The position numbers and the translations under genes were made by a program. The notes under the pieces were generated by a model. That model had not been told where the DNA came from. It searched no databases and was given only the letters and a program-made list of their open reading frames with translations. Positions 1 to 54,179 of a stretch of DNA of 54,179 nucleotides are shown here, piece by piece (the first letter of the stretch is position 1; each line of letters begins with the position of its first letter). Source of the DNA: a virus. Its lineage: Duplodnaviria > Caudoviricetes. The DNA is taken from IMG/VR virus record IMGVR_UViG_3300037311_000274, positions 1-54,179 of that record; one strand, given 5' to 3'.

Positions 1-2
1 CC

Positions 3-110
3 GACTTGCCCACTTTGCGCGATGCCTTCCTGCGCTTTCTGTCCAGCACGCTCTTTCATTTTGCTTGGTTGGAGAAATATGCGCCACCCATCCTATTACG
101 ACAAGTCTAA
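3..110 (+). mobile_element. 3' end of a probable IS630-family transposase (partial, window edge)
   Basis: Open frame DLPTLRDAFLRFLSSTLFHFAWLEKYAPPILLRQV* resembles IS630 C-termini. It is followed by ...CTCCATTATA (IS630 targets TA) and pairs with the N-terminal fragment at the other end of the window. Confidence 0.5.
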
Positions 111-518
111 ATCGTTTCTCCATTATATGCGCCAGAATTATCCCCGCATTTTGTTATGTCTATATCTATTATAGCATCACGATATAGCAGTAGGAGTATA
201 ATGGATACATAGTCTTATACTGTTGATTATAGGACACTAGATAGACCTAGCGCACGGTTGGATGTAACACCGTATGCGCCCGTTATGCGTCTAATGTGTT
301 GTATGATTGCCCGTTCATTTGTTTTACCCCCCCTAGCCGTATAAAACTAACGTTCTACTGCGTCCAGATAACACCCAAAAAATTTTTCGGGCTGTTCCAT
401 ACATACGGAACTTTGCCCCCTTTGCCGAATCGCCGTTATCCACGAAAACACCGTCCGCAGTAGGGAAGGGGATGTTATTGTTGAGGGGTATAGATTGTTG
501 AAATGTGGGGGAAGACAC

Positions 519-1721
519 ATGAGTGAGATTAGGATTTTTTGTGATGATGTGGTGAGGTGGATGGAGGGTGAATTGTGGGCGATGCAGAATGGGTTTATGC
601 AGCCCTATCATGCTGCCTATGGCGACCCGCCATACTTTGTTAAGAGTATAGTAAAGCGGTTTTCTTCGCAGACTACCAAACCGTCGAAGCCCGGACGCGA
701 CTTTACGCGCCTGAGTAAAAATTTTATAGGTGTAGATTGGGATAGTTTTGAGGGCAGTTATGAATATCAGTTGTGGGTTAAGAAGTGGGGAGAATTATTA
801 TTGGAGTTTATGTATCCGGGTGCATTGGGGATGTTTTTTGGAAGTGCAAGAACGGTGCATCGGTTGGCGGTGGGATTGGAGGATGCTGGATGGGAAATAG
901 TAGACACATTGATATGGATATATGGGAATGGGAATGGGTTAAAAAATCGGAATATGGGCAAGATGTTGGAGCAGGCGGCGGGGCGGGAGCAGGATGAGGA
1001 ATGGGAATTGGATGGTGATAGGGAATTAGGTCTTTATGACTATTGGAAAGACTATGGAACGGGGTTTAAGACGGCACATGAACCTATCTTAGTGGTGAGA
1101 AAACCGCGTGGGAAAACGTATGCTGCCTGTGCCGAGCAGCATGGCAGTGGAGGGCTGTATGTGGGGGATGCCGTCCGTGGAGATGGGGGGCGTTATCCGG
1201 CAAATGTGATTTTAAGCCATACTGACAGGTGTGGCGTGCTGTGTTCGGCAGATTGCCCGGTGTATACCTTAGACCGCCAATCGGGTACAAGGGGGAGTGG
1301 TGGTTGTGTGGTTGAAACGGCTACCAGCAGTCGGAGTAAACTGTACGGGCAGTATGGTCGCAAAGATTTTCAGGGGTATCGAGATAGCGGGGGCGCAAGT
1401 CGCTTCTTCTACACGCCGAAAGTGAGTGGCGCTGAACGGCGCGTGGATGGCGACGAAATCCCACATCCGACGCTGAAACCGCTTGCCCTAATAGAACACT
1501 TGGCGCGGTTAATGCTGCCACCGGAGACGGTGACAGACCGCCGCATTGTAGTGTTGTTTGCGGGGGTATTTAGTGAAATTCTGGGCGCTAAAGGCGCTGG
1601 TTGGGACACTATTCACGGCATCGAGCAAAACCCAGACTATATTGAATGGGGTCAAAGACGCCTAAAGGCGTTTGAAAAACCTATTGGCACAGAGACATTG
1701 AGACAAACGACATTTTTATGA
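519..1721 (+). CDS. DNA amino-methyltransferase (N6A/N4C, beta class)
   Basis: DPPY catalytic motif, EDAGWEIVDTLIWIYG, AHEPILVVRKP, GRYPANVI, ASRFFY and HPTLKP. Motif I is degenerate (LFAGVFSE). Confidence 0.88.
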   Translation: MSEIRIFCDDVVRWMEGELWAMQNGFMQPYHAAYGDPPYFVKSIVKRFSSQTTKPSKPGRDFTRLSKNFIGVDWDSFEGSYEYQLWVKKWGELLLEFMYPGALGMFFGSARTVHRLAVGLEDAGWEIVDTLIWIYGNGNGLKNRNMGKMLEQAAGREQDEEWELDGDRELGLYDYWKDYGTGFKTAHEPILVVRKPRGKTYAACAEQHGSGGLYVGDAVRGDGGRYPANVILSHTDRCGVLCSADCPVYTLDRQSGTRGSGGCVVETATSSRSKLYGQYGRKDFQGYRDSGGASRFFYTPKVSGAERRVDGDEIPHPTLKPLALIEHLARLMLPPETVTDRRIVVLFAGVFSEILGAKGAGWDTIHGIEQNPDYIEWGQRRLKAFEKPIGTETLRQTTFL

Positions 1722-2398
1722 CGACAGAAGAATTAATCCAACTGATTAATACCCTGCCCATTGCAACCAGAATGACTGTGATGGGGGCGCTGCAACCTAC
1801 CGGAGAGGATTTGGGATATTTGAAGTACGGTATTAATCCGCAACAGTGGATTTTTGCCGAAGAATATTTGCGGTCTTTTGATGTGCTGGCGGCGATGCAA
1901 AATGCCGGATACAGCGAAAATCAAGCCCGCACATTGGGTCCGCGCTTCTTGCGCGACGCTGAATATGGTGGGATTCAACGCTATATTGCCGAGCGTATCC
2001 GTGCATCCATTATGGATGAACGTGAATATCTGCTTCAATTGGCGATTATCGCCCGCGGCATTGCCGATTCATTTTTAGATATTCAGGAAGATGGTAGTGC
2101 CACAGTAAATTTAAATAAAGCCCAGCAAAGGGGGCATTTAAGATTATTGAAGCGGATGCGATTCAGCAAAGGGGGCATGATAGCAGATGTTGAGTTCCCC
2201 GACCCTCTCAAAGCAATGGAATTGTTGGGCAAAGCCATGGGACTGCTCAAAGATGTCAACGTGAATGCCTCATGGGAAGAAATAGCCCGCAGCAAGGGAT
2301 TAGACCCCATTGAATTGCAGTCTGAGCTAGAGCGCAGAACGCAGGCAATGGTAGAACAGTTGCGCTTGCAACGGTTACAGGCGGTGTCTAATGGCTGA
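1718..2398 (+). CDS. terS: terminase small subunit
   Basis: FAEEYL..FDVLAAMQNAGYS HTH-like N-terminus and DPLKAMELLGK motif; lies directly upstream of TerL. Confidence 0.82.
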   Translation: MTTEELIQLINTLPIATRMTVMGALQPTGEDLGYLKYGINPQQWIFAEEYLRSFDVLAAMQNAGYSENQARTLGPRFLRDAEYGGIQRYIAERIRASIMDEREYLLQLAIIARGIADSFLDIQEDGSATVNLNKAQQRGHLRLLKRMRFSKGGMIADVEFPDPLKAMELLGKAMGLLKDVNVNASWEEIARSKGLDPIELQSELERRTQAMVEQLRLQRLQAVSNG

Positions 2399-3935
2399 TG
2401 TTTGGATACCCAAAGACCTTGAATCAGCCCTTAACAAGCAAGCGTTATTGGCTGCTGAAAAAGCGTTGCAGTTGGAAGATGCTCAAAATACGCTGCAACA
2501 GATTTTGGACGCAAGAATTAAACGCGCCTACCCCGTTGGCGGTTGGGATGATTATCGTCAGGCGATTTATACCCATGGCAATCCGCCTGACCAGATTGCT
2601 AATTTTGAGAAATATGGGGTCATCCTGCAACCGAAACAATTGGAGTTTGCTGCCGCTGCCCGTCTTGCTGATAGCATAGATTACCCCAACGAAATCGGCA
2701 TTGGTGGCAGCCGGGGACCCGGAAAATCGTTTGGGTTGTTTACAGTCATTGCACTGGATGACTGCCAACGACACCCTGAATTAAAAGTTCTGTACCTGCG
2801 GAAGTCAGGTAAGGCGGCTCAAGAACAATTAGAAGATTTATTGAAAGCCGTCCTATTCCGATTTGAGCATTATACCTATCGCGCCCGCCCCACCGGATTA
2901 GTGCGCTTTCCTAATGGCAGCCAAATTCTTATCGGTCACTTCCAGACCGAGAAAGAAGCCTTAAATTATCAGGGTTTGGAATATGATGTGGTGGCAATTG
3001 AAGAAACAACACACCTTTCGGAAAGTGCCTACGAAGACTTGGGGTTATCGAACCGTAGTTCTAAGGGATGGCGTCCACGAGTTTATAATTCGACCAACCC
3101 GTTAGGCAAAGGGCATCGGTGGTATAAGAAACGTTTTGTGGACCCAGAACGGCGCAATATTCCATTGGCAAATCGCGCATTTAAAACAAAATTTATTCCT
3201 TCTACGGTAGATGATAATAATTTTGTTGATAAAGATTATAAAGATAAATTAAATTTATTACGGGGCATTAAACATGAAGCATTCCGTAAGGGCAATTGGG
3301 ATGTCAGTGCCGGTGCCTATTTTGCAGAGTGGGATGAGGCGGTGCATGTGGTTAAGGCGTTTATTGAACTGCCGCCCTACCGCCAAGTTTGGTGCAGCAT
3401 GGACTATGGATTTAATCACCCGAATGTCACCTATCTGCATCTGCAAGATATGGATGGCAATATCTATACGGTTGATGAACGGGTTCATCGGTTGCGGCGT
3501 CCCCATGAGATTGCCCCTGAGATACACGCAATGCTACGGCATTATGGGTTATCACGCAATATGCTGACCGCATTTTTAGCAGGGGGCGATGTGTTCCGGC
3601 GCACCGGACATAGTGACCTCACCATTGCTCAAAAATATGCGGACTTGGATTTGCCGCTTTCCCCTGCCGATATGCAACCCGGTTCACGAGTGGCAGGCGC
3701 TCACCACATTGCCGATTTGTTAGGCAGCCCAGAGCGCGGCATTGACTCACGCTGGTTCATTACTGAAAAATGCCCTCTCCTGTTAGACACGCTACCCTTT
3801 TTGGAACGTGACCCCAACAATCCAGAGGATGTACTGAAACAAGATGCATCGCCGGATACTGGTGAAAATGGTGATGATGCGTATGACGCGGCACGGTATG
3901 GTATGTATCGCCCGCATGTATCGAGCATGGCATAA
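2391..3935 (+). CDS. terL: terminase large subunit
   Basis: Walker A GGSRGPGKS, Walker B VVAIEE, coupling motif STNP; nuclease motifs MDYGFNHP and GDDAYDAARY. Confidence 0.95.
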   Translation: MADVWIPKDLESALNKQALLAAEKALQLEDAQNTLQQILDARIKRAYPVGGWDDYRQAIYTHGNPPDQIANFEKYGVILQPKQLEFAAAARLADSIDYPNEIGIGGSRGPGKSFGLFTVIALDDCQRHPELKVLYLRKSGKAAQEQLEDLLKAVLFRFEHYTYRARPTGLVRFPNGSQILIGHFQTEKEALNYQGLEYDVVAIEETTHLSESAYEDLGLSNRSSKGWRPRVYNSTNPLGKGHRWYKKRFVDPERRNIPLANRAFKTKFIPSTVDDNNFVDKDYKDKLNLLRGIKHEAFRKGNWDVSAGAYFAEWDEAVHVVKAFIELPPYRQVWCSMDYGFNHPNVTYLHLQDMDGNIYTVDERVHRLRRPHEIAPEIHAMLRHYGLSRNMLTAFLAGGDVFRRTGHSDLTIAQKYADLDLPLSPADMQPGSRVAGAHHIADLLGSPERGIDSRWFITEKCPLLLDTLPFLERDPNNPEDVLKQDASPDTGENGDDAYDAARYGMYRPHVSSMA

Positions 3936-3945
3936 AGGACAGCCG

Positions 3946-6309
3946 ATGATACCCCAAATTCCCCCAGAAATACGGAATGGCACTTTCCGCGATACTGCCA
4001 GCGGATTGATTGTGCCAGCTTATTATAAATCCAACGCCTCTAGCGTTGAAGTTGTGGAGCGAGGGGGACTGGATGGCAGAAGTCTCCAAGCTGGAATCGA
4101 ACTTAACCGGGATAAAGATACGCAGGTGGTTATGTTCCCGCGCAAAGGCAGCGGGCTAGATGATATTGTGATGATGGCAATTGCGACAGGTGAAATTGCC
4201 AATGTGGGGGTGTCCCCGGTCATTCAACCACAACTATCGGCACTGCTGGTCAAACAGCAGCACCAAGCCGCCAGCGCAACCATTGAGCTAGGCGGGCGGG
4301 AATCGCCTGTGCGTAAGGCACGCGACGCTATTGCCCGCTTTAACGATTCCCCGCTAGGTGCGACAGATGCTATGATGCAAGCCGTCTTCCAGTTGAGAAG
4401 TATGAACCGGGGAGCGCCCATTGCCACAGTGCCTATCACGTATGACATGGGGGTATGGGAACAATATGGCATGACTCCTATGCCAATTTTGTCTGAAAGA
4501 GGCAAAGAAACAGGCAGATATTGGCTGCAAACCGATTGGTCAAAGATTAAAACGCCGATTCCGTTTCTTCCGAACCCATTAGAGTTGCACCCAACAGGCA
4601 ATGCAGCATATCCGTATTGGTATATCGCCAAAAAAGATAAGCAGCGGATTCCAGTGCTGCTGCACCAAACTCAGATTTTGTCATTGACTGCCGGAAGGTC
4701 TACCATGCCGGGCATTGGTACGTCTGCTGTGTGGTTGTGTCTGGGATGGCTTGCCGAGGATATTTTGGTGGTGGATGAACGGCTTGAACGCTTAGTAAAT
4801 GCGGTGAGTGCAGGCATCATTGGGATTGGCGGTATTGACCAGACTGCGGATGCCGTCAAAAGCCGATTGGTCAAAGATGCCGAACTAAATAAAGAAGCGG
4901 GTAATCTAAACGCTAAAGCCTTTACCATGCTCACTTCCCCCACCAAAGAGATTAAGTTTACAACGCTGCGTTTCCGTGAATCGGATGGCATTGAATATCT
5001 TCAGCGCCAGCAAAATAAAGAGGATATTCTGGCTCTGTGCTTTGAGGTGCCGCTTTCGGAAGTGGTCTTGCGCGGCGGTGTAGGGTATGGAGCGCAATCT
5101 GATACGGCAGCCGAGGTGAATGCTGATACCGGAGTTGGGTCTATGCTGCGGCTCATTGGAGTTGCACTGGGCAGCATTTATCCCAGAGTACAAGTGACCA
5201 TTAAACGAGATAATGACCGTTCTCAGCGATTAAATATTGGCACATTAAACACTTTTTCCGAAGCCGTTGCCCGCATTCCCAACGTCATCACGGCGGAGGA
5301 ACAACGGGCAATTATCAATCGAGATATTTTGGATATACCCAAAGTTGAACCCGGCGAAGCGGCTGTTACCGGAACAAACGACGATAACGATGAGAATAAA
5401 ATTGCGGACGCCACCACAGAAGGAAAAACGGTTGAAGAAAAAGAACCTAATCCGCAGCAAGAGATAGAAGCTGCGCTAAAATGGGCATCTCAATTGCTGG
5501 CGTTTACGCCTGTTACCCCAGAGGATGCTACTGCCCCACTCCCAACGCTTGAACCGTCGCCCGAAGATGAGGATGCCGAAGCATGGGACAATCTACATCG
5601 CGGCGAAGACTTGGAAGGTATGTTAGACGCCAAACCTGTCGAGAATACCAACAAAATTCAAAACTCAGTTGCCGATTGGTGGTGGTTGCTGGATTCACTG
5701 GCTTATCTGTATGTGATTAAACTGCGACGGCGTGTTGACCGTGCCGACGCCTTGGAACTACGTGACGATTTTACACTGCGATATACTCCAACGGTTGAAA
5801 CGTTGGCAACACTCTTGGCAAGCGGCGCAATGGGGCTGCCTGTCTGGAATCGGTTGATGAAACAACGCACACAATCCGCGTATACAACCCAACATTGGTT
5901 AGGGCGAGGGGGACGCCAAAGCATGACCGAAGCGGACTATGCATGGCTGCGAGTCCAATTGCAAACCCAATTTGATATGCTGGACGATTTGAGCAAGCGT
6001 ATTGCCGCTGGACTGTATAGCGAGGGGCAAATTGCCAATTATAGCCGTGGGTTTATTAACGGCAGCACTGCTGCTTATGAGTACGGGAATGCCAGCGCCT
6101 ACGGACTGCCCTTACTCCCCCAATATCCGGGCGACGGAAAGACCGAATGCCGACAAGGATGCAAATGCCATCTTGAAATTGTGCCGCAATCCGGCGATGG
6201 GAATTTTGCAGTATATTGGCGTTTAGGCACAGCCGAACATTGTGGCGACTGTTTACGATTGGCAGCCTCTTGGAATCCTTTACGGATTCGAGCAGGTGTT
6301 ATCCAGTGA
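3946..6309 (+). CDS. putative portal protein with C-terminal MuF/head-morphogenesis-like domain
   Basis: Follows TerL; RBS AAAGGA before ATG 3946; acidic linker followed by a helical region ending YPGDGKTECRQGCKC...HCGDC. Confidence 0.65.
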   Translation: MIPQIPPEIRNGTFRDTASGLIVPAYYKSNASSVEVVERGGLDGRSLQAGIELNRDKDTQVVMFPRKGSGLDDIVMMAIATGEIANVGVSPVIQPQLSALLVKQQHQAASATIELGGRESPVRKARDAIARFNDSPLGATDAMMQAVFQLRSMNRGAPIATVPITYDMGVWEQYGMTPMPILSERGKETGRYWLQTDWSKIKTPIPFLPNPLELHPTGNAAYPYWYIAKKDKQRIPVLLHQTQILSLTAGRSTMPGIGTSAVWLCLGWLAEDILVVDERLERLVNAVSAGIIGIGGIDQTADAVKSRLVKDAELNKEAGNLNAKAFTMLTSPTKEIKFTTLRFRESDGIEYLQRQQNKEDILALCFEVPLSEVVLRGGVGYGAQSDTAAEVNADTGVGSMLRLIGVALGSIYPRVQVTIKRDNDRSQRLNIGTLNTFSEAVARIPNVITAEEQRAIINRDILDIPKVEPGEAAVTGTNDDNDENKIADATTEGKTVEEKEPNPQQEIEAALKWASQLLAFTPVTPEDATAPLPTLEPSPEDEDAEAWDNLHRGEDLEGMLDAKPVENTNKIQNSVADWWWLLDSLAYLYVIKLRRRVDRADALELRDDFTLRYTPTVETLATLLASGAMGLPVWNRLMKQRTQSAYTTQHWLGRGGRQSMTEADYAWLRVQLQTQFDMLDDLSKRIAAGLYSEGQIANYSRGFINGSTAAYEYGNASAYGLPLLPQYPGDGKTECRQGCKCHLEIVPQSGDGNFAVYWRLGTAEHCGDCLRLAASWNPLRIRAGVIQ

Positions 6310-6316
6310 GGGTCAA

Positions 6317-7447
6317 ATGTTATTAAAATTACGCACACAACCTATTATCCAATTGAACCCACAAATTGACCGCAAAAATTTGGTCATCCGTAACGCAGTG
6401 GCGATGACCAGCGGCATTGAAGCCTCTGGGCATGGGGTGATGGCTGATGGCAAAACCCTGATGATGATGTTGGCATTGAGCCAACAAAAAAGCCGCGGCA
6501 TTCCTCAGTTTTTTGGGCATACAGGGATAAGCGAGAATGGCATGGGGCGAAAAATCGGCAAAGCGATGAATTTCCGTATTGAGGGAAACACCCTGCGGCA
6601 TGACATCCAGTATTTTAAACCCGCTACACAATCCCCTGTCTTTAATGAAAATGTATTGGACTATATTTTCGATATGGTTGCACAGCACCCCGAAGAAATT
6701 GGGGAAAGCGTGGTTATCCAAGCGGATACCGTGTGGACATTTGCAGACGGTTTAGAAAGTCCTGCTGTGGAAAATGAAAGCCGTCCCACCGCTGCGCTCA
6801 CAGACTATCCGGTGATGCGTCCGACAGCATTTTACAGTGTGGATGTTGTCACCGAAGGCGCTTTAACCCCTAATGGTATGTTTGAAGCATTCGCCACACA
6901 GATGTTTGATGGTACCAGCAGCGAATATGCCCAACAATTCTTTGAAGAAGTAGATGCGTTCCGCCTGCGGCATGGAATCCGGCTTGAAGATGTTCCGTTT
7001 AAGATTAATCAGATTACAAAAGCCTATTTGACCGCCCGTGGACACAAGAAAGCGATGACCATGACTGATTTTACGAATGACAATGACACAGTTGAAATGC
7101 CGGATGAACTGGATGTGATGCTGGAACATGCCCAGGACGCGGCGACGGCATTAGAACAAGTTACCGCGCAGAAACAGTCCCCAGTCAAAGACGCGCATTA
7201 TGCCAAGCTGGAAAGCGAAGTGGCACGTCTGAAACAGATTGTTGAATTGCAGCAGAAAAGCATCGCTCTGTTGACACAACAGGTCATAAGCCTGTCCGGT
7301 GAGCGTGTCGTGATGGAGACCGTGCCGATGAATTTTTCGGCTATTCCGACCATGCCGCAAACGCCGCCGCCCGCCTCAATGTTAGGGTCATTGCCAACCA
7401 TCAGTGACCCGTTGGGCGCTAGTCGGCAGCGCGGCAAACGCAGTTAA
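6317..7447 (+). CDS. putative prohead protease/scaffold
   Basis: Lies between portal and capsid; FFGH...IGKAMNF...SVDVVTEGA protease-like N-domain; coiled-coil and Pro-rich C-terminus. Confidence 0.65.
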   Translation: MLLKLRTQPIIQLNPQIDRKNLVIRNAVAMTSGIEASGHGVMADGKTLMMMLALSQQKSRGIPQFFGHTGISENGMGRKIGKAMNFRIEGNTLRHDIQYFKPATQSPVFNENVLDYIFDMVAQHPEEIGESVVIQADTVWTFADGLESPAVENESRPTAALTDYPVMRPTAFYSVDVVTEGALTPNGMFEAFATQMFDGTSSEYAQQFFEEVDAFRLRHGIRLEDVPFKINQITKAYLTARGHKKAMTMTDFTNDNDTVEMPDELDVMLEHAQDAATALEQVTAQKQSPVKDAHYAKLESEVARLKQIVELQQKSIALLTQQVISLSGERVVMETVPMNFSAIPTMPQTPPPASMLGSLPTISDPLGASRQRGKRS

Positions 7448-7507
7448 TCACAAAAAAGACGCAATGACACTTTTTATCAAATAACCAATGAATGAAGGAA
7501 AAACGGT

Positions 7508-8917
7508 ATGCCAGTAACCGATGTGGTAACGTTAGACGGTGTACAGATTGAATCTGCCCCTGTCCTCAATCGGGATTGTTCATTCCCGATTATGGATGGG
7601 AGGCGATATGCCCCCCATGACGATGTGGTTAATAACATGCCAGTGTTAATTGGGTCTTGGGAGAATGGGGCAACAGTCCCCGCTATTACCTCTCAAGCGG
7701 TTGAATTGGATTTCACTGATGCAACAGGTGAATGTAATTCCCCCGTTGTTATGGCAACCATGCAAACATGCCGTCTTTTGGCACCAGCGATGGCAGAATT
7801 TGACGCCAAATCGCCTGTGTTGAAATATATTGACCTCATTGATGAGTTCTGTAAACAACGCGGATTGGTCAAGAACGAACAATTACGCAGCCTGATTGAC
7901 GCAGATGGGATGCCGCGTGAAGGCAGTCCGTATTATGCCAACTATGCCCGGTTTGCGTGGTCAAACGTCGCATGGGCATTGTGGGCGTGGTTGACTCGCA
8001 GTGCTATGATTGGGGATGAAGCGGTTGGTCAAGACCGCATTGATGGTCTCTATACCCAACTCACCCAAGGCTGGGCAGAAAGCGCCGACCCCTGCGGCAA
8101 TGCTCTCAACATCCGGCAAACGCTGGATTGGGGTGCGCTGACCACAGCAAGCGCGGGTCCTTACAGCGCGAAATCACCCGATGATGTGACCGTAGCAAGC
8201 AAAACCGTGACATTCTTTGGCGTGACGCATGATGTTCCGGTGGGCATGAACTTGGCACAATTTCTGGAAGATATGTACTTCCCCTTAGTCGAATCGTATA
8301 CCGACCAATACGGGGATGTGATGTGGGAAATGCATGTCCCCACTGGTAAAGCCCGTTGCTTTTTAAATACCGCAGCCTGTATGCAACCGTGCGATAAAAC
8401 CAACGAATATGACCCTGATGCACGGGAACGGTTTGCGCGGTTGCGGAATACCAAAATTGCCCAATTGTATCCATCTGGACGCATGTTTCCCATGATGGAA
8501 ACGCGCTATGTTACGGGCAATACGATGTGGTTAGGTCCGCGGGAAATTGGTGGCAACCCGACCTATGCTCTTTTTTTCAAAAATCTCAATCAATATTGGG
8601 GCGACTTGGGTCTTCTGGGCAATACTTACGGGCAGGGTTCTGGGACTGCATGGGATGAACCCATGATTTCGCAGCAAACCACTGATTATGTCAATCAGCA
8701 ATTGAACGATGTGGCGTTTCATTACGATGTGTCCAAGGTGCCGAATTCTCACAAATGCGTCCAATATGGTGCATTTGCCAAAGCAGGCGTTTTGGCAGTG
8801 TCGCGGCATTTGTGGTTGCAAATTAGCAATATTGCCTGTGCGACCTTTGTCACCAATCCTGCCAGCGAATTGACGATTACGTTACCGCCGCCGCCCGAAC
8901 CCGAACCCGAAGCATAA
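7508..8917 (+). CDS. putative major capsid protein
   Basis: Synteny after protease/scaffold, strong RBS (AAGGA), 469 aa; no diagnostic motif recognised. Confidence 0.6.
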   Translation: MPVTDVVTLDGVQIESAPVLNRDCSFPIMDGRRYAPHDDVVNNMPVLIGSWENGATVPAITSQAVELDFTDATGECNSPVVMATMQTCRLLAPAMAEFDAKSPVLKYIDLIDEFCKQRGLVKNEQLRSLIDADGMPREGSPYYANYARFAWSNVAWALWAWLTRSAMIGDEAVGQDRIDGLYTQLTQGWAESADPCGNALNIRQTLDWGALTTASAGPYSAKSPDDVTVASKTVTFFGVTHDVPVGMNLAQFLEDMYFPLVESYTDQYGDVMWEMHVPTGKARCFLNTAACMQPCDKTNEYDPDARERFARLRNTKIAQLYPSGRMFPMMETRYVTGNTMWLGPREIGGNPTYALFFKNLNQYWGDLGLLGNTYGQGSGTAWDEPMISQQTTDYVNQQLNDVAFHYDVSKVPNSHKCVQYGAFAKAGVLAVSRHLWLQISNIACATFVTNPASELTITLPPPPEPEPEA

Positions 8918-8930
8918 TCAAGGGTAAACT

Positions 8931-9287
8931 ATGTGTTCATGTAAAGGTGGCACTGCCAACGGAGGATTAACGATGGCAAAGAAAAAAGAAGATGTTGTTA
9001 TTGCACAGACCGTCAGCGAACCGCAACTGGTGACGGTATCGGTTGCTGCACGCATGGTAGGACAATCTATTAAGGTGCCTTATGTGGTTTTAGACACCTT
9101 GCCTGAATCATTCAAAATCCGTAATCTGCGGCTTGATAGCACGATGCAGTTGCCCTCTGCGGTGGTGGAATGGTTGCGTGGTGACTATCGCTATCGGGAT
9201 TTCTTCACGGTGGTGTCGGAAAAGACACAGCCAACGGCGGCGCAACCAACGGAACAGACACAGCCGGAAGACACCATCAATGAATGA
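8931..9287 (+). CDS. hypothetical virion-module protein
   Basis: ORF in operon; begins MCSCKGG (alternative start MAKKK). Confidence 0.6.
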   Translation: MCSCKGGTANGGLTMAKKKEDVVIAQTVSEPQLVTVSVAARMVGQSIKVPYVVLDTLPESFKIRNLRLDSTMQLPSAVVEWLRGDYRYRDFFTVVSEKTQPTAAQPTEQTQPEDTINE

Positions 9288-9708
9288 GTGGCTCATGCTG
9301 CTGCTGGCAGTGGGGTATTTGGTGCATGTGGTCACACGCGAACAGGGTCCGTTAAACCTGTTTGAACGCCTGCGGCAATTGCCCCTCACGGTTGGGGATA
9401 TGCTCTCTTGCCCGATTTGTGCTGCCTTTTGGTTGAGTCTCTTGGTGGTGTTTTTTGACATTTATTTGACGCCGTTGGTAAAGGTTTTGGCGTTGGCGGG
9501 ATTTATCACTGCGGTGCGGACGGTGTGGAAAAAGGCAGACTTTATCATCGAAGCATTGACTGTGCCGATGTCCTTAGCGGTGGTTGATAAAATTAGTGAT
9601 TTATCTAAGTGGCAAGTCGGCGAACAATATTTGTATTGGCGGCATCCTGAAATTCGGTCTGCCAAAGATTTTGTTGAATATAACGAGGCGGCGCAAGATG
9701 CGAAGTGA
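9280..9708 (+). CDS. DUF1360-like small membrane protein
   Basis: Hydrophobic helices and GPLNLFERLR...LSCPICAAFW motif; ATG overlaps the end of the upstream gene. Confidence 0.65.
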   Translation: MNEWLMLLLAVGYLVHVVTREQGPLNLFERLRQLPLTVGDMLSCPICAAFWLSLLVVFFDIYLTPLVKVLALAGFITAVRTVWKKADFIIEALTVPMSLAVVDKISDLSKWQVGEQYLYWRHPEIRSAKDFVEYNEAAQDAK

Positions 9709-10963
9709 CACGCTGTTGTCCCTCACGGAATTTGTGCAATGGGTAGGCGGTGATGTTTGGGCGTTTGCCCAAATTGACCGTTCCCCGACGCAGCGCCGTG
9801 AAAAAGACAGTTGCGCGTGTACCGTCGAATACGAATGGCAGTTTGACCCGCAGTACGCCAACTCACCCAAACGCGCCGGGGCGAACAGTCGTGAGACTAT
9901 CCGCCAAGCCATCCGCCAAGCAGAACGGTTGTTTACGCTGTGGACAAACCATTATCCCCTACCTGTCAACATTGTGGGCGAACAGTATCCATGGCGATTG
10001 CGGGGATTGCGTAAATTGCCGCCCAAATTTTTAACCCAGTATGCGCCCTATCTGCAATCTGGGGTGTATGTGCTGACGGCGTTATCCGCAGCAGCAGATT
10101 TAACCCGCACTGATGGCGGGGGGCAACTCTTAGATGCCTTTACGCTGACGCTGCCCGTCCCGGATAACACACGAGCCGATGAAATCCGGGTATTCCTGCC
10201 CGGTGAGGCAACCGAGCGACGGAATGAAATTGTGCCGTTGACGGTACACATTAACAGCAGCGGCGGCACTGGCAATTGGACTGCCACTATTAGCGGTGAG
10301 TCATATCTATTTGTGCTGCCGGAAAAATATCTTGCCAATGAACCGCAATGTGTGAAACACGAAGCCGCTAATTATTTGACTACGGTAGATGTGTGGCGAC
10401 AAACCATAGACACCACACAGCAAGGCGTTTTTGTGTTTGATGCGCTAGGGGATTGCAATGGCGCACCATGCGCGGAGCCGACCACATCTTCGTTATGTTG
10501 GCATATACAGGCGTCCGAAAACCTGCCGTGGTTAGTTCCGGCGAGTATTACATGGGTAGAGGGAATTGCTACAGGATATACCCTGCCCCGTTCACCGGAT
10601 GCTGTGCGGATTAATTACATCGCCGGATTTAATCGCGTTATGGGGCGCATGGATGAGCAGGTTAAACATATCCTGTGTTTGTTGACTGCCGCTTATTTGT
10701 TGTGTGGTGACGGAATGTGCTGTCAAGCCTGTGCCACCGACAAATTAAAGTATTACCGAGAATTGCAGACCTATAAATCGAAAGACTCGCAATTCTTAAG
10801 CAGCGGTGGCGAATCAGGGGCAACCCATACCCTGCTAGTTGACCATGCGACTATTGCCCGCCTCAGTGGATTAGAACCACGGCGGGGATTTGTACAAGCG
10901 TATGGGTTGCTACGCGATATGGGTTGGCTAACCGATGACAGCAATATTATTTTCCAACACTAG
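9698..10963 (+). CDS. putative head-tail connector/neck protein
   Basis: Synteny; IRQAIRQAER and VRINYIAGF motifs resemble adaptor proteins; Cys-rich. Confidence 0.5.
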   Translation: MRSDTLLSLTEFVQWVGGDVWAFAQIDRSPTQRREKDSCACTVEYEWQFDPQYANSPKRAGANSRETIRQAIRQAERLFTLWTNHYPLPVNIVGEQYPWRLRGLRKLPPKFLTQYAPYLQSGVYVLTALSAAADLTRTDGGGQLLDAFTLTLPVPDNTRADEIRVFLPGEATERRNEIVPLTVHINSSGGTGNWTATISGESYLFVLPEKYLANEPQCVKHEAANYLTTVDVWRQTIDTTQQGVFVFDALGDCNGAPCAEPTTSSLCWHIQASENLPWLVPASITWVEGIATGYTLPRSPDAVRINYIAGFNRVMGRMDEQVKHILCLLTAAYLLCGDGMCCQACATDKLKYYRELQTYKSKDSQFLSSGGESGATHTLLVDHATIARLSGLEPRRGFVQAYGLLRDMGWLTDDSNIIFQH

Positions 10964-10981
10964 ACCGTAAAGGACAATCTT

Positions 10982-12490
10982 ATGAGTGAATTACCGCGTC
11001 CTGTATCTGCCTTTGGTGGACACTCCACCAATGAAATGTTTCGTCTGTATGTACAAGGGAGCTACCCATCGTTTATCAATTTGGATGGACATTCGCTGGC
11101 GATGCCCACGCAAGACGCCACCGAACAATTAGATATTCCAGATACAAGATATGATGTTGCCAGCAAGAGTCTTGTCACGACGATGGTAGCCACGAAGCGG
11201 ACAAAAATTACGAAGCGACAAGCCAGCATCGGCGCACCGCCATGGGATATTTCGGTGCTGGATGAACTGGAATATACCGGGGTAGTCCGTGATTATATGA
11301 CGCTGCGTGCCGACTGCGAATATTGTAATCGCCGGGCTTTTATTTATAAAAGCCACCTTGCACTGGGGCAGTTTACTACATCGGAAAACCTAGTTAAGGG
11401 TGGACCCGACCCTACCGCTGAATTAATTGGGCGGACGGCACCGTTAGAAGTCAACGATATTGTGGATTTTCGTCCGCTGATTGGGCGTGTGGCAAAAGAT
11501 GTAGGCGCAAATGCCCTATATGCTGCGCTGTGGCAGAATGCCGGGGACTGCTCAGAAGCAGTGCCGTGCCCGGGCGGACTGTTTGTGGGCGGTGGGCAAA
11601 TTGGCGGCACCGCAGCCGAGATTTTGGCAAGCATCACCACCAGCACGGCACGGTTTGATACCGTTGCGGCTATTAACGCCGGGCTGCCTGCGGGGAGTAT
11701 CATTACCGCAATGATTTTGGTGGACAATACCATTGTCGGCACGTTTGCTGACAACATCAATCCGGCTACGGCAACCACGGGCGGGGTTTTCTATTTCAAA
11801 AATAACGTTGTCACGGTGGGCGAAGACAGCGGCGGCGTGTTGGCTGAACCGCTATATGCTATCACCCGTGAAGGCAACCGGATTTTGGCAGTCGGCAAAG
11901 GCGGGGCAACGTATGTTGCACTCAAGAACAATTTGCGGACGGGTTGGTTGGAAATCACCAATGCCTACACTGGACATTTTCTGGCGGTTGCCAGCACAGG
12001 GAATGTAACCTACATCGCGTCCAGCGATGGCAACGCTTATAGCCTAACAGGCGTCGTATTCACTGACATCACTGCCGTGGTTGACCCGCAAAACGACGCG
12101 ACTGCCCTCAATAGCGTGACTCATCTTGGGAAGGGTCATATCATGTTTGGTGGCACGCCGGGTTTCATCAGCGAAAACCGCAAAGCGGATAACGGCGGCA
12201 CATGGACTGTGGATATTATCGGCGGCGGCGCTGGCACAGTCCAAACGATTGCTGGCACGTCCGAGCGCATTTTCATTGGATTGGATGACGAAATCCAAGA
12301 ACGCTCACCTTTCACAATGGAAAATGACATCATGCAATTTCAGGTATTTGAATTGCAAGGCGGGCAAACCCTCAGTGGCAACATTCGCCAGATTGTTGTG
12401 TTGGATTGGTTGTATGGTCCCAATGTCTTTGCCGCTGTCACCACTGCTGGGGAAATCGTCTATGCCAACCCCTGCTACGCAAGCTGCTAA
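10982..12490 (+). CDS. putative major tail protein with C-terminal beta-propeller-like repeats
   Basis: Precedes the chaperone pair; repeated strand motifs (ILAVGKGG, FLAVAS, IMFGGTPG, GGTWT). Confidence 0.5.
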   Translation: MSELPRPVSAFGGHSTNEMFRLYVQGSYPSFINLDGHSLAMPTQDATEQLDIPDTRYDVASKSLVTTMVATKRTKITKRQASIGAPPWDISVLDELEYTGVVRDYMTLRADCEYCNRRAFIYKSHLALGQFTTSENLVKGGPDPTAELIGRTAPLEVNDIVDFRPLIGRVAKDVGANALYAALWQNAGDCSEAVPCPGGLFVGGGQIGGTAAEILASITTSTARFDTVAAINAGLPAGSIITAMILVDNTIVGTFADNINPATATTGGVFYFKNNVVTVGEDSGGVLAEPLYAITREGNRILAVGKGGATYVALKNNLRTGWLEITNAYTGHFLAVASTGNVTYIASSDGNAYSLTGVVFTDITAVVDPQNDATALNSVTHLGKGHIMFGGTPGFISENRKADNGGTWTVDIIGGGAGTVQTIAGTSERIFIGLDDEIQERSPFTMENDIMQFQVFELQGGQTLSGNIRQIVVLDWLYGPNVFAAVTTAGEIVYANPCYASC

Positions 12491-12525
12491 AACTGCATCC
12501 GGCAGTTCATAACATCCCTTACGAT

Positions 12526-12550
12526 AAAGGTCACAATTGTGACCTTTTTT
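12526..12550 (+). terminator. perfect 22-bp palindrome plus T-tract
   Basis: AAAGGTCACAATTGTGACCTTT followed by TTT. Confidence 0.6.
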
Positions 12551-12569
12551 GATTCAGGAGTTAAAGCCT

Positions 12570-13262
12570 ATGGCAAAGCCACAAAAACAAAAGAAAACAA
12601 CACCAAACAACGATATTCACGCGGAGATTCGTCTGGGCGACCCTGAAAATCCAGTGATTGTAAAAGCTGTGATGACAAGTGCAATGCAAAAGCAGTTGTC
12701 CAAAATGGCAAAGGAACTGCGTTTTCAGCGCGGGGGATTGAATGCCAGTCTTATTTCCTTTCAGGACGAGGATGTACAACGCATCGTCAGGAACAAGGGT
12801 TTAGACCCGATACGTCCGAAAAATCGCCGCGAGAAATTGATAAGGGATAAGATTATCCGTCTGGTGCAAAATCACCATATTGAAATTCAACAAGGGGCGT
12901 CCAGTGATGCTTTTTTCATTCTTTTATTGGATGACCTATTTTTGCCCCCTGCCCAAAATAGCAAAGGGACAACGCCAAAAGTCGAACTACGCCCCGATGT
13001 ATTGGCATTAGTAGATGGGGAAATACTTGAAAATCGGTATCAAGAATATTTTGCCGAACCCGAAGATTATGAACCCCGGAACATGCCTTCGCCTGTGTCG
13101 TTTGATGAAAGTGTGGTAGCTGAACAAAAGGTTGCTTATCTCAGTGCGTTACAACAACTGCTTCCGGAAATGACGGAACAGATGAAGAAAATTGACGGGT
13201 TCGATTTTAATGAAAGTGAGAGCGAAACCCCGCCAGTGGATGATGCCGGGTTTCAGTCTTGA
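12570..13262 (+). CDS. putative tail assembly chaperone (G-like)
   Basis: RBS AGGAG; follows the tail gene; ends GGG TTT CAG TCT TGA, overlapping the next ORF. Confidence 0.55.
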   Translation: MAKPQKQKKTTPNNDIHAEIRLGDPENPVIVKAVMTSAMQKQLSKMAKELRFQRGGLNASLISFQDEDVQRIVRNKGLDPIRPKNRREKLIRDKIIRLVQNHHIEIQQGASSDAFFILLLDDLFLPPAQNSKGTTPKVELRPDVLALVDGEILENRYQEYFAEPEDYEPRNMPSPVSFDESVVAEQKVAYLSALQQLLPEMTEQMKKIDGFDFNESESETPPVDDAGFQS

Positions 13263-13680
13263 GGATTGGATTGAGTATTATACCCAAGCCTTTAATGTGT
13301 TGACCACTTCGGTCACACATGAAGGATATGGATTAATGCCTCTCACCCTGAAATATAGTGAGATGGTAAATTTGTTATCCAATACAGAGGATAAGCGGTT
13401 TAAGCAGTTACGAGACCGCGTGTTAGGTCCCGACCTGATTAAACATGCCAGCCGTGATTTTTGGATATTTAAGGCGCGGCATCAACTCAACATTGATACG
13501 CTATCTTGGGATAACATGACGCTGGCACAACAAGGCGAAGCCATTGCGTATGTGCAAATGCACAATCGCATTGAAACCTATGTCCAATATGTGCGTGAGA
13601 TTTCCAAGCCACCGCCAGAGACGATGCCTGCCTCAACGAAAATACCCCGCGCTGGATGGCGACGAGGAAGAAGGAAATGA
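13240..13680 (+). CDS. putative tail assembly chaperone, downstream (T-like) frame
   Basis: In the +1 frame relative to the previous ORF; overlaps its end; weak RBS. Confidence 0.5.
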   Translation: MMPGFSLEDWIEYYTQAFNVLTTSVTHEGYGLMPLTLKYSEMVNLLSNTEDKRFKQLRDRVLGPDLIKHASRDFWIFKARHQLNIDTLSWDNMTLAQQGEAIAYVQMHNRIETYVQYVREISKPPPETMPASTKIPRAGWRRGRRK

Positions 13681-13683
13681 TAC

Positions 13684-14250
13684 ATGGGCGCTTTGAAACA
13701 TTACGTGAGGGAGCATCGCAATGAACTTGTAAAAGAAATGCTTGCGGAGCAAGTTGCCCCAGCGGAACGGGCGGCGAAGCAACTGGAACGGTTAATTACA
13801 GTCGAACTACAAAAAACCCTACGGTTTGCGTCCCAATTTGGGACCGTGGGGTTCAGGGATGCTAGTATTCAAACTCAATCTGCCGTGAATATTACCGATG
13901 GCGGCGTGGAGATTGAGGTAAACGCCTTGACGGTGGACACTGGTGGGCAACCGCATTTTGTTTGGCATCTCATCTCTTTCGGACGACCAAGGTTCGTGCA
14001 GCGCAAAACCAGTCCGCCGATTCGCAAACGGTCAGAGTTGCGAACCTCACCGGATACACTCACCGTATCCGGTTTTCCCGGTTACAGTGGTGAAACCTTT
14101 GTGGTGCCGGCGGGCGCAATTGTGGCGGCAATTCCGGCACGGCATTGGTATGAAACAGCGGCAAAAAAATTGGCTGAAGAAATTGCCAAGTATCCGACAC
14201 TAAAAGCCTTAAATTTAGAGGTTGTTGTGACAAAAGTAGAGCGACCATGA
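13684..14250 (+). CDS. hypothetical tail-completion-like protein
   Basis: ORF in tail operon; ends IPARHWYETAA, reminiscent of HK97 gp10-like proteins. Confidence 0.5.
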   Translation: MGALKHYVREHRNELVKEMLAEQVAPAERAAKQLERLITVELQKTLRFASQFGTVGFRDASIQTQSAVNITDGGVEIEVNALTVDTGGQPHFVWHLISFGRPRFVQRKTSPPIRKRSELRTSPDTLTVSGFPGYSGETFVVPAGAIVAAIPARHWYETAAKKLAEEIAKYPTLKALNLEVVVTKVERP

Positions 14251-14675
14251 AAAAAGTGCTTGTCTGTGGGAGTCGCAATGCGACTCCCCGTATGCTTGAA
14301 TCGGCTGTGGCAATCGTCGCCAAGGTGTGGTTCTATGGGGATACCCTTTTGGTGGGAGATGCTCTGGGGGTTGATGCTGCTGTGGTAAAAGCGGCTGAGG
14401 GATTAAGACTTGGCTATCAGTGTTATGGAATTGATAACGCGCCACGGAATGGCGCGAACAATTACATCAATGTATCCCCGATGCTGCAATTGCGGCATTA
14501 TTCGGCACAAAGACGCTTTCAAATGCGTGATTTTTACATGGTGGAGAATGCCGATGTGGTTATCTGCATTTGGAATGGCAAAAGCCGCGGTACCAGAGTG
14601 GTCTATGATTATGCCACACAACAAGGCAAAACTGTTTACCTGAAACAATTTACCCAACCTCAAAATTATTCGTAA
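14247..14675 (+). CDS. SLOG superfamily (YspA/DUF2493-like) protein
   Basis: VLVCGSR, GDALGVD, RDFYMVENADVVICIWNGKSRGT motifs. Confidence 0.85.
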   Translation: MKKVLVCGSRNATPRMLESAVAIVAKVWFYGDTLLVGDALGVDAAVVKAAEGLRLGYQCYGIDNAPRNGANNYINVSPMLQLRHYSAQRRFQMRDFYMVENADVVICIWNGKSRGTRVVYDYATQQGKTVYLKQFTQPQNYS

Positions 14676-14737
14676 AAACCGACCCCAGTAGAACACCTGT
14701 AATATAAAAGAGGATTCACCCTATTGGATTCTCTCTT

Positions 14738-17700
14738 ATGTCCCGTACTGCTGGTCTCACCATTCGCCTGAATAACTACGCTGGATTTAAAGCGGAATTG
14801 GCAACACTGGATAAAGTGATTGCTGATATTGACCGCCGGATTGACCGTGTGGGAGATGGCTTCACACGCTTAGAGCGTAGTTTGGGACGCAGCAATTTTG
14901 GACGTTTTGCCCAACACCTGCAAAAAGTGGATTCAAGCCTTGCGGGTGCTGCATCCGGCGCAATCCAAACCAATAACGCCTTTACTCGGTTGGAAGGCGG
15001 GATGCAAGATATTCAATCCGAAGTCACCCGGATTGGCGGCGCATTCAATCGGTTAGAAAGCAGCATGGACTTAACGGCGACTGCCCAAAAACTGGACGCC
15101 GATTTAGCGCGTGTCGGTGGCAGCATCAACGCGGCGGGACAAGATGCACAACAAGCAATGAGCCGTTTTGGGGGATTGGCAGACACCCTTGAATCGGTGG
15201 GAACACGGGTATCGCTGGCAATTAGCGCCCCAGCGATTGCCATGAAAGCCTTCGCCGCTGATGCTGCGATTGATTTTCAAAACAGCATGGTCAATGCGGG
15301 GTCTGTGTTGGGGCAAACACAGGCACAAATGGCGGGCATCAATGAAGAAATCTTACAAATGGGTATTCGGGCGGCTGCGGGTCCCCAAGCGGTAGCCGAT
15401 GCTTATTATGAGGTGGTATCCGGCGTCCAAAACACCTCAACCCACATGGCAATTTTGCAAGCGGCTATCAATACCTCTGAAGCAGGGCAAGCCAGTTTGA
15501 CATCAACCACGCAGGGGTTGATTGCTGTCATGAATGCCTATGACTTAGAAGCTGACCAAGCCTCGAAAGTCAGTGATATTTTCACCCAGACAATGGCGAT
15601 GGGTGTGGGGTCTATGGAGCAGTTTGTTACTGCCATGACCCCCGCCGCGGGGCTTGCGTATGATGTGGGGATTAGTTTTGAGGAAGTGGCAGCGGCAACC
15701 GCGTTTTTGACATCTACCGGGGGAACAGCCAGCGAATCTGTCACACAACTAATGGGCATCATGAGCGCGTTCTTAAAACCCAATGGTGCAATGATTGATG
15801 CACTGGAAGATATGGGCTATGCCAACGGAACCGCTGCATTGCAGGCATTAGGATTGCAAGGGTCTGTCCAAGCGTTGTACGACGCGGTAGGCAACACGGA
15901 TGGTTTGGCAAAAGCACTGGGAACACAAGAAGCCTTGCAAGGTTCAGTAGGCTTGCTGAATGAACGCAGCGTGGAGTTTACCAATAATTTCATTGCGGGC
16001 ATTGATGGGGCTACCGCGGCATCACGGAGATTACAGCAAGAATCGCCTGCTTACCAAATGCACCTGTTCCAAGCAGCATTGAACGGTGCTGGCATTGCGT
16101 TAGGGAAGGCTTTCCTCCCTGCTTTATTACAAGGGCAAGCAGTTTTAACAGATTGGCTAAATGCCTTTACCAATGCCGACCCATCTATTCAACAATTTAT
16201 TGCGGGTATCGTTACCTTAGCAGCGGTGGCGGGTCCCTCAATCTTGATACTCAGTCAGTTTGTAACCGCGTTTGAAATTTTAGGGGGAATTGCATTAGCA
16301 CCCTTACTACTGCCACTTGCTGCTGTTATCACGGTGATTGGTATAGCAGTAAGCGATATTGTGAATAATGTTGGCGGAGCGCAAGATGCATTTGAGGGAT
16401 TTTTAGAACGGTTCAGCAGTTTACTAAGTTTAGTGCAAAGTCTTGGGCAATCTATTGGGTTGGTCTTTGCGTTTATCCGTGATTCGCTAGGATTGACCGA
16501 GCGCACTTTCTCCCCTGCTACCGAAGCATTCAACTTCCTCAGCAACGCCATTGATTCGGTCATGGGCAAGTTAGAACACTTGCAGGCATTCCTATCCCTA
16601 TTCAATATTGCTGCTGGTATGGGGGATACTGCTATCCAAAATGCCAACAATGCGGCGGCAGCAGCCCGAACCGATTTGCTATCACAACGGCGACAATTGG
16701 CATTAGAAATCAAACTAGAAACTGATGAGGATGCATTAGATGATTTGCAATCTCGTCTGGATGAAGTCAATGAGCAGCTTGCCGAACTGCCTGCCCCACT
16801 GCAAAGTTTATTCGACCAATTTGCCGGAACCCCCCTCTTTGAAAGTATCTTCGGGGAAGGTGATGAAGGGATTGCCAAAGCCCAAGCGATTGTTGCCGAT
16901 ATGCGGCTTGAGATTTTCACACTGAAAGACTCAATCGGTGTGGTTGGGCAAGCCTTCCAGATGTTTTTTGCTGGCAATTTTAGTGGGGGATTTGCGACAC
17001 TGCGAGATGGTGTAGCAGAAACCGTGGGCAGTGTTACCCGCTTGATTGATGTATTCCGTGGTGATACAGGCGCAACCGACTTTATTGCTAATTTTTCGAG
17101 TGGTCTTCAGACCACGATTGCCAACATTAACCAATTATTCCAAGACATCGCCAGCGGTGATTTCACCAGTGTTAAAGCGGCATTGAGCGCCGCGTTATCC
17201 GGCGTTATTCAGGGTGCGATTGCAGGCATTAATTTATTGGATGGCGGTGGTGGATATGCGCCGGGTGCGGGCGGTAGTAGCTCAGGTGGATTATTGGGAC
17301 AAATCAAAACCTTATTGACCGATGCTGCCAATGGGGATTTTAGCGGCATTGTTGGCGTATTGCAAAACAATATAGTTTCTGTTATCCAATTGGCATTCGC
17401 AGGTGTGGCAGCCATCTTGGGGGGACCTGTAGCTCTGGTCTTCGGATTAGGCAAGTTAATAGTAGATATTGTTGTAAACGATTTTCTGGGTATCGGTACT
17501 TTGCTGGCAGGAAGCGGCGTGTTAGATATTCTTGAAAACGCTTTTCAACCTATCAAGGATGGCATTAGCAGTATCTTTCAGAATTTGTTTGGTGATGAGA
17601 CGCAATATGCGCCCGGCGCTGGTGCTGGCGGTGGCAAAGCGAATCCATTTAAAGGAATACAAGATTTCTTTAACCCAATTATCACAACCATGGGGCAAGT

Positions 17701-20092
17701 TGCCTTTCAGATTGGGTTAGTCTGGAATGGTGTAGCCAAACCCGCATTAGATACATTCGTAGAAGGGCTAAAAGGCTTTGTTACTAATTTTCAGATAGCC
17801 ACCGCCAATATTAATACAGATTCATTCATTAAATTTGCACAGGGTTTATTAAATGCGTTTGTGATTTTGTTTGGCGCTATTGTTGTCATTGGCAGCACTA
17901 TTGTTGCTGCTGTTTTATCTGGTATTGGGGAGGCTTTGCCCGCTTTAGGGTCTGCTTTGGGCAGTTTTATAGATAGTGCCAGCAAAATATTATCGGGTGA
18001 TTTTGGTGGGGCGCTGCGGGGTGTGGCGTCTGGAATATGGAGCCTAATGGCAGCCGTGGGCGGGTTTGCGCTGGGTATCGCCGATGGGTTTATTAATTTT
18101 ATTGAGACTGTTGCCAATATACAGTTGCCTTCAGCCAAAGAAACAATCGGAATATGGGTTGAAAACATTAAAATGTTATGGCAGATTTTAAAACAAATTC
18201 CAGCGGTGCAGTCGTTTTCAGATGCTATGACTGCCATTGGGGATGCAGTTGGTGGATTAGGTACTGCATCCCCTGATGTTATTTTGGGCGATATTGGAAC
18301 TGCGATTGATAAGCTGAAAGATTCGGTTGCCCAATTTACATTACATGGCTTTCAAGGCATCACCGAATCGTTTATGAAATTACTAGGATTAGATATATCA
18401 GGAGTAAAACCGTTTTTTGATAACCTCCTGCGTGTAATTGATAACCCACTACAAGCAATTCAATTGGCATTTACCAATGTGGGAATTGCCATCAGAACTG
18501 CTATTTCGCAGTGGGGGCGTGATGCCGAAATAGAATTGGCGCGGATTGAATTTATCATTCAACGCGGTGCGGCGGTTATTGAGCAAGCTACTGGTATACA
18601 AACCGGAGCTACGGCAAATGCAGAGGCATCTTTACGGCGTGGAGTTACATTGACGGGTGCCGGTGAAGCGATTGAAGCATTGCAGAGCCAAATTGCGACA
18701 GGTGCAATTGATTTATCCGTGCCACTAAGTTTTGAATTTGCTGATTATGATTTTAATCTTTCGTTGGGGCAAATATTAAACAATCCTGAGTATGCAGCAC
18801 AGTTAGGGGCGGGTGCCAAAGATTTATTTGAGCAAGCCATCAACACGGCAGCCACTAACGCTGATTTTTCTACTGTGGGGCAATTGCTAAACAGTGCCAT
18901 CACGCAGGGGATTGATTTAACGGGTACTGATTTGAACTTGTCGGGTTATATCACGGAGTTGGTGCAGCAGGGATTTACCGGAACAGACCTCGCCAGCGTG
19001 GGAGCAGAATTTGGGGCAGCGGGGTTGGGGACGCAATTTATGAGCGCCCTGCAAGAAAGTATCACGACGGCTGCCGGAACGGGCGAACTGGACATTGCTT
19101 CGACCCTCATGGAAGGATTGGTCTTGTCTTCCAGCGATGCCGGGATTGGGGCAACTACCGAGATTGCCACGCAGATTGCCACACAATTCAATGAAGATTT
19201 GGCAACGGCATTTATCGAAACGGTAGCCATCCCTGAGATGAGCGAGTTTATACCGATTGAGGATGCAACCGCGTTGGGAACATCTATTATTGAAGGGTTG
19301 ACACTGGGGTTGTCGGACGCGACCTTAGCGATTGAAGCTGCCAATGCGACTGCCCTAGAAACGATGAATGCGCTGAATGGCGCGTTTGGGGTGCAGTCCC
19401 CTTCTACCCTCACCCAACAAACAGGGTTGAATCTCATCGAGGGATTGGCATTGGGGATGACTGCCAATATTGGGTTAATTGACCCGGCGCTGCAATTCTT
19501 GGTTGGGAAATTTAACGAATTGACCTTACAGGTTGGGATGCAAATGAACTCGCTCCAATTCCGTATCTTCGGGATTGGGATGGCAATGATGGTCAGCGCG
19601 GGGATATTTGCTGGTCAGGCAGCGGTCATGACTGACAGCATTACCAAAACAACCCTTGCCGTGCATGAATTGGTGGCAGCCATTGGGTTGTTGACGTTGG
19701 TAGCAGGACTGGCGGGGGTTGCCGGAGTGGGTATTCCGGTGCCAGCGATGGCAGCAGGGGGACGTGGTGGACCCGGCTTGTATCGTGTCGCAGAGCCGAG
19801 CATTGGCGGAATTGAATATTTGACGACAGACGAAGGCGGGTCTTTTATTGTGAGCAGCACCAATTTTGAGGCATTCCCAGCGCAACCCGCGCAAGGCTTC
19901 AACTATGTTCCACCGCCTGCACCATCCGGCGGCGGTGGGAACAGTGCGGAATATAACAGCGTGCAGTATCATGGCGATATTATCATCCAAACCTATCCGG
20001 GACAGACCGTAACGCCGGATGTGATTTATGAAGGTCTACAAAAGTATCACCAGAAGAACCCGCCACAGCGCCGGATGCGAAACAATTTCTAA
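14738..20092 (+). CDS. tail tape measure protein (TP901-type core)
   Basis: 1784 aa, Ala/Gly-rich and helical; DFQNSMVNAGSVLG...AVADAYYEVVSG core; hydrophobic segments. Confidence 0.93.
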   Translation: MSRTAGLTIRLNNYAGFKAELATLDKVIADIDRRIDRVGDGFTRLERSLGRSNFGRFAQHLQKVDSSLAGAASGAIQTNNAFTRLEGGMQDIQSEVTRIGGAFNRLESSMDLTATAQKLDADLARVGGSINAAGQDAQQAMSRFGGLADTLESVGTRVSLAISAPAIAMKAFAADAAIDFQNSMVNAGSVLGQTQAQMAGINEEILQMGIRAAAGPQAVADAYYEVVSGVQNTSTHMAILQAAINTSEAGQASLTSTTQGLIAVMNAYDLEADQASKVSDIFTQTMAMGVGSMEQFVTAMTPAAGLAYDVGISFEEVAAATAFLTSTGGTASESVTQLMGIMSAFLKPNGAMIDALEDMGYANGTAALQALGLQGSVQALYDAVGNTDGLAKALGTQEALQGSVGLLNERSVEFTNNFIAGIDGATAASRRLQQESPAYQMHLFQAALNGAGIALGKAFLPALLQGQAVLTDWLNAFTNADPSIQQFIAGIVTLAAVAGPSILILSQFVTAFEILGGIALAPLLLPLAAVITVIGIAVSDIVNNVGGAQDAFEGFLERFSSLLSLVQSLGQSIGLVFAFIRDSLGLTERTFSPATEAFNFLSNAIDSVMGKLEHLQAFLSLFNIAAGMGDTAIQNANNAAAAARTDLLSQRRQLALEIKLETDEDALDDLQSRLDEVNEQLAELPAPLQSLFDQFAGTPLFESIFGEGDEGIAKAQAIVADMRLEIFTLKDSIGVVGQAFQMFFAGNFSGGFATLRDGVAETVGSVTRLIDVFRGDTGATDFIANFSSGLQTTIANINQLFQDIASGDFTSVKAALSAALSGVIQGAIAGINLLDGGGGYAPGAGGSSSGGLLGQIKTLLTDAANGDFSGIVGVLQNNIVSVIQLAFAGVAAILGGPVALVFGLGKLIVDIVVNDFLGIGTLLAGSGVLDILENAFQPIKDGISSIFQNLFGDETQYAPGAGAGGGKANPFKGIQDFFNPIITTMGQVAFQIGLVWNGVAKPALDTFVEGLKGFVTNFQIATANINTDSFIKFAQGLLNAFVILFGAIVVIGSTIVAAVLSGIGEALPALGSALGSFIDSASKILSGDFGGALRGVASGIWSLMAAVGGFALGIADGFINFIETVANIQLPSAKETIGIWVENIKMLWQILKQIPAVQSFSDAMTAIGDAVGGLGTASPDVILGDIGTAIDKLKDSVAQFTLHGFQGITESFMKLLGLDISGVKPFFDNLLRVIDNPLQAIQLAFTNVGIAIRTAISQWGRDAEIELARIEFIIQRGAAVIEQATGIQTGATANAEASLRRGVTLTGAGEAIEALQSQIATGAIDLSVPLSFEFADYDFNLSLGQILNNPEYAAQLGAGAKDLFEQAINTAATNADFSTVGQLLNSAITQGIDLTGTDLNLSGYITELVQQGFTGTDLASVGAEFGAAGLGTQFMSALQESITTAAGTGELDIASTLMEGLVLSSSDAGIGATTEIATQIATQFNEDLATAFIETVAIPEMSEFIPIEDATALGTSIIEGLTLGLSDATLAIEAANATALETMNALNGAFGVQSPSTLTQQTGLNLIEGLALGMTANIGLIDPALQFLVGKFNELTLQVGMQMNSLQFRIFGIGMAMMVSAGIFAGQAAVMTDSITKTTLAVHELVAAIGLLTLVAGLAGVAGVGIPVPAMAAGGRGGPGLYRVAEPSIGGIEYLTTDEGGSFIVSSTNFEAFPAQPAQGFNYVPPPAPSGGGGNSAEYNSVQYHGDIIIQTYPGQTVTPDVIYEGLQKYHQKNPPQRRMRNNF

Positions 20093-20096
20093 AGAC

Positions 20097-20127
20097 AATC
20101 CCCTTCTTTTGAAGAAGGGGATTTTTG
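20097..20127 (+). terminator. Rho-independent terminator after tape measure gene
   Basis: AATCCCCTTCTT-TTG-AAGAAGGGGATT followed by TTTG. Confidence 0.8.
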
Positions 20128-20199
20128 TTGGAGGAAAAGTGCATCCGGTAGATGGAACTGAATGGTACATTGACTCTACCGTGAGTAGAGGAAATCTAA

Positions 20200-21339
20200 A
20201 TGAAATTTGGAAGTTTGTTTAGCGGGATTGGTGGGTTCGATTTGGGGTTTGAACGGGCGGGGATGCAATGCGTATGGCAAAGCGAAATATATCCCCCTGC
20301 GCGTCGACTCCTGAAACGCCATTACCCCAATGTTCAACTGAAAGGGGATATTCAATTTGAACGATTTGAAGCAGTTGACCTTATTTGCAGAGGATTTCCC
20401 TGCCAAGATGTCTCCACTGCCGGACGCCGGGCGGGACTGGTTGGAGAGCGCAGCGGACTTTGGTTCGCGTTCCTTGATGTTTTACAACGCAATAAGCCGG
20501 AGTGGGTTGTTATCGAAAATGTCCCCGGTTTGTTATCCAGCAACGCCGGACGGGACTTTGCCACCATCCTTTACGGGTTGGGGGAATGCGGGTATCGCGT
20601 GGCATGGCGAGTCCTTAACTCTCAATATTTCGGAGTCCCCCAGCGCCGCCGCCGAGTGTTCATTGTTGGGCATCTTGGAGACGGACGCGCCGCAGAAGTA
20701 TTATTTGAGCGCGAAAGCGGCGAGGGGTATTCTCGCCCGCGCCAAGAAACGCAAAAAGACGCTCCCACCGTTATTGGAACACTTCTTGCAAGTGGCGCAG
20801 GTTCAGCCCGCAGCGGCGGCAACCGCAACGAGGTTGACCTGCTTATCCCGACAAACAACGGGATACCGCAAGTTAAATCGTTTAACTGCTTACCCCAAAC
20901 GTTATTCCGCCACAACGATTATGCAAACTATACCGTAGATACCAACTCATCAGCCCTAAGAGCGCAAGCCAGACATCATAGCGATTTGGTTGTGATCGCG
21001 TTAGATTCGCGCAATATGCAATCCAGTCTAATTGTTGGCACATTACACCAGAACCCCCTCAATGTGTATTACAGTCAAGATTTTAATCAAGACCGCATTT
21101 ATTCATCGTCAGGAATTGCCCCGGCGCTTACAGCCAGCGACAGCGCAAAATCACGACGAATATTGACATCGTTTGGGGTGCGGCGGCTAACCCCATTGGA
21201 ATGTGAACGGTTACAGGGTTTCCCTGATGATTGGACTGCTGGCGAGTCGGACACGGCGCGGTATGCCGTGTTGGGCAATGCGGTCACGGTACCGGTAGCA
21301 CAGTGGTTGGGGGAGAGGATTATGGCATGTCGGCATTAG
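20200..21339 (+). CDS. DNA (cytosine-5)-methyltransferase
   Basis: FSGIGG (I), GFPCQ (IV), ENVPG (VI), PQRRRRVF (VIII), RRLTPLECERLQGFP (IX), GNAV (X). Confidence 0.95.
   Translation: MKFGSLFSGIGGFDLGFERAGMQCVWQSEIYPPARRLLKRHYPNVQLKGDIQFERFEAVDLICRGFPCQDVSTAGRRAGLVGERSGLWFAFLDVLQRNKPEWVVIENVPGLLSSNAGRDFATILYGLGECGYRVAWRVLNSQYFGVPQRRRRVFIVGHLGDGRAAEVLFERESGEGYSRPRQETQKDAPTVIGTLLASGAGSARSGGNRNEVDLLIPTNNGIPQVKSFNCLPQTLFRHNDYANYTVDTNSSALRAQARHHSDLVVIALDSRNMQSSLIVGTLHQNPLNVYYSQDFNQDRIYSSSGIAPALTASDSAKSRRILTSFGVRRLTPLECERLQGFPDDWTAGESDTARYAVLGNAVTVPVAQWLGERIMACRH
20357..20938 (+). CDS. overprinted ORF within the C5-MTase, resembling the M.EcoHK31I beta-type polypeptide
   Basis: 193 open codons in the +1 frame; TTG start 8 nt after AAAGGGGA; WGNAGIAWHGESLTLN...ECSLLGILETDAPQKYYLS motif. 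Confidence 0.65.
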   Translation: MNDLKQLTLFAEDFPAKMSPLPDAGRDWLESAADFGSRSLMFYNAISRSGLLSKMSPVCYPATPDGTLPPSFTGWGNAGIAWHGESLTLNISESPSAAAECSLLGILETDAPQKYYLSAKAARGILARAKKRKKTLPPLLEHFLQVAQVQPAAAATATRLTCLSRQTTGYRKLNRLTAYPKRYSATTIMQTIP

Positions 21340-21680
21340 GACGGCGCAAGCAGGATGTGATGAAATATATGCTGTGGCAGCAACACAGTTGGCAGCAATA
21401 TTTACGCATGATGGCAAATTCGGAAACCCAACAAGTCATTGAGTATCGGCAGAAATTGGCAGTCCAATCCCAGATGCTACAAGCGGTCATGGTCAGTATC
21501 AGCATGGATAAAGTTCCCACCGATAAAGCGATACGCATTTGGTGGGTATGGGTGCGCCGGATGGCTTTTGCAAATGTTATCTGGGGGAATGATTGGGATA
21601 GTGCGCGGGCGTATCGCACAAAGCATAGAGAAAAACGTGATTTAGAATTGAGAAAGGTTCAAGATGCTAAATATAGATAA
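21327..21680 (+). CDS. hypothetical protein
   Basis: RBS GGAGAGG; overlaps both neighbours. Confidence 0.6.
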   Translation: MSALGRRKQDVMKYMLWQQHSWQQYLRMMANSETQQVIEYRQKLAVQSQMLQAVMVSISMDKVPTDKAIRIWWVWVRRMAFANVIWGNDWDSARAYRTKHREKRDLELRKVQDAKYR

Positions 21681-22899
21681 AGCCAATGCTAAAGCTGCCA
21701 TTGTTGAAGTGCTTGCAGTATACAAAGCTATTACGGATTTGGGTGACATCAATCAAATTGCGATTGATGCACTAATTGAAAAACAATTAGACGTGTCTGC
21801 CATTGCCGATATTAAAAAACAGCACGGCATCAGCAGTGCCAATGCCGTTGTCATAGAAATCATTTATGGCGAACTGATAAAAAGATTTGACAACGCTACG
21901 CCCGAAGATTCCCCTACCACAGACTACCCCTATAGCATCATTGAAATAACAAGAGATAACGCCAAGTATGGCGCGATGTGGCGAGGTGAAGCCAAAAACA
22001 AAGACGGCAAAGAAATCAAAGTGAACATCTTCCAGAACACGAAAGACCCAAGCCGGGATAATCTGACATGGTTTGGTGAAGTACAAAAACAAGACATGCT
22101 AGGCATGGCAATGGGCGAAACGCGCACTTGCTTTATTCCGGCACAAGTGATTTATAACGAAACAACCGGATTTTATAATCTGGTTGCAATAGACAATGAA
22201 AATGCTACGATTTATTTCAAAGAGCCGGAAGACGACGGATTAACTGAGGAGCAGGCTGAGATTGCAGCGGAAACCTTTGATTTGCTGGCTAATCCTTTCG
22301 TGGTGATGGATTTTGAAACCACCGAGATTGACCCCAAGGTGTGCGATATTGTGGAGATAGGCATTATCAATCAGGATGGCGATACTCTGCTGCATCAATT
22401 AATTAAGCCAAGCCGTGCGATTACGGATGGTGCATATCGCAAACACGGTTTGTCTACGGGGGATTTGGCAGAAGCCCTAACCATTGATGATTTTGTTCAT
22501 CAACTGAAAGCGGTGATTGAAGACGCCAAAATCATCGTTGCCTATAACGCTGATTACGAAAAAACAATTTTGCAGCGATTGTTTGCCCAACACGAAATTG
22601 AGATGCCTTCCATTAAATGGGTTGACCCCATGCGATGGTTTGCTCAATGGTATGGGGAAACGCGACACAATGGGGATTATCGCTGGCAAAAGCTGGAAAC
22701 CGCGGTCTCGGTGTTAAAAGTAACGCCGCCGGAAGGTGGATTTCATCGTGCCATCGGCGATTGTAAAGCCACGCTGGGCATTATTAAGGCGATGGCAGCG
22801 CGGCATGTTGACCAAGATGATGAACCGGATTACGAAGCAAATGCTGATGAACGTGATTATTTACCGCCTGCGGGTGATATGGCAGATATTCCGTTTTAA
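21664..22899 (+). CDS. DEDDh 3'-5' exonuclease (DnaQ-like) with N-terminal extension and acidic DIPF tail
   Basis: VMDFETT (ExoI), AYNADYE (ExoII), HRAIGDC (ExoIII); ends DMADIPF. Confidence 0.88.
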   Translation: MLNIDKANAKAAIVEVLAVYKAITDLGDINQIAIDALIEKQLDVSAIADIKKQHGISSANAVVIEIIYGELIKRFDNATPEDSPTTDYPYSIIEITRDNAKYGAMWRGEAKNKDGKEIKVNIFQNTKDPSRDNLTWFGEVQKQDMLGMAMGETRTCFIPAQVIYNETTGFYNLVAIDNENATIYFKEPEDDGLTEEQAEIAAETFDLLANPFVVMDFETTEIDPKVCDIVEIGIINQDGDTLLHQLIKPSRAITDGAYRKHGLSTGDLAEALTIDDFVHQLKAVIEDAKIIVAYNADYEKTILQRLFAQHEIEMPSIKWVDPMRWFAQWYGETRHNGDYRWQKLETAVSVLKVTPPEGGFHRAIGDCKATLGIIKAMAARHVDQDDEPDYEANADERDYLPPAGDMADIPF

Positions 22900-22953
22900 A
22901 ATTATCTTCCCCTTGCACAGCAGGGCAAGGGGTTTCCGTGAAGGGGAAAACGC

Positions 22954-23448
22954 ATGTGGACATTTACACCCAATAAAAAACAAGCGACGCTGAATGTGCC
23001 ATACATTGAAGATGCAAGACAAGATTTTGCGCCTTACTACAGCGTCAGCGGGCATGGTAAAGGTATTAATGATGCTCTCAATGCTTTATCTGCCGAATTC
23101 GGCAAGTTGGACGCATTAATAACCAATGTTGAAGATGGTGTTTTTACCGTCAATGGGCAGGAACGGCACGGCTACAACATTCATTTTATTATGGGGGGTG
23201 TGCCGGGTGTAATTCGGGCTGCCGGACTGCCGATACGCAAACATACACAAGTGCGAGAAACGGCAGTGCGTGTGCAATGTCTTCTTATTATCCGGGATTG
23301 GCTAAAAGCGGCGGTTACTGCCAGAGTGTTTAATCCATATAGCCATCCCCTCATCCCTCATTTGCTGCTGCCCGATGGTGTGACCACCATCGCAGAACAT
23401 ATTAATCAAGCGGGGACATTGCCAATGTTGACGGATGGTAGACCATGA
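22954..23448 (+). CDS. hypothetical phage protein
   Basis: RBS AAGGGG; 164-aa ORF coupled to the next gene. Confidence 0.7.
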   Translation: MWTFTPNKKQATLNVPYIEDARQDFAPYYSVSGHGKGINDALNALSAEFGKLDALITNVEDGVFTVNGQERHGYNIHFIMGGVPGVIRAAGLPIRKHTQVRETAVRVQCLLIIRDWLKAAVTARVFNPYSHPLIPHLLLPDGVTTIAEHINQAGTLPMLTDGRP

Positions 23449-24002
23449 TTTTTCAGGAAACATGGCGATGGGTAGTGTGGCAATCGGTGAATACCAAGTT
23501 GCCCAAGACACAAACGCGGCGGTTGGTAAAAAATGGGGAATATGGCATCCTGAATCCTGATATGTCTGGCACTTATACCCAAGTGCTAAATGCGAATCGG
23601 CGGATTTTGTATGAGGTTGGGCATACTTATCCGGTGATTGCGGCGCGATGCTTGCCAATGGTTCACATTCGACCTGACGGTTTGGCTGTGGAGAACGTTC
23701 ACCAAGATAAGGTGTATATGCAAGCGGAGAGTTATAAATCCACTGGGTATCGTCCGGCACGGGTTCGCATTACGCGGATTCGGCGGGAAGATGTGCGGGG
23801 TATATCCAATGAAGACAGGGCGACTGAGGGTTTTCAGCACGCCCGCGATTTTTTGCATATGTGGCTGAAGATAAACGACCCGACTTTACACAAACAAATT
23901 TGGGGAGAGAAAGCGTTATACGCCCGCCCTCTTAAATATTATGAGGCGTGGGTTTATGACTTTGAGTTTGTTGGGGAACGGGCAATAGGCATTGCAGGCT
24001 AG
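23445..24002 (+). CDS. ASCH-domain-like protein
   Basis: KTQTRR, VRITRIRREDVRGIS.ED...EGF, F...W..I, WVYDF motifs. Confidence 0.75.
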   Translation: MIFQETWRWVVWQSVNTKLPKTQTRRLVKNGEYGILNPDMSGTYTQVLNANRRILYEVGHTYPVIAARCLPMVHIRPDGLAVENVHQDKVYMQAESYKSTGYRPARVRITRIRREDVRGISNEDRATEGFQHARDFLHMWLKINDPTLHKQIWGEKALYARPLKYYEAWVYDFEFVGERAIGIAG

Positions 24003-24043
24003 ACCCTCTATCCGGCACAGAAAAAGTGTGCTAAGATAACATT

Positions 24044-24155
24044 ATCACGGTGGCACATCCAACACCCTCACCTGTGCCAAACATTTCATCAAGTGTGTTT
24101 CCCCCGCACTTGACTAACGGACGCAGAAAGCAAGACGGGCGAATAGCCCGTTTTG
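24044..24155 (+). ncRNA. candidate small structured RNA
   Basis: Extended -10 TGcTAAGAT just upstream; stems TGGCACA/TGTGCCA and TCAAGTGTG/CGCACTTGA; terminator GACGGGC-GAATA-GCCCGTTTT. Confidence 0.35.
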
Positions 24156-24232
24156 TGATTCTACATCCGGTCTGGATAATGCCATGCTACGATAAGAGTG
24201 CATTGTTCAAATGTTCTACAGCATGGGGTAAG

Positions 24233-25345
24233 ATGTATATCCAGATTGTGCAACTTGGGGATGTATCGCTGCACCTGCATCATCAGGAGTGGCATGGTGA
24301 GCGCATCAAGGCACGCGGCAAAGCCGAAGAATTGCTAGACTCGTATCGCGTGGCGCTGCCCAATTTGCCCGTTGTACCAGACGTGCGTGAAGTCTCGCTC
24401 AAAGCCGTGCTGTATGGCGATGGGGGGCGTACCGCAAGTCAATTGTCGCATTTGCTGAAAGGAATGCTGGGGCGACAAATTGACATCATCGGTGTGGAAG
24501 TGGTGATGAATCAGGTGGATATTGCATGGACAGGCTGTGCTTGCTGCCACTGCCCGCCCGCTGTGTTGTGGCTGCATACTCGCGGACGCATCACCGACAT
24601 CAACATAGAGAGTGATGATTATCATTCGTATACTGTTGAGTTGGATTTGGAATTTAATAGTTATTGGAAACCATTAAATCCTGTTTTATGGCATTATGAA
24701 CGGCGAGATTTGGCAAAGCCGTTCAAAAACAGGGGAATTGCCCCCACACTCCCCCTCACCCAAGTGCTGCCCTATCCGGCGCTGGAAGATTTTTTCCGGC
24801 ATGAGCAGTATATGGTTTGGCAAAAGACCGTATACAGCAATACGGGTTGGCATTATGACCCTCAGTATTTTGTGGCGCTGCACAGTTTTGATGATACGGT
24901 GCTGCCCGCGCTGCGGTATACCCACGATTGGCGGACGGGTCCGGTGTGGAATCGTGTCTTGATTGATAGACAACGCTGGTCAGCCTCCCCCATCAGTGTT
25001 TATGTGTTCAAAAATCTGGTGGGGGTGCCAGAAATTAGCATCACCATTGAACATGAGGATGACATTTTTCAAGTGTCTTCGGATACCGTAACGGTGGATA
25101 TGAGTATCGTAAATATATTGATGACGGATGCCAGCTATACCCTCCAAAATACGGACTGGATTGTATTGGGGGATGTTGAGCAGCAGCCGGGGTTTGTCAT
25201 GCGGAATGGGAGTATCTTAATCCCAATTGCGTCTGCCGTGCAGCGCAGCGGTGGAGCATGGGCGGGGCAACTACAACCGGGTTTAAACCGGATTCGGATT
25301 GCAGGCGGGCAATTCGCACAACATCATATTTTTAGGAGACTGTGA
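24233..25345 (+). CDS. putative distal tail (Dit-like) protein
   Basis: First structural-looking gene after the insert; ends LQPGLNRIRI...HIFRRL, typical of Dit C-termini. Confidence 0.6.
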   Translation: MYIQIVQLGDVSLHLHHQEWHGERIKARGKAEELLDSYRVALPNLPVVPDVREVSLKAVLYGDGGRTASQLSHLLKGMLGRQIDIIGVEVVMNQVDIAWTGCACCHCPPAVLWLHTRGRITDINIESDDYHSYTVELDLEFNSYWKPLNPVLWHYERRDLAKPFKNRGIAPTLPLTQVLPYPALEDFFRHEQYMVWQKTVYSNTGWHYDPQYFVALHSFDDTVLPALRYTHDWRTGPVWNRVLIDRQRWSASPISVYVFKNLVGVPEISITIEHEDDIFQVSSDTVTVDMSIVNILMTDASYTLQNTDWIVLGDVEQQPGFVMRNGSILIPIASAVQRSGGAWAGQLQPGLNRIRIAGGQFAQHHIFRRL

Positions 25346-26886
25346 TGTTATATGCCGTGCTGAATAACCAAGAGATACCTGTATCTGCATTTGATATGCG
25401 GTTGGTGGAAAAACGTATTCCTGAGTTTAACGTGACCATACCAGCGCCTTATCTTGGCACGACGCCCAATGATATTATCTTTGCGGATATTGGGGTGTAT
25501 CGAGATGGTAATCCGTTCATCAGTGGCATTGTAAGCGCCTATCCGCAGCCTGCGGTTTATCAAGGACAGCAAGGATTTTACAAGTTGGCGTGTGATGGTG
25601 AAGTGGGACGACTCTATTTGGAATTGGCAGCCGATGTGCAGTTCCAAGATGTGCCGATTTCAGTTGTCATCTCGACCTTGCTGGCGACTGCCCAAGATTC
25701 TAATTGGTTGCTGGATGATATTACGACGCTGCAAAATGATAACATCACCATTGATGTTCGGGACCGTGAAAGCCTGTGGGCGCAAATTGAACAGGTATTC
25801 AAACGGGCAAGCGTTCCCACTTTCTGGCGTTATGGTGGGATGAGTGGTGGTAATCACCTTTTAAACATCGGCAGCTTCGGGGAGCAGTCGCCCACATACC
25901 GGGCAATACAGGGTGAAAATATTATCGGCAGACCGGATTACAAACAGGCAACCCGAACACCGATTTTGCAATTACGTCCCATCAGTGGGCGTGTAGGATT
26001 GAAGCCAGTGGCTTTAAGCGAAGCCTTGGGCATTAACCCCGGTTTAGCCAGCGACCCAGATTACCCGCTGGACGCTGCCAGCGAGAGCGTTTTGAATGCG
26101 GGATTGAGCCGTGGGCGACGTTTGCGAAAACGCTTCACCGACATCAAGACCGAAAATGCAGATAACCCGACAACGGAAGAAAGACAAGAAGCTGCTTTGA
26201 GTTTGTATCGGTCAGCCCGGCGTGAGATGGTTGCCAGTGAGCCGTATGAAACCCTTAGCCTTGATGTGGCACTGCCCTTCCAACCGGAATTGCACAATAT
26301 GATGTATGTTGATACACAAGTGCGCGAATTGGTGTACGATGACTACACCGAGTCTGCTGAGTGGGTAGATACATTGACACGACAGGGATGGTATCGGATT
26401 ACGGGGATTAAATATAAACATAAAGCCCCGTATGCCATCAGCGATTCAATTACTGAAACACAATTCATGGTGGATACTTATGAGGTTGACCTGACCAGCG
26501 GCAGCGATACGGATGAATATGACGAATCGGCACTGGTCATGGATAAATTAGAGACCAATGACCTGCAAGACAATACGGGAGTCATTGTAGGCGTTTTGGA
26601 TAGCGTAGCCGTCACAGTGACCGAAACTGGACAAGCGCCCGACTGCGATTACAGCGGACCCAGCACAGGCAAAATTTTCACATTTGGGATGCCGAGCATT
26701 CCAAGTGGGGCAACACAGGTTTCCGCCAGCGTTATCAGCACGAGTGCTAATGTGGGATGGGCGATTGACCAAGTGGCACGGATTAGTCCGTTGCAAGATT
26801 ACCAGTTATGTGTATCGGGACCCGGTGGTGTACCGTGGACAATTGCCCACAATGTCACGATTACAGTGCTATATTCATTTACATAG
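25345..26886 (+). CDS. putative tail tip/hub (Tal-like) protein
   Basis: Synteny; VYRDGNPFISG and YRITGIKY hub-like motifs. Confidence 0.6.
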   Translation: MLYAVLNNQEIPVSAFDMRLVEKRIPEFNVTIPAPYLGTTPNDIIFADIGVYRDGNPFISGIVSAYPQPAVYQGQQGFYKLACDGEVGRLYLELAADVQFQDVPISVVISTLLATAQDSNWLLDDITTLQNDNITIDVRDRESLWAQIEQVFKRASVPTFWRYGGMSGGNHLLNIGSFGEQSPTYRAIQGENIIGRPDYKQATRTPILQLRPISGRVGLKPVALSEALGINPGLASDPDYPLDAASESVLNAGLSRGRRLRKRFTDIKTENADNPTTEERQEAALSLYRSARREMVASEPYETLSLDVALPFQPELHNMMYVDTQVRELVYDDYTESAEWVDTLTRQGWYRITGIKYKHKAPYAISDSITETQFMVDTYEVDLTSGSDTDEYDESALVMDKLETNDLQDNTGVIVGVLDSVAVTVTETGQAPDCDYSGPSTGKIFTFGMPSIPSGATQVSASVISTSANVGWAIDQVARISPLQDYQLCVSGPGGVPWTIAHNVTITVLYSFT

Positions 26887-26895
26887 GATGTCGTT

Positions 26896-28275
26896 ATGCC
26901 TCAGCCCAATTGCAACCCGATACTTGATTTCCAACCCTTCGGGGATGGGTGTGACGCCATTGGCGGAATAAAAGCCGCATTAGAACGGATTGGCGAGACT
27001 TATTGCGAAGAATGCAACGCCGCGGTGTTATCTACTGTGGTGGAGTCCCAATTTGTGGACGTGGGTTGGGGCGGCATCGAAAATGTTCCCGGTCAATGTC
27101 ATACGCTTTGGGTGCAGCGCAGCGATGGACGGATTTATATGTCCTTTGACCGCGACAATGAATGGGCAACATGGAGCCTGATTTATGACCCGTTGACGGC
27201 GAACAGCATTCCCCCCCGCTATCAATATGGGTTGCAAGTAAACCGATACGACGATAACACCATTTTGGTAGGGGTTGGAGATGCTGTGGTGGATGGCACC
27301 TTAGCCACAAAAAACACGTTGACACTGCTGGCACTTGGCACGGCGGGTAACTGGATAGGCGGGGTATCCGGTGAGGCAAACAACCAATATATTCATGTGT
27401 ATATGGATAAGTTTGGGAACTTGCGCCTACACAACCACATGCCCAACTACAGCCATCCCAGCACCAATAATCGCGCCTTCGTTGGGCGCGTGAATCAAGC
27501 GGGTTGGGTTGGAACAACTGGATTGGGACTCAATGCGACCAGTATTGTCTATGATACCGACACGGGGGAAGACAATATCCGACCCGGCATGTTGTTGGGG
27601 GTGTATACGGATGCCAATTATACGACTGGACGAGGACGAGGAACCAGCGGGGGGGGCAATGTTAACAATGCCTCGTTTGCGTTAATTACCGCAGTCAACA
27701 CCGGCACCAATACCATTACGGTTGAAGCTGGGCATAATATCGCGCTGAGAGATAATGATTATCTCATCGCTATTGAACATGGCGAACTGATGTATCGCTT
27801 AGAAGGCGCAACTTGGTGGCGGCACTTGGGCATGGTGTGGAATGGCAATAGTGGTCTACTGAGCAATTCACGTTTTCGAGACGTGGCGGCAACGAATCTT
27901 AGCGGGGCTTCCGACCCGTCTACCACATCAACCTCATTTACAGATGTCGATTCGGTCAACCTGACGTTGACCATACTCGCCAATGGAAAACCCATGGAAA
28001 TCGGGTTTTATGGGTCCGGTATTTCCAATGGCAATTATGGGTATATCAATTTTTCACAAGACTACTTGGGTGTTGTTCCTAACGATGGTATTTTGGCATT
28101 TTACAATGTGATTACCCCATTGTCCTTTGTGCATCAGCGCATAGGGGTTTTACCCGGTACGCACATTTACAACTTACAATGGAAAGTAGCATCAGGTGGC
28201 ACGGCGACCTTATATGCTGCGTCAACATTGGCTTTAGCGATGCGTCCACACTTTAGCGTGAGAGTAACACCATGA
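26896..28275 (+). CDS. tail fibre/receptor-binding protein
   Basis: Gly/Thr/Asn-rich beta sequence; C-terminal STTSTSFTDVD...PGTHIYNLQWKV domain. Confidence 0.65.
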   Translation: MPQPNCNPILDFQPFGDGCDAIGGIKAALERIGETYCEECNAAVLSTVVESQFVDVGWGGIENVPGQCHTLWVQRSDGRIYMSFDRDNEWATWSLIYDPLTANSIPPRYQYGLQVNRYDDNTILVGVGDAVVDGTLATKNTLTLLALGTAGNWIGGVSGEANNQYIHVYMDKFGNLRLHNHMPNYSHPSTNNRAFVGRVNQAGWVGTTGLGLNATSIVYDTDTGEDNIRPGMLLGVYTDANYTTGRGRGTSGGGNVNNASFALITAVNTGTNTITVEAGHNIALRDNDYLIAIEHGELMYRLEGATWWRHLGMVWNGNSGLLSNSRFRDVAATNLSGASDPSTTSTSFTDVDSVNLTLTILANGKPMEIGFYGSGISNGNYGYINFSQDYLGVVPNDGILAFYNVITPLSFVHQRIGVLPGTHIYNLQWKVASGGTATLYAASTLALAMRPHFSVRVTP

Positions 28276-28703
28276 ATATTCGGAGTCTCGACCAGTTAGC
28301 ACGAGGCATATTTGGAACGCACTGCACGGGGGTAAGCCGGGATGTTGAGGGACGGTATCAAATCAACCTCAGTCCAGATGCACCCGGTGATATGGTGTTG
28401 GCAGCCACAGAAATTGCCAATTGGGTTGAGCAATTGTTGGTGACTAGCACGACAACCAACTTGATTGCTGATGGGCAAAGCAGTGTCCTTATCAGTTGCA
28501 ATGACACGGTGGGGCAAAGCCAGTTCCGTTACTGGGTGTGGCATGATGGCAACGCCTATGATAGCGGCGTGGTCGCGGTAGAAAATGGCAAAGTTGAACT
28601 TGTTTTGGCAACGGAGCAAGGTGGGATATATGAAATAGATATGGCGTGGGACACAATGCCATATCCGTGCAGCAGTGTTCGCGTTGTGGCAGTGGAGGAT
28701 TAA
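28272..28703 (+). CDS. hypothetical tail-associated protein
   Basis: ATGA overlap with the fibre gene. Confidence 0.6.
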   Translation: MNIRSLDQLARGIFGTHCTGVSRDVEGRYQINLSPDAPGDMVLAATEIANWVEQLLVTSTTTNLIADGQSSVLISCNDTVGQSQFRYWVWHDGNAYDSGVVAVENGKVELVLATEQGGIYEIDMAWDTMPYPCSSVRVVAVED

Positions 28704-28918
28704 TGCCAACCGAGATTAAGCCGACCTCGGCAAAAGCAAAAAAGCGGGCAAGCAAAGCGGCGTTTAAGCCGCGGCGGGTGACGACGATATTAACCCAAAT
28801 TGATGCCGATTTGTTGGCACTGGAAGGCACGCCAACAGCGGGGGAACAGCGGCAGATTTTGCGGCGGATTTTACGGGTGCAGCGCCAAATCATTGACTAT
28901 TTGGCGGATGCAGATTAG
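28703..28918 (+). CDS. small basic hypothetical protein
   Basis: TAATG coupling with the upstream gene; RBS GGAGG. Confidence 0.6.
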   Translation: MPTEIKPTSAKAKKRASKAAFKPRRVTTILTQIDADLLALEGTPTAGEQRQILRRILRVQRQIIDYLADAD

Positions 28919-28927
28919 GCGGACACG

Positions 28928-29728
28928 ATGTTTGATATAGAGCAAATTCGACAACTGGAGGGGCTGACGATTGCGGGGTCAGTGTTGTTATTGATTGCTC
29001 TATTGTTGGCGGGGTATGCTATTCGCGGGATGTTCGGGATTACGAAGGGTAATCAAGACTATCGCCGCCAAAAGTTGGATGCAGAAAAAATTAAGTTGGC
29101 GGCTGACCAAGAAGAACGGGCGGCGCTGCATCGGCAGAATGATGAGATGTTGGCGCTGTATCGGGACAATTTGGATGCGATGAAAAAAGCCCATGAATTG
29201 TCCGCACAGCGGTTGGCGCTGGAAGAAAAGCGAGAAGAACAGCGCATTGAGAATGAAAGAACGGTCATTGAGTTGACCAAAGACAACATTACGGCGATTA
29301 AAGAAAACACCGCCACGCTGAAAAATCAGAATGAAACACTGGAGAAGTTTGTAGAAACCGTGACGGAGTCCATTGAAAAACTTGAAGCAATTATGCTGGA
29401 CTTTATTTCCAAAGCGGAAGAACGCGACCAGCAATTGGTTGATAAATTGTTGTCCGCTTTGCTGAAAGAGTTAAAACCTTCAATGGAGGCGATGGTAGCA
29501 ACACGCGAATCAATCACTAACATTGTAACTCCTGAGCAATTAGCGCAGTTCATTAGGCTATTGGAAGCAATCGAAAAAAACGTATTGAAAATCATTGAAA
29601 GGTATGACAAACATGAAAAAGTTACTGATGTGCCTGTTGTTGCTGTTGGTGTTGTCGCTGCTGATGTCCGTGCCGATGCTGGCACAGGAGCCACCGGAGA
29701 CGGCAGTTCTGCCGTTGCAGACGATTGA
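28928..29728 (+). CDS. membrane-anchored coiled-coil protein (lysis region)
   Basis: One N-terminal TM helix followed by a long heptad-rich region. Confidence 0.7.
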   Translation: MFDIEQIRQLEGLTIAGSVLLLIALLLAGYAIRGMFGITKGNQDYRRQKLDAEKIKLAADQEERAALHRQNDEMLALYRDNLDAMKKAHELSAQRLALEEKREEQRIENERTVIELTKDNITAIKENTATLKNQNETLEKFVETVTESIEKLEAIMLDFISKAEERDQQLVDKLLSALLKELKPSMEAMVATRESITNIVTPEQLAQFIRLLEAIEKNVLKIIERYDKHEKVTDVPVVAVGVVAADVRADAGTGATGDGSSAVADD

Positions 29729-30050
29729 TGATGATTTGGTCACGGTCAATATTTGGCAGATTTTTACAGGGTTGTTTGCGACATTCGCCGCGGGGGGCGT
29801 AATTGGGATTGCCGGGGCGGGTTTGGTAGCAACGCGACTCAGAGATGATGCAGCAACTATGACAGCGATTGAGGGCGCAACTAAAAATGTGCCGCCCGAA
29901 ATTGCGAAACTGTTGATTGATTTGGCAAAATCAGGGCAGGCGGTGGGGGATTTGCTCATTGAAGCATTGGATGGTGTACCTTCAACCAGCAAACCTACGC
30001 GCACTATTGTTCCGCCGCCGATTTCGTACCCTGTGCCGGGCAGCGAATAA
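29613..30050 (+). CDS. signal-peptide plus TM protein (lysis region)
   Basis: MKKLLMCLLLLLVLSLLMSVPMLA-QE signal peptide and a second hydrophobic helix; overlaps the previous ORF by 116 nt. Confidence 0.7.
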   Translation: MKKLLMCLLLLLVLSLLMSVPMLAQEPPETAVLPLQTIDDDLVTVNIWQIFTGLFATFAAGGVIGIAGAGLVATRLRDDAATMTAIEGATKNVPPEIAKLLIDLAKSGQAVGDLLIEALDGVPSTSKPTRTIVPPPISYPVPGSE

Positions 30051-30051
30051 T

Positions 30052-30693
30052 TTGCGCTGGATTGTTCTCCTATTTTTAACCCTCATGAGCGCGGCGGTTC
30101 GAGCCGAGCCGCCGCTGCCACCACTCCCCGGCATTTCACCGCCGCGGTATCCAAACACATTGGATTTTCCTGTGGATCCGTGGCGGTTAGAGACGGCACG
30201 ACTGTTTGATGATTTGCGGCAAGCCGAACAGTACCATCAGGCAAGGCAGCGTCCCAATATGCTACTGATGACCGTGCGCGAGCAGGAACGATTTATCCGC
30301 GATTTCGGTGCGGCATGGGTGCAGGTGCAGGAATCATACGTGCCGCACTGTGCCGGATTTTTCATGGCGCTGTACACGAGCAACCGCTGGCAGCCGGAGT
30401 ACCCGTTTGGCATTTATGTGATTCCATACGGGAACACGGATTGCCAAGGAGACCGATTTACTGGCATAGACAACTGGGCGGACTATAACCGCCTGTATGC
30501 CGTGATGTATGAGGAAGTGATTTGGTATCGGTCAGCGGCGGAGATGGTGGCGTTTTTGAAAAATGACCGCTACTGGCGAACCACGCACTATTATTATTTC
30601 AGCGAGTGGCAAGCCTTTCGAGCAGCGGCAGTTGCCCGGTTACAGGGGGTGACGGCGGGGGCGCAAATGGTGGGCGGGGAATGGGAGCGTTAG
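30052..30693 (+). CDS. secreted hypothetical protein, last late gene
   Basis: Probable TTG start giving signal peptide MRWIVLLFLTLMSAAVRA-EPP; aromatic-rich globular domain; start uncertain. Confidence 0.55.
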   Translation: MRWIVLLFLTLMSAAVRAEPPLPPLPGISPPRYPNTLDFPVDPWRLETARLFDDLRQAEQYHQARQRPNMLLMTVREQERFIRDFGAAWVQVQESYVPHCAGFFMALYTSNRWQPEYPFGIYVIPYGNTDCQGDRFTGIDNWADYNRLYAVMYEEVIWYRSAAEMVAFLKNDRYWRTTHYYYFSEWQAFRAAAVARLQGVTAGAQMVGGEWER

Positions 30694-30696
30694 CTA

Positions 30697-30803
30697 CGTC
30701 TCATCGTCTTCGTCCCAATGGCTTTCGTACCATGACGCGCCACACGCCCAGCAGTTGACGTGGGAATACCATGGCTCACGACAAAAAGATTTGTCTAAAT
30801 CGC
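30697..30803 (-). pseudogene. orphan diverged copy of the 3' half of gene 31273-31464
   Basis: 30701-30750 is identical to 31283-31332; the next 43 nt have 20 mismatches; reads DLDKSFCREPWYSHVNCWACGASWYESHWDEDDET*. Confidence 0.8.
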
Positions 30804-31286
30804 TCAATTCAAGCGCGACCTGAACACTGCCAGCGCCGCATCTTCTAAGCGGGAGTGGTATGCCATGTGCGCTTGATTTTTCCAGTAGCCGCCTTTTTCT
30901 TTAGAGACAGACCGATTGTAGGTTTGCCGCGCACGGTCTACTATGATTTCAATCGGCATGGGCATTACATCGTCTTGTCTTTCATAGATTGGGGGGTTCA
31001 AATGAACCCTAACTGTGCGTGGTGTCGTAAATACAAACACCCGCCTGCCAGACAAATTGGGTATCGTTCTTGCTGCTTCTGCCACTTGGATGCCTAGTGG
31101 AGTGATTTTGACAAAATCCCCGCGGATAACAACATATCCGTAAGTCGCTAGTTTTTTGATAGGACGGCGCTTATCAATGTACGACCAACCATCGCCCAAA
31201 ATGTCTGTGCCAAAATAAGCCCAATACAATCTTTTCAGTTCAATCAGTTGATTGGGTGTCAGTGGTTTGGGGTTATTCGTCTTCAT
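30804..31286 (-). CDS. hypothetical protein between the two repeat copies
   Basis: ATG overlaps the end of the upstream gene; IKKLATYGYV...ITPLG resembles a winged-helix end. Confidence 0.6.
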   Translation of the reverse strand: MKTNNPKPLTPNQLIELKRLYWAYFGTDILGDGWSYIDKRRPIKKLATYGYVVIRGDFVKITPLGIQVAEAARTIPNLSGRRVFVFTTPRTVRVHLNPPIYERQDDVMPMPIEIIVDRARQTYNRSVSKEKGGYWKNQAHMAYHSRLEDAALAVFRSRLN

Positions 31287-31464
31287 CGTCTTCGTCCCAA
31301 TGGCTTTCGTACCATGACGCGCCACACGCCCAACATTGGACATGATAAAAATGGGGTTCACGATATTCGGTCTTATCTAAATCGCCATGCCCGCAGTTGG
31401 GGCAGCAACCACAAGGCGATATTGCCCAAATTTCGTTATCATCGCGTTCATTTTGCGTTGCCAT
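31273..31464 (-). CDS. small Zn-ribbon protein
   Basis: CCPNCG...CWACG with acidic tail; RBS GGGAG. Confidence 0.7.
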   Translation of the reverse strand: MATQNERDDNEIWAISPCGCCPNCGHGDLDKTEYREPHFYHVQCWACGASWYESHWDEDDEDE

Positions 31465-31472
31465 AACACTCC

Positions 31473-31829
31473 CTACTCTCCACTACGCGGGTCAACACCC
31501 GTCATTGTTAGCCAGCAATCGGGGCAGATGTAAGCCAAATGGTTATCTGCCTGTATCGCAGTCCAGCCGGATTCCACGTCTGGATGAGACAGTTCTTGCC
31601 GAAGGCACACGCGGCAAGTCATCATTTCACCCAGAAACAGCGCGGGCATTTTGGGCAACTCTGGCAGTGCGGCTTGAGCGATTGACAAGGCTTCGGCGCG
31701 GGTATTGGCTACTCCTGTGGCAAGCAAGGCAAAGGTGTATTTATCCCGGATGCGGCAGGCAAATTGTTTGCCCACTTTGGAATAATGGATGGTGTAACTG
31801 TTCATGGGAAATTGGGATGTGGTTTTCAT
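31473..31829 (-). CDS. hypothetical protein with C-terminal Zn finger
   Basis: CRVC...ICPDC; coupled to the upstream gene. Confidence 0.65.
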   Translation of the reverse strand: MKTTSQFPMNSYTIHYSKVGKQFACRIRDKYTFALLATGVANTRAEALSIAQAALPELPKMPALFLGEMMTCRVCLRQELSHPDVESGWTAIQADNHLAYICPDCWLTMTGVDPRSGE

Positions 31830-32194
31830 TTGTGCGCTTCCATGAATATATCAAATACGATTTTGGCGTTAAAAATATCACCAACAGCAAGATACCGATG
31901 CTCTTGGTGTTCGATGTGGATTTCCTGCGGTTCATCGGCGTGCAGGACATACAAGGCTTCTTCTTCGTTATAATCGGACAAATCGGCGGCGGCCGAGACG
32001 AAGGGGACAAGCACTTCTAATATAGGCAGCATGTTTTTGTATTGCCGCCCCATGCCCAACCAAAAGCCAAAATTCATCGCCGCAAAGGCGATGATAACAG
32101 AGGCGAGAATTGGGATATATAAGAAGATTGAAATGATTAAAACCACAATCAACACATAAAACCAAGCGATAGTAAGTTCTCTGATTTTAGACAT
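31826..32194 (-). CDS. membrane protein
   Basis: Two N-terminal hydrophobic helices. Confidence 0.65.
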   Translation of the reverse strand: MSKIRELTIAWFYVLIVVLIISIFLYIPILASVIIAFAAMNFGFWLGMGRQYKNMLPILEVLVPFVSAAADLSDYNEEEALYVLHADEPQEIHIEHQEHRYLAVGDIFNAKIVFDIFMEAHK

Positions 32195-32196
32195 AT

Positions 32197-33273
32197 CTAT
32201 ACTCCAAAGAGCGATAACTGTTGGGCAGGAGGTTCTTTGTAAGCAGCAATAGCAATAGGCGTGTGCTGATAGGGGTCATATTTGGCAATGCGGCGGCGGG
32301 CAATGGCGGCATAATCGGGGTTGAGTTCGCACCCGACATAATTCATGCCGAGTTGGATAGCCGCCATGGCGGTTGTGCCAGCGCCCATGAACATATCGAG
32401 TACCACGCCATCCGGCGGGCAACTGGATAAGATGCATTGGCGCGGCAGTTGCAGCGGAAAGGTTGCATGATGCTTTTCGCTGGTATTGGCGGTGGACATA
32501 CGCCAAATATTCCGCTGATTGACCGCGGTTGGGACACTGCGGGCAGTGTCATGAGCGCGAGATTTGGCAAGGGATTGAGTCGCCTGACCGGGAACAGCAA
32601 CGTTTTTGTGCTGGTCACTGCGTCCGCGTTTGGCACGGGCAACACTAACCGGAGCAGGCGGCGATGACACAGCGGGCAAATTGTAAAAATATCTCTGTGA
32701 CTTTGTGAACATGAAAATATATTCGTGGGTGCGCGTAGGACGGTCTTTGACGGATTCGGGCAAGCCGTTGGTTTTATCCCAAATGACTTCGGTGCGAAGA
32801 ATCCAATTGTCAGCTTGTAACGCCAGTGCCAATCGCCAGGGGATGCCGATGAGCGTTTTTCGCGGGAATCCGACAATATCCCAACGAATTTGAGTGTGTT
32901 TGACTTGGCTATTTACATAGCAATAGCCATTTTTACCGCCGCCGCCCTTGCCGGAATGGGAGTAGGAATCTCCGATGTTAAGCCAGAATGTCCCGGTGTC
33001 TTTGAGGACACGGCGGGCAAGGCGAAAAATGTTGACCAAGTTATCCACATATTTTTGCACGTCCCCTTCCAGACCGATTTGCCCAGCGATGCCGTAATCG
33101 CGCTGGTTGAAATAGGGCGGGGATGTGACGATGCAATCTACTGAGTTGGATGGCAGACACAGCAGATAATTGGCAGCATCGGCAATGACCACCTGATTCA
33201 GCGGCAGACGTTGGGCGGGCAGGCGTTCAACCGGATATTCCGGCGCGCCGGAATGGGCGGGGATTAGGAGCAT
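32197..33273 (-). CDS. DNA amino-methyltransferase (N4C/N6A, beta class)
   Basis: VTSPPYF, WLNIGDSY, PESVKDR, HHATFP, LDMFMGAGTT. Confidence 0.93.
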   Translation of the reverse strand: MLLIPAHSGAPEYPVERLPAQRLPLNQVVIADAANYLLCLPSNSVDCIVTSPPYFNQRDYGIAGQIGLEGDVQKYVDNLVNIFRLARRVLKDTGTFWLNIGDSYSHSGKGGGGKNGYCYVNSQVKHTQIRWDIVGFPRKTLIGIPWRLALALQADNWILRTEVIWDKTNGLPESVKDRPTRTHEYIFMFTKSQRYFYNLPAVSSPPAPVSVARAKRGRSDQHKNVAVPGQATQSLAKSRAHDTARSVPTAVNQRNIWRMSTANTSEKHHATFPLQLPRQCILSSCPPDGVVLDMFMGAGTTAMAAIQLGMNYVGCELNPDYAAIARRRIAKYDPYQHTPIAIAAYKEPPAQQLSLFGV

Positions 33274-33509
33274 TTTATCTCCTCTATCCAATCGGGGGGA
33301 TTGGTATCGTCATAGGTGATGCGGCATGGTTGCAACCGATTAATAAAATCAGCGGCAGTGATGGTATCCAAACACAGTTTACCGGAGTTCCCACGGGTGG
33401 CTTCGGGCGAATAGCCATAGGCTGTGAACACTGTGATATGGGTGTGGACAGCATTTGTTTGGTCAATACGGACGCTGACAAATAGTTGACGTTCAATCGT
33501 GTTGGGCAT
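33264..33509 (-). CDS. hypothetical protein
   Basis: Fills the gap between DUF5131 and the MTase, coupled at both ends. Confidence 0.55.
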   Translation of the reverse strand: MPNTIERQLFVSVRIDQTNAVHTHITVFTAYGYSPEATRGNSGKLCLDTITAADFINRLQPCRITYDDTNPPDWIEEIKCS

Positions 33510-33510
33510 T

Positions 33511-34495
33511 TTATAAGTCCGGGAACATGGGTAACGGGGCGGGTTTGGTGATGTGCGGGCAATCCGCGACAAAATGCTGACGGACGAACTCGGTTGTCAC
33601 GCGCTCTATGCGGTAGCCCGCCTTCACCCACTGGGATAAATGTTTGGCTGTATGTTTGGCACGGTTTGGTTCATCCACGGTGGCACACACAAGGCAGCCA
33701 CAGGGTTTATAGGCGACATAGGCATAGCGTGTTTCTGCGGCGGGAGATTGCCCGCGATTGAAAAAGTCCGGGAAATCATCATGGGTGCGCCCGTCCAAAA
33801 TCCGGTCTTGCTCTGACCGGAAATGGGAGCCTTGTTTATACATGAACGGCACACCTGCGGCAGCACAGGTATCCCGAATGCTCCGAACCCAATTGGTGTC
33901 AAAATGGCGGCGGTCTTTGCCGGATTCGCCGCCGACGATGACCCATTTTAAAGCGTTATGCCATTTATTCCCTGCCCATTCTGGATACAGATAATGGGCA
34001 TAATCGAAAAGCGGTTCAAGCAGTGGTTCGGCACTCATGAAATGCCCTGCTGCTGGAATTTGCAGCAGATAATCAAGCCGCCATTGGTAATCTGCCGATT
34101 CGACGGATGTGCCAACCCAGAGGTTGGGCGGATACGCCAAGTGTGGAGAGAGTGCCAGCGCCCGTTCTGGACGCTTGGTGAGCAGCAAGAACACCTTATC
34201 GGGATGGGCAGCGGCGGTGTTGTGGATGCTGTGTATCCATGCCACCGGAACAGACTCATGATAGGTATCGCTCATGCTATTCACGAAGATGATAGACCCC
34301 GCCTTAAAGTTTTTCAGTTCGCCGTAGGCACTATGGCAAAGCTGCGGGGCATCGCTGAAGGATGCACCCGCGTTACGATGCATCCGTTTCGACAAGGCTT
34401 CAGCATAACAATTCTTGCAGCCCGGAGAAACTTTTGTGCAGTTCCATGTATAGGGATTCCACGTATGGGAAGCCCAGCGGATGTTTTTTAGACAT
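33511..34495 (-). CDS. phage Gp37/Gp68 (DUF5131) family protein, frameshifted at codon 4
   Basis: TWNPY..CTKVSPGCKNCYA, FVNSMSD, LLTKRPER, SAEPLL, WVIVGGESG. ATG 34495 (RBS GGGAGA) reaches the conserved frame only if the A6 run at 34484-34489 is read as A5. Confidence 0.85.
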
Positions 34496-34838
34496 TGGCT
34501 GTCTCCCGTTTTTTACCGGGCGTGTTGCCGACATAGCCACGCGGCGGCTGCCAATGGGATTGTAATTGTTGGCGATGGCGATGATGGCGGTACAACTCAT
34601 CCACATGATTTAGCAATGCAGCGTTCCAGCTATAGCCCGACCAGAGGCGGGTTTTCGCCAGCGGAATGCTGATGGCTTCTTTGGGCTGCGGCAGTAGTTC
34701 TTGGACAGGCAAATTGTTGACCAGCAGCACTTTACCGTCTATTTTGACCACTTCCAACATTATCGGCGTGATAATGACGCGCTGTTCGCCGATGGCAAGT
34801 TGATAGATTTTTTCTTTTGTTTCTACAATGATTCGCAT
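34488..34838 (-). CDS. hypothetical protein
   Basis: RBS AAAGGGG; ORF in operon. Confidence 0.55.
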   Translation of the reverse strand: MRIIVETKEKIYQLAIGEQRVIITPIMLEVVKIDGKVLLVNNLPVQELLPQPKEAISIPLAKTRLWSGYSWNAALLNHVDELYRHHRHRQQLQSHWQPPRGYVGNTPGKKRETANV

Positions 34839-34882
34839 GATTTTCCCCTTTCACGTATTTTTATTGTTGCCGGAAATCCGTG

Positions 34883-35731
34883 TTAGCGGATAAGGTTTTT
34901 AGTATCTGTAAAGCGAAAGCGAAATGGTTCAAACATATCGCGCCCGTCAAGACGGGTGCGGATGCGCTGGATATACTTTGGCTCTTTTTCGGTGAGCAAA
35001 AAGTAGCGATGCATGACCCACGCGGCTTCGCCCACGGTGCCGCTGCCTGCAAATGGGTCAAAAATCAAGTCATCCTGATAGGAATACAGTTGAATCACGC
35101 GGCGGCATAGTTCCAACGGGAATACGGCACTGTGAACAGAATCGGCTGATGGGGGTATGCGCCAAACATTGGATGTTTCATAATCGCCACAGACCTTGCT
35201 TTGATTCACAATGGCACTGGAATAATGGCGCATGTTCCAATCTAAGAGTTTATCGGTGTGTTTGCGATAGACCATGATATATTCAGTGACGGCATTGGGC
35301 TTGTACGCCAGTGGCTTACGGTGTTGTAAGAAACTGGCATTGCGATTTTTTACGCTGGCTTCGGGTTTGACCCAGATAATATCATCCACAAATTGCCAAC
35401 CGATGTTCACCAGCCGGGCATGTAAATCAAAGGGGATGGCAAACCGCTGACTGGCATGAGCGCGACTGGCACGCGGCATAATGACCGGAGAGGTATTGAC
35501 TACCAAAAACCGACCCTCTTTGGTGACACGGTGGACGCCGTGAAACACGGCGGTCAGAAAGTCCAAATATGCCGCATAGGTTGGGTATTGGGAATACTGC
35601 CGGGCGTTATAATACGGTGGCGATGTAAACGTGAGATGCACCGATTCATCTGGGATGTGGGGCAGCACATCCAGAACATCACTGTGTATCACAAGATTTT
35701 TGAGATTGTCGGGCGAGGCTGTGGGGTTCAT
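34883..35731 (-). CDS. DNA amino-methyltransferase (N4C/N6A, beta class)
   Basis: FTSPPYY, DDIIWVKP, HSAVFP, FDPFAGSGT. Confidence 0.93.
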   Translation of the reverse strand: MNPTASPDNLKNLVIHSDVLDVLPHIPDESVHLTFTSPPYYNARQYSQYPTYAAYLDFLTAVFHGVHRVTKEGRFLVVNTSPVIMPRASRAHASQRFAIPFDLHARLVNIGWQFVDDIIWVKPEASVKNRNASFLQHRKPLAYKPNAVTEYIMVYRKHTDKLLDWNMRHYSSAIVNQSKVCGDYETSNVWRIPPSADSVHSAVFPLELCRRVIQLYSYQDDLIFDPFAGSGTVGEAAWVMHRYFLLTEKEPKYIQRIRTRLDGRDMFEPFRFRFTDTKNLIR

Positions 35732-36051
35732 AGTAATTTACCCTCATTCAAATACGGCATAAAGAGGCTGATTGCCTCATCTGAGACATATCCGGTTACA
35801 TCATCACGCAGCCACCAAAAACACATTAAGGCTTGTTCGTGCAAGGTATATTCATAAACCAATGTTATATGCAACATGGTTGTATTGTTGTGAGGTGTGA
35901 TTTGCACCTGTGCTACTGCGGGATGGCTACGAATGATTTTTTGGCACATTTGCAATGGTAAACCGCCACGATGCACCAGCAATGTCCAACCCCCATATTG
36001 TGTTGGGCGTATCTCGACCAATACCAGCGCAGGGGGCGTATAACTAATCAT
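35728..36051 (-). CDS. hypothetical protein
   Basis: Coupled ORF in operon. Confidence 0.6.
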   Translation of the reverse strand: MISYTPPALVLVEIRPTQYGGWTLLVHRGGLPLQMCQKIIRSHPAVAQVQITPHNNTTMLHITLVYEYTLHEQALMCFWWLRDDVTGYVSDEAISLFMPYLNEGKLL

Positions 36052-36985
36052 CGCTTGCGCCTTTCACGTCATATTTTTTGGCGATGCTGCCCTGTTCGGG
36101 CTTGCCACGCAGGTGCGAGTTCCAGTAGAAATTGCCCGTGGCGCGGCGTTTGATGTGACCGCGAACAATGTGCTGACGGGGTGCAGCGTGCGTGCCGCCT
36201 TTATACGAGGCGGGAGTTTCGCTGAGATTGGTGCCGCGCAAAGTCAAAATCCGGTAGCTGGACATCGGGACTTTGTATTTCTTTTGGTGGGCGCGGCTGA
36301 GTTTATCCGGCGGGCGGATTTCTTCGGTTTTCACATTGACACAATTGAGCAAGGAAAGTGTCATGAGGAGTGAGGGTAGGACATTGGAGACTTGAATTAC
36401 ACCTGTGGTTTGAATTGTCAGCATTTTTAGGTGGATGCTGGTTAGTACATTGCCGGGCGACCACGCCACTTTTTCCAAGTCACTTAATAATGTGCCATTG
36501 GCGGCAATAGATAGGTTAGCTGCCCTATCTGCCGTGGCAATTATTAAACGCCCCGATATGGTGTTGACTATAATGGGGTTCACGCAAAGTAACCATTCTA
36601 CGCTTTGCGGGGGAACCGCATCATTGGCGGCGATGCTATCTATAAACAGATTGACATCTTCCACTGTTGTTACTTCAAATTGAGATTCCCCATTCACTTT
36701 GACGCCGTGATTACGGCGATAGGTGAGGCATAATGCCCCAAAATACGCGCCTTTGTGAAAGGCGCTGGCACATTCATACCAAAAGACAGGAGCAGGGGGA
36801 ATAATATTGGAAAAATCGCCTGCCGACCATTTAAATCCGTCTTTCACTTTGGGGTCTGTATCAATCTCGTAAGCCTGAGCATCGCCGATGAAAACAGGGG
36901 TTAATGCCGGATTCAAAATATTGCCATATTTATTTGTGCGTTTTTTGGCGATTTCCCGATTCAGTAAGTCAATTAGGCGTACCAT
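36044..36985 (-). CDS. conserved phage hypothetical protein
   Basis: C-terminal PRQHIVRGH...W..HLRG motif, familiar from phage proteins of unknown function. Confidence 0.7.
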   Translation of the reverse strand: MVRLIDLLNREIAKKRTNKYGNILNPALTPVFIGDAQAYEIDTDPKVKDGFKWSAGDFSNIIPPAPVFWYECASAFHKGAYFGALCLTYRRNHGVKVNGESQFEVTTVEDVNLFIDSIAANDAVPPQSVEWLLCVNPIIVNTISGRLIIATADRAANLSIAANGTLLSDLEKVAWSPGNVLTSIHLKMLTIQTTGVIQVSNVLPSLLMTLSLLNCVNVKTEEIRPPDKLSRAHQKKYKVPMSSYRILTLRGTNLSETPASYKGGTHAAPRQHIVRGHIKRRATGNFYWNSHLRGKPEQGSIAKKYDVKGASDD

Positions 36986-37248
36986 AATGGTTTATCCTCA
37001 TCATAATCTTCTGGGACGGCGCAAATGGTGGTATTGTGCGGGCAAAGCAATTCAAAGCAGCGCATGGCATGAAAATCCAATACCGTGACGCTGCACCAAT
37101 CGGCTTCGCGCCAGTAAGTGGCGATGATTTGCAGCAATGGTGCTGGGTGCTGGCGTGTGGCGGTGCCGAACATGAATAGCATATCGGGGTTCCATGCATC
37201 CAGCGGGATTTTGATGGCTGATTCGATAAATTTGCGTGAGGCGAACAT
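36973..37248 (-). CDS. hypothetical protein
   Basis: Starts right after the DnaC stop; RBS GGAGGG. Confidence 0.55.
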   Translation of the reverse strand: MFASRKFIESAIKIPLDAWNPDMLFMFGTATRQHPAPLLQIIATYWREADWCSVTVLDFHAMRCFELLCPHNTTICAVPEDYDEDKPLWYA

Positions 37249-38229
37249 CTACCCCTCCCCTGCTAAAAATTCGGCGGACTCATCCCGCATTCGCCCTTTC
37301 ACCTCAATCCAATGCGTCATTGCGACCAGTCTATCCGTGATGCGCCCTCCCCATGTTTTATACATGGCTTGCTGGCTTAGATTGGTGGTGATAATGGTTG
37401 GTTTCTTGCTTTGGTAGCGGGCATTGATAATGTCTTCCATGACATCCATACGCCCGGACGTATGGTTGTTCATGTCGAACTCATCTATGATGAGCAATGG
37501 AAACTCAGCGATTGCCCGGCGTATGCTGCTGCTGCTGTACTCGCTATCACTGCGATAGCCATCTAAAACAACCTCAAGCATCCGATAGAGGCGGGTCATG
37601 TAGACAGGGATGCCTTGTGCCGTCAGCATATTGTGGATAATACTGGCGACCCATGTTTTGCCAGTCCCCATCTCACCAAAAAAAACAATGCCGGGTTTGC
37701 ATATACCACGCGCTGTAATGCCGTGCGGAAAATTTCCCATATACAGGTTGACAATGTTGGTCAACCGGGCTTGCTGAGGATGGTTCAATAATGAGGTAAA
37801 ATCCGCATTGGCATAGGCGGATGAGTTGCCCAATTGTTGGCGCATTTCGGTGACAATACGCTGTACCCAAATGTCACGATTGCGCTGGACAGCAGCACAA
37901 TTCTCAGGGCAAGGATGCATTTTGCCGAATTGTGGGTCTTCAATTGGCAAATCGTAGCGGACATACCCGGTATCTTCGCAGGTGGTACAGTCCACATGGA
38001 CAACAGTTTCAGCAGAGACGCCACTTGCCAGCAATTCTTCACGTTTTTCTGCCAGTCGTTGCGCCAATGGGGTTTGCCCAATCCGATTCGGGATTGGATT
38101 GTTTTTGCGAAACTCGGCAAGCTGCTGTTCGCGCTCATTGATTTCGCGTCGAATCGCCTTTTGAACTTCAGTCGGCAACTGCGATAAGCGGGTGTTATCT
38201 TCCAGTATTTTTTGATGATTGTTAGCCAT
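37249..38229 (-). CDS. DnaC/IstB-like AAA+ helicase loader
   Basis: CTTCEDTGY...CPENC Zn motif, GEMGTGKT, LLIIDE, IITTNL. Confidence 0.9.
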   Translation of the reverse strand: MANNHQKILEDNTRLSQLPTEVQKAIRREINEREQQLAEFRKNNPIPNRIGQTPLAQRLAEKREELLASGVSAETVVHVDCTTCEDTGYVRYDLPIEDPQFGKMHPCPENCAAVQRNRDIWVQRIVTEMRQQLGNSSAYANADFTSLLNHPQQARLTNIVNLYMGNFPHGITARGICKPGIVFFGEMGTGKTWVASIIHNMLTAQGIPVYMTRLYRMLEVVLDGYRSDSEYSSSSIRRAIAEFPLLIIDEFDMNNHTSGRMDVMEDIINARYQSKKPTIITTNLSQQAMYKTWGGRITDRLVAMTHWIEVKGRMRDESAEFLAGEG

Positions 38230-39199
38230 GCTGCACCGCCATTGCTGCTGTTGCGTCTCGGATAAAATCATCCAGGGTGAATCCGGGCTTCGGCGTGGGT
38301 TTATCTGCTTTTATTTTTTCAGCAGCACGCGACAAACAGGTCTCGATGTATCGCCATGCATATACCTTGGTACCAATCTCTGCCAAATTCGCAAAGACTT
38401 CAAGCACCAATGGGCGACCATATTGCGCCTCATAGGTTTCGAGTTTGACATTAGCCTCTGGCAACAGAGGGTTCATGACTACCCTGAGATAATCCACAAT
38501 CTGTTTGCGTTCACGCCTTTCAAGTTGCTCAGGCGTGATTTCGCCAAAGGGATTATCATCATTAATGATTTCATTTGATTTAATGGCTTTTTCTTCTTTT
38601 AATGTGTCAACAGCCTTGACCGCTGGCGGTAAATCGGGTTGACCGCTAGTGGTTAATACAGTTGACCGATACTGATCAACAGCCTTGACCGCTGCTGGTA
38701 AATCGCCTTGACCGCTGCTGGTCAACACCGTTGACTGCTGCGACTGGTCAACAGCCTTGACCGGACGTTTGGCGCGGGCGGGTTTGATGTTTTCGCGGCG
38801 GGATGTTTTGGCGGTGGCACGACGCTGACGCAGGGCGGCTAAGGGCAAGTCTTCGGGCAAGGGCAAATAATAACGCTGCCCTGTCCGAGCCGGAGCCCCG
38901 ATTTTTTTGAGAATGCCCAACTGATGCAAATTTTCTAGGATGCTCACCAATGTGGGGCGAGACAGCCCGGTACGGTCTTGCCAAGTGGTGAGGCTGATGT
39001 TGGCTTGGCGCGACTCACGATGATTCTTTTGCCCCAAGATAAGGCGGACGGCAGACGATACCACCTTCCATTCATCGCCCGACAACAGGGGCATGATGTC
39101 ATCATACATGGCGTTGGGCGTGGGCGTGGTGTTCTTGAGCCACACCGGAAGGGGGTGTTGGGCAATTTCAGGCTTATTTGGTGTTGTTGAATATGTCAT
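38222..39199 (-). CDS. phage replication initiator (lambda O-like organisation)
   Basis: TPTPNAMYD N-terminus, wHTH (ISLTTWQDRTGLSRPTL), repeat-rich linker, YAWRYIETCL C-domain; lies upstream of the loader. Confidence 0.85.
   Translation of the reverse strand: MTYSTTPNKPEIAQHPLPVWLKNTTPTPNAMYDDIMPLLSGDEWKVVSSAVRLILGQKNHRESRQANISLTTWQDRTGLSRPTLVSILENLHQLGILKKIGAPARTGQRYYLPLPEDLPLAALRQRRATAKTSRRENIKPARAKRPVKAVDQSQQSTVLTSSGQGDLPAAVKAVDQYRSTVLTTSGQPDLPPAVKAVDTLKEEKAIKSNEIINDDNPFGEITPEQLERRERKQIVDYLRVVMNPLLPEANVKLETYEAQYGRPLVLEVFANLAEIGTKVYAWRYIETCLSRAAEKIKADKPTPKPGFTLDDFIRDATAAMAVQHG
38606..38765. repeat. iteron array (probable replication origin) inside the initiator gene
   Basis: TCAACAGCCTTGACCG at 38607, 38676 and 38748 plus several more TTGACC/TG half-sites; AT-rich stretch alongside at ~38560-38605. 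Confidence 0.75.
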
Positions 39200-39216
39200 G
39201 AAATTTCTCCAAATGC

Positions 39217-39350
39217 TTGTATTGCGGCGCAAATTGCGCTACAATGGATGGGTGTGAGAGTAAATAAAATAGCGTCTGCCACACTTTGTCGGTGGGCACT
39301 TCGTTTTGGTTTGGGTGGAGAGCCGCGCTGAAGACGCGGTTTCTTGCTTT
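39217..39350 (+). ncRNA. antisense promoter and ~95-nt countertranscript upstream of rep
   Basis: TTGTAT-17-TACAAT (39217-39245), then hairpin AGCCGCG-CTGAAGA-CGCGGTT followed by TCTTGCTTT. Confidence 0.55.
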
Positions 39351-39391
39351 CTCCACATAAGACTCTAACTCCTTTCGCAAATATTTACAAG

Positions 39392-39947
39392 TTAATGAAA
39401 CCTTGATTTTGGATTGAGACGACGGCTAATTTCGTGTGCCTTGTAAATGGTTCGGATGCGGTTGCCCACGAGATGCAACACGACCTCGCGGGGGACTGGT
39501 TCGGAAAATGCTGGCACAAACTCATCGTCGATTTCGTCGTAATCCATAAAAACATCGGATTTTAGGGCGATGTCTTCGACGATGCCATTCCGCAGCAAAA
39601 TATAGTGCCGTGCGTCCATGCAGATAAGATAGGTTTCAATGTCTTTCAAATGGAGATATTGAAACGCTTTTAAGTGCTGCAACGCCCAATCCCCTACCAT
39701 CCATTTGAACAGCATGAACGGCAACCGCAGTTCCAGCGGTGGCGGTGGCGTGTTGAGCCATCTCGTCAGTGCTGATTCATAGGCACTGTAGGCATCATCA
39801 AGGCTATTGCCCACAATGCGTTTGACATGCCCGTTATGGAGCAGCAACCAAGTTCGCTGCCCATAGCGTAACGTGATATAGTTGGGGTAATCAGGAATGG
39901 TCAGATATTCCCCAATATTGAACTTTTTTACCCTGCGTGAACACCAT
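39392..39947 (-). CDS. hypothetical protein, probably frameshifted near its start
   Basis: The frame stays open upstream of TTG 39847; ATG 39947 joins it if A6 at 39924-39929 is read as A5. Confidence 0.55.
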
Positions 39948-40197
39948 TCTTGGACTGTTCCGAAGGGATGGGCAAAGGGAACTCGCCCAGTGGCTTATCC
40001 TTTTCATCCTGCTGTGGCATCAGCAGCGTCACCGAAGATGGCTTGGTTAATTCGTAGATCAGCGCGGCGTTTAGCGCCTGTTTGCGCTGGCGTAATATTT
40101 CCAGCTTTGCCATCAATAAGGCTTCTTCTGCTGACAATGAACCAATTTGATTGCAAATATCGGCAGTGTTCGCAAGCGTGGTGATAGGGTCTAACAT
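39928..40197 (-). CDS. small coiled-coil hypothetical protein
   Basis: RBS GGAG; heptad pattern. Confidence 0.65.
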   Translation of the reverse strand: MLDPITTLANTADICNQIGSLSAEEALLMAKLEILRQRKQALNAALIYELTKPSSVTLLMPQQDEKDKPLGEFPLPIPSEQSKNGVHAG

Positions 40198-40229
40198 AGT
40201 TACTCCAAACTCTTTTATTTGATAATGGA

Positions 40230-40847
40230 TTAATTGAAAATAGCGTATTCGACCTTCTTGAACACCTGCCCTTTTTTGATAAACCCGCCTGTTTCGCGTG
40301 TTATTTGCCCGGTGTAATCGGGGCGCATTCGTACCCCAATATCAAAGTGATATTCGATGCTGCCACCTGCATCAATCTTGGTGCCAACCTCAACCAGCGC
40401 GTTACCGCGAGTCTCGTACTCGGTGGCTTCGTGGGCGATGACAACCACATGCAGCGGCATGACCGCAAAACGGGCATAAAGGGCATCGCACTGGCGATTG
40501 ATGCGGGCGCGTTCCAATGGCAATAAAGGGCGATTGCTGGCGGATTCTGCCTGTGCAAGCGCAGTCTTGTAGGGAACGCTGATACTGTCTATGACCAGCG
40601 TTTGATAGGTTTTGCCCCCATCGGCTGCCAAGAAATCCAGCGCCCGATGAACATCCGCGAAATTGGCGGCGGGCATCCGGGCAAATTGGATATTCTGGCG
40701 GGCGTAGATGGCTGCCTTGCCTTCGGTGTCTATAAGCGCCACCTTGGGGAAGGACAATGCCGCCATGGTTTTGCCAGAATCGGGCGGTCCCCACAGCAGG
40801 ACTTTGAGGGGAGCAGCGGCAGTGACGGGAGCAAATGGGTTGTTCAT
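40230..40847 (-). CDS. AAA_24/Sak4-like recombination ATPase
   Basis: LLWGPPDSGKT, LIDTE, LVIDSIS, VVVIAHE, YHFD. Confidence 0.85.
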   Translation of the reverse strand: MNNPFAPVTAAAPLKVLLWGPPDSGKTMAALSFPKVALIDTEGKAAIYARQNIQFARMPAANFADVHRALDFLAADGGKTYQTLVIDSISVPYKTALAQAESASNRPLLPLERARINRQCDALYARFAVMPLHVVVIAHEATEYETRGNALVEVGTKIDAGGSIEYHFDIGVRMRPDYTGQITRETGGFIKKGQVFKKVEYAIFN

Positions 40848-41419
40848 GCTGTCACCTGTGCAGGCAATAGCCCAATCACGGGGGGCGGCGGCAGATGGAT
40901 GATATTTTGAGTAGACTGAGGTTGGCGGGCAGTGCGGCGCATTTCGTAGCGTTGTTGAAGTGTTAATTTATAATTGATATTATGCGTAACTGGTTTTACA
41001 GGAATAATTGAGAAGCATTGTTTGGGTTGCAGAGGTTGGTGATTAATCACCACTGCATCGGCAGGTATGGCGTGCTGCCACCACAATTCGTCTAATTCAT
41101 CCACGCGGACGGTCAAGTTAAACATGACCGATGCGCTGATGATAGGCTTGCCCGGACGCCATGTGGCACGAATTTCATCCGTTTTGACAATTTCCACGCC
41201 CGGCAGCGCAGCGATTTTGCGCTGCCAGTATTTTTTGCCATGCACAGGTTCGCCCATGCCCGGCACATAAAAATCGGCGATGTACTCACCCGTGGCGCGT
41301 TTGCGTTTGACCTGTTCAGGATTGATTCCGGCGCGCCGGAGCGCCTCGCCCACCACGGGTCCTAGGTCAGCGCGGCGGCGGGTTGGTTCAGGATATGGGT
41401 GTTGACCAGTGTCTATCAT
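40844..41419 (-). CDS. hypothetical protein
   Basis: RBS AGGGG; coupled to the next gene. Confidence 0.65.
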   Translation of the reverse strand: MIDTGQHPYPEPTRRRADLGPVVGEALRRAGINPEQVKRKRATGEYIADFYVPGMGEPVHGKKYWQRKIAALPGVEIVKTDEIRATWRPGKPIISASVMFNLTVRVDELDELWWQHAIPADAVVINHQPLQPKQCFSIIPVKPVTHNINYKLTLQQRYEMRRTARQPQSTQNIIHLPPPPVIGLLPAQVTA

Positions 41420-41448
41420 TTTGTAATCCCCTGATTCTATTGTGATTC

Positions 41449-41982
41449 CTACACTACCCCGAATTCGGGGTTATCGGTTGTGGTTTTGACTTGATTGAAG
41501 AACGCTACAAACAAGCCCGCCAATATCAGATAATCGGCGGCTTCCAGCACTTGGTTGTCCAAGAGGTAATCCAACAGAATTTCGGCTTCGTCATGGTCTA
41601 AGCCATGCGCCTTGTGAAGGCGCTCTTGGAGAGACAGCGTTTCGACTTCGTATAAACCTTCCTTGATGCTGTTGACCAGTTCAGCAACGTCGGGGTTTTC
41701 GGTGTTACCCGACTGCACATCCACGCGCAAGCGCAGATGGCGGACGGTGATGGTATTGCGCTGTTTTTTGAGTTCCGCGGCGACTGTTGCCATGCCGTGT
41801 ATCGCTGCCTGATAGTGCTGATAGGCGGCGTTGAGGTTATCAATGGCAGTCGTGGCTTGGGCGTGATTTTCAGGTGTGGCGGTGGCATTGATGTAATCCG
41901 CTGCCACCTGCATGACTTCCAAGATTGATTTTTCGTAGTGCTTTAATGTTGGATGTGTCTCCACAATTTCGGTTGGTTTCAT
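41449..41982 (-). CDS. hypothetical helical protein
   Basis: Coupled ORF. Confidence 0.65.
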   Translation of the reverse strand: MKPTEIVETHPTLKHYEKSILEVMQVAADYINATATPENHAQATTAIDNLNAAYQHYQAAIHGMATVAAELKKQRNTITVRHLRLRVDVQSGNTENPDVAELVNSIKEGLYEVETLSLQERLHKAHGLDHDEAEILLDYLLDNQVLEAADYLILAGLFVAFFNQVKTTTDNPEFGVV

Positions 41983-42362
41983 TGGTGTAATTCTTTCAAG
42001 CGAAATGGGCGATTCTGAGTTTCTATGGCTGTCCGGTATGCCTCAGCCGCAGCATTCGCGGCGGCGCGGTCAGCGGCAGCAATGAGATAATTGGTTAGGC
42101 GTTGAACCTCACCCCCTAACCCCCTCTCCACTGCGTAGAGAGGGGGAACATTAGCGGGGAGATAGAGCGTGGTGGATGGCAAAGGAATTGCGCCGTAGTG
42201 CCGGACGCCCTGCTGCTGCCGCCGGAAACGGCGCAGGTGCGCCCGGTATTCCGGCGGTGTTTGAATATCTTCGCCAATCCACAGTTTGAATACCTTGCCA
42301 TCTGGGAAGATGGCAGTGTGCTGATAGTCACGTCTGGGGTTGGGCGCAGGGAGAGCGTGCAT
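41979..42362 (-). CDS. hypothetical protein containing an in-frame REP-like palindrome
   Basis: Coupled at both ends; the peptide VPPLYAVERGLGGEV is encoded by the palindrome. Confidence 0.6.
   Translation of the reverse strand: MHALPAPNPRRDYQHTAIFPDGKVFKLWIGEDIQTPPEYRAHLRRFRRQQQGVRHYGAIPLPSTTLYLPANVPPLYAVERGLGGEVQRLTNYLIAAADRAAANAAAEAYRTAIETQNRPFRLKELHQ
42107..42147. repeat. REP-like palindromic element
   Basis: CCTCACCCCCTAACCCCCTCTC-CACTGCGTA-GAGAGGGGGA. Confidence 0.65.
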
Positions 42363-43084
42363 TATTCGTCTGAATCCTCATCAAAATTGGCTAATACAAC
42401 GGGATTATCGCCAAACACTTTGACAGTGAGATTGGATAAAGCAATGTTGTATTCACTTTCGCTGCCATCGGGAGGGTTCATGTCCAGCAGCGTTTCCAGA
42501 GCAGCAGGCGTCCCAATTTTTTCGAGAATGAGATAAGTTTGTTTTGATGGAATGTGGAGGGCGCTGTTATCAAATTGAGGAAGGATGGCATCTCCCAGAG
42601 ATGCAAGCGCATCCCAGTCTTTCATCACTGTATAGAACAAAAATTTTTCGTCTGCATGGTGTGGCACGAAATCCATGCTTTTTAAAATACCACCTATAAA
42701 GGCGGCTAAATTGCCACGTCTAGGGGGGACTTTAACGAATGTTTTCCATAGGATATGCATCGCATCTTCTTTGGGCAGATACAACTTCCCCACGAGAGCA
42801 GCCGCCACCTTAAATTCTATATCTCCTGCATCCGTAAGTTCTAGTACGCCATAGGCGTAGAGTTCCACGTCTGGAATTGTTTGGATAGCGGCAAAGGCGG
42901 CGTCGCTGATTTTATCGTCATGGTGGTGGCAAATGTTCGCCAAAGGCTTGAACGCCCCAATTGATTTTAAAATTTGAAGCGCGGCAATCCGCGCAAACAA
43001 TTCATCTGTTTGGGGATAAGAGCGACTTTTAAGACTTTGAAAACGTTTGATTGTCAGACGGCGTAGGTTTTTCATGTCGGTCAT
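42362..43084 (-). CDS. HEAT-repeat-like helical protein
   Basis: RIAALQILKSIG..PL and LEKIGTPAALETL patterns. Confidence 0.55.
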   Translation of the reverse strand: MTDMKNLRRLTIKRFQSLKSRSYPQTDELFARIAALQILKSIGAFKPLANICHHHDDKISDAAFAAIQTIPDVELYAYGVLELTDAGDIEFKVAAALVGKLYLPKEDAMHILWKTFVKVPPRRGNLAAFIGGILKSMDFVPHHADEKFLFYTVMKDWDALASLGDAILPQFDNSALHIPSKQTYLILEKIGTPAALETLLDMNPPDGSESEYNIALSNLTVKVFGDNPVVLANFDEDSDE

Positions 43085-43392
43085 GATGGTTGCCCCCCAT
43101 TGGTCATTTCGATGATGGCGGTTTCTGCTACAACACGATAAAAGGCGTGAGTCGTGTCATCAAAATGAGTGGTGATGGCTGCTTGGGTGTGAATCTGTGT
43201 TAAGGCATCCATGGCGATTTTGACAGTTTGCCCTAAACGCAGGTTTTGAGCGTGTTTTTGCGCCAATTGGTTGCTGAGGCGGGCATTGCGTTCACGCTCT
43301 GTTGCCAGCAATGCTAACAACTGCGTGCGCTCATCGGGTTCGATGATTATTTGTGGCAGTTCATCGGTAATACGTTCTTGCGATTGTTGCAT
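43081..43392 (-). CDS. coiled-coil hypothetical protein, first gene of the leftward operon
   Basis: RBS AAAGGGG. Confidence 0.65.
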   Translation of the reverse strand: MQQSQERITDELPQIIIEPDERTQLLALLATERERNARLSNQLAQKHAQNLRLGQTVKIAMDALTQIHTQAAITTHFDDTTHAFYRVVAETAIIEMTNGGQPS

Positions 43393-43798
43393 CGAAATTT
43401 CCCCTTTCGATTTAATGCTAACGGTTTTTATCTTGTCACGGTGGTAAAATTTATTACATGTACCGGTTTGGGTGCAGGGGGAGACAATCTGTGTCCCCTA
43501 AACCTGTCAGTCGGGGTATTCCCCTCAGAATTGAACCTGACTGATAGTTTTTTCCCCGCATGTTAACGGTACAACTCGGCGGGGTAACGTTTATGCTACC
43601 CTATAATAACGACAGATTGCGTTAGAAAGTATATCGAATATTTAAACCTCCTTTAAATTAATTAATGAAAGATAAACCGCCCATTGTGCCGGATTGTGTC
43701 CGGTTGCCCCCCCCCCGCCCACCTACCCTGCCGATTTCGCGCAGTCCGATGTAACATTTGCATACAGTTTGTATTCACCACACCGCTTTATTGATGTA

Positions 43799-43827
43799 TT
43801 GACTTATATGCTGCAATGCAGTATAAA
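43799..43827 (+). promoter_or_regulatory. sigma70-type promoter with palindrome in the spacer
   Basis: TTGACT-17-TATAAA; CTGCA-A-TGCAG between -35 and -10. Confidence 0.7.
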
Positions 43828-43841
43828 TGAAAGAGGTAATC

Positions 43842-44078
43842 ATGTCAAGTAACAAAAAAGGAGTGGATTTCGTGTCAATCAGGATTGAAAAGGATATGCA
43901 TGAGTGTTTGGCGGCATTAAAACTGCTGAATAACAGCAAGAATTACGATGATGTGCTGTGGACGCTGGCTCGAAAAGCCTACCCCAACATTGATGAAATT
44001 CTTGCTGAGTATCAAAAAATGAAAGCCATGCAAGAAGCCTTTATGAAACGTCTGGGGGGTGACACCCCACAAGAATAA
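43842..44078 (+). CDS. ribbon-helix-helix (CopG/Arc-like) regulator
   Basis: RBS AAGAGGT; VSIRIEKDMHECLAAL...YDDVL pattern; sits at the divergence point. Confidence 0.7.
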   Translation: MSSNKKGVDFVSIRIEKDMHECLAALKLLNNSKNYDDVLWTLARKAYPNIDEILAEYQKMKAMQEAFMKRLGGDTPQE

Positions 44079-44126
44079 TGCTGATTCCTGATATACTGTG
44101 AAAAAACAGTGTAAAGGGAAAACGGC

Positions 44127-45074
44127 ATGTTCAAGCGTGATGTTCGGAATTGGGCGCGGCGGCAGCAGCCGATGGGCGCATGGGGGTGTTTGGTGGGGAT
44201 AGCGGCGCTGGTGGTGCTGCTGATACTGGGGAAAGTGATGGGGCAAGGGGGAACGACAATGATACATCCTGATAACAACCTTATCTTGACTATAGAGAAA
44301 CTTGAAATTTACGGGTCAGCGGGCAATTGGACGCCACAAGCTGGCATGGTGTATGTGGCGCTGCTGGGGCAAGTTGAGAACCAGCGCGGTATCAGGACGT
44401 GCATACAGGCGCGTGAAATCCGGCTTATTTTGGGCGAAACCGAGTATACGCCTATCAATGGGCTTATGGAGCGTTTAAAGCCTGTGGTTGGGCGTGATTA
44501 CTTGAGCGCGTTCAATGGGCAGTGTTTTACGCCAAGGTTTCCAACTGCGACGTTTGCGGCATTTGAGGTGCCGGCAGCGGCATTACAAGGCGATATTCAG
44601 GTGATGTGGTTCGGCATGGTGGCTGAGATTGATTTTTCGTATGGCACGCAGCCGACGCGGACGCCAACGCCCTCACCCACTGCTACGGCAACACCGTCCG
44701 CTGAAGACTTGGTGCGGCAAGTGTTTGACAATTCATGGTTTGCCGGGCGCAAGATTGAATTGCTGGTGGTGAATGAGCAGGTGGTGACGCTGTGGTTTCC
44801 GATGACCAATTTGAGTGCTGGCGCGGTGAAGTATGAAGCGGAAACCCAATTTGCGGTTTTAGCATGTGCTTTACGCACAGCCGGGTTGACGGGGCGAAAA
44901 TACCAATTTCTCGGCACCGTCAAGATGGTGGACGCCGCGGGTCGGGAACGCAGCATGAAGATAGTTGAGGTGATTATCAGTGCGGCAGCCATCCGGCAGA
45001 TGAATTGCGATGCACCACTCATCAACTTGCCCGAACTAGCAGACCGATTTTGGTACCATTCCAGCGTGAGGTGA
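44127..45074 (+). CDS. membrane-anchored surface protein (DUF4352-like Ig domain plus Pro/Thr linker)
   Basis: TM helix, YVAL...VEN...AFEVP strands, TQPTRTPTPSPTATATP linker. Confidence 0.65.
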   Translation: MFKRDVRNWARRQQPMGAWGCLVGIAALVVLLILGKVMGQGGTTMIHPDNNLILTIEKLEIYGSAGNWTPQAGMVYVALLGQVENQRGIRTCIQAREIRLILGETEYTPINGLMERLKPVVGRDYLSAFNGQCFTPRFPTATFAAFEVPAAALQGDIQVMWFGMVAEIDFSYGTQPTRTPTPSPTATATPSAEDLVRQVFDNSWFAGRKIELLVVNEQVVTLWFPMTNLSAGAVKYEAETQFAVLACALRTAGLTGRKYQFLGTVKMVDAAGRERSMKIVEVIISAAAIRQMNCDAPLINLPELADRFWYHSSVR

Positions 45075-45075
45075 T

Positions 45076-45264
45076 ATGGTAACGCCAGAAGAATTTTTTC
45101 GCCGATGGGTTGAGTTGGCACAAGCCGTCCAAAAGGATGTTGACGCTATTTGCCGTGCATTTGGTGGCGATTTGCCACAGCACTTGCCGAAGGAAAAAAA
45201 GCGGCGGACGGTGAAACGTCCGAGATATAAGAAACTGGTCTTCCGGCGGGGACGGTGGCAATGA
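45076..45264 (+). CDS. small basic hypothetical protein
   Basis: RBS GAGGT; coupled to the next gene. Confidence 0.55.
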   Translation: MVTPEEFFRRWVELAQAVQKDVDAICRAFGGDLPQHLPKEKKRRTVKRPRYKKLVFRRGRWQ

Positions 45265-45629
45265 ACGCGGCACTACGGCAGCAATACGAAAATGCTATTC
45301 GGTGTGGTTGGATAAACCCACTCATCCCACATTTTGGAATGGTGAGTGATTATTATACGACTCCCCTGCTGGAACAGCCTGAGATACAAGATATTCGGGC
45401 TGTGACGGTCAAAACGGCGTGGGATGCGTGTGGGGATTGGTGGTGGACTGAGCATTTTCGGCTCAAGATTGTCGGTGGCAGAGTGTTGTATTGGGAAGCG
45501 ACGGCTGCCAAAGGTGGGCAATCGGTGTTGTTGACTCGTCTTGAAGGCGGGGTAACTAACACCGTTGTATATCAGTATCGGCGGTATGTGTATCCGTATA
45601 CGCCGATTGTGCTAATGCGGTATCGGTAA
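45261..45629 (+). CDS. hypothetical protein
   Basis: ATGA overlap with the upstream gene. Confidence 0.55.
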   Translation: MNAALRQQYENAIRCGWINPLIPHFGMVSDYYTTPLLEQPEIQDIRAVTVKTAWDACGDWWWTEHFRLKIVGGRVLYWEATAAKGGQSVLLTRLEGGVTNTVVYQYRRYVYPYTPIVLMRYR

Positions 45630-45670
45630 ATCTATCAATCTAAACCGTGAAGGGGAGAAACAAAAACATC

Positions 45671-46495
45671 ATGACAGTAAAAATAATGGTTGGTGGACGC
45701 AAGGGCGGCACTGGTAAAACCACTGTCGCAAAAAATTTGGCGGCTGGGTGTGCGCGGGCGGGGTTGACTACCCTGCTGGTAGACGCTGACGGGCAAGCCA
45801 ACGCTACATCGGGGATGCAGGTCGCGCCATACGATGGATTCAAGGCGCTGGTTTTGGATGATGCGGATTGGGCGGATTTGTTACGCCCTGTGCCGGAAGA
45901 TTTTGCGGGTGTGCAGGGTATGTTTGTTCTGCCCTCTCATATGGGGCAAAAACAGGTTGAGGAAAACGCGGACAGCATTCCAGCAATTGTAGAACGGTTT
46001 GCCGAACTGGATGGGCAAATTGATGTTGTCATTGTGGACACATCGCCGGGCGCGACGAATGCCCATATCGGTTTATATTATGCCTGCGATTATATTGTGC
46101 TGCCCGTGCAGTGTGTGATGGAAAGCATTTTGTCACTGGATGACATGATGATTTTTCTCGAAAACGCCAAGAAAACAGGGGCGGCGGTGGGGTATCAAAC
46201 CGCTAGTTTTCTGGGCATTGTGCCAAACATGCTCAACGCAAGCACAAATGTTCATAAGACGAATCATGGGTTTATCCAAGGTCAATACTTCCAACGGGTG
46301 ACGGTATTTAGACCGATGCGTGATTTGACTGTTTGGCAGCAAGCCAGTCAGTACCGTACTTCGATTTGGCATTTGGCAGATGTTGGGTCACATCGGGAAC
46401 GGCGTGATGCTAAGATAGCGGGAATGGAACTGCAACCACTGTTGAACGCTGTGCTGAAACTTGCACGGGCTGAAAGTGAACGGGTTGCAGTATGA
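45671..46495 (+). CDS. parA: ParA/Soj family partition ATPase (type Ib, no N-terminal HTH)
   Basis: Deviant Walker A KGGTGKTT, LVDADGQANAT, IVDTSP, LGIVPNM. Confidence 0.93.
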   Translation: MTVKIMVGGRKGGTGKTTVAKNLAAGCARAGLTTLLVDADGQANATSGMQVAPYDGFKALVLDDADWADLLRPVPEDFAGVQGMFVLPSHMGQKQVEENADSIPAIVERFAELDGQIDVVIVDTSPGATNAHIGLYYACDYIVLPVQCVMESILSLDDMMIFLENAKKTGAAVGYQTASFLGIVPNMLNASTNVHKTNHGFIQGQYFQRVTVFRPMRDLTVWQQASQYRTSIWHLADVGSHRERRDAKIAGMELQPLLNAVLKLARAESERVAV

Positions 46496-47301
46496 CCAAG
46501 AAACTGCAAGATGCATTAGAAAAAGCCCGCAATCCGATTAATCCTAATGCCATCTATCCAGAGACTCCCCCGCCGCCGATTCCGCGGCGGCGGGGTGAGA
46601 CTGACCCAGAGCAGTTAAAGGCGTTGCAGGCGCAGATTGAAGCGATGCAAGCGGAATTGAATAACCGTGTGGCATCCAATAATGCCTTAGTGACTGCTAG
46701 TGACGGAAACCGCGTATTAGGGCGATTTCAACTGACACACACGGCATTGATTATCCCTGAAGACATTTCTCAGGATGAAATGAATCTGATGGGCGATTTG
46801 CTGCGGCAGATGTCGGGGGCGATGCAATTCTGGATTGGCGACTATGTGAATATGTATCATGATGGTTGGGGGGAGATGTATGACCGGATGGCGGAATACT
46901 TTGGCATCCCCCAGCAAACGCTTGAAAAATGGGCGTGGGCGTGTCGAAAAATTGAAAAGTTTCGACGCCGAAACTTTTTGTCTTTTTCACATCACGAGTT
47001 GGTGGCGGGGTTGCCCGCCGCTTTGAATGGGCGTGAAGATGAATTGTTAGATTATGCCCAACACAACAATCTGTCGTACCGAGATTTCAGGGTTTATATT
47101 CGTTCTTTGGCACCGGGCAAGATGGTGAAACCCATGCCGAATTTGTTCAATAAAGAATATATGCCCCGCCCCGCTAACTTAAAATCGTTGTATCTGAAAG
47201 CGCGGCAAGGCGACGAAACGGCACTGGCAGAAATCCGGCGGCACATTACCGAGTATCAAAAATGGTTACAGGATATTGAGCAAAGTTTGGGGTTGCGATG
47301 A
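46492..47301 (+). CDS. ParA partner with LmbU-like HTH domain
   Basis: ATGA-coupled to parA; QFWIGDY...Y......G...QTLEKWAWACRK...RRRNFLSFSHHELVA matches the LmbU-family pattern; no ParB GxxRxxA motif. Confidence 0.75.
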   Translation: MTKKLQDALEKARNPINPNAIYPETPPPPIPRRRGETDPEQLKALQAQIEAMQAELNNRVASNNALVTASDGNRVLGRFQLTHTALIIPEDISQDEMNLMGDLLRQMSGAMQFWIGDYVNMYHDGWGEMYDRMAEYFGIPQQTLEKWAWACRKIEKFRRRNFLSFSHHELVAGLPAALNGREDELLDYAQHNNLSYRDFRVYIRSLAPGKMVKPMPNLFNKEYMPRPANLKSLYLKARQGDETALAEIRRHITEYQKWLQDIEQSLGLR

Positions 47302-47732
47302 GTCTAACTCGATTGCCAGTATCGAATTATGTTTATGTCGCACAGAGAGCCGATGATACCACGATTCACAAAATAGGTGTTACGGCTGACCCTATTCGAC
47401 GGTTGAGGGAGTTAGAACGTATGACAGGTGCGCGAATGGCTTATTTGCGTCTAATTCCCCATGATGATGCATTTGCGCTTGAGAATTTGTTGCATCATTT
47501 ATTGGCAGATTATCGGCAAAGCGGCGAGTGGTTTGCATTAGATGATAACATGCTTATCCTACTTATGGCGGTCAACCCAATTGGAAGCCTGTTTGAATTT
47601 GCGATGCAATTTCTCTGGCAGGTGGAGCGAAATATCCACGTTTTGCTACCGGATACAACGCCCGCAGAACGGCAGCAGATGGCGGACGCGCTGGAAGAAA
47701 TGGCGCGGACGATTCGTGAGTACCAGGGATAA
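47298..47732 (+). CDS. GIY-YIG (T5orf172/MUG113-like) domain protein
   Basis: YVYV...KIGVT.DP.RRLREL...E..LH......R..GEWF. Confidence 0.85.
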   Translation: MSLTRLPVSNYVYVAQRADDTTIHKIGVTADPIRRLRELERMTGARMAYLRLIPHDDAFALENLLHHLLADYRQSGEWFALDDNMLILLMAVNPIGSLFEFAMQFLWQVERNIHVLLPDTTPAERQQMADALEEMARTIREYQG

Positions 47733-47744
47733 ATTTGGGATAAC

Positions 47745-47783
47745 TCCCCCTCCCCCACCGAGTAGGGGAGGGGGGATGTGAGG
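47745..47783. repeat. second REP-like GC-rich hairpin
   Basis: TCCCCCTCCCC...GGGGAGGGGG..TGTGAGGG; the reverse strand resembles the element at 42107. Confidence 0.45.
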
Positions 47784-47787
47784 GAAG

Positions 47788-48045
47788 ATGAATCAACTTA
47801 ATTTGATTTTGCCGGAAGATTGCCCGGAATGTGGTACAGCGGTTTTTCCGGGGCATGAGAATTGCCCTGAATGTGGGGCGCGAGTGCTGCGTAAAACAGC
47901 GTTGGTGCTTCGGTTTAAAATTTTGGCTGACGAGTTGCCGAAAGCGATTTATCAATTTCAAGGCGCTCAGGGAAAATTGTTCCAAAGCTGGTGTGATTTT
48001 GCGGCGGCAGTGAATAACGCGCTGAAAGGGGGGATAGATGAATAG
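47788..48045 (+). CDS. double zinc-ribbon protein
   Basis: CPECG...CPECG. Confidence 0.7.
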   Translation: MNQLNLILPEDCPECGTAVFPGHENCPECGARVLRKTALVLRFKILADELPKAIYQFQGAQGKLFQSWCDFAAAVNNALKGGIDE

Positions 48046-48110
48046 CCAAGAAGTAGCAGCACTCAAGATATTGTGATACGAGTGACCGTGAATTAGTTTG
48101 AACTGGCATT

Positions 48111-48144
48111 ATAAAACCCCTCATTTTCGAGGGGTTTTATTTTT
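48111..48144. terminator. bidirectional Rho-independent terminator
   Basis: ATAAAACCCCTC-ATTTTC-GAGGGGTTTTAT followed by TTTT, between convergent operons. Confidence 0.75.
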
Positions 48145-48335
48145 GTCTTTGGGGTGCAAATTGGTGGGGATACCTAAGTTGGTGTGAACATATTCTTTTT
48201 CTCTTATAATATAAATGTCAGTCAGGGATTTTCCGTGCCTACTGCGGGCAGCAAGCGGGTTTCTGGGAATCCGGTTGCCCGACCAGCGTGAACGAACCGG
48301 ATTTTTGCTCATGGATGGCAAAACGGTTGGAAATC

Positions 48336-48356
48336 AAAAAGCGCCCGAAGGCGCTT
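48336..48356 (-). terminator. UUCG-tetraloop terminator; hairpin repeated at 48933-48948
   Basis: Minus strand AAGCGCC-TTCG-GGCGCTTTTT; GCGCCCGAAGGCGCTT occurs twice, flanking ORF 48414-48902. Confidence 0.7.
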
Positions 48357-48413
48357 GACAAATAAGCGTCCTGAGCCTTTTATCGTCATGCTCAGGACGC
48401 TAGGTCAATAGAG

Positions 48414-48902
48414 TTATACGTGAGCTTTGTAAACCCAAAGTTTCCCGTCCCACATCCCGTAGACGCCGTATCCGGCGTTCCAAACAGCCATTCTTAAGAT
48501 GGCGTGGTTGTAATACCAGCCGCGCTCGTCACTCGCTATCGCAGCGTAGTAAAACAACCAGTCGCGTAACAGGCAGTGTCCGAGAGAAACTGTGGTATAA
48601 TGTCCCCCGCGTCCTTTCCAGTTCTTTATTGCCGCCTGAAACTCCTCGTTTGCACGCATGGTTATAGCGTGACGCTCGTACATCGGATAATTGGCGTAGT
48701 TACTTCTGTACGCCCAATACTTGTGAATATCATCTTCTGCGTGCCATGTCATATACGACATGCCACGTTTTTGGATTTCCACAGATATTTCAGCAAGCGA
48801 ACTGAAAACCTGTACGTTCTTGGGGAACGCAAAAGGCAGGTTTTCCATGTACGGCATTTTTAAAAGGTTTATCATCTTCTCACTTACTTTCTGGCGCACC
48901 AT
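48414..48902 (-). CDS. hypothetical protein
   Basis: 162-aa ORF between the repeated hairpins. Confidence 0.6.
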   Translation of the reverse strand: MVRQKVSEKMINLLKMPYMENLPFAFPKNVQVFSSLAEISVEIQKRGMSYMTWHAEDDIHKYWAYRSNYANYPMYERHAITMRANEEFQAAIKNWKGRGGHYTTVSLGHCLLRDWLFYYAAIASDERGWYYNHAILRMAVWNAGYGVYGMWDGKLWVYKAHV

Positions 48903-48946
48903 GCGCCCGTTTTTGGTTAATTTAAATTGGATGCGCCCGAAGGCGC

Positions 48947-49336
48947 TTAAAACACGATGCGGCTACAGCGCCACATCTCATAATCAAAGCCCATCAATTG
49001 GGCAGCTTCGTCCAAGATGGCTTGTAACTGCGGGTCATGCTCTTGCTCATCCCCGTTGTGGTAATTCATCAGGGATTGCAGCACTGTTTCGATTTGATGG
49101 GCTTTTGCCGATGCTTTTGCCGATGCTTCTGCCCGATATTGGGCAAGGTAATTTTTGCCTTCGGGCGAGATGGCAATCACCACCACCTCATTTCCACGGT
49201 CAATTGTGACTGTGTATAAATCGGCGAAATCACCGTAACCATAAAATTCACTCTTATGGTATTTTCCCACTGACATCACAAGGCTTTTATGTTCGATGCT
49301 GAGTAGTAAATTATGTTGTTCTTCGTAGATTTGCAT
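48947..49336 (-). CDS. hypothetical protein
   Basis: ATG right after the recombinase stop; RBS GAGG. Confidence 0.6.
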   Translation of the reverse strand: MQIYEEQHNLLLSIEHKSLVMSVGKYHKSEFYGYGDFADLYTVTIDRGNEVVVIAISPEGKNYLAQYRAEASAKASAKAHQIETVLQSLMNYHNGDEQEHDPQLQAILDEAAQLMGFDYEMWRCSRIVF

Positions 49337-49337
49337 G

Positions 49338-50333
49338 TTATTCCTCACGGTTAAATATGGCGGGCGGGCGGCGCTGCGATGCATCCAGTGTGCCGATGTA
49401 ACGCTGTGTGGTGGCAACACTGGTATGCCCTAAGTTCTGCCGGATTCGTTCCACGTCTAATCCGGCTTCGTAACAGAGACGGGCGTATGTACGGCGTAAG
49501 TCGTGAGGCTGCACCAGCTTGTATTGCCCGGCGATGTTGACCGGGTACTGCTGGAAGATGCGATTCACGCTGCGCGTGGTGATGGCATTGGACAAAATAT
49601 TTTTGTGTCTATCCATGCCCCGAAAAACTGCCCCTGCGGAGATGCCAGCAGCATCTAACCACGATTGAACATCGTTAAGGCACCAATCCATTTCGCCATA
49701 GGGAACTAGGCGCTGTTTGTTGCCCTTGCCGCTTCGGATAAGTAGGGCAAGTTCATCCCCCAAGTGGCAGCGCAGGTCTGTCACATGAAGGGCGCAAAGT
49801 TCGGCTTCGCGGATGCCTGTACATGCCAACAGCGCGAAAATAGCCGTTGCCCGGATGCCAGATAGTGACCCGCATCCGGGCGCAGCGATTAGCTGCTGCA
49901 CCTGATTGGGTTTAAGTCGCAGATGTGCCTCTGCGGTTGTATCCTGCACCACCACCGTTTTAACGGCGCTTCGCTGGGCATTGGTGGCATTGGTTAGGCG
50001 AATTAGCATCTCATCCACCGCCGCCTTTTTTTCCACAAAATCGGCGTCCGGTGGCGTGAGGCTGTAGAGCATATCCCGCAAACCGTTGTCCTGCAAAACG
50101 CGCCTATATTGCCCGCGGATGGTCGCCAGATGTGCGGCAACGCTGGTAGGGGATAGGCGGCGGGCAAGCAGCAAATAATCACGATAGGAGTCTAGTTCCG
50201 GCTGCCACCACGGAATTTTTACCTCCGTGAGCCATGCCTGATAATTTTTCAGGCGCGATTTCACATCTTTGTTGGCAGACACGCCAAATAAGATATGTTG
50301 CGACTGCGGCACGATAGGAATCAGGGTATCCAT
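49338..50333 (-). CDS. tyrosine recombinase (integrase/resolvase)
   Basis: TGIREAEL (R), KGNKQR (K), HDLRR, LGH, TTQRY; no obvious N-terminal arm-binding domain. Confidence 0.95.
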   Translation of the reverse strand: MDTLIPIVPQSQHILFGVSANKDVKSRLKNYQAWLTEVKIPWWQPELDSYRDYLLLARRLSPTSVAAHLATIRGQYRRVLQDNGLRDMLYSLTPPDADFVEKKAAVDEMLIRLTNATNAQRSAVKTVVVQDTTAEAHLRLKPNQVQQLIAAPGCGSLSGIRATAIFALLACTGIREAELCALHVTDLRCHLGDELALLIRSGKGNKQRLVPYGEMDWCLNDVQSWLDAAGISAGAVFRGMDRHKNILSNAITTRSVNRIFQQYPVNIAGQYKLVQPHDLRRTYARLCYEAGLDVERIRQNLGHTSVATTQRYIGTLDASQRRPPAIFNREE

Positions 50334-50334
50334 G

Positions 50335-50703
50335 TTAATCATTCTCCAACGGCAGCGGATTTGCTGGGATGGGGTATGCTCCTGTTCGACGGGCACCGCC
50401 CCAGCCGGGTAAATCCTCTACCCAAAAACATCCATGTTTCTTTAGCTTGGTAGCGATGGCTTGCCGCAAGAAATCTGATTTCCCTTGCGCTTCCAGTACA
50501 AGCGGCTCACCGCCATCAGATGCGGTTTCAAGTTCATCAAGCGTATAACCACGGCGCTGAAGTTCTTCGGCGATGGCAGCCCTCATGAAGCGTTTTACAC
50601 TCATATGTTTTCGGCACGCATCAATCGCGTCAATTTGCGCTTTTGAAAACGACGCAGCTATTTTTACCTTGTTGATAGTCACAGCTATTTGTTTGTTTTT
50701 CAT
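50335..50703 (-). CDS. putative RHH-type DNA-binding protein
   Basis: Two RHH-like helices (SVKRFMRAAIAEEL; KSDFLRQAIATKL) and a WGGAR motif. Confidence 0.55.
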   Translation of the reverse strand: MKNKQIAVTINKVKIAASFSKAQIDAIDACRKHMSVKRFMRAAIAEELQRRGYTLDELETASDGGEPLVLEAQGKSDFLRQAIATKLKKHGCFWVEDLPGWGGARRTGAYPIPANPLPLEND

Positions 50704-50756
50704 GGTTTGCCTTTCACCCCTGCTCATGGTGGAGCAGGGGGGAAACTGAATTTAGA

Positions 50757-51085
50757 TTAATCCCATGCCATCATTTCATGCTGGAGAGAACCATCCAGCA
50801 GAATAATGTTTTCTACCTTGACCCACCAATTGTTATGCTGGCACAGCACTACTGCCGCTTTGCCGCTTATATGTGTCCAGAGTTGAATGTTTTTCTTTGC
50901 AAGCGCGTCACGGATTGCTTCTTTTATTTCGTCTGAAGCAATTAGCTCAGGCAGGGTATAAGTCTGGCGGTATCCCGCCACTTCCCGGTCTTTAAGTACG
51001 CCATCTTCTATTATCAAGTGGGATATGAATGCCCACCGTTTGTAAATATGTCCTTCTGGGAACACTGCAAACGCATATTTGCCAT
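50757..51085 (-). CDS. hypothetical protein, start ambiguous or frameshifted
   Basis: GTG 51065 is in frame; the coupled ATG 51085 joins the frame only if A3 at 51078-51080 were A4. Confidence 0.5.
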
Positions 51086-51086
51086 T

Positions 51087-51623
51087 TCACCAGAGTGTTA
51101 ATTCATGTTTCTCAAATTTTTGGCGCAGCAGATGAAAAACTTCTGAACTTGTTACTTGCTCCTGTACTTGGTCAAGCGTCGCAGGCGGCAAGGTGTAAGG
51201 TGTATGGTGTTCGCTATACATACATATTGCATCTTTTACCCGCAATTCTGGGTCTAACTGGATGCACATTTTTTCTACTTTTTGGCGAAAATCCTGCGTC
51301 CAAGAAAGCCAAAAGAGAGGGAAATCAGGTTGGCGTATTAAGAGATTCCGAAACTCGTTGAACGTTTTCGCGCCGAAATCGCGTATTTCATACTTCAAAC
51401 TATCGGGGTTTGCTTCACGGATTGTTTCCAATACGGCATAGCAATACGCCGCCTCTGCCACCATTTCCGCGACTACCGGGCGGGGTAGCGTGTCTATTTT
51501 CGCCATTTCTGGTATGTCATAATCAAACATATCCTGATGGGCGCTAGAGGTAGCCATTTCGCAAATGCGATTCAACTTTAAACGGACTACTTCAAGTTTT
51601 TCTTTAATTTGGTTGTCTTCCAT
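51087..51623 (-). CDS. hypothetical protein
   Basis: RBS GGAG; 178 aa. Confidence 0.7.
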   Translation of the reverse strand: MEDNQIKEKLEVVRLKLNRICEMATSSAHQDMFDYDIPEMAKIDTLPRPVVAEMVAEAAYCYAVLETIREANPDSLKYEIRDFGAKTFNEFRNLLIRQPDFPLFWLSWTQDFRQKVEKMCIQLDPELRVKDAICMYSEHHTPYTLPPATLDQVQEQVTSSEVFHLLRQKFEKHELTLW

Positions 51624-51642
51624 GATATTTTCTCCATGTTGG

Positions 51643-51843
51643 TTATTTTTGTCTTCGGCGGGCTAAAACGCGCCTAATGATGGTTGGTTTATGGCGCTCA
51701 TAATAGCGCCGATTTTGTGCTTTTTTCCGGCACTCTAATGAGCAGTACCGGGATTGCGTGTTATCGGTCTGGTACTCTGTACCGCAATGCTGGCAGCGGC
51801 GGGGCAAACCGCCGCCGCTATCGATTCTGGGTGCATCATTCAT
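51643..51843 (-). CDS. small Zn-finger basic protein
   Basis: CQHCG...YCSLECR with basic tail. Confidence 0.7.
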   Translation of the reverse strand: MNDAPRIDSGGGLPRRCQHCGTEYQTDNTQSRYCSLECRKKAQNRRYYERHKPTIIRRVLARRRQK

Positions 51844-52567
51844 CTTGGGCAGCTTTGGCTTGCCAAGATTCTCTCTCAACGATGGCGGTAATTTGCCGGG
51901 CTAAACAGGTGGCAATATAACCTGCGTCATGCATGTACCACGCAAGCGCCCCCTTGGGGATGACAATCGAAATGCCTAGCATTTCCCGCCCGCTGCGGAC
52001 GACTTTATAGCGCCGCGCAAGCACAGCACCGCGCAAGAATTGGTCTTTGTCAATTCCTTGGCTAACCGTATCGCCAAGGTTCAGACAAAATTCGTGCATG
52101 GTGGCATATCCTTCTCGGTGATTACGCCAATTTGCAAATGTGTGATAATACTGCAAGTCAAATAGATCTTGCTCCGTGATAGCATCGGGCGAAGGCACGG
52201 GCAAATTTTGGGCTTCGGCAATGCCGCGGGCGATAATCGCCAACTGGCGGTTGAGCCAAGCGGTATTTTCTGCACGCTGATGTTGTTCTTTTTCTTCGCG
52301 GCGCTTATTTTCTTCTTCGCGGCGCTTATTTTCTTCGGCTTCGGCTGTCACGCTTGCCGTGACCAGCACAATAAATTCAGCAGCGGTGGTATAATCACCT
52401 TGATGCTTGATGCGCCCGGCGTGGACGCGAAATTTTGCTTTATCAGCACCGGACAACGTTTTGTAAAATGTATCAATTTCTATCAGATACCCCCCACTTG
52501 ATAATTCGCCGCGGATGCCGGATGCATTGCATTTTGCAATGAATGGGGGAAATGGTGATTTTTGCAT
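51836..52567 (-). CDS. hypothetical protein
   Basis: RBS AAGG; contains a 21-bp tandem duplication (EEENKRR x2). Confidence 0.7.
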   Translation of the reverse strand: MQKSPFPPFIAKCNASGIRGELSSGGYLIEIDTFYKTLSGADKAKFRVHAGRIKHQGDYTTAAEFIVLVTASVTAEAEENKRREEENKRREEKEQHQRAENTAWLNRQLAIIARGIAEAQNLPVPSPDAITEQDLFDLQYYHTFANWRNHREGYATMHEFCLNLGDTVSQGIDKDQFLRGAVLARRYKVVRSGREMLGISIVIPKGALAWYMHDAGYIATCLARQITAIVERESWQAKAAQDE

Positions 52568-52655
52568 GATGTTTTAACCTTTCAGGATAGAGTTTTGGAT
52601 TCAATTTGAGTGTAATCAGGAATTGGAAAATCTTGCTCCGATTCCTGATTCTGAT

Positions 52656-53085
52656 TTATCTTTTTATCCGGGCGATAACTTGGCGGTGTCCCCCTTTCAC
52701 TTTTTCCCATGCGCCCGCCTTAATCAGCGGAGTTGATAGTTCGGGCAATTCATCCCCGTAAAAGAAGATGAAAATTTTGTTAAGCGCCGCCTTCACCGAA
52801 AACTGTCCATCTAGCGCCACCATGGACTCAATCTGTGCCAGCGTCATCGGCATTAAGTCCGTATGTAAAAGCGTGTATAAATCGGCATCATCATCGGCAT
52901 CATCATCGGCATCATCATCGTCATCATCGTCATCTTCAATGCTTTCAGCAAACCAATAACCGTCCCCAATCTTGATAACATGGACTACGCCGCCAGTGCT
53001 GGCGCGTTCATCAGACTCAAAGACTTCAAACGGGTCTTCTTCTTCTTCTTCGTGATACTGTTTGTGCGATAGTAGTTGTGGTCAT
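52656..53085 (-). CDS. highly acidic protein, frameshifted near its start
   Basis: Frame open from ~53081: QYHEEEEEDPFEVFESDE...IEDDDDDDDADDDADDDADLY. ATG 53085 with RBS AAAGGA is out of frame by +1. Confidence 0.55.
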
Positions 53086-53090
53086 GGTGG

Positions 53091-53228
53091 TTATCCTTTA
53101 GCGTTCAGTTTGATTTTTAGCGTGTTTTTGGTGGTCTTGCTGGCATAGTATTGATATGCCTCATAATTCGTGATGATGGTCAATCTCACAATTTTGGTTG
53201 TGCGTTTGCGCGTGTTTATATGTGGCAT
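53091..53228 (-). CDS. 45-aa basic protein (below the ORF-track cutoff)
   Basis: GGGGGG RBS; MPHINTRKRTTKIVRLTIITNYEAYQYYASKTTKNTLKIKLNAKG*. Confidence 0.45.
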   Translation of the reverse strand: MPHINTRKRTTKIVRLTIITNYEAYQYYASKTTKNTLKIKLNAKG

Positions 53229-53277
53229 TGTGATTTATCCCCCCATGTTTTTCATGACGAAAATTGTGATTTTTGTC

Positions 53278-53550
53278 TCATCCGCCGCCGATGCGCCAAA
53301 TTGTTCTAATGCGTTTCATTGTCATGCTGGCATTGGCTGATACTAATTCAATTTCAATTGTGGTTATGTTCTCATCGTGATAATAGCTGTCAGCAGTAGG
53401 TAAGCTGTCCACGATGGAGTCCGCTAATGTTTGGCGTGTTTTTTTGCTATATGCTGGCAACGTGATTTCTATCACGAGATAATTCAGACCGAAAACAGGA
53501 CAGATAATGTTCTGGTAAATAAATCGCTGGATTCTCAGTGTGTTTTGCAT
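53278..53550 (-). CDS. hypothetical protein
   Basis: 90-aa ORF in the early operon. Confidence 0.55.
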   Translation of the reverse strand: MQNTLRIQRFIYQNIICPVFGLNYLVIEITLPAYSKKTRQTLADSIVDSLPTADSYYHDENITTIEIELVSANASMTMKRIRTIWRIGGG

Positions 53551-53647
53551 GATATTACTCTATAATGGCGTTAGATTTATGATTTACCGTTTTTCTGCTG
53601 ATTTCCCCTGTGCCTATGGTCAAGATAAGCACAGGGGGTTATATAGG

Positions 53648-53878
53648 CTATTTACGGTTATTTTTGCTTATATGTATGGCTACACGCCCGGCTGTTAAAA
53701 TGCCAGCAATTGCGGTAACAAACTGTGGCGCTAAAATAAATGCCACAAAAATGAGAATGGCGGCGATAATACCGAAAAACATTTTTAGCACGAATGCGAT
53801 AATCAGTAGGATAATGCGTGCCGTGTGGTAAATGGCTTTTGCGGTTAGGATAATCAGGTTTTTCAGTAGGTTAGTCAT
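53648..53878 (-). CDS. small hydrophobic membrane protein, first early gene
   Basis: RBS AAGGA; two or more hydrophobic helices. Confidence 0.65.
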   Translation of the reverse strand: MTNLLKNLIILTAKAIYHTARIILLIIAFVLKMFFGIIAAILIFVAFILAPQFVTAIAGILTAGRVAIHISKNNRK

Positions 53879-53923
53879 GGTGGTTTTCCTTATTTAGTCA
53901 TAATTGTTTCGCTTGTTTCCTTA

Positions 53924-53951
53924 ACTATATACCCAATTTCAAGTATGTCAA
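53924..53951 (-). promoter_or_regulatory. strong sigma70-type early promoter
   Basis: Minus strand TTGACA-16-TATAGT with AT-rich upstream DNA. Confidence 0.7.
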
Positions 53952-54098
53952 GTAGTCAATTTAATCAATTCAATCAAAATTCAAAACCTTAAGCCTTTCT
54001 TAATTCTTTATGAATTCTCAATTATCTATATACGCACACGGTAGCACAGCCTTCCTTATGGACTTTCGCATTAGAGATGACAGATATAGAATAGCGGA

Positions 54099-54179
54099 AT
54101 GAGAACACGAGCCTTGCATTTAACAGAAACAGAAGTGGCCACCCTCAAACAAGCCGAACAGCAGACGAAACGCACGCAG
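54099..54179 (+). mobile_element. 5' end of a probable IS630-family transposase (partial, window edge)
   Basis: MRTRALHLTETEVATLKQAEQQTKRTQ... resembles IS630 N-termini; preceded by TATA at 54085. Confidence 0.55.

Follow-up and report, generated by a model that had tools for sequence, protein, structure and literature searches.

The gene pair at positions 45671 to 47301 of the window (the entire 54,179-nucleotide stretch of viral DNA analyzed here) probably constitutes a ParT-type, CTPase-less type I partition system of a temperate siphovirus-like phage, whose host would probably be a member of Chloroflexota. The precedent is the ParA-ParT-parS system of the Streptomyces coelicolor plasmid SCP2 (Sukhoverkov et al., PNAS 2025, PMC12260392; bioRxiv 10.1101/2024.05.08.592561), described as a CTP-independent ParA/ParB-like system (preprint 2024, journal article 2025). 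A sequence-only reading of the same DNA had postulated a new, third type of ParA system; that claim has to be given up, as a CTP-independent system with this architecture is already in print, SCP2 ParATS (PMC12260392).

The parA operon

The region contains the following genes and signals.

45671..46495, plus strand: parA, encoding a small Walker-type ParA ATPase of 274 aa without an N-terminal HTH extension
46492..47301, plus strand: gene for the ParT-like adaptor, 269 aa, with a ParB-type HTH but without a recognizable CTPase domain, from an LmbU-like sequence family
47298..47732, plus strand: MUG113/T5orf172-domain gene, co-transcribed, whose start overlaps the adaptor stop codon
48111..48140, plus strand: likely terminator of the rightward operon 43827-48045, a hairpin followed by a T-run
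49338..50396, minus strand: gene for an Xer-like tyrosine recombinase (Phage_integrase, 7.4e-22)

ParA is recognizable from Pfam matches to AAA_31 (1.6e-19), CbiA (3.4e-14), and PF10609 (8.1e-09), as well as from its assignment to PHROG 164, “ParA-like partition protein” (4.4e-28). The deviant Walker A P-loop of the ParA/MinD clade is readable in its translation, and residues K11, G12, G13, and K16 are invariant across 60 homologs; all scores against the NCBIfam equivalogs are under the respective cut-offs. Among the 73 homologs found at E ≤ 1e-10, the named ones include Chloroflexota ParA/AAA ATPases (Phototrophicus methaneseepsis, Anaerolineae). Translation from the ATG at 45671 gives the 274-aa product, and an alternative GTG start at 45647 gives an ORF of 282 aa (45647..46495). 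According to the ORF list, the parA stop and the adaptor start overlap by 4 nt, which upholds the earlier description of a clear ParA overlapping a 269-aa partner, and the MUG113/T5orf172 ORF overlaps the adaptor stop in the same way. The rightward operon begins at the divergent control region of the phage.

The recombinase encoded on the opposite strand matches the XerC (3e-26) and XerA (1.4e-25) models, all of these scores being under their cut-offs, and is possibly a multimer resolvase or an integrase. The second option counts against a partition function of the neighboring genes, since a prophage that integrates can do without partition.

The adaptor and its relatives

The only family match of the adaptor is to NCBIfam NF038070 (LmbU_fam_TF; E = 4.5e-17, residues 84 to 220). 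Searches returned no Pfam family at E ≤ 0.1 and no PHROG match, a sequence search of the PDB gave nothing meaningful (best E value 0.23, sestrin), and tblastn found no match in the phage collection and hit 23 actinomycete plasmid records, nearly all of them annotated as LmbU family regulators. The G-x-x-R-x-x-A box of ParB/Srx is absent from the translation, and none of the 72 scanned relatives matches Pfam ParBc at E ≤ 0.01 (nor does the adaptor itself at E ≤ 0.1). The sequence-only reading was therefore right in describing a partner with no recognizable ParB CTPase domain and no GxxRxxA patch that, at 269 aa and with an HTH core, is not a small RHH protein; the motifs that it quoted are all present in the translation. 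The sequence starts with M-T-K-K, and the AlphaFold2 model (pLDDT 90) consists of a helix (residues 3-12), an unstructured Pro-rich stretch, a long coiled-coil-like helix (39-60), three short strands (66-81), and an all-helical body. The protein can be divided into the following segments.

46492..46551, plus strand: N-terminal basic peptide, residues 1-20, M-T-K-K start (sequence)
46606..46671, plus strand: long coiled-coil-like helix, residues 39-60, matching ParT helix alpha1 in position (model)
46687..46851, plus strand: segment of three short strands (residues 66-81), then the long helix 94-120 (model)
46819..47115, plus strand: ParB-type HTH DNA-binding (M) domain, residues 110-208, with recognition helix 141-153 (fold search)
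47179..47286, plus strand: helical hairpin at the C terminus (residues 230-265), preceded by a linker (model)

The best superpositions of residues 110-208 are with the DNA-binding domains of ParB, Spo0J, KorB, SopB, VirB, and P1 ParB. In addition, Pfam HTH_ParB is weakly matched by 14 of the 72 relatives, and the HTH of LmbU has already been modeled on Spo0J, as stated in the Fig. 1 legend of Hou et al. 2019 (PMC6510168). On these three grounds, we regard the adaptor as a truncated type I HTH ParB rather than a recruited antibiotic regulator, and it is very probably the DNA-binding partner of ParA. Accordingly, of the earlier proposal that an LmbU-like HTH acts as the ParA adaptor, the role is retained but the supposed foreignness of this HTH to ParB is not; no ParB/Srx motif or Pfam domain was found, and by the fold search and the weak HTH_ParB matches of relatives, the LmbU-like core is itself a ParB-type HTH.

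The N-terminal basic peptide of the adaptor would be its ParA-activating peptide; of 114 long-form representatives, 93 have Lys or Arg within residues 2-5. A complex prediction for the ParA dimer with 2 ATP and adaptor residues 1-40 (score 0.01, mark 0.32) weighs neither way. The modeled C-terminal hairpin may serve as the dimerization domain. One relative, P0004, is 75% identical to the adaptor in the N-terminal module and 72% identical in the C-terminal part (residues 216-269), compared with 28% in the middle, the pattern to be expected if DNA specificity had been exchanged.

The genomic neighborhoods of the family, which comprises 3815 cluster representatives, were surveyed with a single peptide motif as the seed, and the best 80 of 244 metagenome matches were kept, so the proportions given here are not a census; a search with a degenerate DNA pattern yielded no viral and one genome locus. 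The 125 fetched loci (including the best 80 of 244 metagenome matches) contain 103 distinct family ORFs, 20 of which are immediately preceded by a co-oriented ParA gene. These 20 ParA-linked relatives, found in 5 viral contigs, 14 metagenome contigs, and 1 Chloroflexota metagenome-assembled genome, all carry an N-terminal extension before the domain. None of the remaining 83 ORFs has a ParA gene in its fetched locus (at least 800 nt upstream are covered in 51 of the 83); the extension is mostly absent from them, and many are methyltransferase fusions. Within adequately covered loci, the only long forms without ParA are 5 over-extended or fused ORFs. Linkage to parA is thus conserved for the long form, and recurrence of the same arrangement in 20 distinct relatives indicates that the two genes of the window are not chance neighbors.

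These results also bear on the possibility that the adaptor is an LmbU-like regulator of phage genes, including its own operon, that acts through a site inside its gene, with ParA being a co-regulator or having no relation to segregation. The sole named match of the adaptor is indeed a transcription factor family, its actinomycete relatives are described as cluster-situated regulators (PMC6510168), the domain functions without ParA in its short forms, and the location of the operon start at a divergent control region would suit a regulator. However, the LmbU_fam_TF score of the adaptor (62.5 bits) is half of the curated cut-off (125), the long form with its basic N terminus is found in 20 of 20 ParA-linked cases and without ParA only in the 5 ORFs mentioned above, and translational coupling to ParA is a signature of partition adaptors, for which ParT, as described, is a direct precedent (PMC12260392). 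We consider the regulator explanation improbable.

For ParT, the published description (PMC12260392) states that both ParA binding and ATPase activation require S-R-R, its first three residues, that the long helix alpha2 before the HTH domain is needed for accumulation on DNA, and that the 18-bp parS lies inside parT; it places 44 of the 45 ParA-linked homologs in Actinomycetota, and its main text mentions neither LmbU nor Chloroflexota. Both in SCP2 and in the window, parA lies directly upstream of the adaptor gene and overlaps it (4007-4939 and 3033-4010 in SCP2), and a tyrosine recombinase gene is found nearby, about 1 kb from parA in SCP2. As far as ParT is described there, the two adaptors share a basic peptide at the N terminus, then one helix, a further long helix, and a ParB-like HTH M domain, followed by a linker and a C-terminal domain; ParT has no CTPase fold, no CTPase domain is recognizable by sequence in the window adaptor, and each gene carries an inverted repeat within its own coding sequence, just past the recognition helix. 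The SCP2 parS repeat is located at parT codons 143-149, just past the putative recognition helix. Judging from the same description, adaptor helix 94-120 would be the positional counterpart of helix alpha2, the N-gate of ParT. In contrast to ParT, the adaptor has 269 rather than 325 aa, includes a three-strand segment before the long helix that does not figure in the ParT description (PMC12260392), belongs to a family that matches LmbU_fam_TF (a model to which ParT gives no hit), and comes from a phage, probably of Chloroflexota, rather than from an actinomycete plasmid. An hhalign comparison of the adaptor family alignment (72 sequences) with SCP2.04c ParT showed no detectable similarity (probability 0.3%, E = 0.2), so the case for homology with ParT is one of architecture and of the shared ParB-like fold. 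The SCP2 and window versions of the recombinase (E = 0.085-0.097) and of ParA (E = 4e-06) are only remotely similar, and hence the two modules are not recent relatives.

Canonical type I HTH ParB proteins (Spo0J/ParB, KorB, SopB, P1 ParB) have the same HTH DNA-binding fold as the adaptor, a ParA-activating N-terminal peptide and a C-terminal dimerization region (both presumed in the window), and a palindromic target (a candidate site in the window). The adaptor differs from them in having no recognizable ParB/Srx CTPase domain; its coiled coil is separated from the HTH domain by only some 50 residues. Type Ib RHH adaptors, such as ParG of TP228 and omega of pSM19035, partner small ParA proteins without an N-terminal HTH, act without CTP, and carry an N-terminal basic ATPase-activating tail. 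They are, however, small RHH proteins that bind repeat arrays, whereas the window adaptor has 269 aa, an HTH core in the model, and a single palindromic candidate site. LmbU (NF038070) and the adaptor have homologous DNA-binding cores (E = 4.5e-17), including the R-R-R and S-F-S-H-H motifs, and the reported LmbU target is also palindromic (CGCCGGCG; PMC10763038). Unlike the adaptor, which follows parA, LmbU regulators belong to biosynthetic clusters, with ParA nearby in none of the 4 inspected; the LmbU N terminus is described as auto-inhibitory (PMC6510168), whereas the adaptor has a basic peptide and a coiled coil in its place, and an intragenic palindrome, present in the window gene, is found in none of 4 LmbU genes.

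The intragenic palindrome

Two inverted repeats were identified in the adaptor gene.

46955..46978: candidate parS, a 24-bp inverted repeat with 10-nt perfect arms and a 4-nt center, adaptor codons 155-163
46568..46595: second inverted repeat, with 11-nt arms and a 6-nt spacer, in the region encoding the Pro-rich/Arg-rich linker

The candidate parS, found in a single copy in the 54-kb genome, is centered in the codon for the invariant Arg159. Perfect palindromes with arms of at least 8 nt are present in 19 of the 21 ParA-linked genes (the window gene included), and in all 20 ParA-linked genes with arms of at least 7 nt, the center falls on one and the same nucleotide within the codon for the invariant Arg; in the ParA genes, used as a control, palindrome arms reach only 4-7 nt. 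On average, 10.9 of 12 positions at the site are complementary; synonymous recoding lowers this mean to 7.07, and control positions give 3.03. The 67 palindrome-bearing genes contain 49 distinct 16-mers, which means that the arms vary yet remain complementary. Taken alone, the palindrome of the window gene is weak evidence, with one central mismatch and 11 of 12 positions complementary, a value reached by 9.7% of synonymous recodings. The same palindrome is seen in 57 of the 83 short-form genes without ParA and thus characterizes the DNA-binding domain rather than partition itself.

The AC/GT center that is common in the family palindromes is also the center of canonical parS, and the outer arms of the window site are those of Streptococcus pneumoniae parS (AGTTTCACGTGAAACT; PMC7022226), with one more base pair per half in the window. 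Several family palindromes have the LmbU site reported in PMC10763038 (TCGCCGGCGA) as their exact core. When protein columns were ranked by their mutual information with half-site bases, residues 145 and 146 of the recognition helix came first outside the site-encoding codons, which is only a hint because this statistic ignores phylogeny. As a rule, we would predict the cognate DNA site to be the palindrome centered in the invariant Arg codon of the gene.

No repeat array that could serve as a classical centromere is present within positions 43000-49500, and repeats around the operons of the relatives are heterogeneous, with no common external centromere. Twin hairpins at 48341 and 48933 were rejected as centromere candidates; they lead into minus-strand T-runs and are read as terminators of genes on that strand. 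A 16-bp palindrome at 33238 has near copies at 41326 and 3594, i.e., 3 copies with at most 2 mismatches versus 0.31 expected, a number reached in 1 of 100 shuffles. As a centromere candidate, it was ranked below the intragenic site; it has no counterpart in the family-wide pattern.

The pair could still act in partition with an adaptor that, like a type Ib centromere-binding protein, simply sits on one or a few sites, forming no clamp and not spreading. The strand segment 66-81 and the coiled-coil-like helix 39-60 have no equivalent in ParT as it is described, and the window protein has no sequence similarity to ParT, both of which favor such a static adaptor. Still, static adaptors normally use repeat arrays, none of which is found near the operon, whereas the site occurs once in 54 kb, and the long pre-HTH helix 94-120 is present, the ParT counterpart of which (alpha2) is reported to be needed for DNA accumulation. 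This version is rather unlikely. We assign a low probability to the module serving to position or exclude DNA for another purpose, be it the spacing of replicating phage genomes in lytic growth, incompatibility with or exclusion of related phages, or the transport of a different cargo, with the real centromere possibly lying elsewhere, e.g., at the 33238 palindrome. The excess of that palindrome, the potential integrase, and the presence of intragenic palindromes in genes without ParA would fit such a role; against it, the dispersed palindrome is not part of the pattern seen across the family, and the intragenic site is located where 20 of the 21 linked genes have theirs and approximately where the proven parS of ParT is reported to lie.

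Proposed mechanism and wider reading

Under the preferred ParT-type reading, ParA, dimeric with ATP, would associate with the nucleoid, and the adaptor, which would dimerize through the helical hairpin at its C terminus, would use its HTH to bind the single 24-bp repeat in its own gene. By analogy with SCP2 ParT, the next step may be the closing of a gate at the adaptor's N terminus (helix 94-120, perhaps aided by helix 39-60) and CTP-free spreading onto flanking DNA. The lysine-rich N-terminal peptide of the adaptor would stimulate the ParA ATPase. The phage genome would thereby be equipartitioned as an extrachromosomal prophage, with the nearby Xer-like recombinase potentially resolving dimers.

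A broader interpretation, which we offer as possible but doubtful, is that the LmbU/ParT-like HTH is a self-loading clamp with its site in its own gene, put to two uses by phages and domesticated in LmbU. The loading site would be hard-wired in the gene, centered on one nucleotide of the invariant Arg codon. Equipped with a basic N-terminal peptide, the module would activate ParA and partition the genome without CTP; fused to an MT-A70 or N6/N4 methyltransferase, it would load at the gene-internal site and transport the enzyme along the DNA of the phage. The actinomycete LmbU regulators would then be a domesticated branch that has lost the internal site.

To date, ParB-like partition without CTP has been demonstrated on a single actinomycete plasmid. 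The window and 20 related loci display the same design in a different sequence family, on the genomes of phages and of at least one member of Chloroflexota, which suggests that CTPase-less partition is broader than reported. They also link LmbU antibiotic regulators, ParT-type adaptors, and the HTH domains of ParB, which are treated separately in the papers cited here. With the site predicted from the Arg codon, experiments on binding, sliding, and specificity swaps become easy to design. If the clamp interpretation is true, the gene sequence alone would predict the centromere or loading site for many members of this family of 3815 representatives.

The phage genome and its parA-adaptor operon

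The 54,179-bp window, a whole virus record of the linear class that is estimated to be 91% complete, has the gene layout of a tailed temperate phage, with the following features.

1718-3935: small and large terminase genes
14738-20092: tape-measure protein, 1784 aa
leftward: replication module (DnaC-like, O-like, and Sak4-like genes)
near 43400-43830: divergent intergenic region, start of the rightward operon that contains the parA-adaptor pair
45671-46495, plus strand: ParA, 274 aa (AAA_31, CbiA, and PF10609; PHROG 164, "ParA-like partition protein")
46492-47301, plus strand: putative adaptor ORF, 269 aa, whose start overlaps the ParA stop by 4 nt
48111-48140: end of the operon, hairpin with a T-run
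49338-50396, minus strand: tyrosine recombinase

The 4-nt overlap and the ParA matches in both Pfam and PHROG confirm the gene pair described in the sequence-only reading; an alternative upstream GTG start of ParA is possible at 45647. The adaptor itself has no match in Pfam or PHROG. Its LmbU-like core had been recognized from the raw sequence, and correctly so, because its sole family match is the NCBIfam model LmbU_fam_TF, at an E value of 4.5e-17 and a score of 62.5 bits, where the curated cut-off is twice as high (125).

The adaptor gene is translationally coupled to a MUG113/T5orf172 (GIY-YIG-related) gene (47298-47732), which is followed in the same operon by a zinc-ribbon ORF (47788-48045). 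Four DNA methyltransferase genes are encoded in this 54-kb genome (495-1721, 20200-21339, 32197-33291, and 34883-35731). An iteron of 14 to 16 nt is present in 3 or 4 copies, one of them inverted, with a spacing of ~70 nt at 38607-38764. It lies within the gene for the O-like replication initiator (38222-39232, minus strand) and probably marks the phage's replication origin. There is also a perfect 22-bp palindrome (12526-12547) in the gap where one structural gene ends at 12490 and the next begins at 12549, and a 12-nt unit in three tandem copies (52881-52917) close to the record's right end.

The nearest named relatives of ParA come from Phototrophicus methaneseepsis and from Anaerolineae, and the sole genomic locus in our survey belongs to a Chloroflexota metagenome-assembled genome (MAG), so that the host of the phage is likely a member of Chloroflexota. 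The recombinase scores best against the XerC, XerA, and XerD models, all below the cut-offs. Either dimer resolution, as happens in plasmid prophages, or integration could be its function, and here lies the main uncertainty over the purpose of the module.

A ParB-type DNA-binding domain in a ParT-like architecture

In an exhaustive HMMER search, the adaptor family yielded 3815 cluster representatives at E values of 1e-3 or lower and 670 at 1e-10 or lower; most of the 150 listed representatives have lengths of 230 to 290 aa and align with the greater part of the query. In an alignment of 72 members (A1), R159 is the one invariant residue, and a few others are nearly invariant. Scanned singly against Pfam, these members produced HTH_ParB matches in 14 cases (best E value of 1.3e-5) and DUF1016_N matches in 6, and neither any of the 72 nor the window's adaptor gave a match to the ParBc CTPase domain.

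The AlphaFold2 model of the adaptor built with A1 is confident (pLDDT 90, pTM 0.67). From the N-terminus, it shows a short helix and then a Pro-rich stretch without structure; a helix at residues 39-60 precedes three short strands (66-81) and a long helix (94-120). A body of helices reaches residue 206, and a linker joins it to a helical hairpin (230-265). When all 48,161 PDB chains were searched with this model, the top matches were DNA-binding domains of the ParB superfamily, all on residues 107/110-201/212: Caulobacter ParB (6s6h_B; score 9.4, rmsd 2.8 over 93 residues), Thermus Spo0J (1vz0_A; 8.8), KorB (8qa8_A and 1r71_A; 7.7 and 7.1), SopB (3mkw_B; 6.3), VirB (3vwb_A; 5.9), and P1 ParB (1zx4_A; 5.4). 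By this model, the "LmbU-type HTH" of the sequence-only reading is predicted to be a ParB-type HTH: the LmbU-like core stands, its distinctness from ParB does not. This relation is already implicit in print, as the available text of Hou et al. 2019 (PMC6510168) describes the LmbU HTH as modeled on Thermus and Helicobacter Spo0J. Our literature search found no paper connecting LmbU with partition, and the available text of papers naming both "LmbU" and "ParB" does not draw that link.

As the sequence-only reading proposed, no ParB CTPase domain was found: besides the lack of a ParBc match, the adaptor translation has no G-x-x-R-x-x-A box, the coiled coil and the HTH domain are only ~50 residues apart in the model, and the Spo0J crystal structure, which includes the N-terminal domain, aligns to the model solely via its DNA-binding domain. 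A metagenomic relative (P0004) is 75% identical to the adaptor over residues 1-55 and 72% over residues 216-269 but only 28% over residues 56-215, a mosaic that would be compatible with exchange of a DNA-specificity module, the ParA-contacting and dimerizing ends being kept.

A CTP-independent third type of ParA system, put forward as new in the earlier reading, is already known, because the ParA-ParT-parS system of the Streptomyces coelicolor plasmid SCP2 has been published (Sukhoverkov et al., PNAS 2025, PMC12260392; preprint 2024). According to the available text of that paper, ParT has no CTPase fold and comprises a flexible N-terminal peptide, a low-confidence helix α1, a long helix α2, an M domain that can be superposed on ParB of Caulobacter, then a linker and a C-terminal dimerization domain. 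Its first three residues are required for binding to ParA-ATP-DNA and for ATPase activation, and it loads at its DNA site parS, an 18-bp inverted repeat within the parT coding sequence, and then diffuses without any NTP. The paper lists 41 homologues by sequence and 71 by structure, mainly from Actinomycetota and Cyanobacteriota, with ParA near 45 of them (44 in Actinomycetota); its main text mentions neither LmbU nor Chloroflexota. In SCP2 (AL645771), parA (4007-4939) and SCP2.04c (3033-4010) overlap, with a recombinase gene ~1 kb away; the window is arranged locally in the same way. The two ParA proteins are only remotely alike, profile-to-sequence comparison detects no similarity between the adaptor family and ParT (hhalign probability of 0.3%), and LmbU_fam_TF matches three members of the window's family but not ParT. 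This comparison suggests that the adaptor is ParT-like in its working by architecture and lies outside ParT's sequence family. That the adaptor might instead be static appears unlikely to us.

Linkage to parA

A survey of how often such genes follow parA, proposed in the sequence-only reading, covered 125 loci of the window's branch, obtained in three steps: one Chloroflexota MAG contig (located with a degenerate DNA pattern), 10 and then 35 viral loci, and metagenome matches. All ORFs were scanned with the A1 profile and an iterated ParA profile. With one peptide motif as the seed and the best 80 of 244 matches as the metagenome share, its proportions are no census: ParA lies directly upstream, on the same strand, of 20 of the 103 distinct family ORFs. 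The gaps range from -289 to +12 nt for the longest ORFs, the large overlaps being due to over-extended ORF calls, and all 20 family ORFs carry an N-terminal extension ahead of the domain. The remaining 83 have no ParA anywhere in the fetched locus (51 of them with at least 800 nt of upstream sequence), and in 69 the domain starts within 30 residues of the ORF start. Five no-ParA ORFs with ample upstream sequence have a seemingly long N-terminus: two are MT-A70 fusions (L023 and L044), one has a DruA-like domain (L083), one a DPPW motif (L071), and one no Pfam match (L123). A basic N-terminus is a further mark of the long form: Lys or Arg occurs within residues 2-5 in 93 of 114 long-form representatives versus 4 of 13 short forms.

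A Pfam scan of 22 no-ParA ORFs revealed 10 MT-A70 fusions, two N6_N4_Mtase fusions, and one each with DUF4326 and a DruA-like domain. In these fusions, the LmbU/ParB-HTH-like domain comes without the coiled coil and the N-terminal peptide and makes up the N-terminal end of phage DNA methyltransferases, of a DUF4326 protein, and of a DruA-like protein; such fused or short loci (L012, L017, L020, L022-L025, L029, L032, L042, L044, L109, and others) are both viral and metagenomic.

In all four actinomycete plasmid loci inspected, biosynthetic genes surround the LmbU regulator, and no ParA is encoded within 4 kb of it; these regulators are not linked to parA. The adaptor could likewise be a transcription factor without a segregation role, as its LmbU_fam_TF match would allow, but next to the coupled parA genes of the long forms we regard this as quite improbable.

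A palindrome within the adaptor gene

Because ParT has an internal parS, perfect inverted repeats were listed in the window. Those with arms of at least 10 nt and a spacer of at most 6 nt occur at six places in the 54 kb, two of them within the 810-nt adaptor gene:

46568-46595: 11-nt arms, 6-nt spacer; Pro (CCG) and Arg (CGG) codons of the Pro/Arg-rich linker
46955-46978: 10-nt arms, 4-nt centre; codons 155-163

The peptide encoded by the former is conserved in P0004. The latter, present in a single copy in the genome, has its midpoint within the Arg codon for R159, the invariant residue, which belongs to the loop after the recognition helix. A perfect palindrome with arms of 8 to 13 nt is found in 19 of 21 ParA-linked genes, including the window's, and all 20 with arms of at least 7 nt are centered on the identical nucleotide position, after the first base of the invariant Arg codon; the adjoining ParA genes, taken as a control, never exceed 7-nt arms. 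The mean number of complementary positions at the site is 10.9 of 12, versus 7.07 when the ten surrounding codons are synonymously recoded and 3.03 at 26,778 control positions; in 15 of the 21 genes, at most 1% of synonymous recodings match the observed value. The 67 genes with arms of at least 8 nt contain 49 distinct 16-mers, and therefore the two arms change together. Two results weaken the case of the window's own repeat when it is taken alone: a single central mismatch, and a score that 9.7% of recodings attain.

None of the four actinomycete LmbU genes (L001-L004) carries the palindrome at the R-R-R motif, although all encode R-R-R and S-F-x-H-H. Protein coding alone is therefore not its cause, and the palindrome is a DNA-level feature of the phage-borne branches. 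Nor is it specific to ParA partners: it is found in 57 of 83 short-form genes without ParA, at the same nucleotide in 61 of the 62 with arms of at least 7 nt.

We argue that the palindrome is a candidate cognate site of the family's DNA-binding domain, because of three parallels. The experimentally mapped parS of ParT is a perfect repeat at codons 143-149, right after the putative recognition helix, a positional match to the window's site as judged by eye. The published LmbU site TCGCCGGCGA (PMC10763038) occurs exactly at the centre of several family palindromes. Finally, the outer arms of the window's site are identical to those of Streptococcus pneumoniae parS as quoted in PMC7022226, each half of the window's site being one base pair longer. 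The AC|GT centre common in family palindromes is also the canonical parS centre, and a mutual-information scan that ignores phylogeny places recognition-helix residues 145 and 146 at the top among positions not encoding the site.

In some ParA-linked loci, extra palindromes or short repeat arrays lie just outside the operon (L127, 4383-4399 and 4814-4859; L007, 5356-5452; L008, 2262-2322), with no common pattern; these could be further binding sites. The window also has a 16-bp GC-rich perfect palindrome (33238-33253) with near copies at 41326-41341 and 3594-3609 (1 and 2 mismatches, respectively), all intragenic; 0.31 copies are expected by chance, and 3 were reached in 1 of 100 shuffles.

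The module might have another positioning or exclusion role, with the centromere elsewhere; against the family-wide site we consider this very unlikely. We find it reasonably probable, and more so than any rival, that the pair partitions the phage genome as a CTPase-less ParABS module of ParT-like design, whose candidate loading site lies within the adaptor gene. Compared with the publications consulted, the new elements are the LmbU-like sequence family of the adaptor, its phage and probable Chloroflexota setting, and the family-wide, codon-anchored palindrome, which is also found in the methyltransferase fusions.
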